A stretch of DNA of 64,000 bases from an uncultured Candidatus Saccharibacteria bacterium. Lineage in GTDB: Bacteria > Patescibacteriota > Saccharimonadia > CAILAD01 > CAZGYV01. Shown piece after piece: positions 1 through 64,000 of this stretch. Position 1 is the stretch's first letter; every line of letters begins with the position of its first letter. Where the stretch lies: assembly GCA_964530725.1 (NCBI GenBank), contig CAZGYV010000001.1, positions 15,829-79,828 of the forward strand. Direction: 5' to 3'. Below the pieces are notes generated by a model. The model saw only the letters and a list, made by a program, of their open reading frames with translations, did no database searches and was not told where the DNA came from. Both the position numbers and the translations under genes were made by a program.

Positions 1-384
1 AACCCAAAAAATAAACACTTTATTGAGCGGCGATGAGCTGCTGTTGGCAAACGTCAAGATCACAAGTGAAATACCGGTAGTCACGAACAGTGACCAGACT
101 ATAAGCGTGCGGTCTCTGTTTTTTAAGCGCGGCCAGATTAATAAATTATAGCTCAATCCGATAAGCGACAAAGCGATGACAGCGATATTGTCAGGCGGAA
201 AAGTACCAAAACCATGCGTCAATACAATATGAATACTAACAATGGCCACCAGCGCTACCTGGGTGATCGAAGATAAATACATCAGCCAGCGATTAAAGCG
301 GCTATCATCGCTGATGCCAGATTGCACTACGCCAGTCGGCAGCGGCGACGACTGGTTGGGTGGTTGAACGTTCTGCATCGTCAT
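1..384 (-). CDS. integral membrane protein, C-terminus cut by window edge
   Basis: The minus-strand frame opens at ATG 384-382 (MTMQNVQPPNQSSPLPTG...) and stays open to position 1. It has three hydrophobic spans (VALVAIVSIHIVL, IAVIALSLIGLSYNLLIW, LIVWSLFVTTGISLVILTF). It is absent from the ORF track because no stop lies in the window. Confidence 0.5.
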   Translation of the reverse strand, partial: MTMQNVQPPNQSSPLPTGVVQSGISDDSRFNRWLMYLSSITQVALVAIVSIHIVLTHGFGTFPPDNIAVIALSLIGLSYNLLIWPRLKNRDRTLIVWSLFVTTGISLVILTFANSSSSPLNKVFIFWV

Positions 385-460
385 AACTAAATTGTAGCAT
401 AAGCAAATTAGCCAGTGTTGCTTTTGAGTTTCGCCATTTGAGCTATAATTATCAACGAGT

Positions 461-1468
461 ATGCAAGCGGCAAATAAAATACCCATTACCGTCTTAACTG
501 GCTTTCTCGGCGCCGGCAAGACAACCGTGTTGAATTACATCCTTGTCAGTGGCCAGGGGCGTAAATTTGGCGCGATCGTCAACGATTTTGGTGATATTGG
601 CATAGATGGCAAGCTGGTGGAGAAAAAAACCGACAAGCAGCTCGAGCTAAGCAATGGCTGCATTTGCTGCAATCTGAACAATATGGACCTCACAGAGGCG
701 ATCGATCAGTTCACTCACCCTGCTTCACCGATGGATGAGATCTTGATAGAAGCTTCGGGCTTGGCCGCGCCCAAGGAGCTGCTGCTCACCTTGCGTGAGG
801 TGTTGAGTGAGCGAGTCGCATTGAGTGCCATCATTTGCGTCTTGGACGGCGAAAATTTCCTATCACTTGATAGTAATGAGGCTAAAATGGCTCGCGACCA
901 GATTAAATACGCTGATTTTGTACTGATCAATAAGTGCGATCTGATTGGTCAGAAAACCCGCCGCGAAATAGAGCAAATTGTCTTGGAGGCCAATCCCAAG
1001 GCGCGCCTGTTTGACATCGAGTACGGACGGGTTGATATTAATATTTTGCTCGGCAGTGGCCTGTCGAGCGCGTCAGATAAGTTACCGGATGGTACCAAGG
1101 CCGATCACGCGGCCCATCTTCACGGGCAATATCAAAGCCTTAGCTTTACTAGTGATAAACCGCTCCACCCGCTGGCCTTTCAGGAGTTTGTTAATAAAAA
1201 AATCCCCCGCCAGATCTATCGTGCCAAGGGCATAGTTGACTTGGGTGGCAAGGGCCACGATCGCAAATATATTTTTCAACTGGTGGGCGCGCGGGCTAAT
1301 CTGTCTTGGGAGGATTGGGCTGGTACAGCGCCAAAGACGGAGCTGGTATTTATTGGCCGAGATTTCGATGAGGATACGCTCAAGCGTGACCTCGAGGCTT
1401 GTGTGGACAGTGATCCGGCGAGTCAGCTTGAGGGCATGACGGTGCGCCTGCCTCGGCGTAATACTTAA
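461..1468 (+). CDS. COG0523/CobW-family G3E GTPase (putative metallochaperone)
   Basis: P-loop GFLGAGKTT, CxCC metal motif (NGCICCNL), EASGLAAP and NKCDL G-motifs, and a C-terminal CobW_C-like region; 335 aa. Confidence 0.85.
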   Translation: MQAANKIPITVLTGFLGAGKTTVLNYILVSGQGRKFGAIVNDFGDIGIDGKLVEKKTDKQLELSNGCICCNLNNMDLTEAIDQFTHPASPMDEILIEASGLAAPKELLLTLREVLSERVALSAIICVLDGENFLSLDSNEAKMARDQIKYADFVLINKCDLIGQKTRREIEQIVLEANPKARLFDIEYGRVDINILLGSGLSSASDKLPDGTKADHAAHLHGQYQSLSFTSDKPLHPLAFQEFVNKKIPRQIYRAKGIVDLGGKGHDRKYIFQLVGARANLSWEDWAGTAPKTELVFIGRDFDEDTLKRDLEACVDSDPASQLEGMTVRLPRRNT

Positions 1469-1474
1469 GTGTTT

Positions 1475-1666
1475 TTAGCCCGAACAAAATAGTCGATTTA
1501 TTATCAACTGCTTTGATCGGTCTTGCTGCTTAGCAGGTAGCCAAGCAGCAAGAGGCGGATTGGTAGGTTGTCGTCCCTTAGCAGATGACTGCCAGTAGAG
1601 CAGCATCACCAGAGCGAGCAAGATGATCACAGCGGTGACTAGGTGGCTGTAAAAGCGTTCCTTCAT
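1475..1666 (-). CDS. small single-pass membrane protein (63 aa), hypothetical
   Basis: Internal ATG (MKERFYSHLVTAVIILLALVMLLYWQ...) is preceded by a strong SD (caAGGAGGtacaggATG). It overlaps the stop of the upstream gene as ATGA and has one clear TM helix. Confidence 0.45.
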   Translation of the reverse strand: MKERFYSHLVTAVIILLALVMLLYWQSSAKGRQPTNPPLAAWLPAKQQDRSKQLIINRLFCSG

Positions 1667-2517
1667 CCTGTACCTCCTTGTCTTGAGAGACAGCTGTAAG
1701 TTCTCACGATTAAGCGAGTGACAGCTTCTAGCGAACAATCAGTGTTGTCAATGTAGATCTGCAGTTTGGGATTCTCATGGCATTTTCTAGCCAAATCTAC
1801 CGCCATGCGGTTGATATCTTCGGCCCGTGAGGAGCTATGACTTTCTGACCAACGGATGTTTTTCCTATTCTTGCGATCTGCCGGTCTGAGCGGCGCGACC
1901 TCTCGGGTGGCATCGAGCATATCGCGCTCGGCTATTTGAGCGACGATGGCCTGAAACGCGCCGTAGTCATCAACATCTTCACCCGATTCCATCATCCTGC
2001 GACGGGCTCGCTCGCGCGGGTCGGTATCGAGAAAGACGGCTAGCTTGAAGTCCCCGCGGTGCTCCCAGTAGCTGGATCTGCCATCGACGATTGCCACTTC
2101 TCCCCTGTCGCCGCATTGGCGCGCGAGGTGTCTGGTGCTTGCAATAACCCATGCACGCACTTCTGGCAAGCTAGAAACTAGCGAAACGTTTTTCTCGACT
2201 TCTCTACTACGAATGAACCGACTAATATCATCACTTTCGTAGTAAACGGTATCATCTCCTGCATCCATATGGACAAAGCGCCCGTACTCAAGAGCATTTT
2301 CGATAATAGCTCGTTGGGCAGCTATACTATGAGGATGATCAGATGAAGTAAGAAGCCTCTGGGTCGCTCTGCCGCCGAGTGCCGCGTAGGTGATGCCGCG
2401 ATAAAGCGCGCCGGTGTTGATGACCCAGCCATTGAGCTGCTCGGCTACCCGGCGAGCTGTCGTACTGCAGCCCGTGCCGGCCGGCCCGTCGATCACGATC
2501 ATGTTGAGCGCTGTCAT
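1663..2517 (-). CDS. cytidylate kinase-like P-loop kinase with C-terminal extension
   Basis: IVIDGPAGTGCSTTARRVAEQL P-loop followed by INTGALYRGITYAAL, then VDGRSS...KLAVFLDTDPRERARRR. This matches the Cmk pattern (IDGPxGxGK, DTGAMYR, GRD, FLTA..eRA.RR). At 284 aa it is longer than typical Cmk. Confidence 0.55.
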   Translation of the reverse strand: MTALNMIVIDGPAGTGCSTTARRVAEQLNGWVINTGALYRGITYAALGGRATQRLLTSSDHPHSIAAQRAIIENALEYGRFVHMDAGDDTVYYESDDISRFIRSREVEKNVSLVSSLPEVRAWVIASTRHLARQCGDRGEVAIVDGRSSYWEHRGDFKLAVFLDTDPRERARRRMMESGEDVDDYGAFQAIVAQIAERDMLDATREVAPLRPADRKNRKNIRWSESHSSSRAEDINRMAVDLARKCHENPKLQIYIDNTDCSLEAVTRLIVRTYSCLSRQGGTG

Positions 2518-2711
2518 TTGTTACCCCAATCTGGAAAAGAACGAAAAACCATCTCCGCTTATAGAGATGGCCTACCTTCCATTATTATATAATTATGTGC
2601 TGATAAGTCAATGGTGAAGTGCCACGTTACGAATCGGCACCTTATCAAGAAGGATCAGCCTCCTACTATCGACTACCAGTGTGGGGTGAAACTAGCGGCA
2701 TAAACGTGCGA

Positions 2712-2752
2712 GCCCCCGGAGAGACCCGCAGTATTGCAGGTGTCACGGGGGC
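2712..2752 (-). terminator. GC-rich hairpin just downstream of the 2757..3116 gene
   Basis: Perfect 7-bp arms GCCCCCG (2712-2718) and CGGGGGC (2746-2752) lie 5 nt after the stop. There is no U-tract. Confidence 0.4.
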
Positions 2753-2756
2753 GTGA

Positions 2757-3116
2757 TTAGCCGACTATGTTGAGGTGGGCTTGGGTGTGTGGGACGCTCT
2801 CGATGGCAACGCCACGCGAGGTGAAGAAATTGTTGAGAGCACGACTGATAGCGGCGTGCAGACGTACCTCGTACAGCTCGCGGCTCTCGGTGAACCAGGC
2901 TAGAATCACCAATTCGATGTCGACTGGCAAACTCTGGCTCTCGAAAATACCGTCGGTCTTGACGGTTCTGCCGGGAAAGAGGTCCTCGCCGAGCTCATCG
3001 TTGAATACCCTGGCGACGATGGCTTCGGCTTCTGAGGCGAATTGCTCGACCGTGAGGTTGAGGTTGGCCAGGGTATCGCGCCCTGCCTGCTTGGTGTAAA
3101 TGACATGGTGCGGCAC
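2757..3116 (-). CDS. hypothetical protein (119 aa), possibly tautomerase-superfamily-like
   Basis: Starts MPHHVIY (Pro at position 2, as in CHMI/4-OT-type tautomerases) and has a beta-alpha-beta feel in PVDIELVILAWFTESRELYEVRLHAAISRAL. The assignment is weak. The gene is high-GC relative to the backbone. Confidence 0.3.
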   Translation of the reverse strand: MPHHVIYTKQAGRDTLANLNLTVEQFASEAEAIVARVFNDELGEDLFPGRTVKTDGIFESQSLPVDIELVILAWFTESRELYEVRLHAAISRALNNFFTSRGVAIESVPHTQAHLNIVG

Positions 3117-3203
3117 AGTTGCCCCTTTCAGAGCGGATCTGGTTGTTAAGATGGTCTTATCGACCCCACAGCCTGCAAATTACTTTGTAAACTCTGAGGT
3201 CGA

Positions 3204-3228
3204 CCGGGGTGCTCTATGCGCACCCCGG
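3204..3228 (-). terminator. GC-rich perfect hairpin downstream of the 3250..3684 gene
   Basis: CCGGGGTGC (3204-3212) pairs with GCACCCCGG (3220-3228): 9 bp perfect, 7-nt loop, no U-tract. Confidence 0.4.
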
Positions 3229-3249
3229 AGCGATCCTTACTGAATGGAG

Positions 3250-3684
3250 CTAGTTCGCGGTCGTCGGCCAGGGGTCTCCCTCGGTAAGGTGTCTGATGAG
3301 CTTGTCATGCCAGTCGTCACGAACCACGTTGATGAACGTGGTGCCGCCTCCGACGCTCTCGTTGAGGGACTCGTTGCTGGTGCAGATCACCATAATGCAA
3401 TCAAGCCAACTGGCTCCGTAGCGAGCACCGCAGACGTGCTTGGTCAGGACGGAAAATGTATTGCCGTCAAGCTGAACCGACAGGAATGCACCGGTGGCCA
3501 AGTCGGCAGTCGTGGGGTAAATGCCGGCGTGGGGCTGGGAGCGCTCCAAGACGGAGATATCCTCGTCGCTAACATCGAGAGCCTGTTGGTAGGCCTGCGC
3601 GTGGCTGACGAATCGCTGCCACATGCTGGCCTCACGGCTGGTGGTTTCGTCGATGATCGAGCGTACCGCATTTCGAAAGCCCAT
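3250..3684 (-). CDS. hypothetical protein (144 aa; maximal ORF extends to 3741)
   Basis: I prefer the internal start MGFRNAVRSIIDE because of the SD (aaaGGAGccctATG); the ATG at 3741 has none. High-GC codon usage. I recognise no family. Confidence 0.4.
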   Translation of the reverse strand: MGFRNAVRSIIDETTSREASMWQRFVSHAQAYQQALDVSDEDISVLERSQPHAGIYPTTADLATGAFLSVQLDGNTFSVLTKHVCGARYGASWLDCIMVICTSNESLNESVGGGTTFINVVRDDWHDKLIRHLTEGDPWPTTAN

Positions 3685-3867
3685 AGGGCTCCTTTCACTT
3701 GAAGGATCGTCATTCACCGCGGATGCGGCAAATGTGTTCATTGCGCGAACCTGTAGATATTAGCACAACTATTGCTTTTTATCAAGGTTTGTGGTGTGAT
3801 TTCGTTTATTCTTCTTAGGACAATTGGCCGGGAGAAAATGCTCGAGGGCGCTGCTTGTTCCGGCATG

Positions 3868-3898
3868 AAAAAACCCGAGACTTAGACTCGGGTTTTTT
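3868..3898. terminator. bidirectional rho-independent terminator
   Basis: AAAAAACCCGAG-acttaga-CTCGGGTTTTTT: a 6-bp GC core flanked by an A-run and a T-run, so it can terminate in both directions. Confidence 0.7.
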
Positions 3899-3899
3899 C

Positions 3900-3922
3900 A
3901 TGGTGAACGTGGTTGAATCGAA
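3900..3922 (-). other. degenerate tRNA 3'-end-like remnant (candidate left attachment site)
   Basis: ATGGTGAACGTGGTTGAATCGAA compared with the tRNA-Glu 3' end ATGGTGATCCCACGGGGAATCGAA (10930-10953). The shared parts are ATGGTGA (ACCA end) and GAATCGAA (T-loop). The stems do not match and there is no cloverleaf. Confidence 0.3.
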
Positions 3923-4081
3923 TTGGAACGATATCCTTATGGAGTTCAGGCGACTCCATCACCTTATCAGGGGATTATCTCTGGCATAATCCATTCGCTA
4001 CGGTGATAGAACTAGTTTATGCTTGACACATAATGCTAATGCTTTTGTTATAGGCTTCTGAACCCTATAATACAGTGTAAT

Positions 4082-7000
4082 ATGTCTACATTACATAAAA
4101 GAGTATGGGGTAAAATCAAAAGCTACTTTGTAAGGGATGAAGCCGAGAAGCAAACACACCCCCTAAAGTCTCTCAGGCCAGCAAAGAATATTGATGGTCA
4201 CTCCGCTTATGTTGACGACATCGCTGAAGCGGTTGCAAATGATGACATTCTGAATATAGCCCTTACTGGCAGCTACGGTTCTGGTAAAAGTAGTATCCTC
4301 AGAGTCTTCAAGGATTCAACAAAGAAGAATAAAGTAGTCCAAATATCGTTCTCAAGCCTAGGGGCGAATATACAGGGTTATATCAATAAGTCTGAAGATG
4401 ATGAACACGAGAAGCTAAACAATCTCACAAACCTAATCCAAAAAGAGATAGTCAAACAGATACTCTTCAAGGAAAAGTACAAGAATATACCGTATTCAAA
4501 GTACAAGAGAGTCTCCAGCCCACGCTTGCCCCTAGTTTTTCTTAACGCATCATTAATATCTATAGTTCTGTTGGCCGTATCATTCGCAAACGGGTGGCTG
4601 GCTCAATTGTTTAAAGTTGCAGCCATTTCGGATTTCTGGTGGCAGGTAGCACTCTGTGCAGACCTATTCATTATCAGTACCTCGCTTATTGCTATCTTCG
4701 TGCTTACGCTATCTGGCAAAATACGGATAGATAAAATTGGTGCATCTTCAATATCATTATCACTCTCGGGAAGTGCAAGTTATTTTGACGAATACTTAGA
4801 TGAGATTATCTACTTCTTTGAAGCTGGACGATACAACGTGGTTATCTTTGAAGATATTGATAGGTTTGAGAGCCTTTATATTTTCGAGACCCTTCGACAG
4901 CTCAACACCATTCTGAATAACTCAGAGCAGATAAAACAACCCGTGACTTTCATCTACGCAATTAAAGACAGTATTTTCGCCAAAGAAGTTGTTGATGCTA
5001 AGAACGACCACAAAGAGCGAAGTGCAAACAGAACCAAGTTCTTTGACCTCATCATTCCTGTAGTTCCTTTCATTACTAATGTGAACTCACAAGACCACAT
5101 ACTTCAGGTTTTTGATAGCGAGTACCGAGACATCATCAGAGAGCCAGCCTCAGTAGTGGCAAAGCATATTACTGATATGCGTCTTGTGGTTAACATCTAT
5201 AACGAGTTTCTAATATTCAAGGATAAAGTTGTACTCCCCGACTCAGGCTTATCTCTGGATAAGTTATTTGCAGTTGTTGCTTACAAAAACTGGAATCTGG
5301 ATGAGTTTGAAAAAGTTAAAGATGGTGATAGTTCAATCGATAAGGTTATTGCTGCACACAGCAAATATGTTGACGATAGAATACGTACCATTAACTCTGA
5401 GATACGAAGCAAAGAAAGTGCCCTAAAGACTATCAATGCCATTGCTGAACGGTCACAGAGCTTAGGTAAGGTTCTTACCGACTATATAGCCGATGTATTG
5501 CGACAGGTGCAAGGTTCTGCTCAGTCCTATAGCCTTAACAGCACTTCTTATGACTTAGAAGATTTCACAACCGAAGATTTTTGGAGCGATATCATCAAAG
5601 GGGGTGAGACCAGTACTCTTATTGTCACCTATCGAGCATCAACTGGCTACACACAAAACCTTACACTGACGGCAGCCGACATCAGTAGTATTTGTAGCGA
5701 CAGCCTTGATAAAACCCAGTGGGATACAAAAGCAGCAGAAGCTATTGAAGACGAAATAGGAGTACTACGAGCCGAAGCTAATAAACTCCCATACCAAAGT
5801 ATCAAGGAACTCATTCAGGAATCACCAGAGTTTCTCGCTAAATTAAAGGAGCTCGATGGCGGTAAGGTTGTTGCTGACGAGGTAGGATGGCAACTCATTA
5901 AGGCTGGCTATATCGATACCGAATTCGTACACTACACCTCGCTATACTACAGCACCAGCATGAGCCTCAAAGCTCGTAGCTTCTTGCTAAATAATGTCCG
6001 ACTGAACAAACAGTCTTTGCATCACAAGTTTGAAAACGATGATGACATACAAGCACTTCTAGAAAAAATGGGCAGTACCTATCTTAATGATAAGAGCATG
6101 TACAACATCTCAATAGTTGATTACTTGCTCAGGAAGGATGACTCAAGAGTAGATAAGATAATAGCTAACTTGGCAGGCGGTGACGCTGACGACCTTCAAT
6201 TTATCAATGCATATGTGAAGGAGGGTTCTGAAGTAACCAAGTTTATCCAACAGCTTGCTGCACGATGGGATGGAATCTTTACGTATATTACAGGTGATAA
6301 CGAAATGGATGATAAAAAGAAGGGTCGTTTCATTAGCCTTGCATTAACTGCTGGTTCTGAGAGTATCAAGTATAAAACCAATCCATCCGTTAAAGGTTTT
6401 ATTGAGGCCAATAAAACAAACGTCCAGATACTTACAAACGATAACCAAGATAGCTCAGCCGTTGATGATGCTTGCCGATTGCTCATGCAGTTTGGAATTG
6501 AATTCGATACTCTTGATAATCTGAACGAGCAAGCAAAGGAAGCCGTAAAAGATTATGGTCTCTATACGGTCAATGAGCAGAACATGACATCTATCCTTGG
6601 AAGTCCAAGAGTGCCTTTGGATACAATCAAACGCACAAATGAATATGTCTACTCTCACTTGCTAGGGCATCTTGGTGAGTACGCAGACCTATTCCAGAAT
6701 CGAGCAGGCTCAGAATATGCACTTGCAGGCGAAGACGGATTTGAAGCAGTAATTGATGAGGTGTCAAAGATTTCGATGGATGACTTAGGATTAATTCTGG
6801 CTAATGCTGACCTGTCGAACTGTATCGTTCAAGATATTAATAAACTTGGTTCAGACACATGGCCTCTACTGGTTGAGAATGTCATTCTGTCCAACACTCT
6901 AAGTAACGTTCTGACATACTTTGAGCTGTCACATGCCGATGACAAGACAGTAATCAATGACCTGCTGGCTACATACCTTACTGAGGCTGAAACGGTTGTA

Positions 7001-7753
7001 CTTGATAAAGACTTTGCGGAGTATACTGCAGAAAATGTAAAGACCTTTGTTTTGGCCGTAGTAAATAGTTCAAAAATCGATGTGGAGACCACGGTTAATA
7101 TTGTCCATGATTGCTACACCGAAGACTACATTGACATATCAGATATTAAACCCCAAAACGGTAGCCTCTACGGTGCGTTGCTATCAAAGGACTGCATCGA
7201 AGATACGCAGGCGAACTTCGAGGCAATTAGAAACCTTTCTTGGGAAACGAAAAGCTCATACATAGCAAACTCCAAGAAGTTCTTAGAGTACATTGCAGCC
7301 CTCGCTCTCACTACGGACGAGCTAAACTCTATTGCTGAAGACGGCTCAATTCCTGATGCCGTTAACGAGTATATAGTCGATAACATCGTTGCTTATTCTG
7401 CTGAGTTATCTATCATGTCAGCTGCACACTTTGCCGAGTTTGCATTACGTAAGTCGAAGGTACTCAGTGCTGATTCACTTAAGGTTATTCTTGACGGAGC
7501 GGATAAGGAAACTAGCATTAAGCTCATAGGTCTAGCTTTAAATAATCTCGACTTTTCAAATATGCTCACACTCATGCCAGTTGTTGGTGGAGAGTATAAG
7601 AAGCTATCCGAGAAAAACAAACGACCATTATTTGAGAATACCGACTACAACTTAAACCTCATTGCCCGACTTAAAGAACTGGGCTTGGTGAGTAGTTATG
7701 AATTAAAAGATAATGAAACAAAAATAAAAGTAGTTATGAAGTCACGATGGTAG
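4082..7753 (+). CDS. KAP-family-like P-loop NTPase with transmembrane insert (1223 aa; YobI-like)
   Basis: Walker A LTGSYGSGKSS and Walker B-like VVIFEDIDRF are separated by two long hydrophobic helices (LVFLNASLISIVLLAVSFANGWLAQLF and WWQVALCADLFIISTSLIAIFVLTL). About 900 aa of unassigned, largely helical-looking sequence follows. Confidence 0.7.
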   Translation: MSTLHKRVWGKIKSYFVRDEAEKQTHPLKSLRPAKNIDGHSAYVDDIAEAVANDDILNIALTGSYGSGKSSILRVFKDSTKKNKVVQISFSSLGANIQGYINKSEDDEHEKLNNLTNLIQKEIVKQILFKEKYKNIPYSKYKRVSSPRLPLVFLNASLISIVLLAVSFANGWLAQLFKVAAISDFWWQVALCADLFIISTSLIAIFVLTLSGKIRIDKIGASSISLSLSGSASYFDEYLDEIIYFFEAGRYNVVIFEDIDRFESLYIFETLRQLNTILNNSEQIKQPVTFIYAIKDSIFAKEVVDAKNDHKERSANRTKFFDLIIPVVPFITNVNSQDHILQVFDSEYRDIIREPASVVAKHITDMRLVVNIYNEFLIFKDKVVLPDSGLSLDKLFAVVAYKNWNLDEFEKVKDGDSSIDKVIAAHSKYVDDRIRTINSEIRSKESALKTINAIAERSQSLGKVLTDYIADVLRQVQGSAQSYSLNSTSYDLEDFTTEDFWSDIIKGGETSTLIVTYRASTGYTQNLTLTAADISSICSDSLDKTQWDTKAAEAIEDEIGVLRAEANKLPYQSIKELIQESPEFLAKLKELDGGKVVADEVGWQLIKAGYIDTEFVHYTSLYYSTSMSLKARSFLLNNVRLNKQSLHHKFENDDDIQALLEKMGSTYLNDKSMYNISIVDYLLRKDDSRVDKIIANLAGGDADDLQFINAYVKEGSEVTKFIQQLAARWDGIFTYITGDNEMDDKKKGRFISLALTAGSESIKYKTNPSVKGFIEANKTNVQILTNDNQDSSAVDDACRLLMQFGIEFDTLDNLNEQAKEAVKDYGLYTVNEQNMTSILGSPRVPLDTIKRTNEYVYSHLLGHLGEYADLFQNRAGSEYALAGEDGFEAVIDEVSKISMDDLGLILANADLSNCIVQDINKLGSDTWPLLVENVILSNTLSNVLTYFELSHADDKTVINDLLATYLTEAETVVLDKDFAEYTAENVKTFVLAVVNSSKIDVETTVNIVHDCYTEDYIDISDIKPQNGSLYGALLSKDCIEDTQANFEAIRNLSWETKSSYIANSKKFLEYIAALALTTDELNSIAEDGSIPDAVNEYIVDNIVAYSAELSIMSAAHFAEFALRKSKVLSADSLKVILDGADKETSIKLIGLALNNLDFSNMLTLMPVVGGEYKKLSEKNKRPLFENTDYNLNLIARLKELGLVSSYELKDNETKIKVVMKSRW

Positions 7754-7919
7754 ACGTGGGGTGCGGTAGGGCTCGCCAAGCGTAGCGGCACAAGTCCTGT
7801 TTAGCGGGATACTACTTTATAGCATAAGCATGCCATAAGCAAAAAACGAAAACTCCATACCTCTGCATCTGTAAATTGGCGGATTTCTAGTAGTTTTTGG
7901 CTATGACTAACTATACGTA

Positions 7920-8414
7920 TTAGTAGCTTTTAGGAATAGCCTTACAAACTTCATCAAGAAGCTCATCAGGACTCATGTTGAGGTTTTGGTTTAAGTCTTT
8001 AAACTCCATAGTTATCATCACATAGACCATAGTCTGGAAGTTATTTGGGTGTTCTAGCTTCTCTGCAACTTGGGTTGTATATGCAGTTAGTCGTAATAGT
8101 TCGTCTGGCTTTTTGAATCCAGTTCTTGCAGAGACTGTCATAAGTCGCAACTCTTCCTTACTGGCATTAGGATTCTGGCGTTTATGCATGTCATACATCT
8201 TCTTTTGCGTCTTGGCTATTGAAACAGGACTACCTGCTTTTTTGAATAGTCCACCAATCCACTTGAAGATAGCAACAACCCAAAAGAACAGACCAAACCA
8301 TACAAGGATACCCGCAAACATTGAGGGTAGTAAATGGAATATACTAGGCAGCATTAAAGCTAACCCGATAAGGAACAGTTGATAAGGCTTAATACTTTTT
8401 CTTTGCTTCGACAT
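7920..8414 (-). CDS. hypothetical two-TM membrane protein (164 aa)
   Basis: Start MSKQRKSIKPYQ is preceded by an SD (ttAAGGAGaaaaacATG). Hydrophobic hairpin LFLIGLALMLPSIFHLL / FAGILVWFGLFFWVVAIF, followed by a soluble C-terminal domain. The 196-aa track ORF has an unsupported N-terminal extension. Confidence 0.55.
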   Translation of the reverse strand: MSKQRKSIKPYQLFLIGLALMLPSIFHLLPSMFAGILVWFGLFFWVVAIFKWIGGLFKKAGSPVSIAKTQKKMYDMHKRQNPNASKEELRLMTVSARTGFKKPDELLRLTAYTTQVAEKLEHPNNFQTMVYVMITMEFKDLNQNLNMSPDELLDEVCKAIPKSY

Positions 8415-8575
8415 GTTTTTCTCCTTAAAAATAAAAACGACACCACGCTTGGTGTCTAAACCAGTAACAGAGTTTTTAAGCCCGATTACTTCGCATGGTG
8501 CCGTTTTCAAGGCTTAAAACCACGCAAAATTACTTGCGGTACTCTATAACTGGTTTAGACTATTTCATTATATAA
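8415..8575 (-). promoter_or_regulatory. structured 5' leader: long closing stem, two internal hairpins, then a terminator-like hairpin abutting the SD
   Basis: Arms 8454-8473 and 8541-8560 pair 18/20. Inner stems are 8474-8482/8511-8519 (9 bp) and 8523-8527/8534-8538 (5 bp). Hairpin GACACCA-cgct-TGGTGTC (8439-8456) is followed on the minus strand by GTTTTTATTTTT and then AAGGAG-ATG. Confidence 0.45.
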
Positions 8576-8856
8576 CAAAAACACCCCCATGTTGCTCAAA
8601 TCACCCCTGAGCCCAAACGATATTTTGCGTTTAAAATCAAAAGTTGATGTTATGCCCATCTCGTAGATAAAAGTGCGTGTTTTGACGGTTTATTTACAGT
8701 ATGTTGGTCGATTATTTTGCTTCCAAAATTAAAAGATGAGCATAAGTCCACCTCACAAATATGAGCGAAAAAAATGAAGCAAGTTCAGCGGTATTTCCGA
8801 CCACTATGGAGTTTTTGGTTATCCACAGACACTTGTCAAAATAAACATAAAAGGTA

Positions 8857-8885
8857 TTGACTTTTTGGGCAAAGTTTGATATAAT
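8857..8885 (+). promoter_or_regulatory. near-consensus sigma70-type promoter
   Basis: TTGACT (8857-8862), a 17-nt spacer, then TATAAT (8880-8885). Confidence 0.6.
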
Positions 8886-8891
8886 ACCAAC

Positions 8892-9128
8892 AGTTAATGA
8901 CGTGGTACACATGTTAAATCTCTTAGCTAAATCATACACAGAACCGACACGGCGTGGTGTTTAGCTAGTTATTTGATAGTCCTATAGTCACTACTCTTGT
9001 TGGAAGCAATAAAGAGAGAGCATCAGAGTTTCGCCTTCGTGAAAATATGCCCATTCTCCTACGTTGTCCTACTAAATAATTAGTAAGATAACAGGCTGAT
9101 TTAGTACGCCCTCGGACGGGTGTTTTTT
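8892..9128 (+). ncRNA. candidate ~235-nt non-coding transcript (or leader of the recombinase operon)
   Basis: Runs from the consensus promoter at 8857-8885 to a weak terminator: CGCCC-tcggac-GGGTG plus TTTTTT (9107-9128). Only 6-17-codon ORFs lie inside. It contains several hairpins, e.g. CTACTAAataaTTAGTAAG. Confidence 0.35.
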
Positions 9129-9154
9129 ATATCTGCCAAAGAATAAGGGTTAAC

Positions 9155-9376
9155 ATGCCACGACAAAGAACATGGAGCGGTCAGATGCTCACAATATCAG
9201 ATAAACCTATCATTACCACAGGAGAAGCTCGCAAGATACTAGGCAAGGGTTACGAAGAGCTTTCAGATGAACACCTAATGGGAGTAATTGTTTCACTTTC
9301 TAAGATAGCAGACTATTTCCTGACTAGGATTAGTGTTCCAGAAAACTATAAGGTATGTGGTAAAATGGGGATATGA
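9155..9376 (+). CDS. small protein (73 aa), possible HTH/recombination directionality factor
   Basis: ATGA-coupled to the recombinase start. The segment ITTGEARKILGKGYEELSD looks like a helix-turn-helix. I recognise no family. Confidence 0.4.
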   Translation: MPRQRTWSGQMLTISDKPIITTGEARKILGKGYEELSDEHLMGVIVSLSKIADYFLTRISVPENYKVCGKMGI

Positions 9377-10971
9377 ATACGATGGATAAAAAAGAGCCAA
9401 TCAAAGTTTATGGTTATAAGCGTGTGTCTACTGAGGAGCAAGTTGATGGGATGTCTTTACATACTCAAGAGCTTGCAATTCAAGCCTACGCAGAGCAGCA
9501 CAATCTTGAGGTGGTGCATATCTTTCATGACGATGGAATATCCGCCAAAACAGCCAAGCGCCCGCAACTTCAAGAGATGCTCGCAAAACTCACAGCCAAA
9601 GATAACGAGGTGCGTGGTGTAGTTGTTTACAATCTCAGTCGTATCTCTCGTGATTTAGAGTCATACAGTCGTGATATAGGCTATCATCTTTCGGCAAAAG
9701 GCGTTCGTCTGTACTCTACAGTTGAAAACATTGACGATACACCAGAGGGTCGTTTGATGCGTAATATTGCACTCTCTATCCACCAGTACGATAACGATAC
9801 AAAAAGTCGAACAGTTAAAGACAATATGAAACAAGTTGCTCTTGAGGGTTGGTGGCAAGGCAATATCCCCTACGGATATAGCCGTGTTAAAGTACCGATT
9901 GGCATTAAGGACAAAGACGGTAAAACTAAGGAGCGTCTCACTCTCGAACCTGATAGCAATAACGACTTGAGCGACAAGATGCGTATGATGCTAGAGCGGT
10001 TCAGTGAGGGTGATTTGAAACAGTCCGAGCTTACTGATTATGCTGAGAGTATCGGCCTATACAGCCCAAAGGGTGAACGTTTTGCACCTCAGTCAATGAA
10101 TAACATTCTAAGAAATATTACCTATGCGGGCTTTGTGTGTAATAAGATGACAGACTTTGAACCTGTAAAGGCTAAACACGTAGGTCTTATCTCGCTTGAG
10201 ACATATTTACGTAATCAGGCTGTTCTTGATGGTCGTAAGCCTGATGAGGCGATGCCTCGCTTTACTGCTAGCTACCCTCTCAAGCACTCTCTGTTATGTA
10301 TTAACTGTCATAAACCCTTAACAGGTAGTGCACCTACTGGAGGTTCTGGTAAGAGCTCACCTCGCTATCACTGCACAAGATGTACGGGTACTGGCTCAAA
10401 AGGTCTTGATAGAACGAATGAGCTATTTGAAGCATTCTTAAACGATGTTACGCCTACAGATAAGATGATTAAGCTCTTTGATGTGATTGTACGCCGTATC
10501 GCCAAAGACAAGCTCTCAAACGTGAATAAGGCTATCAGCGATGTTAGAGACGATATGACCAAGATAGACACTGATATGCAGAAAGCACTTCAGTCTATGC
10601 TCGATGGCGATATCAGTAAGCAAGAGAAAGAAGACTACCAGTCGTCATTACGTATTAAGCGACTCAACCTAGAGGACGAACTTAATAAGCTACGAGACAT
10701 ACAGAGCCTCAATGAGTCTACTATTACCTATGTTTGTAACTTTATGGACGCTCCTGCTCGTATGTGGCAAGATGCAGACGCAGAGACAAAAGTCATCTTC
10801 CAACAGATGGTTACAGAGAACGGTATTGTATTCGACCTCAAGAACGAAAAGTTTGGAACGGACGGTTTGAGTATGTTTTACAGATTGAAAGACAACAAAA
10901 AAGACCCATCAAAGGCTGATGAGTCCCTTATGGTGATCCCACGGGGAATCGAACCCCGGTTACCAGGATGA
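9373..10971 (+). CDS. large serine recombinase (532 aa)
   Basis: Resolvase-type N-terminal domain (VYGYKRVSTEEQ with catalytic Ser; GISAKT..RPQLQEML; VVVYNLSRISRD). Recombinase domain (WQGNIPYGY). Zn-ribbon CINCH...YHCTRC. Coiled-coil C-terminal region. The last 41 nt overlap tRNA-Glu in antisense. Confidence 0.9.
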   Translation: MNTMDKKEPIKVYGYKRVSTEEQVDGMSLHTQELAIQAYAEQHNLEVVHIFHDDGISAKTAKRPQLQEMLAKLTAKDNEVRGVVVYNLSRISRDLESYSRDIGYHLSAKGVRLYSTVENIDDTPEGRLMRNIALSIHQYDNDTKSRTVKDNMKQVALEGWWQGNIPYGYSRVKVPIGIKDKDGKTKERLTLEPDSNNDLSDKMRMMLERFSEGDLKQSELTDYAESIGLYSPKGERFAPQSMNNILRNITYAGFVCNKMTDFEPVKAKHVGLISLETYLRNQAVLDGRKPDEAMPRFTASYPLKHSLLCINCHKPLTGSAPTGGSGKSSPRYHCTRCTGTGSKGLDRTNELFEAFLNDVTPTDKMIKLFDVIVRRIAKDKLSNVNKAISDVRDDMTKIDTDMQKALQSMLDGDISKQEKEDYQSSLRIKRLNLEDELNKLRDIQSLNESTITYVCNFMDAPARMWQDADAETKVIFQQMVTENGIVFDLKNEKFGTDGLSMFYRLKDNKKDPSKADESLMVIPRGIEPRLPG

Positions 10972-11005
10972 GAACCTGGCGTCCTAACCGCTAGACGATG
11001 GGACC
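10931..11005 (-). tRNA. tRNA-Glu (anticodon CUC), 75 nt with encoded CCA
   Basis: Manual cloverleaf: acceptor GGTCCCA/TGGGATC, D-arm GTCT-AGCGGTTA-GGAC, anticodon arm CCAGG-TTCTCAT-CCTGG, T-arm CGGGG-TTCGATT-CCCCG, discriminator A, then CCA. Confidence 0.9.
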
Positions 11006-11122
11006 ATTGTCATATTATATACATTATACCATATTTACACTACTTTTTCTAGTCCTAGGGTTCAGGCAGTTTAGGTAATAATATCTCATTGTACTTGTGC
11101 TAAAATAGTATTAAAGAAGTAT

Positions 11123-12358
11123 ATGGCAAACAAAAAACAACTCCCAAAAAGTTTTGATATCTCGGTACGGCGTCGATCGGTTAAAACGACTGATAAGAAT
11201 GACTCGAGCCTAGCCGCCAGTCAGGCTGAAGAGTCCGGCAAGGGCTTGTCGACCACGAAAAGTGATGATGACAAGCTACTCTCCTCGCCTGCTAAAAAAC
11301 GCCTATCGAAAAAAGCCAAAATCATCATAGCTGTCGTGGCCGGCGTATTTGTGGTGGTGGCCATCGTGGCGACTATCTACTTTTTAAATAAGAGTAAGCC
11401 CCAGGCAAGTCGCACTCAGACTGGTGTCAAGGTCTCGCAACCACCGGCCAAGCCACCAACCGCACCCAGCCCCTTGACTGGCGTTGAAGTTGATCCAGCC
11501 GCTGCTAAGCAGCCGGTTGTGGCTGTGGTGGTAGAGAATCTCTACCCTAGCGCTCGTCCGCAATCCGGGCTATCCGATGCTGGCGTGGTTTACGAGGCTC
11601 TAGCTGAGGGCGGCATCACCCGCTATCTGGCCTTGTTTCAAGATCACCTGGCAGCTGATATCGGTCCGGTGCGCTCTTTGCGGACTTATTTTGTCGACTG
11701 GGGCTTGGAGCACAACGCGCCAGTGGCTCATGTTGGCGGCAATGCCGACGCGCTTGATCTCATTAAGCCGCTGGGCATGAAAAACCTCGATCAGTTTCAT
11801 AATGGCAGTTATTTCCGGCGCATAAATACCCGTGCCGCGCCGCATAATGTTTATATCAAAAGCGAGCAGATGAAAAAGCTGCTGAATGATCGCGGCTTTG
11901 GCGGACCGCCAGATTTTAAGCCGTGGCCGCGCAAAGACGACACTAAGTCGCAGAGCTTAACCGCCTCGACTATTGAAGTTAATTTCTCCGGTCCGGACTA
12001 TAAAGCCCGCTTCGACTACGATCCGGCCACCAACAGCTACACTCGCTTTATTCGCAATGCGGCTGATATCGATGCTAACACTAAGGCGCCGATTAAAACT
12101 AAGAACATCATCGCGATGTATATGCCGACGCAATTCGGCGTTACTCGAATCGGCGAGTCGACTGTCGTCATGCAGACGGTCGGCAGCGGCAAGGCGGTGA
12201 TTTTCACAGATGGCGTGGCGACCGAAGCTACCTGGAAAAAAACTGACCACAAGGCACGTACTCAATTTTTAGACGCTAACGGCGCCGAGATCAAGCTCAA
12301 TCGAGGCCAAACCTGGGTGTCGGTGGTACCGGTCGGTAAAAGCGTTAGCTATAAATAA
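11123..12358 (+). CDS. DUF3048-family secreted/membrane-anchored protein
   Basis: N-terminal TM anchor (IIIAVVAGVFVVVAIVATIYF). Motifs PVVAVVVENLYPSARPQSGLSDAGVVYEALAEGGITRYLALFQ and GPVRSLRTYFVDW are typical of DUF3048 (YerB-like) proteins. Confidence 0.75.
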   Translation: MANKKQLPKSFDISVRRRSVKTTDKNDSSLAASQAEESGKGLSTTKSDDDKLLSSPAKKRLSKKAKIIIAVVAGVFVVVAIVATIYFLNKSKPQASRTQTGVKVSQPPAKPPTAPSPLTGVEVDPAAAKQPVVAVVVENLYPSARPQSGLSDAGVVYEALAEGGITRYLALFQDHLAADIGPVRSLRTYFVDWGLEHNAPVAHVGGNADALDLIKPLGMKNLDQFHNGSYFRRINTRAAPHNVYIKSEQMKKLLNDRGFGGPPDFKPWPRKDDTKSQSLTASTIEVNFSGPDYKARFDYDPATNSYTRFIRNAADIDANTKAPIKTKNIIAMYMPTQFGVTRIGESTVVMQTVGSGKAVIFTDGVATEATWKKTDHKARTQFLDANGAEIKLNRGQTWVSVVPVGKSVSYK

Positions 12359-12787
12359 TTAATTACTGATATTGACAGTCGTGGTAGTGGAGTTGGTCAC
12401 AGCAGCGTTACCACCATTGCCTGATTGAGCTGACTGACTGGAATTATTGCTGACTGAGACATTGGTCGAGCCGTCTTCGTGCTGAACAGTCGAGCTGTGC
12501 GTCGAGGAGACGGCACCCTCACCTGTTTCGCTCTGCTCACTTTTTTGCTCGATAGTGACTACCGGGTCTTGGCTTGGTTGCTCCATTTGCGGGTTCTCCT
12601 TTGTATCCGGTAGTTTAACGGCGGGCTTGATGGTGGTCTGTGTCGCAACTAGGCTCTGCGTGGCGGCCAGACTCACTCCGCCAAGAATGGCGAGTACAAA
12701 AAATACAGCGCCAATCTTGGTCCATAGTTGATAGGTTGGATTAGAGTGAATCACTATCGAACTCCTCCCCTGAATAATATTGTACAC
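12359..12787 (-). CDS. secreted Asn/Ser/Thr-rich protein with SipW-type-looking signal (start uncertain)
   Basis: Signal anchor WTKIGAVFFVLAILGGVSLAATQSLVATQT. The C-terminus ...SGNGGNAAVTNSTTTTVNISN parallels the C-terminal module of the upstream SipW ORF. Confidence 0.5.
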   Translation of the reverse strand: MYNIIQGRSSIVIHSNPTYQLWTKIGAVFFVLAILGGVSLAATQSLVATQTTIKPAVKLPDTKENPQMEQPSQDPVVTIEQKSEQSETGEGAVSSTHSSTVQHEDGSTNVSVSNNSSQSAQSGNGGNAAVTNSTTTTVNISN

Positions 12788-12820
12788 GATAAAAATTGTC
12801 TGTAAGAAATCTTGGATTGT

Positions 12821-13744
12821 TTACGGCTGAATGTTGACAGTCGTATTGGTGTTGTTCGAATTTGTCGCCTCTCCGCCGCTGCTGGTTTGCTGATTATTGT
12901 TGATAATATTGATATTATTGGTGTTTTCCTCATAAATCGAGCAGTTGTCATTAAATGTAATTTCATTAATCGAGCCCGGGCCGGTATTAGTGATTGTGGC
13001 GCTATTTTCTCCTTGCCCGCAAGGATTGTTACCGCCCTGCGAGTTGACTGATATCGTGTTGCCAATCAGGCTAGCCTGCGAAAAAAGAGCTGCCCAGCCT
13101 ACGCCGCTAGCGGCTATAAAGATGAAAAACACAAAGACGGCGCGTTTTATCAGCCCATCTATACTGGAAGGATGCTTCCTGGGGCTTGCTTGGTCGGACG
13201 GGTGGTTCTGCGGAGGTTTATTGTCGTGATCGTTTTTTTGATTTTTCGGCTCAACCTCGGGGTGCTGAAGTGATCGCCGCAGCAGCCTAATTTCATCAAA
13301 AATTATAAACGCGGCCGGTATAAAGACAAAAATGATTAGTAGCGGCCAACCTCGGGCATAGCTGAACGCTTGGCCGATTTTTGGATAATGCCAAATTACT
13401 TTACCGACAACATTGCCGCCCATGATCTCTTGATCGGCTACTTGATTTGCGTCACCCTTGGTGATGAGAGTTGGCAAGCCATTGCTTTTTATTTCGACGA
13501 CGCGGTGAGTAATGGTTTGTTTCGGATTATTGGGGTTGATATAGGTAACGACATCACCGGATTTTAGTTGCCTAATCGGCTCGCGCTTGATGACTATCAG
13601 CGAGCCTTGCGGGATGGCGGGGTCCATACTGCCGGTTAGTACCGACATGGCTTTGAGGCCGGTTACAGGCAACAGAAAGACCGCGAGTATGGCCCCGCTG
13701 ACAACACAGATCGCAGCGGCTATAATTTTGATAGCTTTGATCAT
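12821..13744 (-). CDS. sipW: signal peptidase I, SipW/archaeal type, fused to an Asn-rich substrate-like C-terminal module
   Basis: LTGSMDPAI (catalytic Ser), ITHRVVEI (His) and TKGDAN, with N- and C-terminal TM helices within aa 1-155. Residues 199-307 form a second signal-anchor plus an ITNTGPGS...NTNTTVNIQP module. Confidence 0.75.
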   Translation of the reverse strand: MIKAIKIIAAAICVVSGAILAVFLLPVTGLKAMSVLTGSMDPAIPQGSLIVIKREPIRQLKSGDVVTYINPNNPKQTITHRVVEIKSNGLPTLITKGDANQVADQEIMGGNVVGKVIWHYPKIGQAFSYARGWPLLIIFVFIPAAFIIFDEIRLLRRSLQHPEVEPKNQKNDHDNKPPQNHPSDQASPRKHPSSIDGLIKRAVFVFFIFIAASGVGWAALFSQASLIGNTISVNSQGGNNPCGQGENSATITNTGPGSINEITFNDNCSIYEENTNNINIINNNQQTSSGGEATNSNNTNTTVNIQP

Positions 13745-13796
13745 GGTTTAAATTCCGCTCATACTTTATAAATTTATTATTAAGGTTTTATTTTAT

Positions 13797-14333
13797 TTAA
13801 GGTTGTGTGCCGGTAAACACGACATCAAAATTGTCAATGGTCGCCTGCGTGCCAGTAACAGCATCAGTGTCCACCTTGATTACGAGCTTGTAATTACTTG
13901 TCACACCAGCGTTGATCGTTTCTACTGCCACATTGCTGTTAATTAGATTGGCTAGTGTTGTGGTAACGACATTGCTGTCGTCTAGCCGGTTGATTTTAAC
14001 GTGAACTTTAGCAAAGTCAGTGAAGTTCGAGTAAGTTGGCACTACTGGTACATGAGCGGTTACGCCAAGATTGACGCCGCCGTTGTTTTTGAGGTCAAAC
14101 AGGAATGGCAGAGTATCATTTCCAGGTACAACATTGGTCCAGCTATTACCTTGGGCAGTCGAACCAAAAGTGCCAGTTGTATTGATCTGCAAGTCGGCCG
14201 AAGCGGTCGACAGCGTGTTGCTCGTCAAAGTAGCAGTTGAGCCTAGGTTCGCGAAGGTCACGCCTACTACCAGCGCCATAGTAGCACCAATAGAAACGAT
14301 TGCTCGCGAGATAGCCGCGCGCTTAGTCACCAT
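13797..14333 (-). CDS. TasA/camelysin-like protein with SipW-dependent-type signal peptide
   Basis: ATG MVTKRAAISRAIVSIGATMALVVGVTFANLGSTATLTSNTLSTASADLQI is preceded by an SD (GGAAGGGGGTGAtatgtATG). The N-terminal pattern (basic-hydrophobic-TFAxL...N.L...DL) is that of SipW-cognate signals, and the gene lies directly upstream of sipW. Confidence 0.6.
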   Translation of the reverse strand: MVTKRAAISRAIVSIGATMALVVGVTFANLGSTATLTSNTLSTASADLQINTTGTFGSTAQGNSWTNVVPGNDTLPFLFDLKNNGGVNLGVTAHVPVVPTYSNFTDFAKVHVKINRLDDSNVVTTTLANLINSNVAVETINAGVTSNYKLVIKVDTDAVTGTQATIDNFDVVFTGTQP

Positions 14334-14506
14334 ACATATCACCCCCTTCCTATATAGATTAGCCTCACAAAAGCTTAAGCTTTATTATACACCTTTCACA
14401 ATAATTACAATGAATTTTTGTACAGACTTATATAAATGCTAAAAAACATACTTTGCGCTATAATTGTAGTTAGAATGATTGTTATGCTATCTCAAGGATC
14501 ACTCCC

Positions 14507-15862
14507 ATTAAAAAGCCAGCACAAACCGGCTCCACTTTAGTCGAAATTGTTATTAGTTTGAGCATCGTGTCGGTGGTTATTTTGGCTGTCTTGTCGGTGA
14601 TGGTGTTTAATATGCAGATCATATCAAGCGGCAAATCAAGAGCTCTGGCGATGGCTTTGGCAAACGAAAAATTGGAAAATCTGCGCAATATGCCCTATGA
14701 CAGCTTGGCTACAGTGCATGGTCCGATCTATCCAGGAGGCTCTATCGTTGACGACGAGGATGTGACTGTTGGCGGTATCGCCATGGTTGTGCACACCGAT
14801 ATAAGTTATAACGACGATCCATTTGATGGCAATTTTGCCGGTACTATCGCCGGTAAGCCGCAGGATTTTTATCCCTATGACTACAAGAAAGTTACCATCA
14901 CGATCTACCTGAAGTCAGGCAATCGCAAACTGGCCAATATTAGTACCGACGTGGCCGGCAAAGTAGCCGAGACAGCCACGAACACCGGCATCATCTTGAT
15001 TAAAGTAATAGACGCCAATGGCAATCCGGTCGATGGCGCTTCCGTTCACCTAACAAACCCTACTCCAAGTCCGGCAGTTAATATCACGACCACGACCGAT
15101 AATCAGGGCCAGGTATTGATTCCCAAGATGCCACCGGACAGTGGCAACGGCTATCATCTGACAGCGACGAAAGCGGGCTTTTCGACTGATCAGACCTATC
15201 CCGTTTCCGTTCAAACACCCTCTCCGACTCAGCCCGATTTTAGTGTTCAGGCTCAACAGGTCGTAACCCAGACGTTGGCTATTGATCAGCTGGCTAATAC
15301 TCTAACAGTTAAAGCTATTGATATCAGTGGTAATCCAATTAGCGGGGCTGCTGTTAATATCCATGGTCAAAAAACTATTAATTCTAGCCCGATAGTCTAT
15401 AAGTATAGTTCGGTGCAGACGACAAATGGCAGCGGCGAGATCAGCCTGACAGCTTTGGAGTGGGATTCTTATGACTTGAGTGTTAGTGGGCACAGTATTC
15501 TCGCCTCCTCCCCTTACAAGCCCTTCGCTCTCAATCCTAGCGCTAGTCTGACTGTTACATTGACACTGGACACCCCGTCGACAAGCCGACCAATTATCGA
15601 AGCGGTCACGCCGAGTAGCGCGGTCTCCGGCAGCCCTAATGTCCAAATTGATATCACCGGACAGAACTTAAATGGTGCAACCTTTTTACTGCGCAAATCG
15701 GGTAGCGCTGATATTGTAGCGGGCAACCTGTCTTCACCCGATTCCAGTACGCTTTCTGGCACTCTTGATCTATCCGGCGCGGCAGTTGGCAACTGGGACA
15801 TTGTGGTGACAAAAAGTGGCCAATCAACCACTCAGTCAGGAGGATTTAATGTCGCTAACTAA
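14507..15862 (+). CDS. prepilin-type minor pilin with CarboxypepD_reg/Ig-like repeats (start codon non-canonical or frameshifted)
   Basis: The in-frame N-terminus (I)KKPAQTG|STLVEIVISLSIVSVVILAV is a class III signal (G-1, E+5). Downstream repeats include IKVIDANGNPVDGASVHL and VKAIDISGNPISGAAVNI. No ATG/GTG/TTG lies upstream in frame; an ATT at 14507 follows an AAGGA SD. Confidence 0.65.
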   Translation: MKKPAQTGSTLVEIVISLSIVSVVILAVLSVMVFNMQIISSGKSRALAMALANEKLENLRNMPYDSLATVHGPIYPGGSIVDDEDVTVGGIAMVVHTDISYNDDPFDGNFAGTIAGKPQDFYPYDYKKVTITIYLKSGNRKLANISTDVAGKVAETATNTGIILIKVIDANGNPVDGASVHLTNPTPSPAVNITTTTDNQGQVLIPKMPPDSGNGYHLTATKAGFSTDQTYPVSVQTPSPTQPDFSVQAQQVVTQTLAIDQLANTLTVKAIDISGNPISGAAVNIHGQKTINSSPIVYKYSSVQTTNGSGEISLTALEWDSYDLSVSGHSILASSPYKPFALNPSASLTVTLTLDTPSTSRPIIEAVTPSSAVSGSPNVQIDITGQNLNGATFLLRKSGSADIVAGNLSSPDSSTLSGTLDLSGAAVGNWDIVVTKSGQSTTQSGGFNVAN

Positions 15863-16454
15863 ATCGATCAACCCTTCCGCCCCGCGCGGATTGTCGCTGA
15901 TTGAGCTACTTATCGCAATGTCGATGGGGTTAGTTATCGGCATCGTGTTGACAAGCTTAATCGTTAATACCAGTCGCTCATATCGGTTCGCGCAGCTGCA
16001 ATCACAAACGGCCACCCAGATATCCACCTACTTGGAGCGCATGAGCCGGGTTTTACGCGGCTCGACTGATGTAGTTAGTGCCAGCTCGACAAGCCTAACT
16101 GTCTACGCATATTTTTCGCCGCGTGATAATGTGCCCGACAAGGTGCGTTATTTCGTGGACACCGATAATGCGCTTAAGGTGGGTGTCATCAAGGCGACGG
16201 GCAGTGCCCCCAACTACACCTATAACAGCTCCGATGAGACCGTGCAAACATTACTTTCTGACCTAAGACACGGCTCAACGCCGGTTTTTACCTACTATGA
16301 TGACAATAATAACCAGCTAACCGGCACCATTACGCCTGCTACAGTTAAGGAGATCGGCATTCGCCTGGAGCTCAACCCTGATCAGAGCATTTTAAAACAG
16401 AATGTAACGGGACAGACTAGGATAAATTTGCGCAATAGAAAGACTAACTTATGA
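15849..16454 (+). CDS. prepilin-type N-terminal cleavage/methylation domain protein (PilW-like minor pilin)
   Basis: SD AGGAGGatttaATG. Leader MSLTKSINPSAPRG|LSLIELLIAMSMGLVIGIVL (G-1, E+5). Confidence 0.75.
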   Translation: MSLTKSINPSAPRGLSLIELLIAMSMGLVIGIVLTSLIVNTSRSYRFAQLQSQTATQISTYLERMSRVLRGSTDVVSASSTSLTVYAYFSPRDNVPDKVRYFVDTDNALKVGVIKATGSAPNYTYNSSDETVQTLLSDLRHGSTPVFTYYDDNNNQLTGTITPATVKEIGIRLELNPDQSILKQNVTGQTRINLRNRKTNL

Positions 16455-17866
16455 AGTATCAATTAGGTCGTCTAAAAAATAACCGCCGTGGCTTCTCGAT
16501 GGTGCAAGTCATTATCACATCGGTATTCTTGATGAGTATCGCGCTTATTATGGCAACTTCAGCGGTGGTGAATTTAAAATATACCAGCTACGTAGAAAAA
16601 TCTTATGATGCCAACTCGGTTGCTGAGGCCGGTATAAATTATTATCTATGGCATTTGGCACACAACATCAGCGATTACTGTGACGGTCAGGCTTGTGGCA
16701 CGCAAGGGCCTGACGGCTACGGGCCGTTCACACATCAATACAAAGACAGTAGCGGTAAAGTAGTTGGTACTTACGAGCTATATATCAAGCCGCCGCCGGC
16801 CTATTCGAGCATGACGACAGTCAAGTCAATCGGTCGGATCAATGGCTTAAACAAATCCCGCGTCTTGCAGGCGCAGCTGGCTGTCCCATCGTTCGCGCAG
16901 TATGCTTTGCTGACCGGTACGGAGATTTGGATTGGCCCAAGCGAGCGAGTTAATGGCCCGCTGCACTCCAATGTCGGCGTCCACTTTGACGGTATCGCCG
17001 ATGGTCCGGTAACGGCTGCTAACGCGACTTACCGGCCAACTGCTCAGTTTGGCGGTGACGGGCAGATGCATAATGGTGTTTGGGGTAATGGCGGACCTCA
17101 GTCATATTGGAGCTTTCCGGTGCCGCCAGTTGACTTTAACGCTGTCACGGCGGACTTGCAAAAAATCAAAACCGACGCCCAGAGCAATGGCGTCTACCTG
17201 CCACCGACCAATCCCGGCAATCCCAGCTCAAAGCTAGGCTATTACCTAGAATTAAAATCAAACAAGTCAATTGATGTTTATCGTGTCACCCAAGAACGTT
17301 GCACTAGCCTATCGAGAACCTTCGTTGCCAACTACGCCAAGCCGGCCAATGGCTTGCTCTACGTTGAGGATAATGTCTGGGTGCAGTCTAAGTCTGGTGA
17401 TAGGTACAACGACCGCCTGACGATTGCGGCTGCCTACCTGCCCAGTAGCGCCGCGCGTGATAAATCGATTACTATCACCGGCGATATTTTATACAGTGCT
17501 AAAGACGGCACGGCCGCAATTGGCTTAATTGCTCAGAAAGACGTCAAGGTGAATAATGTAGCGCCATATAATCTAGAAATCGACGCTGCCCTGCTCGCTC
17601 AAAAAGGCCATACATTTTTTGAAAGCAGCACCCTTTCGGCCAATTGTAGCAATCAAGTCAAGGGTACGATAACTGTGCACGGCGCGATCAGCAGCTATCT
17701 ATTTTGGACCTGGACTTATGTTACGGGTGGCAACAATGTGATCGATGGCTACGCCACGACTCTCTCGACCTATGATAGTTATTTGAAGTTTAACCCGCCG
17801 CCGAGCTTTCCGACCACCGGCACTTTTTCGGTATTAAACTTTAGAGAATTACTAGAAAATCCTTGA
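16451..17866 (+). CDS. PilX-like large minor pilin / pilus tip-associated protein
   Basis: ATGA-coupled to the previous gene. N-terminus MKYQLGRLKNNRRG|FSMVQVIITSVFLMSIALIMA (pseudopilin-like, Q at +5); 471 aa. Confidence 0.6.
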   Translation: MKYQLGRLKNNRRGFSMVQVIITSVFLMSIALIMATSAVVNLKYTSYVEKSYDANSVAEAGINYYLWHLAHNISDYCDGQACGTQGPDGYGPFTHQYKDSSGKVVGTYELYIKPPPAYSSMTTVKSIGRINGLNKSRVLQAQLAVPSFAQYALLTGTEIWIGPSERVNGPLHSNVGVHFDGIADGPVTAANATYRPTAQFGGDGQMHNGVWGNGGPQSYWSFPVPPVDFNAVTADLQKIKTDAQSNGVYLPPTNPGNPSSKLGYYLELKSNKSIDVYRVTQERCTSLSRTFVANYAKPANGLLYVEDNVWVQSKSGDRYNDRLTIAAAYLPSSAARDKSITITGDILYSAKDGTAAIGLIAQKDVKVNNVAPYNLEIDAALLAQKGHTFFESSTLSANCSNQVKGTITVHGAISSYLFWTWTYVTGGNNVIDGYATTLSTYDSYLKFNPPPSFPTTGTFSVLNFRELLENP

Positions 17867-17875
17867 AATATTTGC

Positions 17876-19327
17876 CTATTTAAGCTTGGCGATGACACTG
17901 TTTAGGCGGCTGATTGTCTCATCAGTGCCAAGAACTGCGATTGTCTCAAACAGGCCTGGGGCGGCCGTCTTGCCGGTGATAGCGACTCGTATCGGGTAGA
18001 ATAGCTGGCCGGCTCCTACACCAAGCTCTTCGGCTAGTTGGCGCAAACAAGTCTCGATGGCGGTAGTGGTTTTGCTCTTGCATTCGCTTAGAGTAGCAAC
18101 GGTGCTAGATAATATATTCAACGTCCCTGGTTGGTCGCTTTTAGCGCAAACTAGCTCGATCATCTTTGATTTCACCTTCGGAGCTTTAAAGAAAAACTCC
18201 AATGCGTCGGGGCTTTGAGAAAAAGTTTTGATGCGCTCGCGCTCTAGAGCGGCTGCTCTCTTGATGTAGTCTTGGTTATGACTGGCGACATCAATATTAG
18301 CCTTTTCGAGCTGCTCAATAATTTTTTCCAAATAAGCTTGGTCGCTAATGACCTCGCGAATATAAACGCCATTCATCCAGTTAAGTCGGTCGCGGTCAAA
18401 TACTGCCGGACTTTTTTGAATTCTATCAACTGCGAATTTGCTTATTAGTTGGTCGAGTGAGTATATTTCTTGCTCGCTGCCATCGTTCCAGCCGAGGAGG
18501 GCTAAAAAGTTAATCAAAGCCTCCGGCAAGTAGCCTGCTTGCCGGTAATCCAATACATCGGTGTCGCCGCTGCGTTTAGATAATTTCTTGCCATCACTGC
18601 CATTGATGACCGGCAAATGAATCCACTCCGGTCGCTGCCAACCAAGCAAGTCATAGAGCATCGCGTGTTTGGGTGTGCTGGCGATAAATTCATCGCCGCG
18701 AATAACGTGACTAATCTTCATCTGATGATCATCGACCACGTTAGCAAAGTTGTAAGTCGGGAATCCATCGGCTTTGACAATAATAAAATCGTCAATGATG
18801 TCGTTATTAACCTTGAATTCTCCCCTGACCTCATCGCGCCAAACAGTACTGCCGGGGCCTACTTTGAGCCGGATGGGCAGATTGCCGCCTGATTGCTGAC
18901 TACTTGTCGGCTCCATCGCATGACGATAGACAAATGGCTTGCCAGCTGCAATGGCAGCTTGGCGTTTTTTGTCAAAATCTTCTGACGTAATTCGCGAATA
19001 ATATGCCTGGCCGCTATCCACCAATTGCTCGGCAATCTGCCGGTAGTTACCGAGGCGTTCGGACTGGACATAAGGGCCATGGGCGCCTTTATGGTCGCCA
19101 AGCCAATAGCCCTCGTCTGGCACGAGGCCGAGCCATTGCAGGCTGTGCTGGATTTGTTCAACTCCCGCTTCGACGAATCGTTCCCGATCGGTGTCTTCGA
19201 GGCGTAAAATAAATTCCCCGTCGTGATGACGGGCAAACAAATAGTTAAATAAGGCCGTGCGGGCAGAGCCGACGTGCATCATGCCGGTCGGGCTGGGTGC
19301 GAAACGAACTCGAACCTTTTGCTTCAT
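17876..19327 (-). CDS. gltX: glutamate--tRNA ligase
   Basis: VRFAPSPTGMMHVGSARTALFNYLFA (HIGH region) and KLSKRS (KMSKS); 483 aa. Confidence 0.95.
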   Translation of the reverse strand: MKQKVRVRFAPSPTGMMHVGSARTALFNYLFARHHDGEFILRLEDTDRERFVEAGVEQIQHSLQWLGLVPDEGYWLGDHKGAHGPYVQSERLGNYRQIAEQLVDSGQAYYSRITSEDFDKKRQAAIAAGKPFVYRHAMEPTSSQQSGGNLPIRLKVGPGSTVWRDEVRGEFKVNNDIIDDFIIVKADGFPTYNFANVVDDHQMKISHVIRGDEFIASTPKHAMLYDLLGWQRPEWIHLPVINGSDGKKLSKRSGDTDVLDYRQAGYLPEALINFLALLGWNDGSEQEIYSLDQLISKFAVDRIQKSPAVFDRDRLNWMNGVYIREVISDQAYLEKIIEQLEKANIDVASHNQDYIKRAAALERERIKTFSQSPDALEFFFKAPKVKSKMIELVCAKSDQPGTLNILSSTVATLSECKSKTTTAIETCLRQLAEELGVGAGQLFYPIRVAITGKTAAPGLFETIAVLGTDETISRLNSVIAKLK

Positions 19328-19355
19328 TCAATTATTATAGCCGATAATAGTAATT

Positions 19356-19685
19356 TTACAGAATGCCAGTTGGCTCTATTTCCAGCCAAGTGCCGCCTTC
19401 TTTGCGAAAAAGCAGCACCTTACTGGTCGTCTCAGTTGGGTCGTAAATATTTTCAATTCGCTGGGCGCCGCCACTGCGATGGTAATGGGTTTTTTTGTCG
19501 GCAACCCGTGGCCTAGTAACGCGTTCAAACTTATATTCCGTGCCGCTGCGCTCAAAAACTACGCAAGTCACGGTCTCTTCTAGTTCGTGAGCGTCAGACA
19601 AGGCGTGTTTATCAACTTTGTGTGATAGAATACCGTATTTTTGATCAATGACGTCAAGCAGCTCTTCCCAGGCGCGGTCGCTCAT
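19356..19685 (-). CDS. hypothetical protein (109 aa)
   Basis: Clean ORF that overlaps the upstream gene's stop by 4 nt. I recognise no family. Confidence 0.5.
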   Translation of the reverse strand: MSDRAWEELLDVIDQKYGILSHKVDKHALSDAHELEETVTCVVFERSGTEYKFERVTRPRVADKKTHYHRSGGAQRIENIYDPTETTSKVLLFRKEGGTWLEIEPTGIL

Positions 19686-22225
19686 AAGCTCGTGGCGATC
19701 TTGATTATTTGGTCTTGAGTTAGGCCGTGCTGATTGCCCTCTAAGCGGTACCAGTTGCCATTATTAATCCAGCTAGCTTGATTGTTGCCATACATGTAAA
19801 TTGTAAGCCCTTGGGCCTGCAGAGCTAAATACTTACTGGATTTTGGCGTAACGTAGTTTTCGGCCAGAGCTTGGGAGTCCCAGTCTGTCTTGGTGGTTAC
19901 GACGTCAATTTTACGCTTGTTGTTGTCGCCTTTAAGGCTGTAGCTAACGAGCCCAGGCGAGGTTTTGATATTGCTACCTAGCTGCCAGCCGCTTGGAATA
20001 TAGCCTGGCATACTGGCATTGATACCTGCTTTGCCGGCTGCCACTTTAAACGCCAGATTAGGGTAATTTACTTGCCAGACATAGACGCCGACCAAAACTA
20101 GCCCGACGACGCTGAGCAACGCGCTGCTGGCTGTAAAGCTGTGGCCGATTTTAGCTGGCGACGTTTTGGATTTTTCGGCCGCGCGCTCATGCACTAGCTT
20201 GAGGGCTTCTTCTTCGGTCAGCGGCTTATTTTCGAAATCAACTTCTTCTTTGGGTGGCTCGACTACCGGGTAGTTAATTTGATGGCTTGGCTTGTAGGCC
20301 GCGCCAGGAGTAATGCCATCGGGTGAAGTTGGCAGTACGAATGGTGTTGAAGCCTTGGGCGCGTTGCTTGCCTGGTTCGCCGGAGCTGGTTGTTCGACAG
20401 GCTTAGCTGGAATAATGTCTAGTGATCGCAAACCGCCCGATGGACCTGATACAGGCATTGGCTGTGGACTTGGCTTTGGCTGGGCGGGCTTGAGCGCAAT
20501 TGATTCTTGAGGCTTGCCTGGCTCTGCTTGCGATTGAGGTTTTTGGTTGATAGTGTCAACCGAGCCTGTGCCAGGCTTACTGACTACCTTAGTGGATTCA
20601 AGCTGTTTAAACTCTTCGTCGCTAAATACTGGCTCATCGTCAACATCAAGCGATGCTATTTCACTGCCAATATTCTCATGTGATTCCTTGGCTTGGGTAT
20701 CAGCTGCTGTCGGACTGGGTGCGGTAGCAGCATCGAGCGCGTTGATCTTTGCTGGCTCTAATTCTTTGGTATCCTTAACGCTAGCTTGACTCGGCGAAAC
20801 ATTTTGCGCGCCCGTGATATCGGACTTGGGTTGTACTTGGGATCCAGATTGTGTTGGCGTAGTTTGCTTTGAGCTTACCGGCTTGGCCGTGCTAGTTTCG
20901 ATTATTTTCGCTAAGTCATCAAGAGCTTCCTTGGCACTTTGGGCTGCAGGCAAGCTAACTGGTTTAGTGGTGGCTACAGGCGAAGAAGCTGCAGGCATTG
21001 GCATTGGGTTGTCCGTAGGTTTAGGTGCTGTTTGTGGTCGCGAATCAATCTTAATCGGCTCGGCGGACTGAATGGGGGTGGAGCTAGCTAAGTCACTAAA
21101 GGTAGTCGACGCCGGGCCATTGTTTTTAGTTGGTACTGTTTTTGTTGCCGGGCTAGCTAGTGGTGGCGAGGAGGTTACTTCGGTTTTTGGTGTGTCACTC
21201 GCTTTCGTTTCAATAGCTTGGGCTTGCGGAGCCGTGGTGCGAAATTTATTGACGAGCTCTGATTGAGGGACGGCGGCAGCTTTTTCTAGGCGCTGTTGGC
21301 GGGAGGGCACTGTAATTTGAAAATCTCGCCGCTCCAAATGTTTAGCTTGTTCTGGTGGCTGGCTAATGTTGACTGTGCCGCTGGCTACTGGTTTAGAGTT
21401 CGGTTCGATTGACTTTTTGCCACTGGCAACCTCTTCGACGACTCGTGAGATGCGCTCGCTCGGAATTGGCTTGACTGCTTCTATCACAGCACTTTCTATT
21501 AGAGCACGGTCATCAATGGTGTTAGGGGATTTTTTAGCCGGCTCTTTTGCCACACTTTCCTGGGTATCGCCGGAAACGTCACTTCGTCGCGTTTCAATAT
21601 CTCCTATTGGTGAATGCGGAATTATTGGCACCAAGGGCTTATTATCATCCGGCACTGGCAGGTTACTGGCTAGCTCTCGCGTAGTTTTCTGAGCTAGTTT
21701 CTCGGCGATTTCTTTGACTATGCGATCGTTTTTCTTGTGGCTGGCAATGACAGCTTGATCAATATTTTTAAACGTCTCAAGTTTATCATTGAGGTTGTCA
21801 ATTTTTTGCATGTTACTAGTTTGCGTGGCTTTAGCTGGAGTAGCTATGCCGGACTTTGGCTGGACAATAGGCTTACTTATCGGTGTGACGGGCTTAGGTG
21901 GAATCGGAGCGGCTTGATGATGGACGGGGTTAACCGGCGGCTTTACGGGCGGCGGAGGCGGCGGTACCGTGGCTTTTTGCGGCAACGGAATCTCTACTTT
22001 GGACGGATTGGGTTGAGTAACTAGAGGTATATTGTGTGTCGGCTGTTGCGGCACTTTTGCCACAGGTAAAACTGATGAGACCGGCTTAGCCTCTTCTTTG
22101 ACCTCTGGACTTGGTTTTATACCACCTGGCTGCCAGGGGGTGCCGCAATTAGCACAAAAAACCTTGCCAGCAATTACAATCCTATCTTTTTCTTCGCAGT
22201 CTGGACATTGAACCATATGAAACAC
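19682..22225 (-). CDS. zinc-ribbon / long disordered linker / single-TM / C-terminal globular domain membrane protein
   Basis: N-terminal CPDC...CANC zinc ribbon, then ~650 aa of P/S/T/A/Q-rich low complexity, a TM helix (ALLSVVGLVLVGVYVW), and a ~150-aa C-terminal domain reminiscent of DUF4367-type anti-sigma ectodomains. The start may be the 4th codon (MVQCPDC, 22216). Confidence 0.6.
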   Translation of the reverse strand: MFHMVQCPDCEEKDRIVIAGKVFCANCGTPWQPGGIKPSPEVKEEAKPVSSVLPVAKVPQQPTHNIPLVTQPNPSKVEIPLPQKATVPPPPPPVKPPVNPVHHQAAPIPPKPVTPISKPIVQPKSGIATPAKATQTSNMQKIDNLNDKLETFKNIDQAVIASHKKNDRIVKEIAEKLAQKTTRELASNLPVPDDNKPLVPIIPHSPIGDIETRRSDVSGDTQESVAKEPAKKSPNTIDDRALIESAVIEAVKPIPSERISRVVEEVASGKKSIEPNSKPVASGTVNISQPPEQAKHLERRDFQITVPSRQQRLEKAAAVPQSELVNKFRTTAPQAQAIETKASDTPKTEVTSSPPLASPATKTVPTKNNGPASTTFSDLASSTPIQSAEPIKIDSRPQTAPKPTDNPMPMPAASSPVATTKPVSLPAAQSAKEALDDLAKIIETSTAKPVSSKQTTPTQSGSQVQPKSDITGAQNVSPSQASVKDTKELEPAKINALDAATAPSPTAADTQAKESHENIGSEIASLDVDDEPVFSDEEFKQLESTKVVSKPGTGSVDTINQKPQSQAEPGKPQESIALKPAQPKPSPQPMPVSGPSGGLRSLDIIPAKPVEQPAPANQASNAPKASTPFVLPTSPDGITPGAAYKPSHQINYPVVEPPKEEVDFENKPLTEEEALKLVHERAAEKSKTSPAKIGHSFTASSALLSVVGLVLVGVYVWQVNYPNLAFKVAAGKAGINASMPGYIPSGWQLGSNIKTSPGLVSYSLKGDNNKRKIDVVTTKTDWDSQALAENYVTPKSSKYLALQAQGLTIYMYGNNQASWINNGNWYRLEGNQHGLTQDQIIKIATSL

Positions 22226-22274
22226 GCTTATGTATGCACTTTTATTATAGAAGGAAAAGTTGTAAGCGTAAAGA

Positions 22275-23117
22275 TTATTTTTGCCGCTTGGCTGCTAAAT
22301 AAACCAGCCAAATAAATCGCGGTATAGCAAACATGCGAGTGATTCGTCTAGGCTGGATCATAAACCGCCATAGCCACTCCAATCCACTCCGGCGCATAAA
22401 AACCGGCGCTCTTTTGATACTACCGCCGAGTTGGTCATAATCAAAGCTGCCGCCCTCACCTATCATGATTCGAGCTAGTCCCGCGTCTTTGTGTTGGAAA
22501 ATAAATTTTTCTTGAATCGGGAAACCGCGAGCGACGAAGAGAATATCGAGTTTCGACTCAGCTACTTTCTTGATAATATTTTCTTCTTCGGCCTTATCGA
22601 AAAATCCTGGCCAGACATCAATTAAATTTAACCGCGGAAAAATTTGCCCTAAAGCTTGCGCAACAGCTGGCGTTCGCTCGGGTTTGCCAGTGATGATGCC
22701 AACGCGCCATTTTTTGTCGCTAGCCAGCGCGAGCAGCTTTTTTGTCACGTCCACACCCGCGCCGCGCTCAACGATAATTTGTTCGCGCCATTTTTTATTT
22801 TGTATGTCAATCAAAAGACTCTTAATTAAGCTAAAGATTGTTTTTTTCGTCTTCGGCGCACCATACAAAAAGCTAGCCGCCCACTGCAGTGAGACGCCAT
22901 CCGCTAGGCATAAATCAGCTTGATTGATGATATGCGCTAGGCCATGGTTGTCACTGGCAGCCGTCATGAATTCGACATAGGGCTTAATTACATAGATAGT
23001 TTTTTTATTATTAGACTGCAAGTGGTTTTCAAAATATTCAAAAGTATCGCGGACAGTCATCAGGTCGCACTCGATCCCTAAAATATTGACCTTGTCGTAT
23101 TTATTTTGCTTTGACAT
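22275..23117 (-). CDS. WecG/TagA/CpsF-family glycosyltransferase
   Basis: Family-typical C-terminal GLEWLWRFMIQPRR and NILGIECD N-terminus; 280 aa. Confidence 0.85.
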   Translation of the reverse strand: MSKQNKYDKVNILGIECDLMTVRDTFEYFENHLQSNNKKTIYVIKPYVEFMTAASDNHGLAHIINQADLCLADGVSLQWAASFLYGAPKTKKTIFSLIKSLLIDIQNKKWREQIIVERGAGVDVTKKLLALASDKKWRVGIITGKPERTPAVAQALGQIFPRLNLIDVWPGFFDKAEEENIIKKVAESKLDILFVARGFPIQEKFIFQHKDAGLARIMIGEGGSFDYDQLGGSIKRAPVFMRRSGLEWLWRFMIQPRRITRMFAIPRFIWLVYLAAKRQK

Positions 23118-24237
23118 CTTGGCTCGCTACTCGTTCACAATGTTTTTTCAGCTCTTTAGCAAATATTTTTTGGTCGAATTTTTTCGCTTGTTTGACGAAA
23201 ACTTTTTTATCAAACGCAATGCCCTCAGCTTTTTCAATCGCCCAATTTAGGGCCTCAGCTGTCGCATTGTCAAAAAATACACCGGTTTTCATGTCAATAA
23301 CAGTCTCTCGAACACCACCTTCATTCAAGGCAATTACGGGCGTACCGGCAGCCATCGCTTCGACCGGCGTAATACCGAAATCTTCCACGCCTGGAAAAAT
23401 AAAGCTCTTAGCAAGGCGCAATAACTCAACTTTGCGAGACTGGCTGACACGGCCGACAAAAGATATATTTGGGGCTTTTTTTGCTAACTCGCGTAGCCTT
23501 AGCTCGTCCGGGCCACTGCCGGCGATGACGAGCGGCTTTTTATTGTGAGCAAAAGCTTCGATTGCCAGCTCAATATTTTTGTACTGGCTTAAAACTGACA
23601 ATATTAAGTAAAAATCTTGCTTGATAGTTTTGTATTGGCCATCAAAAAGTTCGGTCGCGACTGGCGGATAGACCACTACCGCTTCGCGCCGGTAGTATTT
23701 TTTTATTCTGCCGGCGATGTACTTGCTATTAGCAATAAATAAATCAACATTCTTCGAGGCCCGATAGTCCCATAGCCGCAGGTCCGACACTAGTTTGCTA
23801 ACAAAATATTTACCAATCGGACCGAGCTTAAAGCGACCGACCGATTGCGTATCAAGATATTTTGGCCAACTGTCCCAAAGCATGCGCGCCGGACTGTGGC
23901 AGTAGCAAACGTGCTTGGTGTTTTTACCGACATTAACGTTCTTAACCCAAGCGGTTGAGCTGGAAATTACCAAATCGTAGCTGCTTAAATCGATTCTATT
24001 GACGGCTCGCTTAATAAACGGCAGTAGTAGTTTAGGCTGTCGCTTCAAAAAGTCAGGTAGGTTTTGCAAGCTACTCGTCCTAACCCGCCGGCCGCCTAAA
24101 AAGTTACCAAATTTCTGATAATCACAAATTAGCGCGTACAGATCTGCTTCGGGGTAAATTTGCGCTAGTTCAAAAAAAACTGCCTCCGCACCGCCTATCT
24201 TGGTATTTAGCCAGTCATGGATGATAGCTACCTTCAT
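23101..24237 (-). CDS. glycosyltransferase family 4 (GT-B)
   Basis: MKVAIIHDWL..GGAE N-terminus and the EDFGITPVEAMAAGTPVIA (E-x7-E) motif. Confidence 0.85.
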   Translation of the reverse strand: MKVAIIHDWLNTKIGGAEAVFFELAQIYPEADLYALICDYQKFGNFLGGRRVRTSSLQNLPDFLKRQPKLLLPFIKRAVNRIDLSSYDLVISSSTAWVKNVNVGKNTKHVCYCHSPARMLWDSWPKYLDTQSVGRFKLGPIGKYFVSKLVSDLRLWDYRASKNVDLFIANSKYIAGRIKKYYRREAVVVYPPVATELFDGQYKTIKQDFYLILSVLSQYKNIELAIEAFAHNKKPLVIAGSGPDELRLRELAKKAPNISFVGRVSQSRKVELLRLAKSFIFPGVEDFGITPVEAMAAGTPVIALNEGGVRETVIDMKTGVFFDNATAEALNWAIEKAEGIAFDKKVFVKQAKKFDQKIFAKELKKHCERVASQDVKAK

Positions 24238-25523
24238 GCCCGCCTGCCATGGTGAATGCCCAAGATCGCAAATAGCACGATCGCTAGCGTACTGTCGCTA
24301 AAACTATGCAAAAACATGTTGGTTGAAGCCAGGCCAACTATACTGGCGAATAAACTAATGCTAGCCAGATTTTGGCTGCTTAGGCCCTCGCGTAGCAACG
24401 AAATCGCATTAAATCCTAAAAAGGCCAGGAACAGTATTAAGCCAACCAGCCCAATCTCGATCGCGATCTGCAAGTACCAGTTCTCGGTAATGAGTGATTT
24501 AGCGGCGTAATAACTCGCCGGACCGGCGGCGCCCAGCCCCTTGCCTAAGGGGTTTTCGACTACTGTGGCGACTCCGCCCTCGAGTGACTTAAGCCTAATC
24601 TGGTCAGAACCTTTGAGCGTGTTATCGCTGCAGCTGCCGTGCAATAAGTAATATTGGACGATGTTATTGGGGTTGCAGAAATTGCGGCTTGTCACAAATA
24701 GCAAGCCTCCAGTCAGGGCTATCACGACAGCAATGATTATTTTTGGCCGCCAAGATTTCTTAACGCCTAAAAATACAGTTACAAGGATGGCCAAGGCCGC
24801 TCCCAGCCAAGCGCTACGTGAATAGGTCAAATACAAACCGGTAATTAAAGTAGCTAAAATCATGGCTTTTTTCGTATCAAATTTATCGACTAATCGCCCC
24901 GTCACCAAAGTTATTGGTAATATCAGATAGGCACCGAGCTGGTTTGGCCCTCCGAGGGAGGAAAAAGCCCGTCTTACCATGGTGGCGGAATCGACATATT
25001 GAGCCGGTATAATGGTGGTTTCGTTGTAGCCAAGTGTCCTTAACATTTCAGGCGTGATCGCGAAGCTTTGTAAAATAGCTAGTAGGGCCACGATTAAGGC
25101 CGGCCAGACCACCAAATTATATACTTTTTGATCATTGAATCTTGAAGCGACGACCTGTGCCACCACGAATATTACTAGTGGCATTAAGTCTGTTTTGATA
25201 CCAAAAATAAAGGCTGTCAGCGAGCCGAACCTTATCAGGCTGACAGCTAGTGCCAGGACAATGATAGCTGCCACTAGGTAATTGACGCGGTCGAGCTTTG
25301 GCCTATTGCCTGGGTGTTTAAAGATGTAGAAGGCGCCCACCGCGGCTATTACTAGAGCCACTATCTCCTTCCAGGCCTGCCAGACAGGACCCATGCGCGA
25401 AAGACTGCCCAGGTAAGTCGTAAAGAAAGCATGAAAAGGCATCAGAGCTATCAAAACGACTAAGCCGCCGTAGATGATTTGTTCGGCGGATATTTTTTTT
25501 GTCATGATTGATCTAATTTTCAT
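24234..25523 (-). CDS. O-antigen ligase/polymerase-like (Wzy_C) polytopic membrane protein
   Basis: About 10 or more TM segments. YLTYSRSAWLGAALAILV matches the Wzy_C/O-antigen-ligase loop signature. Confidence 0.7.
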   Translation of the reverse strand: MKIRSIMTKKISAEQIIYGGLVVLIALMPFHAFFTTYLGSLSRMGPVWQAWKEIVALVIAAVGAFYIFKHPGNRPKLDRVNYLVAAIIVLALAVSLIRFGSLTAFIFGIKTDLMPLVIFVVAQVVASRFNDQKVYNLVVWPALIVALLAILQSFAITPEMLRTLGYNETTIIPAQYVDSATMVRRAFSSLGGPNQLGAYLILPITLVTGRLVDKFDTKKAMILATLITGLYLTYSRSAWLGAALAILVTVFLGVKKSWRPKIIIAVVIALTGGLLFVTSRNFCNPNNIVQYYLLHGSCSDNTLKGSDQIRLKSLEGGVATVVENPLGKGLGAAGPASYYAAKSLITENWYLQIAIEIGLVGLILFLAFLGFNAISLLREGLSSQNLASISLFASIVGLASTNMFLHSFSDSTLAIVLFAILGIHHGRRA

Positions 25524-26533
25524 CGGTTTGAGATAACGCTGCGCATGTATTCGTCTAGGTTTTCCAGGGCGATGCCGGTACCCTTGGCCACGCAGAGCAG
25601 CGGCTCCTCGGCCACATAAGCCGGTACACCAGTCACCTTGGTCATCAGTTTGTCGATGTTGCGCAGCAAGCTACCGCCACCTGTCATCACCATGCCGCGG
25701 TCAATAATGTCGCTTGAGAGCTCAGGCGGAGTCTGCTCTAAGACCACCTTGACGGCCATGATGATCTCATCTAGCCGATCGTTGATCGCCTCGGTCACCT
25801 CGGATGAATCAAGGCTGACTGTCTTGGGAAGACCGGCAATCATATCGCGGCCGCGAATTTGCATTTGCATCGGCTTATCAAGCGGCATGGCCGAGCCAAT
25901 TTTAATTTTAATCTCCTCGGCTGTCTGATCGCCGATTACGAGGCCGTACTTGCGGCGAATATAGTCGCTAATGGCCTGATCTATCTTGTTGCCACCCACC
26001 CGCACGCTATTTTGAGCCACAATCCCGCCCAGCGAGATAATTGCTACTTCGGTCGTGCCGCCACCGATATCAACGATTAAGTTGCCTGCTGGAGCGGCGA
26101 TTGGCACGTTGGCGCCGATCGCGGCGGCCAGTGGCTCGCGAATAATGTGAGCCTTTTTAGCACCAGCGGCCATAGCCGCATCGATGACAGCCCTTCTCTC
26201 GGTGGAGGTGACACCGGCCGGTATGCTGATCATTAACTCCGGCCTACTTAAGCGAAAGCTGCCCGACACTTTGTTAATAAAATGCTTCAACATGGCTTGG
26301 GTGATACGGTAATCAGCAATCACGCCGTCGCGCAGCGGCCGGTTGGCAGTAATAATATCAGGTGTGCGACCGAGCATTTCTTTAGCTTCATTGCCAATCG
26401 CTACAATCCGATTATCATCGACACTAATAGCCACCACGCTCGGCTCATTAGCTACAATCCCTTTTTTCGGCAAGTAAACCAAAATATGAGCGGTTCCTAG
26501 GTCAATTGCGATTTGTTTTTTGAACATCGACAT
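25520..26533 (-). CDS. mreB: MreB/Mbl-family actin-like protein (paralog 1)
   Basis: IAIDLGTAHILVY, NEPSVVA, DIGGGTTEVA and MTGGGSLLRNIDK; 337 aa. ATGA-type overlap with the downstream Wzy-like gene. Confidence 0.9.
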   Translation of the reverse strand: MSMFKKQIAIDLGTAHILVYLPKKGIVANEPSVVAISVDDNRIVAIGNEAKEMLGRTPDIITANRPLRDGVIADYRITQAMLKHFINKVSGSFRLSRPELMISIPAGVTSTERRAVIDAAMAAGAKKAHIIREPLAAAIGANVPIAAPAGNLIVDIGGGTTEVAIISLGGIVAQNSVRVGGNKIDQAISDYIRRKYGLVIGDQTAEEIKIKIGSAMPLDKPMQMQIRGRDMIAGLPKTVSLDSSEVTEAINDRLDEIIMAVKVVLEQTPPELSSDIIDRGMVMTGGGSLLRNIDKLMTKVTGVPAYVAEEPLLCVAKGTGIALENLDEYMRSVISNR

Positions 26534-26570
26534 TACTAAATATTACCAATTTATTGCTGTTTTCTCTATC

Positions 26571-27842
26571 TTAAACTAAGACTGGCGCACTTTCGCGGTA
26601 CATATTAGCGCCCAGTAAGCGCAATCTCTCGTCGAAGTTCTCATAGCCTCGATCGACGTGCTCAACTCGGTCGATGATAGTTTTGCCCTCAGCGATCATG
26701 GCGGCGATCAAAATAGTGGCCCCGGCTCTGATGTCAAAGCTAATTAGCTCAGCACCAAATAATGGCGTCGGGCCAGATATTACGCCAGTATGAGCGTCTT
26801 TGATAGCGACATGCGCCCCCATGCGCTGCAATTCAAACAAGTATTGCAATCTACCCTCGTACAGAGTCTCAAAAATCTCCGAACTGCCGTTGGCTTGAGT
26901 TAGCAAAACAGCTAGTGGTGCCTGTAAGTCACTAGGGAAGTTGGGATAAGGCTGGACTTTAATTTTAACTGGTCGCAACGGCCCCTTTTTGGGCTTGATG
27001 TGGATAGTTTTGCTATCTGGCAGGTTAAAATTAACACCAATTTCAGCAAATTTTGTCAATAAAGCGTCGTGATCATCGGCTATAAAATCGTCAATCACTA
27101 CATCGCCGTCACTAGCCGCGGCGGCAATCGCTAGCGTGCCGGCTTCAAGCTGATCTGGGCAAATTGTCCACTCGCCGCCACGCAGCTTTTTCACGCCTTC
27201 AATCGTCAGAACGTGACTGCCAATACCGGATATTTTAGCGCCGATATGATTGAGAAAATTGCACAAATCTACGATATGAGGCTCGGTTGCCGCCATCCGC
27301 AGTTCGGTTGTGCCGCTGGCGAGTACTGCTGCCATAATAATGTTTTCAGTGGCTGTGACCGAGAGATCGTCCAGTACCACGCGGCTAGCTTTTGGTGCGC
27401 CCAGTAGTGCAACCAAGCCTTCCTTGTGCGTCACTTTTACCCCCAGCGCTTCGAAGGCATGAAAGTGAGTATCAAGCGGACGAGCACCGATAATATCACC
27501 CCCTGGCTCGGCTACTTTTATCTTGTGTAGTCGACCAATTGCCGCTCCCATTATCAAGACTGAAGCTCGCAGCTTGGAGGTTAGCTTGCGGTCGATTGTG
27601 GAGGCTGATACTGAGCGAGCCGTGATGTTCAACATGCCATTCTCATAGGCGATGTCGGCCCCTAGTTCCTTTAATATATCAACCATCACCCAAACATCGG
27701 TGATTTCTGGAACATTTTTTAAGTATACTGGTCGCTCGGATAATAAGCAGGCGGCAATAATCGGCAGAGCCGCATTTTTACTGCCTGCCACCCTAATTCG
27801 TCCCTCGAGCCGAGTTGGCCCCTCGACGATTAATTTAGCCAT
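26571..27842 (-). CDS. murA: UDP-N-acetylglucosamine 1-carboxyvinyltransferase
   Basis: RIRVAGSKNAALPIIAACLL; EPSP-synthase/MurA fold length (423 aa). Confidence 0.95.
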   Translation of the reverse strand: MAKLIVEGPTRLEGRIRVAGSKNAALPIIAACLLSERPVYLKNVPEITDVWVMVDILKELGADIAYENGMLNITARSVSASTIDRKLTSKLRASVLIMGAAIGRLHKIKVAEPGGDIIGARPLDTHFHAFEALGVKVTHKEGLVALLGAPKASRVVLDDLSVTATENIIMAAVLASGTTELRMAATEPHIVDLCNFLNHIGAKISGIGSHVLTIEGVKKLRGGEWTICPDQLEAGTLAIAAAASDGDVVIDDFIADDHDALLTKFAEIGVNFNLPDSKTIHIKPKKGPLRPVKIKVQPYPNFPSDLQAPLAVLLTQANGSSEIFETLYEGRLQYLFELQRMGAHVAIKDAHTGVISGPTPLFGAELISFDIRAGATILIAAMIAEGKTIIDRVEHVDRGYENFDERLRLLGANMYRESAPVLV

Positions 27843-27918
27843 ATTTTCGTATCAATACCTATGTTTATTTAATGTTGTGTTAACAAATATCTTACAAATC
27901 ATTATAATCTAATGAAGT

Positions 27919-29316
27919 ATGATTTCAAAGCAAACAAGGACGGCACTAGTCTATATCGCCAGTATTATCGCGACGGTCTTGGGCACTATAATTTTAGTCG
28001 CTTTAGCTCGTGGCTATAGCTACGATTTTTTTAGCGGCCAAATCAAAGAGACCGGCCTCGTTATTATTAATTCGCAGCCCTCGGGAGCTTCCATCACTCT
28101 CAATGGCGCTTCCACCAAGCATAAGACGCCATTCCGCCTAGTAAATGCCGAGCCAGGCAATTTAACAGTTGGCCTCAAGAGAGATGAATACCGTGATTGG
28201 CAAAGACAGCTCGTAGTCGAAGCGCAGGAGGTTAGCTTTGCCGACCGCGCGCTGTTAATACCTAAAACTATCCTCTATGACAACTTGTACGGCGACTTTC
28301 GCGCGACATCTGTTGTCCAGTCCAATGATAATCGCCGAGTCGCTTTTGTGACTACTTCGCCCACTCTATCGATCTGGGTATCGGACAATGAGAAGCCGCC
28401 GGTAAGGATATACCAGCCGCCGACACCGACCACGCCAGAAGAAACCGTTACCGCTATCAGCGACCTGCAGCTATCGGCCAATAACGGCAATCAATTACTT
28501 TTTAAGACTACGAGTAATGCCAAGACTCACTTTTTTACTACTCCAACCACTGGCAATCAGATAGCTACCGATATAAATGCTAGCTTTGCGATCGGCGGTG
28601 GCACGCTGACGTTCAATCCTGCCAACGATCGAGAGCTCTTCTGGCTGTACGAGGGCAAGTTGCGCAAGCTCAATCTTGACTCAAAGGCAACCGGCAGCGT
28701 AATGGCTGAAAACATCGCCTACATGAAGATCAAAAGTGATCGAATTTTCTACATCTCAGCCCTCACCCCGACCAACTTAAGTCATGAATTGTGGGGTATG
28801 GATCTGAACGGTGTGCGTAAAATTAAAATTTTAAGCTCAGTCGTTGATAGTCCGGAGTATAAACTCGATTTTGCTCGTGTTCAAAGCCAGGATTACTTGA
28901 TGCTGCTAGCCTCGAAAGACAAGACGGCGGTGCTGTACAGTAATATTTACGACAAGCCTGTTAGCTCGGTTCTTAGCAAAGACGCGACCGATTTTACTTT
29001 TTCGCCCAATGGTACGTATCTGGTCATCAATCATGCCCAGACGGTCAAGGCGTACAACTTGGAGCTGACCGATCGCTTTAATCACAAAACTAGCCTCGCT
29101 GGCCTCACCAGCTGGCGTTGGCTTGATGACTATCATTTGCTTGTCATTACCAATGGTCAGCTGCGGATCATGGACTTTGATGGTCAAAATGACCAGCTTA
29201 TTAGCTCACCGGCCGATCAGGTTGCAACAGTACTGCCAAATAACAACGTCGAGTCAATCAACTACCTGGTGGCTGGACAGGTCAAAAAACTCTACCTTAC
29301 GCTTGAGAAAAAATAG
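27919..29316 (+). CDS. PEGA domain-containing membrane-anchored protein
   Basis: N-terminal TM helix, then a PEGA-type domain (LVIINSQPSGASITLNGASTKHKTPFRLVNAEPGNLTVGLKRDEYRDW), then a beta-rich C-terminal region. Confidence 0.65.
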   Translation: MISKQTRTALVYIASIIATVLGTIILVALARGYSYDFFSGQIKETGLVIINSQPSGASITLNGASTKHKTPFRLVNAEPGNLTVGLKRDEYRDWQRQLVVEAQEVSFADRALLIPKTILYDNLYGDFRATSVVQSNDNRRVAFVTTSPTLSIWVSDNEKPPVRIYQPPTPTTPEETVTAISDLQLSANNGNQLLFKTTSNAKTHFFTTPTTGNQIATDINASFAIGGGTLTFNPANDRELFWLYEGKLRKLNLDSKATGSVMAENIAYMKIKSDRIFYISALTPTNLSHELWGMDLNGVRKIKILSSVVDSPEYKLDFARVQSQDYLMLLASKDKTAVLYSNIYDKPVSSVLSKDATDFTFSPNGTYLVINHAQTVKAYNLELTDRFNHKTSLAGLTSWRWLDDYHLLVITNGQLRIMDFDGQNDQLISSPADQVATVLPNNNVESINYLVAGQVKKLYLTLEKK

Positions 29317-30441
29317 CTAGCTAACTTCTGGCAGCCGCGGCCGGCTGTCGTTTTTTGGTGTACTCTGCGGACTGGCCGGGTCATTTGCATCTTCACCCGG
29401 TGTGAAAAAGGCAATAATTTTACCAAAGAATGTTCGAATTTGCTCGCCAAAGCTCGGTACTTGACCGGGCAGACTGACTGATTCTACTGCCTTACTGTCG
29501 GTTAGCTGCGGCTGAACCTTAGCCGAGGGCAGCGGCTCGATCTGTTTGGCCACGACTATCAATCGCTTCCAACTGGTGCCCGGTGGCGTACAGGTGATAA
29601 GAGTTAGGGTTGGTTCGCTGGTCTGATTTAGTACCGATAAATCATTTGGCAGCACTACTTTTGTTTCGGTCACTTCGTAGACATATTTTTTGGAAGAATA
29701 ATTGATCTGCACTTTGTCGCCGACAGCCATTTTATCGAGCAAGGCAAAGACGAACTTGTAGTTACCCGGCTCCCACCAGTCATTGCTAGAGTGCCCGACA
29801 ATCACCACGTTGCCGACTTCTCCAGGGACGGCGGTACCGGCATAGTGCACGACACCGTTTTGAAGGGCTTTTTGAATATTACTCTCCTGCTGGCTTGGCT
29901 CCATGACGAGTGGCGCGCTGGAGTTGATTTTGGGAATTGTGACGATATTTTCGGGGGGCACGATTTCCACAGGTGTTGGCGTAGTGTTAACTTCTTGCGC
30001 TTCGGTCGGTAGGTTGACGCTCTCGCTGACCTGCGGTGGATTGAAGAGGTAGTTAATCTGCGAGATGATCATCGGCGCGTTAAATACCAGCGCGAATACG
30101 ACAAAGCTAGCCAGGCCAATGCTAATAAACTTGAGCCGGCTTTTGGTGAAAATCTTTTTAAGCTTCAGTCTGTCCGCTATTACCCCCAAGCGAGTACTAA
30201 TAGGATGATTTCTTATGTGATATGTCACTCGGTGGCGCATGCGTTCGGGTATCTTACTAGGCTCGGGAACGTCCGCTGATAGTGGCATGGGCTCGGCTTT
30301 TTTTGGTGGTGGCGGCGGTGGCGGAGCTATCTGAGTCCCGCGACCAAACAAAATAGCCTGGGCTTCCAATTCAGCCTTGGTTGGTTTATGCTTGTGAGAA
30401 GCCGATCCGTCGGTCTCGTGACTAGGATGTATTGTAGACAT
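29317..30441 (-). CDS. sortase-family transpeptidase
   Basis: VIVGHSS (His), TLTLITCTP (catalytic Cys, TLxTC) and an N-terminal TM anchor. Start MSTIHPSHE is chosen because the longer track ORF overlaps tRNA-Leu. Confidence 0.8.
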   Translation of the reverse strand: MSTIHPSHETDGSASHKHKPTKAELEAQAILFGRGTQIAPPPPPPPKKAEPMPLSADVPEPSKIPERMRHRVTYHIRNHPISTRLGVIADRLKLKKIFTKSRLKFISIGLASFVVFALVFNAPMIISQINYLFNPPQVSESVNLPTEAQEVNTTPTPVEIVPPENIVTIPKINSSAPLVMEPSQQESNIQKALQNGVVHYAGTAVPGEVGNVVIVGHSSNDWWEPGNYKFVFALLDKMAVGDKVQINYSSKKYVYEVTETKVVLPNDLSVLNQTSEPTLTLITCTPPGTSWKRLIVVAKQIEPLPSAKVQPQLTDSKAVESVSLPGQVPSFGEQIRTFFGKIIAFFTPGEDANDPASPQSTPKNDSRPRLPEVS

Positions 30442-30504
30442 AATTATACTTTTACAACTCTGATATAATCTATTATAATACAGGAGTTTTGTTAGAACTT
30501 CCAA

Positions 30505-30591
30505 GCCAGAGTGGTGGAATTGGTATACACGCACGACTCAAAATCGTGTGGAGGCAACTCCTTGTGGGTTCGAGTCCCACCTCTGGCACCA
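30505..30591 (+). tRNA. tRNA-Leu (anticodon CAA), 87 nt, long variable arm, encoded CCA
   Basis: Acceptor GCCAGAG/CTCTGGC, anticodon arm CACGA-CTCAAAA-TCGTG, variable arm GGAGGCAACTCC, T-arm TGGGTTCGAGTCCCA, then ACCA. Confidence 0.9.
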
Positions 30592-30597
30592 ACCAAA

Positions 30598-30618
30598 GTC
30601 CCACGTTAGTGGGGTTTT
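30598..30618 (+). terminator. rho-independent terminator after tRNA-Leu
   Basis: CCCAC-gtta-GTGGG followed by GTTTTT. Confidence 0.55.
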
Positions 30619-30627
30619 TGAATATGC

Positions 30628-31476
30628 CTATCCTAACTCCGCCAAAGTACTTTTCAAATTGACCAATGTCTCAGGTGTTTGCAAAGATTGCCTAAAAATA
30701 TAGCTAGCGGTCATAGCTTTGGGCAAAAATTGATCAATATCATTATCATATTGGGCCACTAAGCCCGCCAGTAGGCCGATCAAATAGCCACGGCAATGAT
30801 CAATATCTTCCATCTCAAGGCTGGTAACACCGACTTTATCACCATCTTCGCTGACGATAATATTGTTATTGTCATAAATTACAAAACCTGCCCTTAAACT
30901 GGTTCGCAGAGTATTGATGATATCTATAATGTTAAATATGCCCCGATCCGGCTTGATATCAACGCCGATTTTCAAGTGATTAGCAAGCGTGATAAGCCCC
31001 TTCGTGCTTAAACAGAAAATCGCTTGAGTGTCACTAAAAATGGTCGGATTAATTGATACGACCGACAATGCTTCATCACTCACTAAAATTACGGCTTTAG
31101 CGTCAGTCAACATGTACTCTAGCGCCATTTGGGTCGAGGCACTTTCGGCCAGGCCGGGTGCTAAAACAAGCAAATTGCAGTTCGCACCAGCGTCTTGCAA
31201 AGAGCTTACTTTAAGCATTTTATTTTTATCAAGTTCTATATAGGCAGCGACAGGTAGCCCATGGGTAAACTCGGCAATTTGCGCCGGCACGATCAATTCC
31301 GTTGTTGCGCCAAGAGCACCAGCTGCTTGATAGCAATCACTTAGGGTTTTTAGGCCTTTCACACTACCACCCACGATTGTCAGCCGCGGCCGCAACACTG
31401 GATTGATCGGTCGATTAAACAACACGTCCCCGAATAATAATTCGTCTTTTTGTCGTATGATGGCGGGAGTTGACAC
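30628..31476 (-). CDS. hypothetical protein, degenerate YjeF_C/NAD(P)H-hydrate dehydratase-like fold
   Basis: The pattern LTIVGGSVKGLKTLSDCYQAAGALGAT, LLVLAPGLAES and GYLIGLLAGLVAQ parallels the ribokinase-like YjeF C-terminal motifs, but key residues diverge. Confidence 0.35.
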   Translation of the reverse strand: MSTPAIIRQKDELLFGDVLFNRPINPVLRPRLTIVGGSVKGLKTLSDCYQAAGALGATTELIVPAQIAEFTHGLPVAAYIELDKNKMLKVSSLQDAGANCNLLVLAPGLAESASTQMALEYMLTDAKAVILVSDEALSVVSINPTIFSDTQAIFCLSTKGLITLANHLKIGVDIKPDRGIFNIIDIINTLRTSLRAGFVIYDNNNIIVSEDGDKVGVTSLEMEDIDHCRGYLIGLLAGLVAQYDNDIDQFLPKAMTASYIFRQSLQTPETLVNLKSTLAELG

Positions 31477-31488
31477 GAGTTTTAAAAT

Positions 31489-31887
31489 TTAAGATTTAAT
31501 GTAGAGCTGATTTAGCTCAGGCGGTAAAACACGCGCTAGTTTGATTTTGGAGTGAGGGTCTGCCACCGTTTTCACTGCCCTAAAGTAGGCTTTGAGCAAG
31601 TTAGTAACCTCAGTATTATCCGTTAGCTGAAGACTGATTTTAAGCCTTTCAACAATGGTAGCATGGCGGTAGCGCGGCTGGAGACCACCTAAGCGTACGA
31701 AAAACTTTTGCCGGCTGGGTTGCAAGTAGCCAGGAAGTATGGCAAACAAACGCTCCGAGCGCTTGGCTTCAATCGTGGCATCGAGCGCGCTGGTGACGGC
31801 TCGCGTGGCACGCTCGGCATCACTATTGCTTAATAGATTGGCGTGCTGCTTGACAAGTGCTAAAAAATAATCTGGAATAGGCTTCAT
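31489..31887 (-). CDS. hypothetical protein (132 aa), DUF2267-like
   Basis: Helical repeat with ...SDAERATRAVTSALDATI...LPGYL..., resembling DUF2267. Weak. Confidence 0.3.
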   Translation of the reverse strand: MKPIPDYFLALVKQHANLLSNSDAERATRAVTSALDATIEAKRSERLFAILPGYLQPSRQKFFVRLGGLQPRYRHATIVERLKISLQLTDNTEVTNLLKAYFRAVKTVADPHSKIKLARVLPPELNQLYIKS

Positions 31888-31926
31888 AATTGCCTACTCT
31901 ACCATAAAAAGCTGGTTTTTACCAGA

Positions 31927-32181
31927 TTAATCCTTGTCGAAATTCTGCTTGAGAGAACGGACTTTATTTTCAGCCGTCTTCAGATAAGCTTGCAAGTCTT
32001 TGGCGATCTTGACCCCGCGCTCATATTTGGCAATTGCCTGATCAATGTCAACATCGCTACCCTGCAAGTACTGCGCGATTGACTCGAGCTCTACCATCTG
32101 CGCGCCAAAATCAAAATCGGAGCTGTGTTTGGTCGGTGCTTTGTTTGCGATTGCTTCTTTTTTGTGAGCTGGCTCTGGCAC
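31927..32181 (-). CDS. xseB: exodeoxyribonuclease VII small subunit
   Basis: FGAQMVELESIAQYLQGSDVDIDQAIAKYERGVKIAKDLQAYL is typical XseB. I prefer the GTG start at 32181 after AAGAGGAAA. The track ORF starts at 32238. Confidence 0.75.
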   Translation of the reverse strand: MPEPAHKKEAIANKAPTKHSSDFDFGAQMVELESIAQYLQGSDVDIDQAIAKYERGVKIAKDLQAYLKTAENKVRSLKQNFDKD

Positions 32182-33385
32182 TGTTTTCCTCTTTAATCCG
32201 AGCGAGTCGGGCTTTCCCTTGGTGTAATTGTAGCACAACTACGCTATTTGTTTTTATCTGGTTGGCTGAAGTCACCGTCTTGCCGTCTACTGTCGCCAAA
32301 CTATAACCGCGCGCCAATACGGCCTTAGGGTTCAAATCGTCCAAGATTTGCCGCAAAACCTCGACTCTATCAATTTGTCTCTGGAGGTGTTTTTCCATAC
32401 CATAGTGGCTCAACTCAATTATGCGAGTGAGTTTAGATTTGACGTCATGGTAGAGGCCAGCAAAATGATGGTTAATTTGCTCGATTCGCGTTTCCAGTCG
32501 CGCCAACAGCTCCATCACACGCTGATTGGAATTGGCGTGTAAATTGTTGATGGCGATGATTTGCTGGTGCTTATCGGGTACCAGCCGACGGGCAGCATCG
32601 GTCGGTGTGGCAGCCCGCACATCGGCTACCAGCTCGGCTAGGCTAACATCATCTTCATGGCCAATACCAACAACGCAAGCTATCTTGGAGCCATAGACAG
32701 CTCGCACCACGTCCTCATGATTAAAAGCCTGCAGGTCTTCGGCGCTACCGCCGCCGCGTATCAAGACTAAGGCGTCATAGTCATCGCTACTTTGATTGAA
32801 ATAATTGATCGCCCGCACGATTTGCCTTGGCGCCTCTAAGCCTTGGACTTGCACCTGAGCTTGGTCAATAACAAGCCCACCCCAGCGATCATTGATTATA
32901 GTGATAAAGTCATTAAAAGCCGCCGCCTGGCGCGACGTAATAAGGGCTACACGACGCGGATATGGTGGCAGCACTCGTTTACGATCGGGCGCGAACAAAC
33001 CTTCGCGCTCAAATTGGGCTTTCAAAAGGTCAAAAGCTCGCTTGACCGCACCCTCTCCCGATAGCTCGATTTCTTTAACGGTCAGGCTAAATTTACCCCA
33101 CTTGGTCAGATTTGGCGTGGCGACTACCCGCACCAGCATGCCATCTTCAAGAGCCACCTTCAAGTTGTATACCGTCATAAAGCAGCCGATGGTAGACGTT
33201 TCATCCTTCAGGTCAAAAAACACCCATTTACCTTGATTCACTTTAAAGCTGGCAATCTCCCCTTCGATTACGACCGAGGGATAAGCGAACTCCAGCGTCT
33301 GATTGAGGAGCGCATGAAATTGACTGACTGTTAATATTTCATTTTCCACGGTGGCTCTTCTTCGCGGGCTGGTTATTTTCATCAA
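32111..33385 (-). CDS. xseA: exodeoxyribonuclease VII large subunit
   Basis: OB-fold N-terminus (LTVSQFHALLNQTLEFAYPSVVIEGEIASFK..GKWVFFDLKD) and catalytic core (LIRGGGSAEDL, GIGHEDD). Start uncertain (GTG at 33349 is possible). Confidence 0.85.
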   Translation of the reverse strand: MMKITSPRRRATVENEILTVSQFHALLNQTLEFAYPSVVIEGEIASFKVNQGKWVFFDLKDETSTIGCFMTVYNLKVALEDGMLVRVVATPNLTKWGKFSLTVKEIELSGEGAVKRAFDLLKAQFEREGLFAPDRKRVLPPYPRRVALITSRQAAAFNDFITIINDRWGGLVIDQAQVQVQGLEAPRQIVRAINYFNQSSDDYDALVLIRGGGSAEDLQAFNHEDVVRAVYGSKIACVVGIGHEDDVSLAELVADVRAATPTDAARRLVPDKHQQIIAINNLHANSNQRVMELLARLETRIEQINHHFAGLYHDVKSKLTRIIELSHYGMEKHLQRQIDRVEVLRQILDDLNPKAVLARGYSLATVDGKTVTSANQIKTNSVVVLQLHQGKARLARIKEENSARASSQKRSNRKQSTDQTQLRF

Positions 33386-34370
33386 TCATGGTTCTTTTGT
33401 AATAATAAAGCCCGAGCGGCACATAGAGCCACAGGGCGATCAAGCGGTAAACCGTCACCACCGACAAGCTTAGGGCGAATGGCTGGCCCAATGCCACAAA
33501 GGTTGCCACCATTGTCGCCTCATAGACCCCAATGCCGCCAGTGAAAATTGAAGCCAGTGAAAACACTAGCGCTAGAATATAGCCGGCAATCACTAGCCCT
33601 GGATTGACCGCTGTGCCAAAGGCCAGAAAAATAACGTAGATCGAGAAGATTTCAAATATAAAATAAGCTAATATCGACATAATTGGCCCTTTTAAGCGTA
33701 AGTGGTTCTTGCTGATGTAGTCCAGGGCACCGTAAAACTCATCGACAAATTTCTCGACGTTCTTGATCGACAAAGTACTATGTTTAAACCGGGTCATGAT
33801 AGCATTAATCGGCCGGGTCGACCAGACAAGTAGTTTTTTGGTCAAATCACGCGAAAACAACAATACTGCGGCCATGACGCCAATGATTATCACGACAATT
33901 AAAAATATTAAGACAATCTTAAAGCTAATCGCGGCTACTTGATCGGATAAAAAAAGCAGCAAAAAGGCCAAGCCAGCAAAAAATAAAAAGCAGAAGAAGC
34001 TTATTGGATACCAAAATATCTGCGCGATCGTGACAGTGTGGCTATCGAGCTTATCTTCCAGCTCGCGTGACATATACGACACCCCTGATATACCGCCGCT
34101 TGGGAAAACCGTATTAACGAAATTCATCCCCATCACGACCGGAAAAAGTCGTTTGTGTTCGACATCGTGATTAAAAATTTTAAAAAAACTCTGAAAATAT
34201 TTTGTATTTGCCCAATAGCTGAGGTAGCGAACGATTAAAATCGTGCTTAGTATCCAAATATTCATGTTCTGGATTAGATTTTGCAGGTTCGCAAAGTTGT
34301 CGATATTGCGTGCGAATAAAACGCCAATCACCACAATAGCGATAAAAAACAAAAAATGGCGGGCTTTCAT
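33339..34370 (-). CDS. polytopic membrane protein, LPG-synthase-TM/UPF0104 (flippase-like) family
   Basis: About 8 TM helices. The general architecture and the C-terminal GGIGVYEATMV motif are typical of PF03706-like proteins. Confidence 0.45.
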   Translation of the reverse strand: MKARHFLFFIAIVVIGVLFARNIDNFANLQNLIQNMNIWILSTILIVRYLSYWANTKYFQSFFKIFNHDVEHKRLFPVVMGMNFVNTVFPSGGISGVSYMSRELEDKLDSHTVTIAQIFWYPISFFCFLFFAGLAFLLLFLSDQVAAISFKIVLIFLIVVIIIGVMAAVLLFSRDLTKKLLVWSTRPINAIMTRFKHSTLSIKNVEKFVDEFYGALDYISKNHLRLKGPIMSILAYFIFEIFSIYVIFLAFGTAVNPGLVIAGYILALVFSLASIFTGGIGVYEATMVATFVALGQPFALSLSVVTVYRLIALWLYVPLGLYYYKRTMIDENNQPAKKSHRGK

Positions 34371-34443
34371 GGTTATTATTCTATCCCATATCGTCTCGCA
34401 GGACTAATAAATGAATTACCGTTTTTGAGGTATACTTTTAGTT

Positions 34444-35610
34444 ATGAAGATTGCGATTTTAGGACGTGTTGGCGAGCTGTGTCGGGCTGAACTCGAAAGC
34501 TTGTCGAGTTCAGAGTGCGAGCATCTGACTGATAATATCAGCCTGATTGGTGATCGTCAGGAGCTGGATATTGCCTACTTGGGCGGAGTAGTCAAGCTCG
34601 CGCAAGTTATTTATGACGGAGAACAGACTAGCGCCAATGACATACAAGATACCGTGACAAACTTTTTACGCCAAAAAAATCTTACCCATAAAGTTTCTTT
34701 TGGCCTCAGCCTATATGGGGACGTGCGAGCGCTTCAAAAGCAATCCTCGTCCAAACTTGGTATTAATATCAAAAAGCACTTAGTCAAAAATGGCATGTCA
34801 GCTCGTTTCGTGCCGGCCAAAAATCGGCAGTTTTTATCAGCCGCTCAAGTTTTGTTTAACAATCTCGCCGGTCAAGACGACAAAGGCTTTGACTTTGTCT
34901 GCCTGTTATTTAAAAAGCGCCTGATCATCGGCACTACAATGGCAGTACAAGATATCCTAAGCTATAGTAAGCGTGACTACGAGCGCCCTTGCCGCGATAT
35001 GGTCGTCGGCATGCTGCCACCGAAACTCGCGCAAATTTTGATTAATCTCGCTCGCCCCAACCCCGGCCAAGTAGTTTGTGATCCCTTTTGCGGTAGCGGC
35101 GTCGTCTTACAGGAAGCTTTGCTGGCTGGTCACCAGGTATGCGGCAGCGATATTAGCTCCAAAATGATAGATTGTAGTCAAAAAAATCTAACTTGGTTGG
35201 CAGAAAATTATCAAATTAACCAACCTTTTAAATTATCAGTTCAGGATGCAACTCAATTGACTGATTTACCACCGAATTGCGTTATCGTAAGTGAAGGTTA
35301 TCTTGGGGAGCCTCTCGACAAGTTGCCGGCCTCGAAAACTCACCAAGCGCAAATCAATAAGCTAGAAGCTTTGTACTTAAGTTTTCTTGGTAATTTAGCG
35401 AAGCTAGCAAACTCACCTGAGCGGATCGCTATTTGCCTGCCTGTTTGGCAATCGGATGGCAATATTATCACTCTTAATATCATTGACCAAATTGTTAAAA
35501 TGGGGTATACTTTAGAACAGTTTGCTGGTGCCGACAGCAAAAAAATGATCTATTTGCGACCCAAGCAAATTGTCGGCCGCCAGGTATTAGCGCTAAAAAG
35601 AAAGGTCTAG
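34444..35610 (+). CDS. SAM-dependent RNA (guanine-N2) methyltransferase-like protein (UPF0020/Trm11-like)
   Basis: MLPPKLAQILINLA...VCDPFCGSGVVLQEALLAGHQVCGSDIS: motif I DPFCGSG with the preceding substrate-clamp region. Confidence 0.65.
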   Translation: MKIAILGRVGELCRAELESLSSSECEHLTDNISLIGDRQELDIAYLGGVVKLAQVIYDGEQTSANDIQDTVTNFLRQKNLTHKVSFGLSLYGDVRALQKQSSSKLGINIKKHLVKNGMSARFVPAKNRQFLSAAQVLFNNLAGQDDKGFDFVCLLFKKRLIIGTTMAVQDILSYSKRDYERPCRDMVVGMLPPKLAQILINLARPNPGQVVCDPFCGSGVVLQEALLAGHQVCGSDISSKMIDCSQKNLTWLAENYQINQPFKLSVQDATQLTDLPPNCVIVSEGYLGEPLDKLPASKTHQAQINKLEALYLSFLGNLAKLANSPERIAICLPVWQSDGNIITLNIIDQIVKMGYTLEQFAGADSKKMIYLRPKQIVGRQVLALKRKV

Positions 35611-35614
35611 TTAA

Positions 35615-35887
35615 GTGTCAAAGACAAAAGCTGGTGGTTCCACAAAAAACGGCCGCGATTCACAATCCAAACGACTGGGCGTGAAGCTTTTTGGCGGTCA
35701 AATGGTCAAGCCAGGAGACATTATTGTGCGTCAACGCGGCACCAAATTCGAACCCGGTAAGAATACTGGCCTTGGCGTTGACCACACTATCTACGCCCAA
35801 ACTGCCGGTCAAGTAGTTTTCTCGAAAACTCAAAAAACGCTGTTCACCGGATCGGTTAAGCGCAAAACCCTAGTTAGCGTTGAATAA
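35615..35887 (+). CDS. rpmA: 50S ribosomal protein L27
   Basis: [43 protein letters not shown]; GTG start. Confidence 0.95.
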
Positions 35888-35890
35888 TAA

Positions 35891-36304
35891 TTAACTCGGC
35901 TGGTCTTTTGACTCGCCTGCTGTCTGGCCTTGAGTACCTAGTAGACGGCGGATTTTGGTTACAACTTCACCAATCGTAGTCTGCGATTTTACGCAGTATT
36001 CATTCGCGCCTAGAGCCATCGCTTTGGCAACGTCTTTTTCCTGCGACAAGGCTGATAAGACAATAATTTTTATGTGCTTCACCCCGTCAGTGTTGCGCAA
36101 AATATCAAGCGTGTCGTAGCCGGAAATCCGTGGCATCATGATATCAAGTAAAATTAAATCTGGCTTGTGCTCAGCAGTTTTGGCAAGCGCGTCCTCGCCA
36201 TTCGAGCACCAAAACACGTCAAAGCCCTCGGCCTCAAGCCTGGTTTGATAGGCCGAAGCTAGTTCTTGATCATCTTCAACAATTAATATTCTATGCTTTA
36301 CCAC
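35891..36304 (-). CDS. single-domain response regulator (CheY-like receiver)
   Basis: ILIVEDD..., DLILLDIMMPRISG (phospho-acceptor Asp) and IIVLSA...K. There is no output domain. It overlaps the pyrG 3' end by 14 nt. Confidence 0.85.
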   Translation of the reverse strand: MVKHRILIVEDDQELASAYQTRLEAEGFDVFWCSNGEDALAKTAEHKPDLILLDIMMPRISGYDTLDILRNTDGVKHIKIIVLSALSQEKDVAKAMALGANEYCVKSQTTIGEVVTKIRRLLGTQGQTAGESKDQPS

Positions 36305-37946
36305 CTCTTACTCCTTTACGGTTAATGATAGTAGCCTGCTGGGACTTGGCAAAATGTTTGGCAGCGCCGATAAAATCTCTAAAAAGCGGATGCGGACGGT
36401 TGGGTCGCGACAAAAATTCTGGATGGAACTGGCTGGCGATATAAAATGGATGATCTAGTAATTCGACTATTTCAACTAGCTTTTCATCCGGCGAAAGCCC
36501 GCTTAAAACCAAGCCGCATGCCCCAAGTTGCTCTCTATAGCTATTATTGAACTCGAAACGATGCCGATGCCGTTCGATGATTTTGGTCTTACCATAGGCC
36601 AAGAAAGCCCGAGAATTTTTACTTAAAACTGCCGGATAATCACCTAGGCGCATCGTGCCGCCGAGGTCAACATCAACCTGGTCGGCCATTATGTCGATAA
36701 CCGGGTACTTCGTATCAGGATCAAGTTCGGTCGAATGCGCACCCGATAGGCCAGCGACATTGCGGGCAAATTCAATCACTGCGATCTGCATGCCCAAGCA
36801 CAACCCAAGATAAGGTACTTTATTCTCGCGGCTATACTGGGCGGCTACAATCTTGCCTTCCGTACCACGATTACCGAACCCACCAGGAACTACCACGCCG
36901 TCCACGTCAGCCAGCTCGTCAGTTGAAACCTCAAGCTTCTCAGCATTAATCCACTTAATCTCAACCTGCAGGTTATGATACCAGCCGGCCGCTCGAATCG
37001 CTTCGCAAACACTCATATAAGTGTCCTCGTGGCTCAAATATTTGGCAATAACAGCAATCTTAATCGAGTCTTGGCTGTTTTTTATGCGATCAACCAGGCC
37101 GTACCAATCACTCAGCTTAGCCGTTCGCTTAGGCAACTCCAGCGTTTTTACGATATAGTCGCCGATACCACTCTCTTCCATGCGCAACGGCACCTCGTAG
37201 ACTGTCTTGGCTGTCGGCAGAGATACGATCGCTTCATTGTCAACATCGCAATACATGCTTAGTTTTTCAATCGCCGATTTAGACAGCTCATGATCGCTGC
37301 GCACGCACAAGACGTCGGCTTGGATGCCTACTTCGCGCAAATCACGGACGCTGTTTTGAGCTGGCTTTGTCTTCAGCTCCTTGCTCGCGCCCAGGTATGG
37401 TACGAAGACGAGATGGACATACAGAACGTTAGCGGTCCCGACGCGGCGCTTGAACTGTCGGATCGCCTCCATATTGGCCATCGACTCGTAGTCGCCGACC
37501 GTGCCACCGATTTCGACGATGTGAATTTGACTGTTTTTGCCGGCCTCAATAATTTTACGTTGAATTTCGTTGGTGATATGAGGAATTATCTGCACCGTCT
37601 TACCCAGAAACTTACCTTTGCGCTCAGCCGCGAATACACTGGCAAAAACCTCACCGTTCATGGTTGAGCTAGCTTTGGTCAACTCTCTATCGATAAAACG
37701 CTCGTAGTGTCCCAAGTCAAGATCAGTCTCACCGCCGTCTTTGGTCACGAAGACCTCACCGTGTTCTGCCGGGTTAAGCGTGCCGGCATCCGTGTTCAAG
37801 TACGGATCGCATTTTTGCATGCTGACAACAAATCCTCGCGCTCCGAGAATTTTACCGAGTGAAGCTGCCGTTATGCCTTTGCCGAGACCCGACATCACGC
37901 CGCCAGTCACGAAAATATACTTGGTTTTTCCTAGTTCATCCACCAT
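36291..37946 (-). CDS. pyrG: CTP synthase
   Basis: KYIFVTGGVMSGLGKGITAASLG, and a GATase domain with GLCLGMQ and HRHRFEFN. Confidence 0.95.
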   Translation of the reverse strand: MVDELGKTKYIFVTGGVMSGLGKGITAASLGKILGARGFVVSMQKCDPYLNTDAGTLNPAEHGEVFVTKDGGETDLDLGHYERFIDRELTKASSTMNGEVFASVFAAERKGKFLGKTVQIIPHITNEIQRKIIEAGKNSQIHIVEIGGTVGDYESMANMEAIRQFKRRVGTANVLYVHLVFVPYLGASKELKTKPAQNSVRDLREVGIQADVLCVRSDHELSKSAIEKLSMYCDVDNEAIVSLPTAKTVYEVPLRMEESGIGDYIVKTLELPKRTAKLSDWYGLVDRIKNSQDSIKIAVIAKYLSHEDTYMSVCEAIRAAGWYHNLQVEIKWINAEKLEVSTDELADVDGVVVPGGFGNRGTEGKIVAAQYSRENKVPYLGLCLGMQIAVIEFARNVAGLSGAHSTELDPDTKYPVIDIMADQVDVDLGGTMRLGDYPAVLSKNSRAFLAYGKTKIIERHRHRFEFNNSYREQLGACGLVLSGLSPDEKLVEIVELLDHPFYIASQFHPEFLSRPNRPHPLFRDFIGAAKHFAKSQQATIINRKGVRGGKA

Positions 37947-38000
37947 CTACGAAAACCTCTGTTTAAACCATAATAACCCTTATGATTTATAGCAGTCAAA

Positions 38001-39218
38001 TTATATTTTAGATTTGATCACTTCTAGAGCCCGATCGAGCTGCGGGTCACGACCGGCATTGTAGTCTTGGTCCGATTGTTTGACCTCGACATCTGGCTTA
38101 ACACCTTCTTTTGAGATATTAACGCCTTTTGGTGTATACCAGTGCGCGACAGTTATCTTGACAGCCGTACCGCCCGACAAGTCGAAAAGTTGTTGCACGC
38201 TGCCTTTACCAAAAGTCTTCTCACCTACCAATGTAGCCCGATTGTTATCACGCAGAGCGCCAGCCATAATCTCCGACGCCGAAGCACTGCCGCCGTTAAT
38301 TAGCACCACGACGGGTAAATTAGTCATCGAGCCACCTGGAATAGCTCGGTGGACGATACTATTTTCTTTGCGCGAACGTTGCTCAACGACCACGCCGTCA
38401 CTTAAGAATTCACTGGTGACATCAACTGCGCCCTGCAGATAACCACCTGGATTATTGCGTAAATCTACCACCACACCGCGGGCGCCCTGACGCATTAGCT
38501 CTCTCGCCGCCCCATCAACTCGCTCGACCGTGTCGTCGCCAAAGCGGCTGATTTTAATTAAGCCGATATTACCAGTCTTTAGCTCGGATTTCACACTCTC
38601 GACGGTGATCTCATCGCGAGTTATTTTATATTCCTTGGGGTCGCTACTACCTCGAATAATCGTTAGTTTTACCTCGGTGCCTTTTTCGCCGCGAATTTTT
38701 GACACCGCCACGTCGAGCGACATGGCCGAGGTTTCTTCGTCATTGACAGCCACGATAATATCACCGGCCTGAACGCCAGCTTTGGCCGCCGGCGCATTGT
38801 CAATCGGTGCGATCACAGTTAATTTATCGTTTTTAATGCCAACTTCGATACCAACACCCTTGAAGTTGCCCTTAAGATCGCTGGAGAGCTCTTGGGATTG
38901 CTCGGCCGACAAGAAAGCTGTGTAGGGGTCGCCCAATGATGCTACCATGCCCGCGATCGCGCCTTCGACCTGTTTGTCACTACTAATATCACCGTCAAAA
39001 TGCTTGTGCAGCAGCCCGTTGACCTTCCAGTACTCACTCATGTCATGCTTACTTTTAGTTGAATTAGTGCCAAGAGCACCAATGCTAATATTGGGGTTTA
39101 ACTTGCTAAACAAAAATCCCAACGCGAAAGTTACTATTCCAACGACAATAATTTGCGCTAAATGATTATTTTTCGGCCGCCCGTGATTGGGCGTCTGATT
39201 TGTGGCATTATCCTTCAT
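38001..39218 (-). CDS. S41-family C-terminal processing peptidase
   Basis: PDZ (PAAKAGVQAGDIIVAVNDE), VVLINGGSASASEIMAGAL (catalytic Ser) and TFGKGSVQ (Lys). Confidence 0.9.
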   Translation of the reverse strand: MKDNATNQTPNHGRPKNNHLAQIIVVGIVTFALGFLFSKLNPNISIGALGTNSTKSKHDMSEYWKVNGLLHKHFDGDISSDKQVEGAIAGMVASLGDPYTAFLSAEQSQELSSDLKGNFKGVGIEVGIKNDKLTVIAPIDNAPAAKAGVQAGDIIVAVNDEETSAMSLDVAVSKIRGEKGTEVKLTIIRGSSDPKEYKITRDEITVESVKSELKTGNIGLIKISRFGDDTVERVDGAARELMRQGARGVVVDLRNNPGGYLQGAVDVTSEFLSDGVVVEQRSRKENSIVHRAIPGGSMTNLPVVVLINGGSASASEIMAGALRDNNRATLVGEKTFGKGSVQQLFDLSGGTAVKITVAHWYTPKGVNISKEGVKPDVEVKQSDQDYNAGRDPQLDRALEVIKSKI

Positions 39219-39252
39219 AAGTGTAAATAAATGTCAGCAATAAACCTTAAAG

Positions 39253-40362
39253 TTAGTGAATGAAAGTCACAGCCGAGGTTGGCCAATCACTTTCGCTGTA
39301 GTGTCCCGTCATATCGGCGTTATATTCTGATACATGGACAGTGGCACCATTATTTTTAATTGATTCGACAATCATCACGTGGCCATACCGCCCGCCGCCA
39401 TAGACCGCGATCGCGCCAACTTCGGGCGAGCTGTCCACCCGGTAGCCAAAATTGCGCGCCCAATTCGGCCAGGTCTTGGCATCGGCCGGCCCCATTCTAC
39501 CCCAGGCCGGAATAGGCCGACCAATATTGGCCCGCCGCCAAGCCGCGTAGCTGGTACATTCGCGGTAGTAGAAGCCCCACGGGTCAGCTCCGCTATCTTG
39601 CACCAAGTGAGCCCACGGATAGCCGCCGGTACCACCATAGACGTTATTACTTGACCGAGCGGCAATGGCAGCTGCTTGCTGAGCTTTCAGTTTCGCGACA
39701 TCAGCCTTGTCGGATGAGACCAGTTGCTGGTAAGCCGCTTCTTCGCCTTGGGTTTTTGATAGTATACTCTGCTGTTCGTCTCGCTGTCGGTCAATATTAT
39801 CGACCTGGGCTTTTTGCTGAAAAGCTAGGATATCAAGCTTATGCTTTTTCTCATCAAGCTCGCGTTTAAGCTGATCAATTTTGACTAGATTTTCATTAAC
39901 CTTCTGCCTGATAGCAGACAGGTACTCTTGTTTGGAAACATAATCGCTCAAATTATCACTCGAAGCCAATAGCTCGAGCGTGCTGATATTGCCCTGCTTG
40001 TACATGACGACCATGTTTTCTTTGAGGATCTTTTTCTGCTTCTCCAGATCCTCGTTGGCTTTTTTGAGTTGCTCATTAGTCTGGGCTATCTGCAATTTTG
40101 TCACGTTTAGCTCAGCCTGAGCGGAATTAATCTGCCCCTGCAAGACGGCCAACTTATTGTGCAAAGTATTGGCCTCGGCTTGTTTTTGATTGACGGCCGT
40201 CTGATTTTGGTTAATCTTTTCATTAAGAGCGTTGATTTTATCATCGTACTCATCGGCCAAAACCACGCTTGGGACCAAGCCCAATACCAAAACCAAGCAA
40301 CAAATACTTGCTAAAATTTTTGTTTTAAATTGAATTTTAATTAGACCCTCCGGCTTTGTCAT
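39253..40362 (-). CDS. PcsB-like coiled-coil + CHAP-domain peptidoglycan hydrolase
   Basis: Signal/TM, ~200-aa coiled coil (Q/K/E/L heptads), and a C-terminal CHAP domain (YRECTSYAAWR...GHVMIVESI). Lies immediately downstream of ftsX. Confidence 0.85.
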   Translation of the reverse strand: MTKPEGLIKIQFKTKILASICCLVLVLGLVPSVVLADEYDDKINALNEKINQNQTAVNQKQAEANTLHNKLAVLQGQINSAQAELNVTKLQIAQTNEQLKKANEDLEKQKKILKENMVVMYKQGNISTLELLASSDNLSDYVSKQEYLSAIRQKVNENLVKIDQLKRELDEKKHKLDILAFQQKAQVDNIDRQRDEQQSILSKTQGEEAAYQQLVSSDKADVAKLKAQQAAAIAARSSNNVYGGTGGYPWAHLVQDSGADPWGFYYRECTSYAAWRRANIGRPIPAWGRMGPADAKTWPNWARNFGYRVDSSPEVGAIAVYGGGRYGHVMIVESIKNNGATVHVSEYNADMTGHYSESDWPTSAVTFIH

Positions 40363-40393
40363 TAGTACTAATTATAACACACCCAATCAAGTC

Positions 40394-41305
40394 CTAAAGC
40401 TTCAGATAGCGCGAGATCGCCAGCCAACTCGATATCACGCCTATCAATATACCGAGGCCAAATTCCGCCCCGACGACCAGCAGTAAACGTTGTGAAAAAA
40501 AGTTGATTACTTCGGGCGCGTTAAAGTAACTGACAAAGAATGGCCCCATCCAGCGAATAATCGGCAGTGATATCAAGACCGAAATGGTGGCTCCCAGTAC
40601 GCCATAGAGCGATCCCTCGACGATAAATGGCCCGCGGATAAACCAGTTGGTCGCGCCGACTAGCTTCATAATTTCAATCTCTTCGCGGCGGGTAAAAATC
40701 GCCATACGGATAGTATTGAAGATTATCAACAGCGAAATTACCAGGAAGGCTGTCGAGATAATAGTGCCGGCCTTGGCCACGCCATTGCTGATTTTGATGA
40801 TTTTCTCGTAGATTTTCTTGCGCGTGTCACTATCATCGTAGCTGGTAGACTTAATTATCTTCGAGTAGTCAGGTGCTTTGATAATATTGTTTATCTGATC
40901 GAGCTGACCGGCGTCCTTGGTCTTGACCTCGAGTGAGGCGGGTAGCGGATTGCCGATATCGGGCACTTTCTCGGTCAAGCTTTTACTGTCTTTGCTGATC
41001 GACTCGAAGCGCTTGAGAGCATCGGCCTTTGACACGTAGGTGACCGACTTAACATTATCAAGCGCGACTAGCTTAGCTTGCAGCTCCTTAATCTGATCGG
41101 TCGTGGCCTCGTCTTGTAAGAAAATGGCCAAATCGATTTTTTCCTTCACGGCTGTTAGCTGGGTGTGCAAAAACATGGCCGAAAAAGCGAAAAATGTCAC
41201 GATGACGAGCGTCACTACCATGATGGCGGTAGCGGCCGTCGATAACCAGGCATTGCGGAAGAGATTGCGAAAACCAGTCTTGAAAATTCGCCACAACGTT
41301 GTCAT
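40394..41305 (-). CDS. ftsX: cell division permease-like protein FtsX
   Basis: N-terminus RNLFRNAWLSTAATAIMVV, an extracellular domain, then three C-terminal TM helices with EIEIMKLVGATNWFIRGPF. Confidence 0.9.
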   Translation of the reverse strand: MTTLWRIFKTGFRNLFRNAWLSTAATAIMVVTLVIVTFFAFSAMFLHTQLTAVKEKIDLAIFLQDEATTDQIKELQAKLVALDNVKSVTYVSKADALKRFESISKDSKSLTEKVPDIGNPLPASLEVKTKDAGQLDQINNIIKAPDYSKIIKSTSYDDSDTRKKIYEKIIKISNGVAKAGTIISTAFLVISLLIIFNTIRMAIFTRREEIEIMKLVGATNWFIRGPFIVEGSLYGVLGATISVLISLPIIRWMGPFFVSYFNAPEVINFFSQRLLLVVGAEFGLGILIGVISSWLAISRYLKL

Positions 41306-41457
41306 AAAAACACCCCTCTAGAAATAGTCGACCCAAACTGCATCATTTGCGGCAAGTTCAAGGAAAGAACGAGCAGCACAATGAGGCGTACGCAACGGTA
41401 CGATGAACGAGCAGCGCAGTTCTTGACACAGAAATTGCCCAAAGAATTAAGCCCCAT
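41302..41457 (-). CDS. candidate 51-aa Cys-containing small membrane protein between ftsE and ftsX
   Basis: MGLNSLGNFCVKNCAARSSYRCVRLIVLLVLSLNLPQMMQFGSTISRGVFL. Its ATG shares its A with the ftsE TGA (TGATG) and its TGA overlaps the ftsX ATG (ATGA). It is below the ORF-track size cut-off. The paralogous DNA copy at 60793-60890 is not intact in this frame. Confidence 0.35.
   Translation of the reverse strand: MGLNSLGNFCVKNCAARSSYRCVRLIVLLVLSLNLPQMMQFGSTISRGVFL
41355..41450 (-). repeat. copy A of a ~95-nt intergenic element (post-ftsE)
   Basis: About 70% identical, with the same block spacing, to 60793-60890. Shared blocks are GTTCAAGGAA, GAGGCGTA and TTCT(T)GAC(A/G)CAGAA. The internal hairpin is CGTAC-n6-GTACG. 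Confidence 0.6.
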
Positions 41458-42155
41458 CACAGCACGAACCTCCCGACCTTCTCGTCTTTAATAATCCGCC
41501 CACGGTTAATTGTCACGACTCGTTTTTTGAGGGCGTTGACGATTTCTTTGTTGTGCGTCGTCAGCAGGACGGTGGTGCCGAATTTGTTGATCTTAAGCAA
41601 TAACTCAATAATATCCCAAGCGTTTTTGGGATCAAGGTTACCGGTCGGCTCATCAGCGATTAGAATCTTGGGATTGCGCACCAAAGCTCGAGCGATGGCA
41701 GTACGCTGTTTCTCGCCGCCCGATATTTCACCCGGGTAATTGTTGGCTTTTTCTGATAAACCGACCAATTGCAGTATTTTCGGCACTGCTCGCTTAATCT
41801 CAGACGTTTTGACCCCCGATACTTCGAGCGCGAAAGCCACATTTTCATAAACCGTTAGATTGGGCAGCAGCTTAAAATCCTGAAAAACCACCCCAATACG
41901 CCGCCGCAGATGCGGAATATTTGCCTTATCGATAGTGTCATAATCAACGCTGCCGACAATAATTTTACCCGAAGTCGGCACTTCTTCCTTAATAAGTAAA
42001 CGAATCAGCGTCGATTTACCGGCCCCAGAGGCGCCAACAATCGTCACAAACTCTTTTGGGCTGATATGTAAAGATATCCCAGAAAGCGCCACTGTCTTAT
42101 TGGGATACATAACTGTAACACGATCTAATAAAATCACTCTACTATTGTAACGCAA
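41457..42155 (-). CDS. ftsE: cell division ATP-binding protein FtsE
   Basis: GASGAGKSTLIRLL (Walker A), ISGGEKQRTAIARAL (signature), ILIADEPTGNLD (Walker B). Confidence 0.9.
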   Translation of the reverse strand: MRYNSRVILLDRVTVMYPNKTVALSGISLHISPKEFVTIVGASGAGKSTLIRLLIKEEVPTSGKIIVGSVDYDTIDKANIPHLRRRIGVVFQDFKLLPNLTVYENVAFALEVSGVKTSEIKRAVPKILQLVGLSEKANNYPGEISGGEKQRTAIARALVRNPKILIADEPTGNLDPKNAWDIIELLLKINKFGTTVLLTTHNKEIVNALKKRVVTINRGRIIKDEKVGRFVL

Positions 42156-42214
42156 ACTTAGCCGTAATTTAATAGCCGCTTGGTTTTTTTTCGAGCTATT
42201 TCGAGGTTACCAGT

Positions 42215-43297
42215 CTATCTGGCTAGTTCCTTATTCAAATAGGCTTCGATAAACGGCTCGATCGCGCCATTCAAAACAGCGGCAACGTCCGAAGTTTCGC
42301 AGTCAGTGCGATGATCTTTGACCTTGGTGTACGGTTGCATCGTATAGCTGCGAATTTGCCGGCCCCAATCAGCACTCTTTAATTGGCCGCGGATCTGCGA
42401 GATATCAGCCAGGTTTTGCTCACGGGCATAGTCGCTCAGGCGCGAAGCCAAGATCGAGAGCGCTTTTTGCTTGTTTTTGAGCTGGCTGCGCTCGTTTTGA
42501 ATCGAAACTGTTATGCCGGTCGGCAAATGAGTCAGGCGCACGGCCGAATCAGTCGTATTAACGCTTTGGCCGCCATGTCCGCCAGCCCGATAGGTATCGA
42601 CGCGCAAATCCTTGTCGTCGATTGTGATCTCTGTTGGCGGAATCTCCGGCACGATATCGATAAGAGCAAATGAAGTCTGGCGCAAATTATCAGCGTTAAA
42701 AGGTGATAATCGCACTAAGCGGTGAACGCCCTTTTCGCTTTTGAGCTTGCCGTAGGCGAATTGGCCGGCTATCTCAAGAGTGGCGCTTTTTATACCAGCT
42801 TCCTCGCCGTAAGACACATCCACCAGCTCTGCCGATAAGCCGCTTTTTTCGCAGTACTTAACATACATCTCCATTAACATTTGCGCCCAGTCCTGAGCAT
42901 CAGTACCGCCGACACCGGCTGATATTTGCATGATAGCTGGTGATTTGTCATAAGTACCGGACAGCCTTAGATCAACTAGCATCGCCTTCACGTTTGCTTC
43001 TAGCGCTTCGGCTTGCTGCCGAAATTCCTCCTCCTGATCCGCCTCTGATATTTTCGCCAGTTCAAGGGTCGTCACTAGATCGTTTTCAATATCGCGCCAA
43101 GCCGCGACCGATTTCTTAATATCACTCGCTTCACGACTGATTTTTTCAGCTGCTTCACGATCACTCCAGAGACCTGCGGCAGCCATCTTTTCTTCTAGGG
43201 CTACCAACCTGGCCTCGTCGCCGGCGATATTAAGCGATTCGATCGCCCGGCGCACTTCTTCGAGTAATTTATTTAGTTTATCAATAACTGTTTTCAT
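42215..43297 (-). CDS. prfB: peptide chain release factor 2 (single uninterrupted ORF)
   Basis: SPF tripeptide (RLSPFNADN) and GGQ (RAGGHGGQSVNTTDSAVRLTH); 360 aa with no internal frameshift site. Confidence 0.9.
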   Translation of the reverse strand: MKTVIDKLNKLLEEVRRAIESLNIAGDEARLVALEEKMAAAGLWSDREAAEKISREASDIKKSVAAWRDIENDLVTTLELAKISEADQEEEFRQQAEALEANVKAMLVDLRLSGTYDKSPAIMQISAGVGGTDAQDWAQMLMEMYVKYCEKSGLSAELVDVSYGEEAGIKSATLEIAGQFAYGKLKSEKGVHRLVRLSPFNADNLRQTSFALIDIVPEIPPTEITIDDKDLRVDTYRAGGHGGQSVNTTDSAVRLTHLPTGITVSIQNERSQLKNKQKALSILASRLSDYAREQNLADISQIRGQLKSADWGRQIRSYTMQPYTKVKDHRTDCETSDVAAVLNGAIEPFIEAYLNKELAR

Positions 43298-43336
43298 TAG
43301 CTTTAATTATAACTTATTTAAGTGAATAGACGTTTA

Positions 43337-43373
43337 CCAAACAAAAGACCCCGCTTGTATTTTAAGCGAGGTC
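43337..43373 (-). terminator. rho-independent terminator of the surface-protein gene
   Basis: On the minus strand: GACCTCGCTT-aaaatac-AAGCGGGGTC followed by TTTTGTTTGG. Confidence 0.65.
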
Positions 43374-43399
43374 AAATGTTTTTAAGTTTTAAGTTTTAT

Positions 43400-44620
43400 T
43401 TATTTTTTCCAGCTGCGCAGGGCGTCTTTGAGGGCTTTTTTACCTTTCAGGTAAGTGTAGCCAACGTAGCTTAGACCGCTCATGCCCAGTACTCCGGCAC
43501 CGGCACTCTCAATACCAGTTTGTGGTATTTCGCCGCCGCCAGCAATCACTGGTGCGCTTGGCGTTGGGGTGATTACTTCACCAGGTGTTACAGGTGTTGG
43601 GGTTGGTGTAGGTGTAATCGATGGCGTGACTGTTGGAGTTGGAGTCGGGGTAATAGTTGGGGTTGGCGTAGGAGTCACGCTTGGAGTGGTGGTAGGAGTT
43701 GGTGTAGGCGTAACTTTCGGCTTTTTAACCTTGACGATCGCCTTGTCACAACCCTTTTGGTTGTCATTGGCAGTGAAGCAAGCTTCGTTGTCAATGTAGG
43801 TGCCACCTGGTGTGTTACCATCAACGTTGACAGTAATAGTAACGTCTTTGATTTGATTTGGAGCCACATCAGGGTAGTTGAAGTTAATTACCCGAGTGGG
43901 GTCGCCATTGGCGAGCTTCACTTCGGCTGGCAGCGGGTCGGTCATCTTAATACCGGTTAGCGCGCCAGTACCAACGTTGGTCATATAGACAACGTACTTC
44001 AGCTTGTCGCCAGCTTCGACTTCCAAGGCAGTTTCCTTGGTGTCGGCAGCGTAAGCGGTGTTGGCATCTTTACTGAGGTTGATAACACGCTTATAAATCT
44101 GGCCAAAAGGCTTGTTCATCGGCTTGATGGGGTTACCGCAAGACTTGATGATCGCCCAGTGGAAAGTACCACCTTCCATGCTAACAAAAGCTGGCAAGGA
44201 ATTGGAGTTAAACGATACGGCTGGCGGACGCATCCACAGCGAACCGTCTTTGGTCGAGTTCTGCAAGAACTCACGGCCGGAGCTAAAAACTCCAGTACCT
44301 ACTTGAGCACCGTTCACCCAGACAGAGCCGTCTTTGCGAACTTCGCCCTCGACGGTGTTCGGACTCATAATGCCGGCTTCGGTGATACCGCGGCCTTCAT
44401 TGTAATAAATCTGCTTGAGGTTGGCCGATGAATTCGCACCATCGCCACCATTAATTTTACTGATTAATTCTTGCTTATCAGCCGCGCCACATTTCATCAC
44501 AGCATTGCTGTCACAGTCGCGGGCAGCGTCAACTTTAACTAGTGGCAAGACTATCGAAGCCACCAGTAGCAAAGCGCTAACAATACCAATCAATTTGGTA
44601 CTAATTTTGCCTTTCTTCAT
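43400..44620 (-). CDS. sortase-anchored surface protein (PQTG sorting signal) with Thr/Pro linker
   Basis: Signal peptide (LIGIVSALLLVASIVLPLVKVDA), a DUF11-like beta domain, a (TP)n linker, and C-terminal IPQTG plus a hydrophobic stretch plus KGKKALKDALRSWKK. Confidence 0.8.
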   Translation of the reverse strand: MKKGKISTKLIGIVSALLLVASIVLPLVKVDAARDCDSNAVMKCGAADKQELISKINGGDGANSSANLKQIYYNEGRGITEAGIMSPNTVEGEVRKDGSVWVNGAQVGTGVFSSGREFLQNSTKDGSLWMRPPAVSFNSNSLPAFVSMEGGTFHWAIIKSCGNPIKPMNKPFGQIYKRVINLSKDANTAYAADTKETALEVEAGDKLKYVVYMTNVGTGALTGIKMTDPLPAEVKLANGDPTRVINFNYPDVAPNQIKDVTITVNVDGNTPGGTYIDNEACFTANDNQKGCDKAIVKVKKPKVTPTPTPTTTPSVTPTPTPTITPTPTPTVTPSITPTPTPTPVTPGEVITPTPSAPVIAGGGEIPQTGIESAGAGVLGMSGLSYVGYTYLKGKKALKDALRSWKK

Positions 44621-44665
44621 ATATTCTCCTACTCACCCTCGACTTTATTATTTAACGTAACTATT

Positions 44666-44694
44666 ATTCTACAAGACAAAAGCATTTTTGTCAA
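44666..44694 (-). promoter_or_regulatory. sigma70-type promoter of the surface-protein gene
   Basis: On the minus strand: TTGACA (44694-44689), a 17-nt spacer, then TAGAAT (44671-44666). An SD AGGAG lies in front of ATG 44620. Confidence 0.6.
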
Positions 44695-44713
44695 TACTTT
44701 TTTGTTATGTTTA
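44687..44713. repeat. left copy of collinear direct repeat flanking the high-GC block
   Basis: TTTGTCAA (44687-44694) and TTGTTATGTTTA (44702-44713). The same two words occur in the same order at 49428-49435 and 49448-49459. Confidence 0.6.
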
Positions 44714-44791
44714 AGGTTTGAGTTTTTACGTATCCGGTTCTATTAACTACTTTTTAATTAATAGAATTAGAGACGTGAAAATGGTTGGGGT

Positions 44792-44840
44792 GGGGACCCC
44801 CTTCTAGTCGTTTTTTGATAAACGCTAGAAGAGGGTCCCC
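44792..44840 (-). terminator. long GC-rich hairpin ending the high-GC operon
   Basis: GGGGACCCCCTTCTAGTCG / CGCTAGAAGAGGGTCCCC: ~17 bp with one mismatch and one bulge, 12-nt loop, 25 nt after the last stop codon. Confidence 0.55.
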
Positions 44841-44865
44841 TTGAACTTGTCAGAGGTGGTCTTGG

Positions 44866-45780
44866 CTAGTCGCCAAAACCGCCAATGTTTGTCGAGCCGT
44901 CGATGCCACCGGCCCCATCAGGGGCTTGGCCGGTTTGGCCGTGCCCCGCGTCGGGGTTGCCGGTGGCCTTGGTGCCACCGCCGGCGATTGAGCCACCACC
45001 ACCATTGCCACCACTAGGTGGCGGACTGGTTGGCGGAGGACTCGTCGGGGGCGGTGGGTTGTTCGGTGGAGGCGGTTGAGCGATTGGCGGCTGAGCTACC
45101 GTACCGCCGCCGCCAGCGTTGGCTGGAGGTACCGGTGAGGCTGGGCCAGCCTGAGTGGCTGGATTGCCTTGCGGTGCTGATGCAGGGTCTGCCTGCGGCT
45201 CGCCGGCCGGAGCCGAACCAGTTGCCTGACTCTGTGCCGCGTCCGCCGCCGGCTCGCCTACTACTGACGTAGCGGCTTCCGAGCTGACAGCCGATGGCGC
45301 ATCCTGGACAACAGCTGCCGGAGTCTCGGTGGGAGCCGGTGTGACCACCGTATCTCCTCTCAAGCTCCAGTTAACCACCGCACCAGCTACCAGCAGCGCG
45401 ACTGCCAGCAAACTGACACCCACGCGGCGACGGAACTGAGACCAGTCCCGCCGATCAGTCTCGGGCACCGTCTTGGGACGGGCCTTGACTGGTCGCACCA
45501 GCGTCAGGGGCTTGACCTTGGTCGCTGGCTCTGGGATTTCCGGTAGCAGCGAGACAACGTCTACGATCACGACATCCGAAAGGATGTGCGTGGTCGTCGC
45601 TGGCGGGCTAGCTGACTCGATGACAGCCAGCGCCATACTGGTCGTCGGCGAAGCTTCCTCTTCCTTGGTCGAACCGTAGAGCACCGGCAGCGCTGTGCTG
45701 TCGGGCTTGAGGAACGATTGCAGATCGAAGACCTGCGCTTCCGCTTCCTCGAACTTCGTGGCCGTCAGTGTCTCTGCCAC
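44866..45780 (-). CDS. membrane-anchored, Pro/Ala/Gly-rich disordered protein (304 aa), hypothetical
   Basis: GTG start after GGAGGggata, overlapping the upstream TAG (TAGTG). Central TM helix (VGVSLLAVALLVAGAVVNW), a long P/A/G/S/T-rich region, and a C-terminus GGIDGSTNIGGFGD. Confidence 0.55.
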   Translation of the reverse strand: MAETLTATKFEEAEAQVFDLQSFLKPDSTALPVLYGSTKEEEASPTTSMALAVIESASPPATTTHILSDVVIVDVVSLLPEIPEPATKVKPLTLVRPVKARPKTVPETDRRDWSQFRRRVGVSLLAVALLVAGAVVNWSLRGDTVVTPAPTETPAAVVQDAPSAVSSEAATSVVGEPAADAAQSQATGSAPAGEPQADPASAPQGNPATQAGPASPVPPANAGGGGTVAQPPIAQPPPPNNPPPPTSPPPTSPPPSGGNGGGGSIAGGGTKATGNPDAGHGQTGQAPDGAGGIDGSTNIGGFGD

Positions 45781-46082
45781 TATCCCCTCCTTCTCGTTTG
45801 GCGGCAACCAGACTTCTCGGCCCGACGCATGCTGCGCGCGAGTTTGGGATCTCGCATCAACATTCGCCGGGTGTCGGCCATGGCTTCACTCTCCCAGTGC
45901 TCTTGGCGCAACACGTCAAAGTGCTGGGTGATCTTGGCCTGACGTTCCTTGGCGGCCTTGGCGCGCTTGCTCTTTCGACGAGCCTTTTTCAGCCAGCGAG
46001 CGGCGTGAACCGCTACGACATAGCTGAAGATTAGCCCGAGTAATACGGCAGCAATCCAGAATTGAGCCGAGTTTTCACTCAT
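45780..46082 (-). CDS. small TM + highly basic protein (100 aa), hypothetical
   Basis: MSENSAQFWIAAVLLGLIFSYVVAVHAARWLKKARRKSKRAKAAKERQAK... The ATG lies 1 nt after the upstream TGA (TGAGATG). Confidence 0.5.
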   Translation of the reverse strand: MSENSAQFWIAAVLLGLIFSYVVAVHAARWLKKARRKSKRAKAAKERQAKITQHFDVLRQEHWESEAMADTRRMLMRDPKLARSMRRAEKSGCRQTRRRG

Positions 46083-46083
46083 C

Positions 46084-46593
46084 TCAACCCCCAAAGCTGC
46101 CGACGTTGGTCGATGTCCCCATCTGGCCATTGCCAGATGGGCCCTGGCGAGCGCCGCCGTAATTGGCGGTCTCGCCGTGTTGGGCGTCCGAGACGTGCTG
46201 CGAGCCCTTGCTCGAAGCGCCACCCGACGAACTACCACCAGGTCCTTGCTTGGGAGTGGACGACGATTTGCCACCTCCTCCACCTGGGGCCGGTGATTCA
46301 CCACTACCGTCTCCACCACTGCCGCCACCTGGTGGTGGCTCGGCTTCTGGAGGGGGTGCCGGCGGCAGTGTGGTCGGTGACACTGTTGTTGTAGGCGGCG
46401 TGGTCGTTGTTGTCGGAGCTACCGTTGTGGTGGTGGCTTCGGTCGATGACGGCGGTGCCGCGTCGCTTGCCGACATGGGGCGGACTGCCACCATCGCCAG
46501 CACCGTAATCCCAACGATCGCGGTCGTAACGATGAGAGCGATATTACGTACCCTCATCGGGTCAATGAAGCGCAAGGGTTGCAAGCGAGCCAT
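46084..46593 (-). CDS. membrane-anchored Thr/Pro/Gly-rich disordered protein (169 aa), paralog-like to 44866..45780
   Basis: SD GAAAGGG. N-terminal anchor NIALIVTTAIVGITVLAMVAV, then T/P and G/S runs, and a C-terminus GQMGTSTNVGSFGG. Confidence 0.55.
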   Translation of the reverse strand: MARLQPLRFIDPMRVRNIALIVTTAIVGITVLAMVAVRPMSASDAAPPSSTEATTTTVAPTTTTTPPTTTVSPTTLPPAPPPEAEPPPGGGSGGDGSGESPAPGGGGGKSSSTPKQGPGGSSSGGASSKGSQHVSDAQHGETANYGGARQGPSGNGQMGTSTNVGSFGG

Positions 46594-46704
46594 TGCTTGC
46601 CCTTTCTACTAGACAATATGTTGACAAGTTTCACTGCTTTTAAGGGATTTAAAAGCAGATTCAAGCCGTCAAGCAGTATTATACTCCTATCAAAGAATGA
46701 TTGG

Positions 46705-46745
46705 GTGACCCCTCCCATCTCAGGTAGTGAGACGAGAGGGGTCAC
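46705..46745 (-). terminator. perfect GC-rich hairpin inside the high-GC block
   Basis: GTGACCCCTC (46705-46714) pairs with GAGGGGTCAC (46736-46745), with a nested TCTCA/TGAGA stem. Lies 35 nt after the stop of 46780..47400. Confidence 0.5.
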
Positions 46746-46779
46746 AGTTGGACATGGACATGGGACAAGTTAGGTTTGC

Positions 46780-47400
46780 CTAGGCAACCTGGCTGCTGGG
46801 TGGAGCGAGCTGCTCCGTCGGCCGGTCGACCTCCTGGTCAGATGAGTCGGCTACCCAGCGGCGAAGACGGATAACCGTCTTCTGTAGCTGGGCGGCTAAC
46901 GCCAAACCGAGCAGCCCACCGGCCATCACCACCCCGAGGTAGATCCCCCAGGGAACGGCAAAGTCACGTTCAGTGGCAGCCTCGATGCTGTGCTCGAAGC
47001 TTCCAGCCAGCAGCCAGAACCCAAGCCAGGAGAGAACCGCACCGCCAATGATGAACAGTGCCATCAAGGCACCGCCAACACCTTCGCGGCCAATTTCGGC
47101 CTCACCGGTGATGCGGCTGAGTGCGATCTGCTCGATCCAGTTTCGCAACTGCACCAAGTAGTCGCTGACGCCGTGGATCTGTTGGTTGACCCCGGCAAGC
47201 CCCTTGGTGGTGTTCTCGTGCTGCCACATGAAGGCATCCCGGGTGGCCGGATCGGCTACCGCGTCGAACGGACTGGCTTGGGCCTGTGGCTGATTGGTGT
47301 CGTCGGCAGCACTTCCGCCACCTTCAGCACCATTCCAGCCGGTCCTCGCCTGCTCCTGGCCGTCGAGGACAGAGTCAACAAAGTCTGGTGTTATCTGCAT
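46780..47400 (-). CDS. two-TM membrane protein (206 aa), hypothetical
   Basis: Perfect SD (AAGGAGGaaatcATG). TM helices GGALMALFIIGGAVLSWLGFWLLAG and WGIYLGVVMAGGLLGLALAAQL. Confidence 0.55.
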   Translation of the reverse strand: MQITPDFVDSVLDGQEQARTGWNGAEGGGSAADDTNQPQAQASPFDAVADPATRDAFMWQHENTTKGLAGVNQQIHGVSDYLVQLRNWIEQIALSRITGEAEIGREGVGGALMALFIIGGAVLSWLGFWLLAGSFEHSIEAATERDFAVPWGIYLGVVMAGGLLGLALAAQLQKTVIRLRRWVADSSDQEVDRPTEQLAPPSSQVA

Positions 47401-47414
47401 GATTTCCTCCTTAA

Positions 47415-47981
47415 CTACATGCCCAGATCGGCAGCGACCCTTTTGATCGTCACTCGAGCATCCTCAGGCGACAAGCCGACGTTGGCCAAGCAGGCGTAAG
47501 CCAGCCTGACTGCTCGACTGTTGGCCTCATCCTCCGCACCATCGCGAAAACGTCGAATGGCCGCCTTGGCGGCAGACTCCTCGTTTTTCGCTATCTCGCG
47601 CTGCCGCTCGCTAATGTCGAGCAAGCGCTCAAGCTCAGCAATCCGAGCTTGCAGGAGACTCAACTCCTGCTTCATGTCACCGAGCAGACGACTGTCTTGC
47701 TCGAGAAGCTTGCGTTGCTTCTCAACGTGACCCTCCAGCTTTTTGGTGTAGTCGCGCCATTTGGTATCGATGGGCTGACGCTCCTCAAGGGGGTTGTCAG
47801 GCACAGGCTGCGGAGGCTCAGGCGGAGTCACCACCTCAATCTGGTCGGTGATCTCCTCTGACTCCACTGGCACCTCTACCGGCGGAACGTATTCAGCCGA
47901 CTGCTCTTCAGCAGCTCGGGCTTCGGCCTCAGCGGCTGCTTCAGCTGCGATGGCGTCCAACTCGTCCATGTCAAAATTCAT
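47415..47981 (-). CDS. acidic N-terminus + coiled-coil protein (188 aa), hypothetical
   Basis: Start MNFDMDELD after GGGAGcgaaa. Contains an EAAAEAEARAAEE run, a Pro-rich spacer and a heptad-like region KKLEGHVEKQRKLLEQDSRLLGDMKQELSLLQARIAELERLL. Confidence 0.5.
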   Translation of the reverse strand: MNFDMDELDAIAAEAAAEAEARAAEEQSAEYVPPVEVPVESEEITDQIEVVTPPEPPQPVPDNPLEERQPIDTKWRDYTKKLEGHVEKQRKLLEQDSRLLGDMKQELSLLQARIAELERLLDISERQREIAKNEESAAKAAIRRFRDGAEDEANSRAVRLAYACLANVGLSPEDARVTIKRVAADLGM

Positions 47982-48085
47982 TTTCGCTCCCAATGTAAGG
48001 AACTTCTCTTGAAGCTTTTGCCTCAGAGTCAGCCAAGGATTTTGAAAAATCCTCAAGCTGATTACTAACGCAAAATGCTAGGGCA

Positions 48086-48120
48086 AGGGATCGGGCACTC
48101 GATATGAGCACCCGATCCCT
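48086..48120 (-). terminator. perfect GC-rich hairpin after the first gene of the high-GC block
   Basis: AGGGATCGGG (48086-48095) pairs with CCCGATCCCT (48111-48120): 10 bp perfect, 15-nt loop. Confidence 0.5.
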
Positions 48121-48137
48121 CACTTACCCCTCCAACT

Positions 48138-49118
48138 CTACTCGCGCACAGTCTGCCGAATGGCCGTTTTCACCAGTCTGATGGCGGCGGTTGGCGTCAC
48201 TCGCCACTTTTCGACAAACACCGGATAGTGCTCGTCGATGAGACAACGGTAACCATCTTGTCGCTCCTGGGCGTGGCGCTCGGGGTCGTCATGCAGCTTG
48301 TGCAGATCGGCCCAGAGACCCTCAGTCGCGCGGGCAACATCACGACACTCGTCGTGCATTAACGCCCATGACAGCGGCTGCGGGCCAACCTTTCGCTTGC
48401 CACGGCGCTGGCTGCGCTTGGAGTCAGGATTAGGCAAGGTCGCCCGCCCGTCGATCAGAGCATTGAGCCTACCACGATCACGTGGCGGCATAGCCTGACC
48501 GCAGAGTGCGCAGTTTGGCACAGCCAGCCAGAGCATCGAAAGATACTTCTCCAGTCGCTCCTGAGTCCGCCGCGAAATGCGGTAAAACCGAAGCTCCGGA
48601 TTGGTTGCTCGTTGCTCAGGTGTCAGCAGTGCCCGCTCCTGATACCACTCGAATGAAACGCGAATCTCTTCGCGCGGATCGAGCAGATCGCGGTAGGCGA
48701 AGTTTCGCCCCCGCTGCTCGACTTCCTCTGGTATCCAGCCCGGGCCAGCCGTCTGTAGCACACTGATAGCCTCGGATAGCTTATCGACCAGCCTGTGGTC
48801 GACATCGCGTGGCTCGGGCGCTACTTGGAAGCGCCAACGCCACTCAGCCTCACGGCTGGTGAACGTCGGCTGCGGTCGAACGATCTCGGTCGAGGTGCTC
48901 GTCACGACCTTTCCCTCCTGATCATTCGCGATCTCGGCTTGGTTTTCCAGTGCCTGCCGCAGCAACGCTGCCTCGCTTGATATCAGCATCGAGTTGTCAC
49001 GCAGATCGCGCTTGACACCAGCCGACGGAGCGAGCTTGAGCAGCTCCTTCGGCGTAATGCCGAGGTCATCGGCTACCTTGTCGAGTCGCCGACGGACCGC
49101 AACTTGAGGATTACCCAT
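48138..49118 (-). CDS. hypothetical protein (326 aa), possible DNA-binding/regulatory protein
   Basis: SD AAGGAG. The N-terminus VRRRLDKVADDLGITPKELLKLA is HTH-like. Also has a Cys pair (CALCGQ) and a basic patch SKRSQRRGKRK. I recognise no family. Confidence 0.5.
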   Translation of the reverse strand: MGNPQVAVRRRLDKVADDLGITPKELLKLAPSAGVKRDLRDNSMLISSEAALLRQALENQAEIANDQEGKVVTSTSTEIVRPQPTFTSREAEWRWRFQVAPEPRDVDHRLVDKLSEAISVLQTAGPGWIPEEVEQRGRNFAYRDLLDPREEIRVSFEWYQERALLTPEQRATNPELRFYRISRRTQERLEKYLSMLWLAVPNCALCGQAMPPRDRGRLNALIDGRATLPNPDSKRSQRRGKRKVGPQPLSWALMHDECRDVARATEGLWADLHKLHDDPERHAQERQDGYRCLIDEHYPVFVEKWRVTPTAAIRLVKTAIRQTVRE

Positions 49119-49427
49119 TTATTTTCTCCTTATCTGGAGTTGATTCACCTGGGGGCCGGTGACGCCAAAAATTTAACGCCACAACGGGCACCGCAAGATG
49201 CCTCTATTCCATCGGAGAAAATCTGAAGAAAATCGGAAATCCGACTTGATTAAAGGGCAGAATGCTGCCGTCAATTAAGAAATAACAGCACGATTCCACC
49301 CTTCACTCTCGTCAAAATATTCCTGAGTGATATTTGAGTAGTTTTGGAGTATATTAATTTGCTAGCGTTTGTCACTCAATAACTTAGGTGAAAACGCCGA
49401 TGTTTTAATCTACTATATTTATCAATA

Positions 49428-49459
49428 TTTGTCAAGTGTTTCTAGGGTTGTTATGTTTA
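49428..49459. repeat. right copy of collinear direct repeat flanking the high-GC block
   Basis: TTTGTCAA (49428-49435) and TTGTTATGTTTA (49448-49459). On the minus strand the first word reads TTGACAAA (-35-like). Confidence 0.6.
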
Positions 49460-49490
49460 GCTAAATCAGCAGCAGTGCTGCTCGCCAAAA

Positions 49491-50810
49491 CTACAACTCG
49501 CAAGCGGCTCGAAAAGCGTCGCCGCGCTGAGCGTAACCTGTGAACATATCAAAGCTGGCACAGGCTGGTGATAACAGCACCACATCGCCCGCTTGAGCGG
49601 CCTGACGCGACAGACGGACGGCCTGCTTGAGACCATCGGCTTGCTGAAAATGATGATAATTAGCCACCGCCAGGCACTTAGCAATTCTAGCTGCCATCTC
49701 GCCCATTAAAACGACTTGCTTGACATTTGACTTGGCTATGGCCGCGGCTAGCTGGGTGAAATCATGGCCCTTGTCCGAGCCGCCCAAGATTAGTATTTTT
49801 GGCTCATCGAGCGACTCGATCGCCGCGATGGCAGTGGCCGGATTGGTTGAAATTGAATCGTCGATATAGCGCACGCCAGCACTCGTTGCCACGACCTCCA
49901 GACGATGCGGCAGCGGCTTGAAGCTTTTAACGGCTCTGATAATCACCTCCTTGTCGCCGACTATCTCCCAAGTAGCAGCGATCGCAGCAGCCACATTTTG
50001 CAGGTTATGGCGGCCAAGCAAGGGGATGTCACTAACAGCGACAATCGGCTCGGCACCATACCAGATCCAACCCGCCCGCTCACTGACGCCATTTGGCAAA
50101 TAAAGCTGATTACTAAAGGGCAGCCGGCTCTCGGCCCGCGAAAACTGCACGGCGGCCTTACTAATCTCGTTGTCATCACAATAAATGGCTTTGTCAGCCG
50201 GACCTTGGTGGGCGAAAATCTGCTTTTTCGCCGCGACATACTCCTCCATATCGGCATGCGCGTCCATATGATCTTCGACGATCATTAGCATGACGGCGAT
50301 ATGCGGGCTTTTCTGAAGATCTTGGAGCTGAAAACTTGACAGCTCAAAAACCACGTAATCATCCTTCTCGATCTTGGGCAGTACATCGAGAGCTGGCTTG
50401 CCAATATTACCGACTAACCAGACCTTTTTACCAGCCGCTTCCAATATGACGGCAATTAGGCTCGATGTCGTACCCTTGCCTTTGGTACCGGTCACGCCAA
50501 TTATCTGAGCCGGACAATGATCGAAAAATTCTTGCGTCAAAGAGCTTAAGTGAGTCTTGACCTTGAGCATCGTTGGCAAAATATTGGCCGTGCGATAGAC
50601 CCGATCATAGCCCTTAAAATCTAAGCCGGCAAAGCCATTGATCGAGCCAACATTAATCGCTTCGACAGCCTTGGGCAAATGATTGATTGGCGAGCTCGCG
50701 GCGGTTTTGTTGTTTGTGTAGTAAAAAATAGTAACCTGAGACGTGCGAGCGCGAAAGTACTTGACCAGACTCTCACCCTCTATGCCATAGCCAAGAACCG
50801 CTATTTTCAT
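49491..50810 (-). CDS. murD: UDP-N-acetylmuramoylalanine--D-glutamate ligase
   Basis: IGVTGTKGKGTTSSLIA P-loop and Mur-ligase middle and C-terminal domains; 439 aa. Confidence 0.9.
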   Translation of the reverse strand: MKIAVLGYGIEGESLVKYFRARTSQVTIFYYTNNKTAASSPINHLPKAVEAINVGSINGFAGLDFKGYDRVYRTANILPTMLKVKTHLSSLTQEFFDHCPAQIIGVTGTKGKGTTSSLIAVILEAAGKKVWLVGNIGKPALDVLPKIEKDDYVVFELSSFQLQDLQKSPHIAVMLMIVEDHMDAHADMEEYVAAKKQIFAHQGPADKAIYCDDNEISKAAVQFSRAESRLPFSNQLYLPNGVSERAGWIWYGAEPIVAVSDIPLLGRHNLQNVAAAIAATWEIVGDKEVIIRAVKSFKPLPHRLEVVATSAGVRYIDDSISTNPATAIAAIESLDEPKILILGGSDKGHDFTQLAAAIAKSNVKQVVLMGEMAARIAKCLAVANYHHFQQADGLKQAVRLSRQAAQAGDVVLLSPACASFDMFTGYAQRGDAFRAACEL

Positions 50811-53407
50811 CGTCGCTTTTTCTTCTTTGCCTTTTTACTTTTTTTGGCGGCGCGGACTGGCTTAGACGGACCGCGTTGAGTAGTACGAGTGCGAGCATTG
50901 GTCTTGCCGCTTTGTTCAGCCTCGGCCTCGTTAGCCGAAGACGAAGCAATGGCCGTTTTAGCGCCCTTGGTAATGTCTGTCTCGATTGGCGGCGGGGCGG
51001 ACTCGATATTAATCGCGACTTTGAAAATCGTCGAGGCGATCTCGGCGTTAATGCTACGCTCAAGCCGGCGAAACATAGTAAAAGCCTCGGCCTTATACTC
51101 GACTAGCGGGTCACGCTGGCCGTAGCCACGCAGGCCAATACCAGCCCGCAAGTGGTCCATCGCTTCTAGGTGATACAGCCAGGCGCTATCAATCACCTTC
51201 AAGCAAACTAATCGCTCCATGATCCGGACGCCCTCTTCGCCAAACTGCGCTTCTCGATCTTGATAAACCTTGTCAGCTATTCGCATCAGATCGTCCACGA
51301 CGTCGGCGGCGAGCTTTGACTTAGTAGTTTTTGCCCAACCTTCAGGTACAGGAATAATGTTATTAGCCGCTTCGCCAATCTTGTCGATTGCCACGTCGCC
51401 GGTTTTTTCATTCACATTAGCAGTGTAAATAGCACTAAATTCATCTTTGATGAGTCCAGTAATTTCTTGCTTGAGAGTTTTGTTGTCAAGTACGTTACGG
51501 CGCCGAACATAGATAATTTCACGGTGTGAATTCATAACGTCATCGTATTCGACTAAGTGTTTGCGAATATCAAAATTATGACCCTCGACCTTTTTCTGGG
51601 CCGCCTCGAGTGATCGCGTGATCATAGCGTTCTCAATCGGCATATCCTCTGGTAGCTTGAGGGTGTTCATGACAGACGCTATCCGCTCCGAGCCGAATAT
51701 CCGCATCAGATCATCATCTAAGCTAACGAAAAACTGGCTTGAACCCGGGTCACCCTGACGGCCGGCTCGACCGCGCAACTGGTTGTCAATGCGGCGCGAT
51801 TCGTGGCGCTCGGTACCAAGGACGTGCAGGCCACCGAGCTTATCAACACCTTCACCCAATACAATGTCCGTACCACGACCAGCAATATTGGTCGCTAGCG
51901 TAACGGCCCCGCGTTGGCCAGCCGAGGCGATAATATCTGCTTCTTGCTCGTTATTCTTAGCATTCAAAATCTGGTGCGGAATTTTAGCGCTTTTGAGCAT
52001 GCGACTTAAAAGCTCGTTTTTCTCAATGCTGACAGTTCCTATCAGTACTGGCTGACCGATTTGATGACGATGACCAACTTCGCCCACGACAGCTTCGAAT
52101 TTAGCCTGCTCGGTCTTATAGATGCGATCTTTGAGATCGTCACGCACCATCGGCATGTGGGTTGGGATCGAGGTCACCTCAAGCTTATAAATCTTGGAAA
52201 ATTCCTCGGCTTCGGTAGCGGCCGTGCCAGTCATGCCAGCAAGTTTGTCGTATAAGCGGAATAGATTTTGAAAAGTCACTGTCGCTAGGGTCTGGCTTTC
52301 CTGCTGGATCGGTACAGCTTCCTTGGCCTCAATCGCCTGGTGTAAACCCTCGCTATAACGGCGGCCAGGTAGTAAACGGCCGGTAAATTCATCGACGATT
52401 ATGATTTCGCCATCGGGATTAACAACATAGTCGCGGTCGCGCTTAAAAATTGCCTCGGCCTTGAGGGCCGCTTCGATATGATGCACTTCTTCTAGTCGGC
52501 CAGCTTCGTAAACATTATCGACGCCCAGAGCCTTCTCGATCGCCGCGATACCGTCATCGGTCAAGCTGACGGCTTTTTGCTTTTCGTCGAGCGTGTAATC
52601 TGTCTCATGTTTAAGATTTTGGGCGATCTTAGCAAAAGCGTAGTAGCGGTCGGTCGATTTGGCATGTGGCTGGGAAATAATCAACGGCGTCCGCGCTTCA
52701 TCGATCAAAATCGAGTCAACCTCATCGACAATGGCAAAATTCAACGGTCGCTGCGTCACCTGCGCCAGATCCTGCACCATGTTGTCGCGCAAATAATCAA
52801 AACCGTATTCGTTGTTCGTACCATAAGTAATATCAGCCGCGTAAGCCTGCTGACGAGTAACCGGGCGCAGATGCCGCAAGCGCTCGTCGCCATGGCTCTC
52901 ATCAGCATACTCCGGGTCATAAATAAGGCTTTGATCGTGAATGATCACGCCAGTTGATAGACCAAGAAAATGGTATATCTGTGCCATCCAACCAGCATCA
53001 CGGCGAGCTAAGTAATCGTTGACAGTGATCACATGTACACCTTTGCCAGTTAGGGCGTTAAGGTAGACCGGTGCGGTTGCTACCAGCGTTTTTCCCTCAC
53101 CAGTGCGCATTTCGGCAATTTTGCCCTGGTGCAAGACCATGCCGCCGATCAACTGGACATCAAAATGGCGCATGCCAAGCACACGGCGGCTGGCTTCGCG
53201 CGCAACAGCAAAAGCCTCGGGCAAGATGTCATCAAGACTTTTGCCTTTGTCTAGGGCAGCTTTAAAATCATCGGTTTTAGCCGCCAGCAGCTTATCGGAA
53301 AGCTTTTTTAAGTCTCCTTCGTAAGAATTAATTTGCTCGGCGACCACGCGATCTTTTTTAATCTCGCGCGCGTTCGAATCACCAAAAATACTAGTCAAAA
53401 TCGACAT
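50807..53407 (-). CDS. secA: preprotein translocase ATPase SecA
   Basis: MRTGEGKTLVA, VTVNDYLARRD, DEVDSILIDEARTPLIIS and ATNIAGRGTDI; 866 aa with a Lys-rich C-terminal tail. Confidence 0.97.
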   Translation of the reverse strand: MSILTSIFGDSNAREIKKDRVVAEQINSYEGDLKKLSDKLLAAKTDDFKAALDKGKSLDDILPEAFAVAREASRRVLGMRHFDVQLIGGMVLHQGKIAEMRTGEGKTLVATAPVYLNALTGKGVHVITVNDYLARRDAGWMAQIYHFLGLSTGVIIHDQSLIYDPEYADESHGDERLRHLRPVTRQQAYAADITYGTNNEYGFDYLRDNMVQDLAQVTQRPLNFAIVDEVDSILIDEARTPLIISQPHAKSTDRYYAFAKIAQNLKHETDYTLDEKQKAVSLTDDGIAAIEKALGVDNVYEAGRLEEVHHIEAALKAEAIFKRDRDYVVNPDGEIIIVDEFTGRLLPGRRYSEGLHQAIEAKEAVPIQQESQTLATVTFQNLFRLYDKLAGMTGTAATEAEEFSKIYKLEVTSIPTHMPMVRDDLKDRIYKTEQAKFEAVVGEVGHRHQIGQPVLIGTVSIEKNELLSRMLKSAKIPHQILNAKNNEQEADIIASAGQRGAVTLATNIAGRGTDIVLGEGVDKLGGLHVLGTERHESRRIDNQLRGRAGRQGDPGSSQFFVSLDDDLMRIFGSERIASVMNTLKLPEDMPIENAMITRSLEAAQKKVEGHNFDIRKHLVEYDDVMNSHREIIYVRRRNVLDNKTLKQEITGLIKDEFSAIYTANVNEKTGDVAIDKIGEAANNIIPVPEGWAKTTKSKLAADVVDDLMRIADKVYQDREAQFGEEGVRIMERLVCLKVIDSAWLYHLEAMDHLRAGIGLRGYGQRDPLVEYKAEAFTMFRRLERSINAEIASTIFKVAINIESAPPPIETDITKGAKTAIASSSANEAEAEQSGKTNARTRTTQRGPSKPVRAAKKSKKAKKKKRR

Positions 53408-53480
53408 TAAATATCTTCTCTTTCTTTTCTAATTCTGTAAAATTATAGCTCAGATTAGCTCAATCAGTCGAGGATAAGTA

Positions 53481-53849
53481 TTACTCATCATCCGACACCT
53501 GAGTGCGCTTAGCCAGCCACTCCTTAACCCGTGAGCGCTTAACACCGTGCTTATCCTTGTACTTACGGATTTGCAGCTTGAGTTTCTCCTCGACAATATC
53601 AACACCAGCATAGGGGTTGAGCGTAGCCGTATCGGCCACTATATCCGGTCCTGGCACCTCGAGATAGGCTTTGACTTTGTATTTATTGTCTTCTTTGCCG
53701 GAAGGGTCACGAAAAATCTCTACTCGCATCGCTTTGGCCTTATGCTGTCGAGGTAAATAGCGGTCGAGCCGACCGAGTTTACGCTCGACATAGGCTTCTA
53801 GGTCCGCATCAATTTCATATTGGCGGCTGGATAATTGAACTTTTATCAT
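53481..53849 (-). CDS. hpf: ribosome hibernation promoting factor / S30EA family (short form)
   Basis: IDADLEAYVERKLGRLDRYL and the 122-aa size fit HPF/RaiA. Confidence 0.8.
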   Translation of the reverse strand: MIKVQLSSRQYEIDADLEAYVERKLGRLDRYLPRQHKAKAMRVEIFRDPSGKEDNKYKVKAYLEVPGPDIVADTATLNPYAGVDIVEEKLKLQIRKYKDKHGVKRSRVKEWLAKRTQVSDDE

Positions 53850-53859
53850 CTCTTCCTCC

Positions 53860-55086
53860 TTATAGATTATTTGACCCGTAGTATTTTTGCAGCGCTTGCG
53901 GAATTTTTATTTCGCCAGCTTTTGTTTGGTGGTTTTCGAGCAGAGCGATAGTGGTTCGGCTGGATGTGACGGCCGTGCCATTGAGCGTGTGCGCATAGGC
54001 CAGCTTACCATCTTCATCGCGGTAGCGAATGTTGAGGCGCCTTGCCTGATAGTCAGTACAGTCAGAGCAGCTGGTCAGCTCACGATAACTATTGTCGGCT
54101 GGCGACCAATATTCGATATCGTACTTTTCGTAAGCTGGTGCGCTCAAATCTCCAGCCGCGATTCTTACCACTCGATAAGGAATTTCTAATTGTTGGCAGA
54201 TTTCCTCCTCAAGCTGCTTGATTTTAGCAAGCATTTCGGCTGATTGGCTAGGGCCACAAAAAATATACATTTCAAGCTTGTCGAACTGGTGAACCCGGTA
54301 CAGCCCTTTTGAGAACTTGCCGTAAGCCCCGGCTTCCTTGCGATAGCAGGGTGATAGAGCCGCCAGCAGCTTGGGTGCACTCAAATCAATCGTTTCTCCG
54401 GCAAACATGCCAGTTAGGGGGATTTCGGCCGTAGCGATCAAGTGTAAGTTCTCACCCTCAATCTTATATATTTGATCTTCATCGCCGCGTGGCGAGAAAC
54501 CAGTACCCTCGGCGATCTGCTCGGTAACCATATGTGGCACCGACACCATGGTAAACCCAGCCGCCCGCAACATATCCATCGCCAAGCTATTGACCGCCCA
54601 GCTTAGGCGCACCAGCTTGTCTAGGCCGTAGTAAAACTTACTGCCCGCCACTCGAGCACCGGCTTCAAAGTCAAAAAGGCCGAGCTTTTGTGATAAAGTG
54701 ACGTGATCAAGGGGTTCAAAATCGAACTTTGGCTTTTCGCCACTAGTTTTGTCTTGGCGATTATTTTTTTCATCACCATCTGGCGTATTTGAGGCGATTA
54801 AATTCGGTACTTGAGCTAAGAGTTGCTGATAATCCTCTACCGCCCGCTGATAATTCTTGCTAGCCACCTCATAGGCGGCTTTGATTTTTTGCATTTTTTC
54901 AAGCTCTTGAGCAGTCGGCTTGCCATCTAGCTTAAGCTTGGCACGTAAATCTTCTGATTTTTGCTGCAGCTCAATACGTTCTTTGTCGAGGCCGAATAGC
55001 TTGTCTAAGTCTATTTTTAGGCCGCGGCGCTTGATACTATCCTTGACCTCATCTGGATGTTCCCGAATATATCGAATATCTAACAT
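53860..55086 (-). CDS. serS: serine--tRNA ligase
   Basis: MLDIRYIREHPD, an N-terminal coiled-coil arm, and class II motifs (FRKEAG-like YRKEAGAYG; TLNGTAV). Confidence 0.95.
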   Translation of the reverse strand: MLDIRYIREHPDEVKDSIKRRGLKIDLDKLFGLDKERIELQQKSEDLRAKLKLDGKPTAQELEKMQKIKAAYEVASKNYQRAVEDYQQLLAQVPNLIASNTPDGDEKNNRQDKTSGEKPKFDFEPLDHVTLSQKLGLFDFEAGARVAGSKFYYGLDKLVRLSWAVNSLAMDMLRAAGFTMVSVPHMVTEQIAEGTGFSPRGDEDQIYKIEGENLHLIATAEIPLTGMFAGETIDLSAPKLLAALSPCYRKEAGAYGKFSKGLYRVHQFDKLEMYIFCGPSQSAEMLAKIKQLEEEICQQLEIPYRVVRIAAGDLSAPAYEKYDIEYWSPADNSYRELTSCSDCTDYQARRLNIRYRDEDGKLAYAHTLNGTAVTSSRTTIALLENHQTKAGEIKIPQALQKYYGSNNL

Positions 55087-55126
55087 GATTCTATTATACG
55101 CTCATTCTCTACCCATGAGCAAAAGC

Positions 55127-56698
55127 TTATGCTTGGCGCTTAAGCCGATTAATAACGAAATTTTGCTCCAAATTACTCAAAAAATAACCGATTTTGGGCC
55201 CAACCGCCTGACCTAGAAATAGCTGATAGAGCAGCGCGAAAGCTTCAGCTGGCTTAATCTGAGCCTCGATGGCACCGGCATAAACGCTATCGTGAATGGC
55301 TTGAGCAGTGAAGTCGCTCTTGGTAAGCGTAGTGGCCAATTCGTCCAAGAACCGTGCTTGGGTCTTGGACAATTCGATTACTGGACAATCTTTTTGCAGC
55401 TCAAATTTAATATTGTCAGGCGCGTATTTATCGAGCCAATTAGCCACAAAATCTAGCTCGCGCTCGATTACTGGCCAGTCCTTTTCTACTGTCGCCCCAA
55501 AACCACTACGGCGCAGTATCTCACGCAGCTGGTCTTGATTGTCACGAGCGGTTTGAGCAGCGAAGACGAGGTGATTAAACGGCACACCCGAAACGGTCCG
55601 AACCGCCGCGCCACCAAGGTCGCGAGAGAACAGCAGCGCCTCTGCAAATTCCGGCTTAGGGCTAGCATCAACTTGCCCCTCAACCACAGAATATTCTTCC
55701 AGTAAGTTATAGAGTCCACGGTGCAGGTCAAAATCAAGCTGCTTCTCGGGCCGAGACTTGATCACAAAATAGCGCAGTACTTCCGCGGGCATGACCTCCA
55801 AGACCTGGGCGGGCGTATATAGATTACCCTTGCTAGAGCTCATTTTCTTGGTGTCACCTTTGAGATGAATATTGCCATATTGCGCCCCAGGCACGGGAGG
55901 CTCGAAGCCAAAAACCTCACGGGCAATTCGCGCGCCCGTATCATAACTGCCACCAGCCGCACCATGCTCCTGATGCGAAAAGGGCTCCACCATCACACCC
56001 AGAACCTGCCAGCGAACCGGCCACTCTAAGCGCCAATTCATCTTGACACCCCCTTTAGTATAATCAACCTCATTGATAGTACGGGCCGATTTGTCCCAGC
56101 TCGACAACTGACCCTGCTCAAATTGCCCGCCAGCCGTCATCACCTGTAGCGGCGTCCAATCCGCCTCCAGCTGGCGATTGCTAATGCTTTCTAGAATTGT
56201 CCGCACCGAGTCGATTTTCTCTAGAACTTGCTCGATGGCAGACGTCATCTGGCCAGATAAATATAACTCTGAATTACGCACCACTCGGGTTGGCGCAATA
56301 CCCATCTGCCTGGCGTAGTCTTCGAAATTAGCATAAAAATGTTCAGCGTAGCTGACATGGCAATTGCCTTCTGGATCGGGCACTTTAAAAAGTGGCCAGC
56401 CAACGTATTTTTCATACTCTGGCGGTAAAAAATCATAGCGCCGGCGTAGCGGATCGAAGTCATCAATCACATGCACATGTTCGACCGTGCGACCATCTTG
56501 ACGTAGCCGCCAGCAGATCGCCTCAGCTGTCAGAATTTCGCGAAAATGACCAATATGGTAGTGCGCCGAGGGCGAGATACCGGAACTAACAATAATCTTG
56601 CCGTCAGGATGTCGCTTGGCAATATCGGCCGTCGCTATATCGAGCCAAAATTTCGATTGCGTTTTGTCTGCTTGATTCATTTTTTTATTATATACCAT
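55127..56698 (-). CDS. lysK: lysine--tRNA ligase, class I
   Basis: SGISPSAHYHIGHFREI (HIGH-type) and KMSSSKGN (KMSKS-type), with the class I LysRS layout; 523 aa. The start could be 56680. Confidence 0.8.
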   Translation of the reverse strand: MVYNKKMNQADKTQSKFWLDIATADIAKRHPDGKIIVSSGISPSAHYHIGHFREILTAEAICWRLRQDGRTVEHVHVIDDFDPLRRRYDFLPPEYEKYVGWPLFKVPDPEGNCHVSYAEHFYANFEDYARQMGIAPTRVVRNSELYLSGQMTSAIEQVLEKIDSVRTILESISNRQLEADWTPLQVMTAGGQFEQGQLSSWDKSARTINEVDYTKGGVKMNWRLEWPVRWQVLGVMVEPFSHQEHGAAGGSYDTGARIAREVFGFEPPVPGAQYGNIHLKGDTKKMSSSKGNLYTPAQVLEVMPAEVLRYFVIKSRPEKQLDFDLHRGLYNLLEEYSVVEGQVDASPKPEFAEALLFSRDLGGAAVRTVSGVPFNHLVFAAQTARDNQDQLREILRRSGFGATVEKDWPVIERELDFVANWLDKYAPDNIKFELQKDCPVIELSKTQARFLDELATTLTKSDFTAQAIHDSVYAGAIEAQIKPAEAFALLYQLFLGQAVGPKIGYFLSNLEQNFVINRLKRQA

Positions 56699-56757
56699 GA
56701 CAGATCAAAAACCCGGCTTTTTATCACCGGGCTTTTTAAAGTCTCAACTTATATTTT

Positions 56758-57225
56758 CTACTTGATCTTAATGATTTTGTACACTACTGTGCCGGTTGGG
56801 ATTTCAACTTCTATTTGCTCACCAGGCTTCTTACCGAGTAGCGCGCGGCCAATCGGTGATTCGTTGGAGATCTTGCCCGACTCCAAATCGGCTTCAGTTG
56901 ACCCTACAATCTGAAACTGTTGAGTGCCATCCTCCAGCTCGACATGCACAGTCGAGCCGACCGCAACGACGTCGCCAGTACCACTTTCCTCGATGATTTT
57001 AGCGTTTTTTAGGATATTTTCTATCTCGCTAATTCTGCCCTCAATAAAAGCCTGGCGATCTTTAGCATCATCCCAGCTCGCGTTCTCGCTCAAATCACCA
57101 AATTCGCGAGCTTCTTTAAGAGCCTTGGCGACCTCTTTGCGCTTATTCTTGACTAAGTCATCAAGCTCTTCGCGCAACTTATCCGCGCCTTCTGGCGTTA
57201 AATAAAATTCTTTTTTCTTGTTCAT
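56758..57225 (-). CDS. greA: transcription elongation factor GreA
   Basis: YLTPEGADKLREELDDL...GDLSENASWDDAKDRQAFIEGRISEIE. I prefer the third in-frame ATG (GGAGG 9 nt upstream). Confidence 0.9.
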   Translation of the reverse strand: MNKKKEFYLTPEGADKLREELDDLVKNKRKEVAKALKEAREFGDLSENASWDDAKDRQAFIEGRISEIENILKNAKIIEESGTGDVVAVGSTVHVELEDGTQQFQIVGSTEADLESGKISNESPIGRALLGKKPGEQIEVEIPTGTVVYKIIKIK

Positions 57226-57413
57226 TTCACCCATCCTCCCCATCGCTCGCGAGATATATAATCACGACCGATCATTGAAAATTGATTAAAGTAAAAAAGG
57301 CTTTTTTACGGCCCGTACGTACGTTGGAATTGTGTTTAGTCAGTCTTTGAGAATTAAATACAGAATCATTCTCGCACCAACATTATAAGCTGTCAAGTCA
57401 CGCTTCTGATCTG

Positions 57414-59387
57414 CTAATTCGGCCGGCCGCCAAAATACCATTTCAAGCTGTTGCGCACCACCGGAGCCGCGAAATCTGCTCCTTCGCCAGAGTTTTCAAC
57501 CAATACCACCATGACGACTTTCGGGTTATCAGCTGGCGCGTAGGCCGTAAACCAGGCGTGCGGCTTAGTTCGCGGATTCTTACCATCAAAACCCTCCGAG
57601 CTTGTCTCGGCCGTACCAGTCTTACCAGCCACCGATACTGGTACTTCGCCCTTGAATTTGCAGCAAGCCGTACCTTCCTCGATCGCCCCACGCATGCCCT
57701 GCTGGACCACCCGCAAATACTCGGATTTCACAACATCCTTATCGACTATCTCCGGCTTAATCTGACGTATTACCTTGCCATCGGGCGAAACCACCTCTTT
57801 GGCCAAATGCGGCTTGTAGATGGTGCCACCGTTCGCAATCGCACTGGTCGCTATTAACATTTGGAGTGGCGTGGCTCGTAAATCGCCCTGACCAATTGAT
57901 AGGTTATAGGTATCGCCAACGAACCAGCTTTCCTTGGTGCGAGCTTTTTTTGTCTCTGGACTTGGCACCGAGCCAGCTGATTCGTCTGCTATATCGAGGC
58001 CGGTTTTACGGCCAAAGCCAAATTTATGATAATAATTCAAAAGCTTTGTAATGCCTAGGCCGCGAAACTGCTCAAAGCCGCCGCCGACCATGTAGTAAAA
58101 GATATCTGAGCTCCAAGCTATAGCTCGTACCACATTGACAACCCCCAGCCCCTCCGGCTTCCAGCCTTTAAAGGTATAAACAATCGAGGGATTGTACTGG
58201 TTCTTGACTTCCAACTTGCCCCTATCGACTACCGTTGTCGATGGACTAACTACACCTTCCTGCAGCGCCGCCGCCGAGACGATCGGCTTAATCACTGAGC
58301 CGACCGGATAACCGCCAATGGTGGCCTTGTTAAACAATGGCTTATTCGGGTCATTGAGAAGCTTTTGGTAATCTGCTTGGCTAATACCGGCCGCAAAGAG
58401 ATTATTGTCATAGCTTGGATAGTTAACTGCCGCCAGTATCTGGCCATTACTCGGATCCATCGCCACCGCCACGCCGCGGCCAGAGCCAGCCCGATCAACC
58501 TCAGCTTTGAGATATTGAGCGACTTTCTTCTCAAAGCCATTATCAACGCTCAATACCAGACTGTTGCCTGGCTTAGCGTCAGCCGAGGCCAGAGAACGAA
58601 CTTGGCGGCCGCTAGCGTCAACTTCTACCTGCTCGCTACCATCCATGCCTTTAAGGTCCTGCTCGTAAGCCTTCTCGAGGCCATTTTTACCAATATTGTC
58701 AGTCGGCTGATAATCAGGGTGGCGCTTAACCTCTTCGGCCGAAATACGGCCAATGTAGCCAATAAAATGCGATAACAAGCCGCCATCCAGATATTCACGC
58801 GAAGGATTGGTGTCGATCGAAAAGCCGATTACCTGGCGTGATTTTTCATCAAGCGCCAAAGCCTTGTCGCGCTCTACCTTGTCAGTGATTAAAATCGGCT
58901 GCGGGTAATCGAGCCCTTTGCTCTCGGCTATTTTTTTAATCTCGTCCTCGCTGCGATTGATTAACTTGGCAACCACGCCATAGGCCGCAGTCCGCTCTTC
59001 GGCCTTATTTGCCAGCTGACTCGGGACGACTACTAGATCAAAATTTGCCACATTACGAGTCAATAGCTCGTTATTACGATCATAAATCGCTCCGCGCGGC
59101 GCCCTGATCACCTTCTGCCTAATGCGATTGTCATTAGCCAGCAAAGCATTGCGCTGACCATTGACAACTTGGAGGTCAAACAACCGCCCTATTAGCACCA
59201 AGACGACGACACCGATGACAGCGACTAAGTATTTCAGATAACCCCCACCCAGCGGCTCTTCTATCTGGCCGCCTTCGCTGCCGGCCAAAATAGCCGTCGA
59301 CCAATTTTCGCTAGCACGAACCTTCTCCTCCTTCTTAGAGGTTTTATAGCTATAAGCGTCTTCCTTAAAATTGCCAAAAAGACTCAT
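57414..59387 (-). CDS. mrdA: penicillin-binding protein 2 (elongation transpeptidase)
   Basis: SxxK (GSVIKP), SxD/N and KTGTAE motifs, with an N-terminal TM anchor. Lies directly downstream of mreD. Confidence 0.9.
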   Translation of the reverse strand: MSLFGNFKEDAYSYKTSKKEEKVRASENWSTAILAGSEGGQIEEPLGGGYLKYLVAVIGVVVLVLIGRLFDLQVVNGQRNALLANDNRIRQKVIRAPRGAIYDRNNELLTRNVANFDLVVVPSQLANKAEERTAAYGVVAKLINRSEDEIKKIAESKGLDYPQPILITDKVERDKALALDEKSRQVIGFSIDTNPSREYLDGGLLSHFIGYIGRISAEEVKRHPDYQPTDNIGKNGLEKAYEQDLKGMDGSEQVEVDASGRQVRSLASADAKPGNSLVLSVDNGFEKKVAQYLKAEVDRAGSGRGVAVAMDPSNGQILAAVNYPSYDNNLFAAGISQADYQKLLNDPNKPLFNKATIGGYPVGSVIKPIVSAAALQEGVVSPSTTVVDRGKLEVKNQYNPSIVYTFKGWKPEGLGVVNVVRAIAWSSDIFYYMVGGGFEQFRGLGITKLLNYYHKFGFGRKTGLDIADESAGSVPSPETKKARTKESWFVGDTYNLSIGQGDLRATPLQMLIATSAIANGGTIYKPHLAKEVVSPDGKVIRQIKPEIVDKDVVKSEYLRVVQQGMRGAIEEGTACCKFKGEVPVSVAGKTGTAETSSEGFDGKNPRTKPHAWFTAYAPADNPKVVMVVLVENSGEGADFAAPVVRNSLKWYFGGRPN

Positions 59388-59899
59388 TTTAACTTACCCA
59401 GTTTATAGGTGTGGCTAGTCTTATTGCGGCCGGTGATAGTATAGATCACCCCAAAAGCCACAAAGGCCAGTACTACATTATATAACACTTCAATACCCAA
59501 AAACTTAAGCGAGTACAAGTCAAGAGACTGATTAGGAGTCCCAATCAAGCCCAGCGACATCACAATCGAATAAAAAACCGTGCCGAAGCCGATTACAATT
59601 AGCGCATAAGTATTGCGCGCCGGTGATTCGCCGAGGGAAAGAATAATTTTGATAATGATCACCAATAAAACATAAAAAGCCATATTGATACCAAAATCAT
59701 TACCACTGTATAGATCGAGAATGAAGCCGCCGCCAAGAGCTAGCCATACAAGGCTCGAATAATCCCAAAATAAACTGGCTACGACCAAATAAACCAATAA
59801 AAAGTTAGGCGTTACCCTGTTTTGACCGACCAAGCTAAGCGCTGACGCTTGAGCGAACACGGCCGCGAGCATTAAGCCGATTTGCCAGACGCGGCGCAT
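59384..59899 (-). CDS. mreD: rod shape-determining protein MreD
   Basis: 171-aa polytopic membrane protein between mreC and PBP2, with overlapping start and stop codons. Confidence 0.7.
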   Translation of the reverse strand: MRRVWQIGLMLAAVFAQASALSLVGQNRVTPNFLLVYLVVASLFWDYSSLVWLALGGGFILDLYSGNDFGINMAFYVLLVIIIKIILSLGESPARNTYALIVIGFGTVFYSIVMSLGLIGTPNQSLDLYSLKFLGIEVLYNVVLAFVAFGVIYTITGRNKTSHTYKLGKLK

Positions 59900-60693
59900 T
59901 ACTTCTGCCCCAACACCACAAAAACAATCTCAAGCTTGGATGTATTCACGAGCGGGCGTAAATGGGCCGTTTGGAACAAGGCATTGTCACTGCGATCGAC
60001 AGCCTCGACTTGACCGATCAAGATACCGCGCGGAATGATATCCGAGCCGGCCGTAATCACAGTCTCGCCAGGCCTGATCGATTCGCTTTGGGCGATTTTT
60101 TCCATCTCATAACCTTCACCAAGCTGTCCCTTGACAACACCGCTGGCTCTGCCCTCCTGACCAAGCCCTAAAATTCTAAACTCAGGGTCATCAATTAAAA
60201 ATATTTTGGCGCTGTAATCATTCACCTCCTCAACCTCACCGACAAGAACGCCACCAGAGACGGCCGCCATGCCCTTTTTGATATTACTCGAGGCACCCCG
60301 ATCGATCGTTAGATACTTGCGCACATTGTCAGGATTGTAGCCAACCACCCTGGTTGGCACTAGGTCGAGCGACAAGCGAGCGTTGAAGCCGACTTGCTTG
60401 CGCAAAATATCGTTTTCTTTCGATATTTCCTGCATATCTGACAACTGTTTTTTGAGCTCCAGCACCTCAGCTTCGAGCTGCTTATTTTTATTACCAAGAC
60501 TTGTCAGCGAGCCAAACAATCCAACCGTGTCGCTAATATTACGAGCCGAGGCCGTGAAAAACCGACCAACCGGGCTAAAAGCCTGGTCGAATACTATGCG
60601 CAACGGCCACAAAAGCCCAGTGAGTTGCAACACGACGATAATAATACCGACGGACAACACCGTAATAGTAGTAAAGCGAATTTTCCTCTTCAT
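59899..60693 (-). CDS. mreC: rod shape-determining protein MreC
   Basis: N-terminal TM helix, a coiled coil (LEAEVLELKKQLSDMQE) and beta-barrel repeats (GMAAVSGGVLVGEV..., ITAGSDIIPRGILIGQV). Confidence 0.9.
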   Translation of the reverse strand: MKRKIRFTTITVLSVGIIIVVLQLTGLLWPLRIVFDQAFSPVGRFFTASARNISDTVGLFGSLTSLGNKNKQLEAEVLELKKQLSDMQEISKENDILRKQVGFNARLSLDLVPTRVVGYNPDNVRKYLTIDRGASSNIKKGMAAVSGGVLVGEVEEVNDYSAKIFLIDDPEFRILGLGQEGRASGVVKGQLGEGYEMEKIAQSESIRPGETVITAGSDIIPRGILIGQVEAVDRSDNALFQTAHLRPLVNTSKLEIVFVVLGQK

Positions 60694-60792
60694 GCAACCT
60701 TATTTTACCATTTATTGAGATGGGTTTGTGATAGAATTCTGATCTTAGATTCTTTATAAGAAAAATAATACCGAGACGCATTTATAAGAATG

Positions 60793-60890
60793 GAGTTCAA
60801 GGAAGAAATGAGAATCGTAGAGAGGCGTAGTTTGCACTACGTCGAGCGAGACTCGCAATTTCTGACGCAGAAGTACGTCTTAAAAATGTG
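60793..60890 (-). repeat. copy B of the ~95-nt intergenic element (post-mreB)
   Basis: See copy A (41355-41450). The hairpin here is CGTAG-n6-CTACG, a compensatory change relative to copy A. Confidence 0.6.
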
Positions 60891-60895
60891 TCGAT

Positions 60896-61948
60896 CTACC
60901 GCGGTGTTTTTTCATATTGGGTGGAGACCAGCACATCCTTCAAACTATCAATATCCTCCAAGACCAGCCCCGTACCCCGTACCACCGCAGTCAATGGATC
61001 CTCGGCAATATGAATGGGCATCTTGGTTTGTTGATTTAGTAGTTTGTCTAGTCCGCGCAGCAAAGCCCCACCGCCAGCCAAATAAATGCCCTTGTCCATG
61101 ATGTCAGCGATCAGCTCAGGCGGCGTTTCCTCGAGAGTATTTTTAACCGCGTCGACGATCGAGCGCACGCTTTTGGCTAACGCCTGACGTACCTGATCGG
61201 ACGTAATAATGATTTCCTTTGGCAGGCCGGTTACGATGTCACGACCGCGGATCGGTGCCTCGATTTCCTCATCGATCTTACAGGCTGAGCCGACATTGAT
61301 TTTAATAGCTTCTGCCGTACGCTCACCTACCTGAAGATTGAATTTCTCCTTAGCATAGTTGATGATATCCTCGGTCAGTTCATCACCAGCAATGCGAATC
61401 GAGCGACTGGCCACGATCCCGCCCAAGCTAATCACCGCCACTTCACTGGTGCCGCCACCAATATCAACTATCATCGAGCCGGCGGCCTCATGCACCGGCA
61501 GGCGACTGCCGACTGCTGCTGCCATCGGCTCCTCGATCAGGAAAGCTTGGCGCGCGCCGGCGTTAGTAGTAGCGTCTTCGACCGCTCTTTTTTCGACTTC
61601 GGTCACTCCCGAAGGAATACCAATCACGACCCGCGGGCGGGGAAAAAAGGCGAAGCTCTCTTTGTGAACCTTCTCAATAAAATACTTAAGCATTTGCTCG
61701 GTGATTTCAAAATCACTAACAACGCCGTCGACCAAAGGCCTCGAAGCGACAATGTAAGCCGGCGTCTTACCGACCATCGTCTTGGCCTCCTCGCCGATCG
61801 CTAAAATCTGCTTCGTCTTAGTATTGATCGCGACCACACTGGGCTCGTTGATAATTATCCCCTTACCACGAACATAGACCAAGGTGTTTGCCGTACCCAG
61901 GTCTATGCCAATGTCGTGCGAAAATCTTCCTAGAATTTTTTTTAACAT
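60896..61948 (-). CDS. mreB: rod shape-determining protein MreB (paralog 2, canonical mreBCD context)
   Basis: IGIDLGTANTLVYVRGKGIIINEPSVVAI, DIGGGTSEVAVISLGG and LAGGGALLRGLDK. Confidence 0.95.
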   Translation of the reverse strand: MLKKILGRFSHDIGIDLGTANTLVYVRGKGIIINEPSVVAINTKTKQILAIGEEAKTMVGKTPAYIVASRPLVDGVVSDFEITEQMLKYFIEKVHKESFAFFPRPRVVIGIPSGVTEVEKRAVEDATTNAGARQAFLIEEPMAAAVGSRLPVHEAAGSMIVDIGGGTSEVAVISLGGIVASRSIRIAGDELTEDIINYAKEKFNLQVGERTAEAIKINVGSACKIDEEIEAPIRGRDIVTGLPKEIIITSDQVRQALAKSVRSIVDAVKNTLEETPPELIADIMDKGIYLAGGGALLRGLDKLLNQQTKMPIHIAEDPLTAVVRGTGLVLEDIDSLKDVLVSTQYEKTPR

Positions 61949-62011
61949 AGGCCCCGCTATTTACCTAAGTTTAACAATATTATTAGCATTGCCGCAAGAT
62001 TAGATTGGTAC

Positions 62012-62749
62012 TTAACTGTTCAAAAGTACAAAAAAAGCAATGGAATTGTTGAGCGTGTGCAGTATAATTCCTGGCCCAATCGAACGAAACCTAATATACA
62101 TAATCGACAGAATAACACCCAGTATGAATGTATAGATACCAACATTGACTTGCATGTGCATGGCGCCGAATAGCGCGCTGGAGAGAATAACACCAGCGAA
62201 ATTACCCCATTTAGCACTAAAAGGCGGCAACAAAAAACCGCGAAAATAAACTTCTTCAATAAATGGCGCGATCAATACCGATACGATGAAGCTGCCTATC
62301 AAGCCTGCTCCCCTGCGACCAAGCTCGAAACCACTTTTCTGTGTCTCATTAAGGTTAATCTGCGGCAGCAGCACACTCACCAGCAGATAAACTACAAAAA
62401 GTACGGCTACAAAAAGTACAAATAGCGTAAGAATCGTTAAGAGCGCCCGCCAAACATTGAACCGGCGTAAACCAAAATCAGCTAGCTTAAGTTTGTAACG
62501 ACGCTTTACCCCAAAAAGCAAGCCTACTTCGATTGCAATACTCATGACAATCCTCGTCAGAGCCGAGGCGACGCCATCACCTAATATAAACTTCGATACA
62601 GTAGACGGCAAAATCCCCAGCTTAGCCATCCCAATCGTCGAGAGTAAAATCATTAGCGGAATAATCACCGTCAAGGCCACCACTACAAATGCCGCCGAAG
62701 CGGACCAGCTAGTGCCGGCAAACGAGCTTTTTTTCAACCAGCCGATCAT
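62012..62749 (-). CDS. CPBP-family intramembrane glutamic endopeptidase (CAAX protease-like)
   Basis: APFIEEVYFRGFL (EExxxR), FGAMH and HTLNN motifs. Confidence 0.85.
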   Translation of the reverse strand: MIGWLKKSSFAGTSWSASAAFVVVALTVIIPLMILLSTIGMAKLGILPSTVSKFILGDGVASALTRIVMSIAIEVGLLFGVKRRYKLKLADFGLRRFNVWRALLTILTLFVLFVAVLFVVYLLVSVLLPQINLNETQKSGFELGRRGAGLIGSFIVSVLIAPFIEEVYFRGFLLPPFSAKWGNFAGVILSSALFGAMHMQVNVGIYTFILGVILSIMYIRFRSIGPGIILHTLNNSIAFFVLLNS

Positions 62750-63831
62750 CGCAAACGCGTAATATCAGTCACCGATACGATTATCATCAGAAGGATTAGA
62801 GCAGCAAAGCCGGCAATATGAACGAGATTCTCGACCCGCCCACTCACTTTTAAGCCCATCTTGTCCAGTACCACGATTAGCAAACGTCCGCCATCGAGAG
62901 CTGGAATGGGCAAAGCATTGATAATAGCAAGCGATAGTGAAATCGAAGCGACCAGAGCTATCAGGTAGCGCCAACCAAATTTAAACACTTCCCCGAAAAT
63001 TGCCGTAATGCCAATCGGGCCAGTCACGCCCTCACTGACTTTGGCGTGCAAAAACAAATTAGTTATAAGCCCGCCAAAAGCTGCCAAGGTCGCCCAAGTC
63101 ATTTGGCCTATCATCACAGCCGCAGCCAAGGGCGCGGCCCACCAATCGTAGCGGTAAAGCTGCTCGGGCATTGTCGCGACGCCGAATATGCCATTGCCAC
63201 TATCTTGCCCCGGCAGGCGCACAATTACGTCACGCTGGCGCTGATCACTCTCAACCACGAACCGAACTTCAGACCCAGCATGAGACTTTGTGAAATTACG
63301 AAATCCTTCGACCGTCGTGACCGCCTCGCCATTGGCAGACAATATCCAATCACCAGTCTTAAGACCAGCTTGTTGCGCCAAGGAATCTTTACTGACCTGC
63401 AATACCATCAAGTGATTTGGCCCCATGGCGTGTGGCTGGACTGGGCCGAAAGCCGGCATCGAGCCGGTAATAAGCGGCGGCATGCCAGTGGCTACTAGTA
63501 GTGTCACCAGTAAATAAGCGAAAATTAAGTTCATTGTCACGCCGGCTAGAAGAATCTTTGTCTTCACCCAGGCCCGCTGACCACTAAAACTATCCTTTGA
63601 TTTGTCGTCACCGGTTTCACCTTTGATTTTGACAAAACCGCCTAGCGGCAAAGCGTTTACGCTGTACAAAACGCCGTTCTTCTTCTTGCCCCACAGGCGC
63701 GGCGGGAAGCCGACACCAAATTCATCGACTCTCACGCCATTACGCCGAGCAACTACAAAATGACCCCATTCGTGAATCACTACTAAAAAGGTAAAAACTA
63801 AAAGAACCGCCAAAATCGTAAGTATAATCAT
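62746..63831 (-). CDS. rseP: RIP metalloprotease RseP (M50 site-2 protease)
   Basis: VIHEWGHFVVAR (HExxH), an internal PDZ (GLKTGDWILSANGE) and NALPIPALDGG. Confidence 0.9.
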   Translation of the reverse strand: MIILTILAVLLVFTFLVVIHEWGHFVVARRNGVRVDEFGVGFPPRLWGKKKNGVLYSVNALPLGGFVKIKGETGDDKSKDSFSGQRAWVKTKILLAGVTMNLIFAYLLVTLLVATGMPPLITGSMPAFGPVQPHAMGPNHLMVLQVSKDSLAQQAGLKTGDWILSANGEAVTTVEGFRNFTKSHAGSEVRFVVESDQRQRDVIVRLPGQDSGNGIFGVATMPEQLYRYDWWAAPLAAAVMIGQMTWATLAAFGGLITNLFLHAKVSEGVTGPIGITAIFGEVFKFGWRYLIALVASISLSLAIINALPIPALDGGRLLIVVLDKMGLKVSGRVENLVHIAGFAALILLMIIVSVTDITRLR

Positions 63832-63891
63832 GTGTCTATTTTAGCATAAATGCTAAAAATTAATTTTTACCCATGGCGAGCGAATTTGCCC

Positions 63892-64000
63892 TTACGCCCC
63901 GAAACGGCGCTTGCGCTTCTTGTATTCTGCCACCACTCCATCGAGCGTCTTTTCGTCAAATTCAGGCCACGATTTATCGATAAACATCAGCTCGGCATAA
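63892..64000 (-). CDS. uppS: undecaprenyl-diphosphate synthase, C-terminal 35 aa only (N-terminus beyond window)
   Basis: The minus-strand frame reads ...AELMFIDKSWPEFDEKTLDGVVAEYKKRKRRFGA*. This matches the conserved UppS C-terminus (AELyF....WPdF.......A...y..R.RRFG). Confidence 0.7.
   Translation of the reverse strand, partial: YAELMFIDKSWPEFDEKTLDGVVAEYKKRKRRFGA

Follow-up and report, generated by a model that had tools for sequence, protein, structure and literature searches.

Sortase-type sorting signals are tripartite, consisting of a motif, a hydrophobic stretch and positive charges (PMC4617865). In another group of envelope proteins, extracytoplasmic Ser/Thr-rich intrinsically disordered regions are appended to folded domains of known function that are associated with the membrane (PMC12041528). 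The AesB-type Esx effector of oral Actinobacteria has a variable Gly-rich disordered region, followed by C-terminal motifs that are required for its function (PMC13622651).

Here, we describe two adjacent minus-strand genes in a 64-kb stretch of Saccharibacteria DNA (the window), which encode a short (S, 169 aa) and a long (L, 304 aa) envelope protein with the same C-terminal motif. Like the carriers of LPXTG, PEP-CTERM (exosortase) and GlyGly-CTERM (rhombosortase) signals, S and L are envelope proteins with long low-complexity linkers and a short motif near the C-terminus. However, unlike LPXTG-type signals, the motif of S and L ends 1–2 residues from the stop codon, has no hydrophobic helix or basic cluster behind it in either protein according to a hydropathy scan, belongs to proteins with an N-terminal anchor, and is not conserved across clades. 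With the disordered proteins of PMC12041528, the pair has in common a monoderm cell, a membrane anchor and extracytoplasmic Ser/Thr/Pro-rich disorder, but in S and L nearly the entire ectodomain is disordered and terminates in a conserved peptide. By analogy with these proteins, the stalks of S and L are plausible targets of O-glycosylation. AesB is similar in that its Gly-rich disordered region, which varies in length and sequence, is followed by a short conserved C-terminal region that carries the function. However, it is a secreted Esx substrate of the host bacterium and not of Saccharibacteria, has a helical secretion domain at its N-terminus, lacks a TM anchor and is unrelated in sequence to S and L.

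Two further systems resemble the tails themselves. Type IVa pilins have a receptor-binding, disulfide-bonded loop at the C-terminus, the D-region, which is comparable to the C-x12-C tails of one relative of the pair (locus L009, see below), although the latter lack a pilin fold and a prepilin leader. The SSTNVG segment of human IAPP is an example of the Gly/Ser/Asn/aromatic segments of the steric-zipper or LARKS type. The S tail contains STNVGS and both tails contain G-x-F-G, a composition that would fit tail–tail pairing, but the likeness extends over just 6–7 residues and the tails of other clades look different. Type I secretion RTX proteins, which combine Gly-rich GGxGxDxUx nonapeptide repeats with an uncleaved C-terminal signal, lack an N-terminal anchor and are encoded near ABC/MFP genes, had no Pfam or NCBIfam counterpart here, an N-terminal anchor is present, and the cluster encodes no ABC exporter or MFP; the ftsEX genes near the cluster are housekeeping genes. 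PE/PPE-type proteins, with their PE or PPE N-terminal domain and tandem Gly-Asn repeats (NxGxGNxG), gave no Pfam match either, each tail containing a single N[IV]G.FG and no repeat array. RiPP and pheromone precursors, in which a conserved leader end meets a variable C-terminal core, may be compared in view of a junction-like motif with constant spacing to the stop, but the proteins in question are TM-anchored, comprise 169–373 aa and are accompanied by no recognisable maturation gene.

Results

S and L are genuine, membrane-anchored proteins with disordered ectodomains

A renewed inspection of the sequence bore out the coordinates, strand and termini of both ORFs, as well as the low-complexity tracts quoted for them in the original prediction, which were found in both translations (Table 1). 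L starts with a GTG codon located 7 nt behind AGGAGG, and independent gene callers chose the identical position on metagenome contigs. S was also predicted as a gene on four such contigs. The plus-strand shadow ORFs had been named as possible true genes, and this was assessed by comparison with the orthologous locus of the nearest relative (L005), whose genome has 76% PrfB identity to the window. The annotated frame of each tail gene was the sole one of six that was free of stops in both genomes, and pN/pS was lowest in the annotated frames (0.32 for S and 0.48 for L), whereas the antisense shadow frame that shares the wobble position contained stops and showed pN/pS values of 0.45 and 0.54. 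Since the annotated frames are alone in being stop-free in two species and have the lowest pN/pS, they are real, and the shadow ORFs were ruled out. Whole-gene dN/dS against the L005 orthologues was 0.18 for S and 0.28 for L. Both tail genes are thus real and under selection.

Each protein has one TM anchor, as had been claimed. S is composed of a short basic N-terminus, a TM helix, a Thr/Pro/Gly/Ser-rich disordered ectodomain and a conserved C-terminal module. Lys and Arg residues precede the helix and none follow it, in line with the positive-inside rule. Single-sequence AlphaFold2 modelling of S gave one confident helix at residues 12–36 and coil otherwise, with no predicted fold in the tail (pLDDT ∼45–50). 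The N-terminus comprises a basic n-region and a hydrophobic stretch of ∼21 residues, with no conserved AXA-like site (PMSA/S in the window and TPT/S in L005). L has the same layout apart from a cytoplasmic N-terminal region of ∼117 aa and an Ala/Pro/Gly-rich ectodomain; four Lys or Arg residues precede its helix and none follow it. Because the 117-residue cytoplasmic region precedes this helix, we take it to be a signal anchor. A cytoplasmic motif, EAQVFDL..FLK....LPVLY, is conserved between L and its L005 orthologue. The two ectodomains consist for 72–77% of P/G/S/T/A and for 6–9% of hydrophobic residues, at an entropy of 3.2–3.3 bits, so that both proteins combine an extracytoplasmic, compositionally biased disordered region with membrane association.

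Table 1. Features of the tail-protein cluster, with positions in the window
Feature	Position	Strand	Basis or property
DUF11 surface protein, downstream of the tail genes	43400..44620	-	Pfam DUF11, NCBIfam TIGR01451
Strong RNA hairpin directly past the L stop	44792..44840	-	MFE -38.2 kcal/mol, z=-7.1
Long tail protein L, 304 aa	44866..45780	-	ORF, GTG start 45780
L conserved C-terminal module, residues 259-304, ...GGGTKATGNPDAGHGQTGQAPDGAGGIDGSTNIGGFGD	44869..45006	-	L005 comparison
STNIGGFG of the L module	44872-44895	-	Motif scan
DAGHGQT of the L module	44932-44952	-	Motif scan
L TM anchor, residues ~118-142, N-in/C-out	45355..45429	-	Kyte-Doolittle scan
100-aa small protein	45780..46082	-	Coupled on both sides: TGAgATG start, TAGTG end
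Short tail protein S, 169 aa	46084..46593	-	ORF, ATG 46593, stop 46084-46086
S conserved C-terminal module, residues 128-169, SKGSQHVSDAQHGETANYGGARQGPSGNGQMGTSTNVGSFGG	46087..46212	-	L005 comparison
STNVGSFG of the S module	46090-46113	-	Motif scan
DAQHGET of the S module	46168-46188	-	Motif scan
S TM anchor, residues ~17-38, N-in/C-out	46480..46545	-	Kyte-Doolittle; AlphaFold2 helix pLDDT 87-93
p206, cytoplasmic N-terminal part and two-helix membrane hairpin	46780..47400	-	ORF, TM scan
p213, acidic coiled-coil-like cytoplasmic protein	47415..48056	-	ORF
p326, cytoplasmic protein with conserved CxxC...HxxC	48138..49118	-	ORF; invariant Cys and His in alignment
Pair of sigma-70-like promoter matches preceding p326	49348..49435	-	Consensus scan, 10/12 each; consensus matches alone

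The shared C-terminus is part of a selected module

S terminates in GNGQMGTSTNVGSFGG, ending GTSTNVGSFGG, and L in GAGGIDGSTNIGGFGD, ending GSTNIGGFGD. In a BLASTP comparison, S and L matched with E=4e-4 across their last 33 residues, and the in-register tail score was equalled in only 48 of 200,000 composition-preserving shuffles, which places the likeness of the tails beyond chance. Moreover, each ectodomain contains a single Phe, at the same place in both proteins, third from the end. The description of S and L as paralogues is upheld by sequence only for the C-terminal ∼33 residues, while the rest of their likeness is one of architecture and composition. No further STN[IV]G.FG was present in the six-frame translation of the 64-kb window. 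Unlike those of L009, the tails of the window clade contain no cysteines at all. Gene conversion or independent duplications represent alternative sources of matching tails; as the synonymous sites of the S and L tail codons differ, a very recent gene conversion does not account for the match.

Compared with L005, the tail was the best-conserved region of both S and L, clearly ahead of stalk, TM helix and N-terminus. In the S module 37 of 42 residues were identical (88%), as opposed to 50–69% across the rest of S, and in the L module 33 of 46 (72%), as opposed to 36–59% elsewhere. Among the nucleotide differences in the S tail, 15 of 21 were located at codon position 3. The idea that the conserved C-terminus reflects selection rather than drift was thus confirmed, the tail topping conservation in both proteins with mostly synonymous changes. 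The functional unit, however, is not the terminal decapeptide that had been singled out: the shared peptide is a selected C-terminal module of ∼35–45 residues, and its commonest element is [DG]-A-x-H-G-x-[TS].

Tails match within genomes and differ between clades

Relative loci were reached via their conserved neighbours, namely the DUF11 protein and the 90% clusters of FtsX and FtsE. In L005, L009 and L019/L021/L023, an adjacent long and short pair likewise preceded the gene for the DUF11-IPQTG protein. The original prediction had suggested a search for the terminal motif in other proteomes. The outcome was mixed, as the motif was recovered, slightly altered, in the closest orthologues but was absent from distant ones. 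The exact window motif is limited to the nearest relatives. The L005 tails read STNVGSIGGN in the S orthologue (F→I plus an extra Asn) and SSTVGGFGD in the L orthologue (N→T), whereas the terminal residues in L009, L010 and L019–L023 were unrelated to STN[IV]G.FG. The two tails of a genome match each other, and each clade has a type of its own (STN[IV]G.FG; SAGS[KA] with C-x12-C; VDL[DN]). In the L009 tails, the C-x12-C loop lies a few residues from the C-terminus, and the L009 paralogues align through the tail at E=9e-5. Outside the clade of discovery, shuffling of the tail match gave p values of ∼0.012 for L009 and 0.02–0.14 for L019–L023, the within-genome match being marginal in L005 and L019/L021 (p 0.06–0.14).

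The widest signature was [DG]-A-x-H-G-x-[TS], located 21–28 residues ahead of the stop. It occurred 14 times in 237 kb read in six frames, in all cases within these syntenic genes, and the spacing of 21–28 residues between motif and stop was kept in six independent genes. A fixed distance of this kind is equally expected of a processing site. Within this region, V[ST]DAQHGET is common to S and L009 (E=0.003). Otherwise, similarity between clades was weak: L and the 310-aa L009 protein matched at E=20, and BLASTP gave no significant match between the window and L019 proteins, or between the L019 paralogues. Because of this weak similarity, the distant clades are assigned as orthologous by their synteny and architecture, together with short motifs.

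The remainder of the cluster and its surroundings

The small TM and poly-basic protein of 100 aa between S and L was claimed to be translationally coupled to both, and the junctions (TGA-G-ATG and TAG/GTG) confirm this, its TAG stop sharing one base with the GTG start of L. It has an N-out TM helix at residues 5–31, followed by a poly-basic cytoplasmic tail with nine Lys or Arg residues. In L005 it is cut to ∼33 aa, and no counterpart was present in L009 or L019–L023; it does not belong to the conserved part of the cluster. The RNA hairpin behind L has no U-tract, and none of 200 shuffles folded as well; it probably marks the end of the operon.

Upstream of S, p206 and p213 form a sharply bounded two-gene allelic cassette. 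In otherwise identical contigs, p206 has 52% amino-acid identity to its allele (dN/dS 0.22) and p213 has 61% (dN/dS 0.32). p213 is probably a protein of 188 aa that starts at ATG 47981. p326 (dN/dS 0.23) is presumed to be the first gene of the operon; its AlphaFold2 model was poor (pLDDT 48), and L019 encodes a homologue of 249 aa, as judged by eye and unscored.

The DUF11 protein has a PT linker and ends in IPQTG, a hydrophobic stretch and KGKKALKDALRSWKK, so that a genuine sortase signal, with its motif, TM segment and basic tail, is encoded next to the pair. The gene has its own promoter-like site at 44666–44694 and is the one non-housekeeping neighbour kept beside the tail genes in L005, L009, L010 and L019–L024. 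Its N-terminal region is 59–62% identical between clades with unrelated tails. We rejected this domain as the co-evolving partner of the tails, since it is conserved while the tails differ, and the partner should be more variable than DUF11. The window also encodes a sortase (29317–30534), glycosyltransferases with no link to S and L (22275–25523) and two proteases, the C-terminal processing peptidase S41 Ctp (38001–39218) and the M50 protease RseP with a PDZ domain (62746–63831). With respect to the suggested co-occurring protease or secretion gene, none proved specific, as secA, murD, ctp and rseP represent housekeeping synteny; in the L019–L024 clade, secA and murD are not adjacent to the tail genes. 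The neighbouring Mur ligase was dismissed as a tail modifier, being a plain MurD equivalog that other clades lack at this locus. We likewise rejected the idea of a prophage or a defence island, because there were no viral, PHROG or PADLOC matches and diverged genomes keep the cluster in synteny.

Database searches

No homologues of the tail proteins were detected among 5.8 billion proteins. Word-indexed searches returned nothing for S and only the protein itself for L, but they were swamped by low-complexity words and missed even the L005 orthologues, and therefore understate the family. An exhaustive phmmer search with L against 1.84 billion representatives also retrieved only L itself, and a profile of five tails gave no match even at E<=10. 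A pattern search with the alignment of S in JGI metagenomes yielded 465 pattern matches, none of which was confirmed, and a similar search of viral contigs, based on the alignment of p326, gave no match. Pfam, NCBIfam, PHROGs and PADLOC returned sub-threshold noise alone for the cluster proteins of several lineages, the NCBIfam sorting-signal models did not match the tail proteins, and comparing the tail with PDB sequences produced no meaningful match. An Rfam scan of 43–50 kb was negative as well.

Discussion

The reading that we favour, though with low confidence, is that the tail proteins are wall-spanning tethers with a docking 'tip' peptide that binds an extracytoplasmic partner. S and L would be bitopic, lineage-specific proteins in the envelope of a monoderm Saccharibacteria cell, kept in the membrane by the N-terminal signal-anchor helix with the N-terminus inside. 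A Pro/Thr/Gly/Ala-rich disordered stalk of 90–120 residues would extend into the cell wall or span it. The module of ∼35–45 residues, from [DG]-A-x-H-G-x-[TS] to STN[IV]-G-x-F-G in this clade, is their sole sequence-constrained part and may act as a tethered short linear binding motif outside the membrane. Because both proteins carry the same tip and the tips co-vary between clades, S and L may share one variable binding partner or bind to one another. Topology signals, disorder-type composition, tail conservation, clade-specific tails and synteny with the DUF11 gene are observations; display on the surface, a binding role and the partner's identity are what we infer. A more far-reaching version, which we regard as very improbable, is that the long and short pair constitutes an epibiont specificity device. 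Matched tips would pair mutually or recognise a variable partner, for example a structure on the host-cell surface, and clade-wide tail switches, the allelic cassette and the adhesin-like DUF11 protein would together set the partner or host.

The fixed spacing between motif and stop could also be read in terms of a tethered pro-peptide, in which [DG]-A-x-H-G-x-[TS] is a processing site and the last 21–28 residues are released as a signal or antimicrobial, or are removed in maturation. Supporting this idea, the spacing is found in every lineage with clade-specific sequence downstream, the tails are rich in Gly/Ser/Thr/Asn/Cys, and extracytoplasmic proteases (S41 Ctp and RseP M50) are encoded in the window. 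Nevertheless, we consider it unlikely: the segment past the motif also reaches 88% conservation between species with 76% PrfB identity, the membrane-anchored precursors of 169–373 aa differ from known pheromone and RiPP precursors, and the conserved cluster lacks a modifying enzyme, a dedicated protease and a peptide exporter, ctp and rseP being part of an ancient housekeeping synteny. If, on the other hand, the tail had no function of its own, the match would be a remnant of common descent or gene conversion, and the ectodomains would act in bulk as spacers or as a wall-hydrating, possibly glycosylated, brush. The paralogues do lie in a GC-rich, recombination-prone segment beside the allelic cassette, the tail match is marginal in L005 and L019/L021, and Ser/Thr-rich extracytoplasmic disordered regions can work via glycosylation and disorder itself (PMC12041528). 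This appears quite unlikely to us, as the tail outconserves stalk, TM helix and N-terminus while synonymous changes have accumulated, also between the tail codons of S and L, and as the distance from motif to stop is kept in six independent genes.

The architecture of L, with a cytoplasmic domain of ∼117 aa, a TM helix and extracytoplasmic disorder, would suit transmembrane signalling or regulated proteolysis. L would then be an anti-sigma or RIP-type sensor whose tail is sensed or cleaved, and the putative Zn protein p326 the output. The cytoplasmic motif kept in L005, the presumed common operon with the CxxC/HxxC protein and the presence of RseP and a Ctp-type PDZ protease in the genome are consistent with such a role. 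It is decidedly improbable, though, considering that the 117-aa part of L contained no Pfam or NCBIfam domain of the anti-sigma/RIP type (zf-HC2, RskA, RsgI), that no anti-sigma, sigma or HTH family was matched and no sigma factor gene is present in the cluster of any lineage compared, that S has the same tail with nearly no cytoplasmic part, and that the p326 model is uninformative. Least credence is given to a novel sorting or anchoring signal at the C-terminus, the sorting role named in the original prediction, with dedicated but unrecognised machinery for wall attachment or export, even if the extreme C-terminus is conserved on two otherwise low-complexity proteins and a sortase substrate adjoins the pair in a window with a sortase gene. 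A signal read by an enzyme should be conserved, whereas the ends of close orthologues vary (FGG, IGGN and FGD) and those of other clades are unrelated. Both proteins are, besides, already anchored at the N-terminus, and no NCBIfam model matched. A signal of the sortase or exosortase type, in particular, is not supported, because the motif is followed by neither a hydrophobic helix nor a basic tail, and no candidate sorting enzyme tracks the pair across clades. Altogether, the tails do not look like a signal for conserved sorting machinery.

Saccharibacteria live as epibionts of other bacteria and, to our knowledge, the envelope proteins behind this attachment are poorly characterised. The present finding defines a small, fast-evolving cluster whose neighbour, in several lineages of Saccharibacteria, is a sortase-anchored surface protein of high conservation. 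Two disordered membrane proteins in this cluster are constrained almost solely in a short C-terminal peptide, which changes together in both paralogues. A conserved C-terminus on a low-complexity protein, on its own, does not amount to a sorting signal, and this calls for caution. Should the docking role of the tails prove false, S and L would still represent a well-documented orphan family. If it is true, the ∼35 residues of the docking element, swappable between clades, would provide a compact handle on surface recognition in the CPR.

Gene cluster and reading frames

The two tail proteins are encoded within six tightly packed minus-strand ORFs that run from 49.1 to 44.9 kb of the window, with promoter-like hexamers 5′ of p326 and a strong hairpin (-38 kcal/mol, z=-7.1) 3′ of the 304-aa stop codon. 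Translational coupling of the 100-aa ORF, as originally predicted, is borne out by a TGA-G-ATG junction followed by a TAG/GTG junction with one common base, and AGGAGG lies 7 nt ahead of the 304-aa GTG start. In four independent contigs from metagenomes, gene callers picked the 169-, 100- and 304-aa products as well. The 100-aa protein has no counterpart outside the window clade, to which the relative L005 belongs, and is not a conserved cluster member. Its L005 copy keeps the TM helix (MSENSAQFW...) and stops after ~33 residues, so that the long basic tail is not conserved.

Coordinates of the features discussed (window positions unless a locus is named)
Feature	Position	Strand	Remark
p326	48138-49118	-	ORF
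p213	47415-48056	-	ORF; probably 188 aa, from ATG 47981
p206	46780-47400	-	ORF
169-aa protein	46084-46593	-	ORF
100-aa protein	45780-46082	-	ORF; TM + poly-basic
304-aa protein	44866-45780	-	ORF
100-aa counterpart	L005 6543-6644		
DUF11/IPQTG protein	43400-44620	-	
DUF11/IPQTG protein	L005 7842-9059		
First cluster gene	L019 2494-3243		vs L021/L023
First cluster gene	L021 2377-3054; L023 2608-3288		
Low-GC segment	4001-11005		
YobI-like P-loop NTPase, 1223 aa	4082-7753		in low-GC segment
Large serine recombinase	9373-10971		3′ end overlaps tRNA-Glu gene
tRNA-Glu gene	10931-11005	-	
847-aa protein	19682-22225	-	N-terminal CxxC...CxxC zinc ribbon, TM helix, C-terminal DUF4367
MreB paralogues	25520-26533; 60896-61948		
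Sortase	29317-30534		

Since the cluster region is GC-rich with many shadow ORFs, and the 169-aa gene has wobble positions in common with a 149-aa ORF on the plus strand, all six frames were scored against L005, a syntenic Logan assembly (PrfB 76% identical) with orthologues of all the genes. The annotated frame was the sole stop-free one in both genomes and had the lowest pN/pS in 4/4 genes tested; the annotated reading frames are thus correct, and the objection of a wrong frame does not apply. The dN/dS values (NG86) were 0.18 for the 169-aa protein, 0.28 for the 304-aa protein, 0.22 for p206, 0.23 for p326 and 0.32 for p213.

The cluster is flanked by core genome, with hpf, secA and murD (TIGR01087 equivalog) upstream and DUF11, prfB, ftsE, ftsX, a CHAP hydrolase, a Ctp S41 protease and pyrG downstream. 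In the L019-L024 clade, a PP2C protein and DUF5663 stand ahead of the cluster in place of murD and secA, and the DUF11 gene is therefore its only specific conserved neighbour. None of the cluster proteins matched Pfam, NCBIfam, PHROGs or PADLOC, and an Rfam search of the locus gave no match.

The tail and its relatives

The C-termini are as originally claimed, ...GNGQMGTSTNVGSFGG in the 169-aa and ...GAGGIDGSTNIGGFGD in the 304-aa protein, and the window, translated in all six frames, has no further occurrence of the terminal motif. BLASTP aligned the two proteins over their last 33 residues only (E=4e-4; DAQHGETANYGGARQGPSGNGQMGTSTNVGSFG with DAGHGQTG------QAPDGAGGIDGSTNIGGFG), and the in-register tail score was equalled in 48 of 200,000 ectodomain shuffles. 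A single hydrophobic helix is present in each protein (at residues 17-38 of the 169-aa and 118-142 of the 304-aa protein), with K/R restricted to its N-terminal side; this predicts an N-in/C-out orientation. The ectodomains are 72-77% P/G/S/T/A and 6-9% hydrophobic, with a single Phe each, third from the end. Single-sequence AlphaFold2 gave one confident helix in the 169-aa protein (residues 12-36), the remainder being coil. In both proteins the tail was the segment best conserved in L005, at 88% identity in the 169-aa protein (N-terminus 69%, TM 50%, stalk 57%; 15/21 nucleotide differences at third codon positions) and 72% in the 304-aa protein (N-terminus 44%, TM 36%, stalk 59%).

Direct protein searches with the tail proteins reached no relatives; these were reached via the DUF11 protein and via FtsX and FtsE clustered at 90% identity. 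In every lineage possessing them, the tail genes lie directly 5′ of the DUF11 gene, whose surface-protein product bears both a PT linker and an [IL]PQTG sortase signal, and prfB comes next. More distant lineages (L025, L028, L014-L017) carry different genes at this position.

C-terminal tails, read to the stop codon, in related loci
Locus	Short protein	Long protein
L005 (window clade)	...STNVGSIGGN	...GGSSTVGGFGD
L009 (PrfB 51%)	199 aa, ...VTDAQHGETCPADTTHPDGDGNCVTGGESAGSK	310 aa, ...GGNCSDPNAHANGDGTCSTGNGTSAGSA
L019/L021/L023 (PrfB 71-74%)	171-175 aa, ...HTVGSGPGGTAKT.PNQ..Q.VDLN[QN]	280-288 aa, ...SCP.G.HLVSGG.C.SN.G.VDLD(Q)
L010 (single gene)	none	...DGAGHGTTSNNNATPNDPGHDTSTIDSTVTF

The motif [DG]A.HG.[TS] occurred 14 times in 237 kb of window and relatives read in six frames, always within tail genes and 21-28 residues from the stop. 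Given this placement and the clade-specific tails, the terminal decapeptide of the window pair is the form that a longer module takes locally. The highest short-versus-long tail scores fell within clades, and with per-genome shuffle p values of 4e-4 (window), 0.06 (L005), 0.012 (L009) and 0.02-0.14 (L019-L023), the rule of matching tails holds modestly outside the discovery genome. The L009 proteins are paralogues (E=9e-5) with a C-x12-C loop in both. For L019, where gene order is long then short as in L021 and L023 and opposite to the window, BLASTP supported neither homology to the window proteins nor paralogy within the pair. The window 304-aa and L009 310-aa proteins aligned at E=20, and V[ST]DAQHGET (E=0.003) was the sole link of the 169-aa protein to L009. 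Because BLASTP across clades is weak, we infer a putative orthology to the L009 and L019 clades from synteny, architecture and short motifs.

Variation around the tail genes

Four metagenome contigs (L001, L002, L003, L007) match the window at 99-100% identity over kilobases either side of ~46,800-47,950 but at only ~58-70% across this 1.1 kb. The two genes p206 and p213 (amino-acid identities between alleles 52% and 61%) thus form an allelic cassette with sharp boundaries, set in strains that are otherwise identical; the window holds no second copy of it. The first cluster gene, encoding a cytoplasmic Cys/His protein, occurs among close relatives in two forms that look unrelated, a p326-like one (LWLA..C.LCG...LMHDEC) and a different CxxC...HRLC protein; from the sequences, this looks like cassette-type replacement again.

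In every lineage the whole cluster (window 44,850-49,200, L005 3500-7500, L009 7500-9500, L010 4000-6500, L019 2494-6493) has a higher GC than its own genome, 0.58-0.77 against 0.46-0.54. In the window the excess extends to third codon positions, with GC3 at 0.61-0.72 in the cluster and at 0.51-0.58 in the genes that flank it. A single old transfer does not explain so persistent an elevation at a syntenic locus, and amino-acid composition accounts for only part of it.

The DUF11/IPQTG protein is 91% identical between window and L005 (dN/dS 0.05, pS 0.58), and the flanking housekeeping proteins 73-76% (pS 0.73-0.74); compared with L019-L023, its identity is no more than ~61%, though PrfB is 71-74%. 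This suggests that the segment may be under very strong constraint or exchanged between lineages.

Elsewhere, the window carries serS, lysS, greA, PBP2, mreBCD, rseP, a sortase and pilin-like genes. Of its two MreB paralogues, one adjoins murA-like and glycosyltransferase/Wzy genes, the other lies in a canonical mreBCD-PBP2 operon. The low-GC segment, in which the NTPase and the recombinase are encoded, has a GC of 0.40-0.41 compared with ~0.48 and probably represents an integrated mobile element. The 847-aa protein has an anti-sigma-like layout, its ~700-residue Pro/Ser/Thr/Lys/Gln-rich disordered region lying between the zinc ribbon and the single C-proximal TM helix.

Interpretation of the tail

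The original prediction offered sorting, processing or docking as the role of the tail. A canonical sorting signal is contradicted, because the motif is followed by neither a helix nor charges, the anchor is N-terminal and the motif varies between clades; a sorting signal of a new kind is very improbable. We tentatively favor a tethered C-terminal linear motif: a disordered stalk would span the wall and carry the motif, which may bind either a variable partner common to both proteins or the sister tail. The DUF11 N-terminal region is unlikely to be a co-evolving partner, since it is 59-62% identical across clades with unrelated tails.

The main rival to the tethered motif, which we consider rather unlikely, would be processing at A-x-H-G, with release or removal of the last 21-28 residues. 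It is unlikely, too, that only bulk properties matter or that gene conversion matched the tails; the match is not a fresh conversion, because the window paralogues have synonymous differences in their tail codons. RIP-type signalling is improbable. In design, the tail proteins resemble monoderm membrane proteins with extracytoplasmic Ser/Thr-rich IDRs (PMC12041528) and AesB-type effectors, which combine an IDR with a conserved C-terminal motif (PMC13622651), but they are members of neither. They constitute an orphan family, undescribed and of narrow distribution, whose signature is simple.
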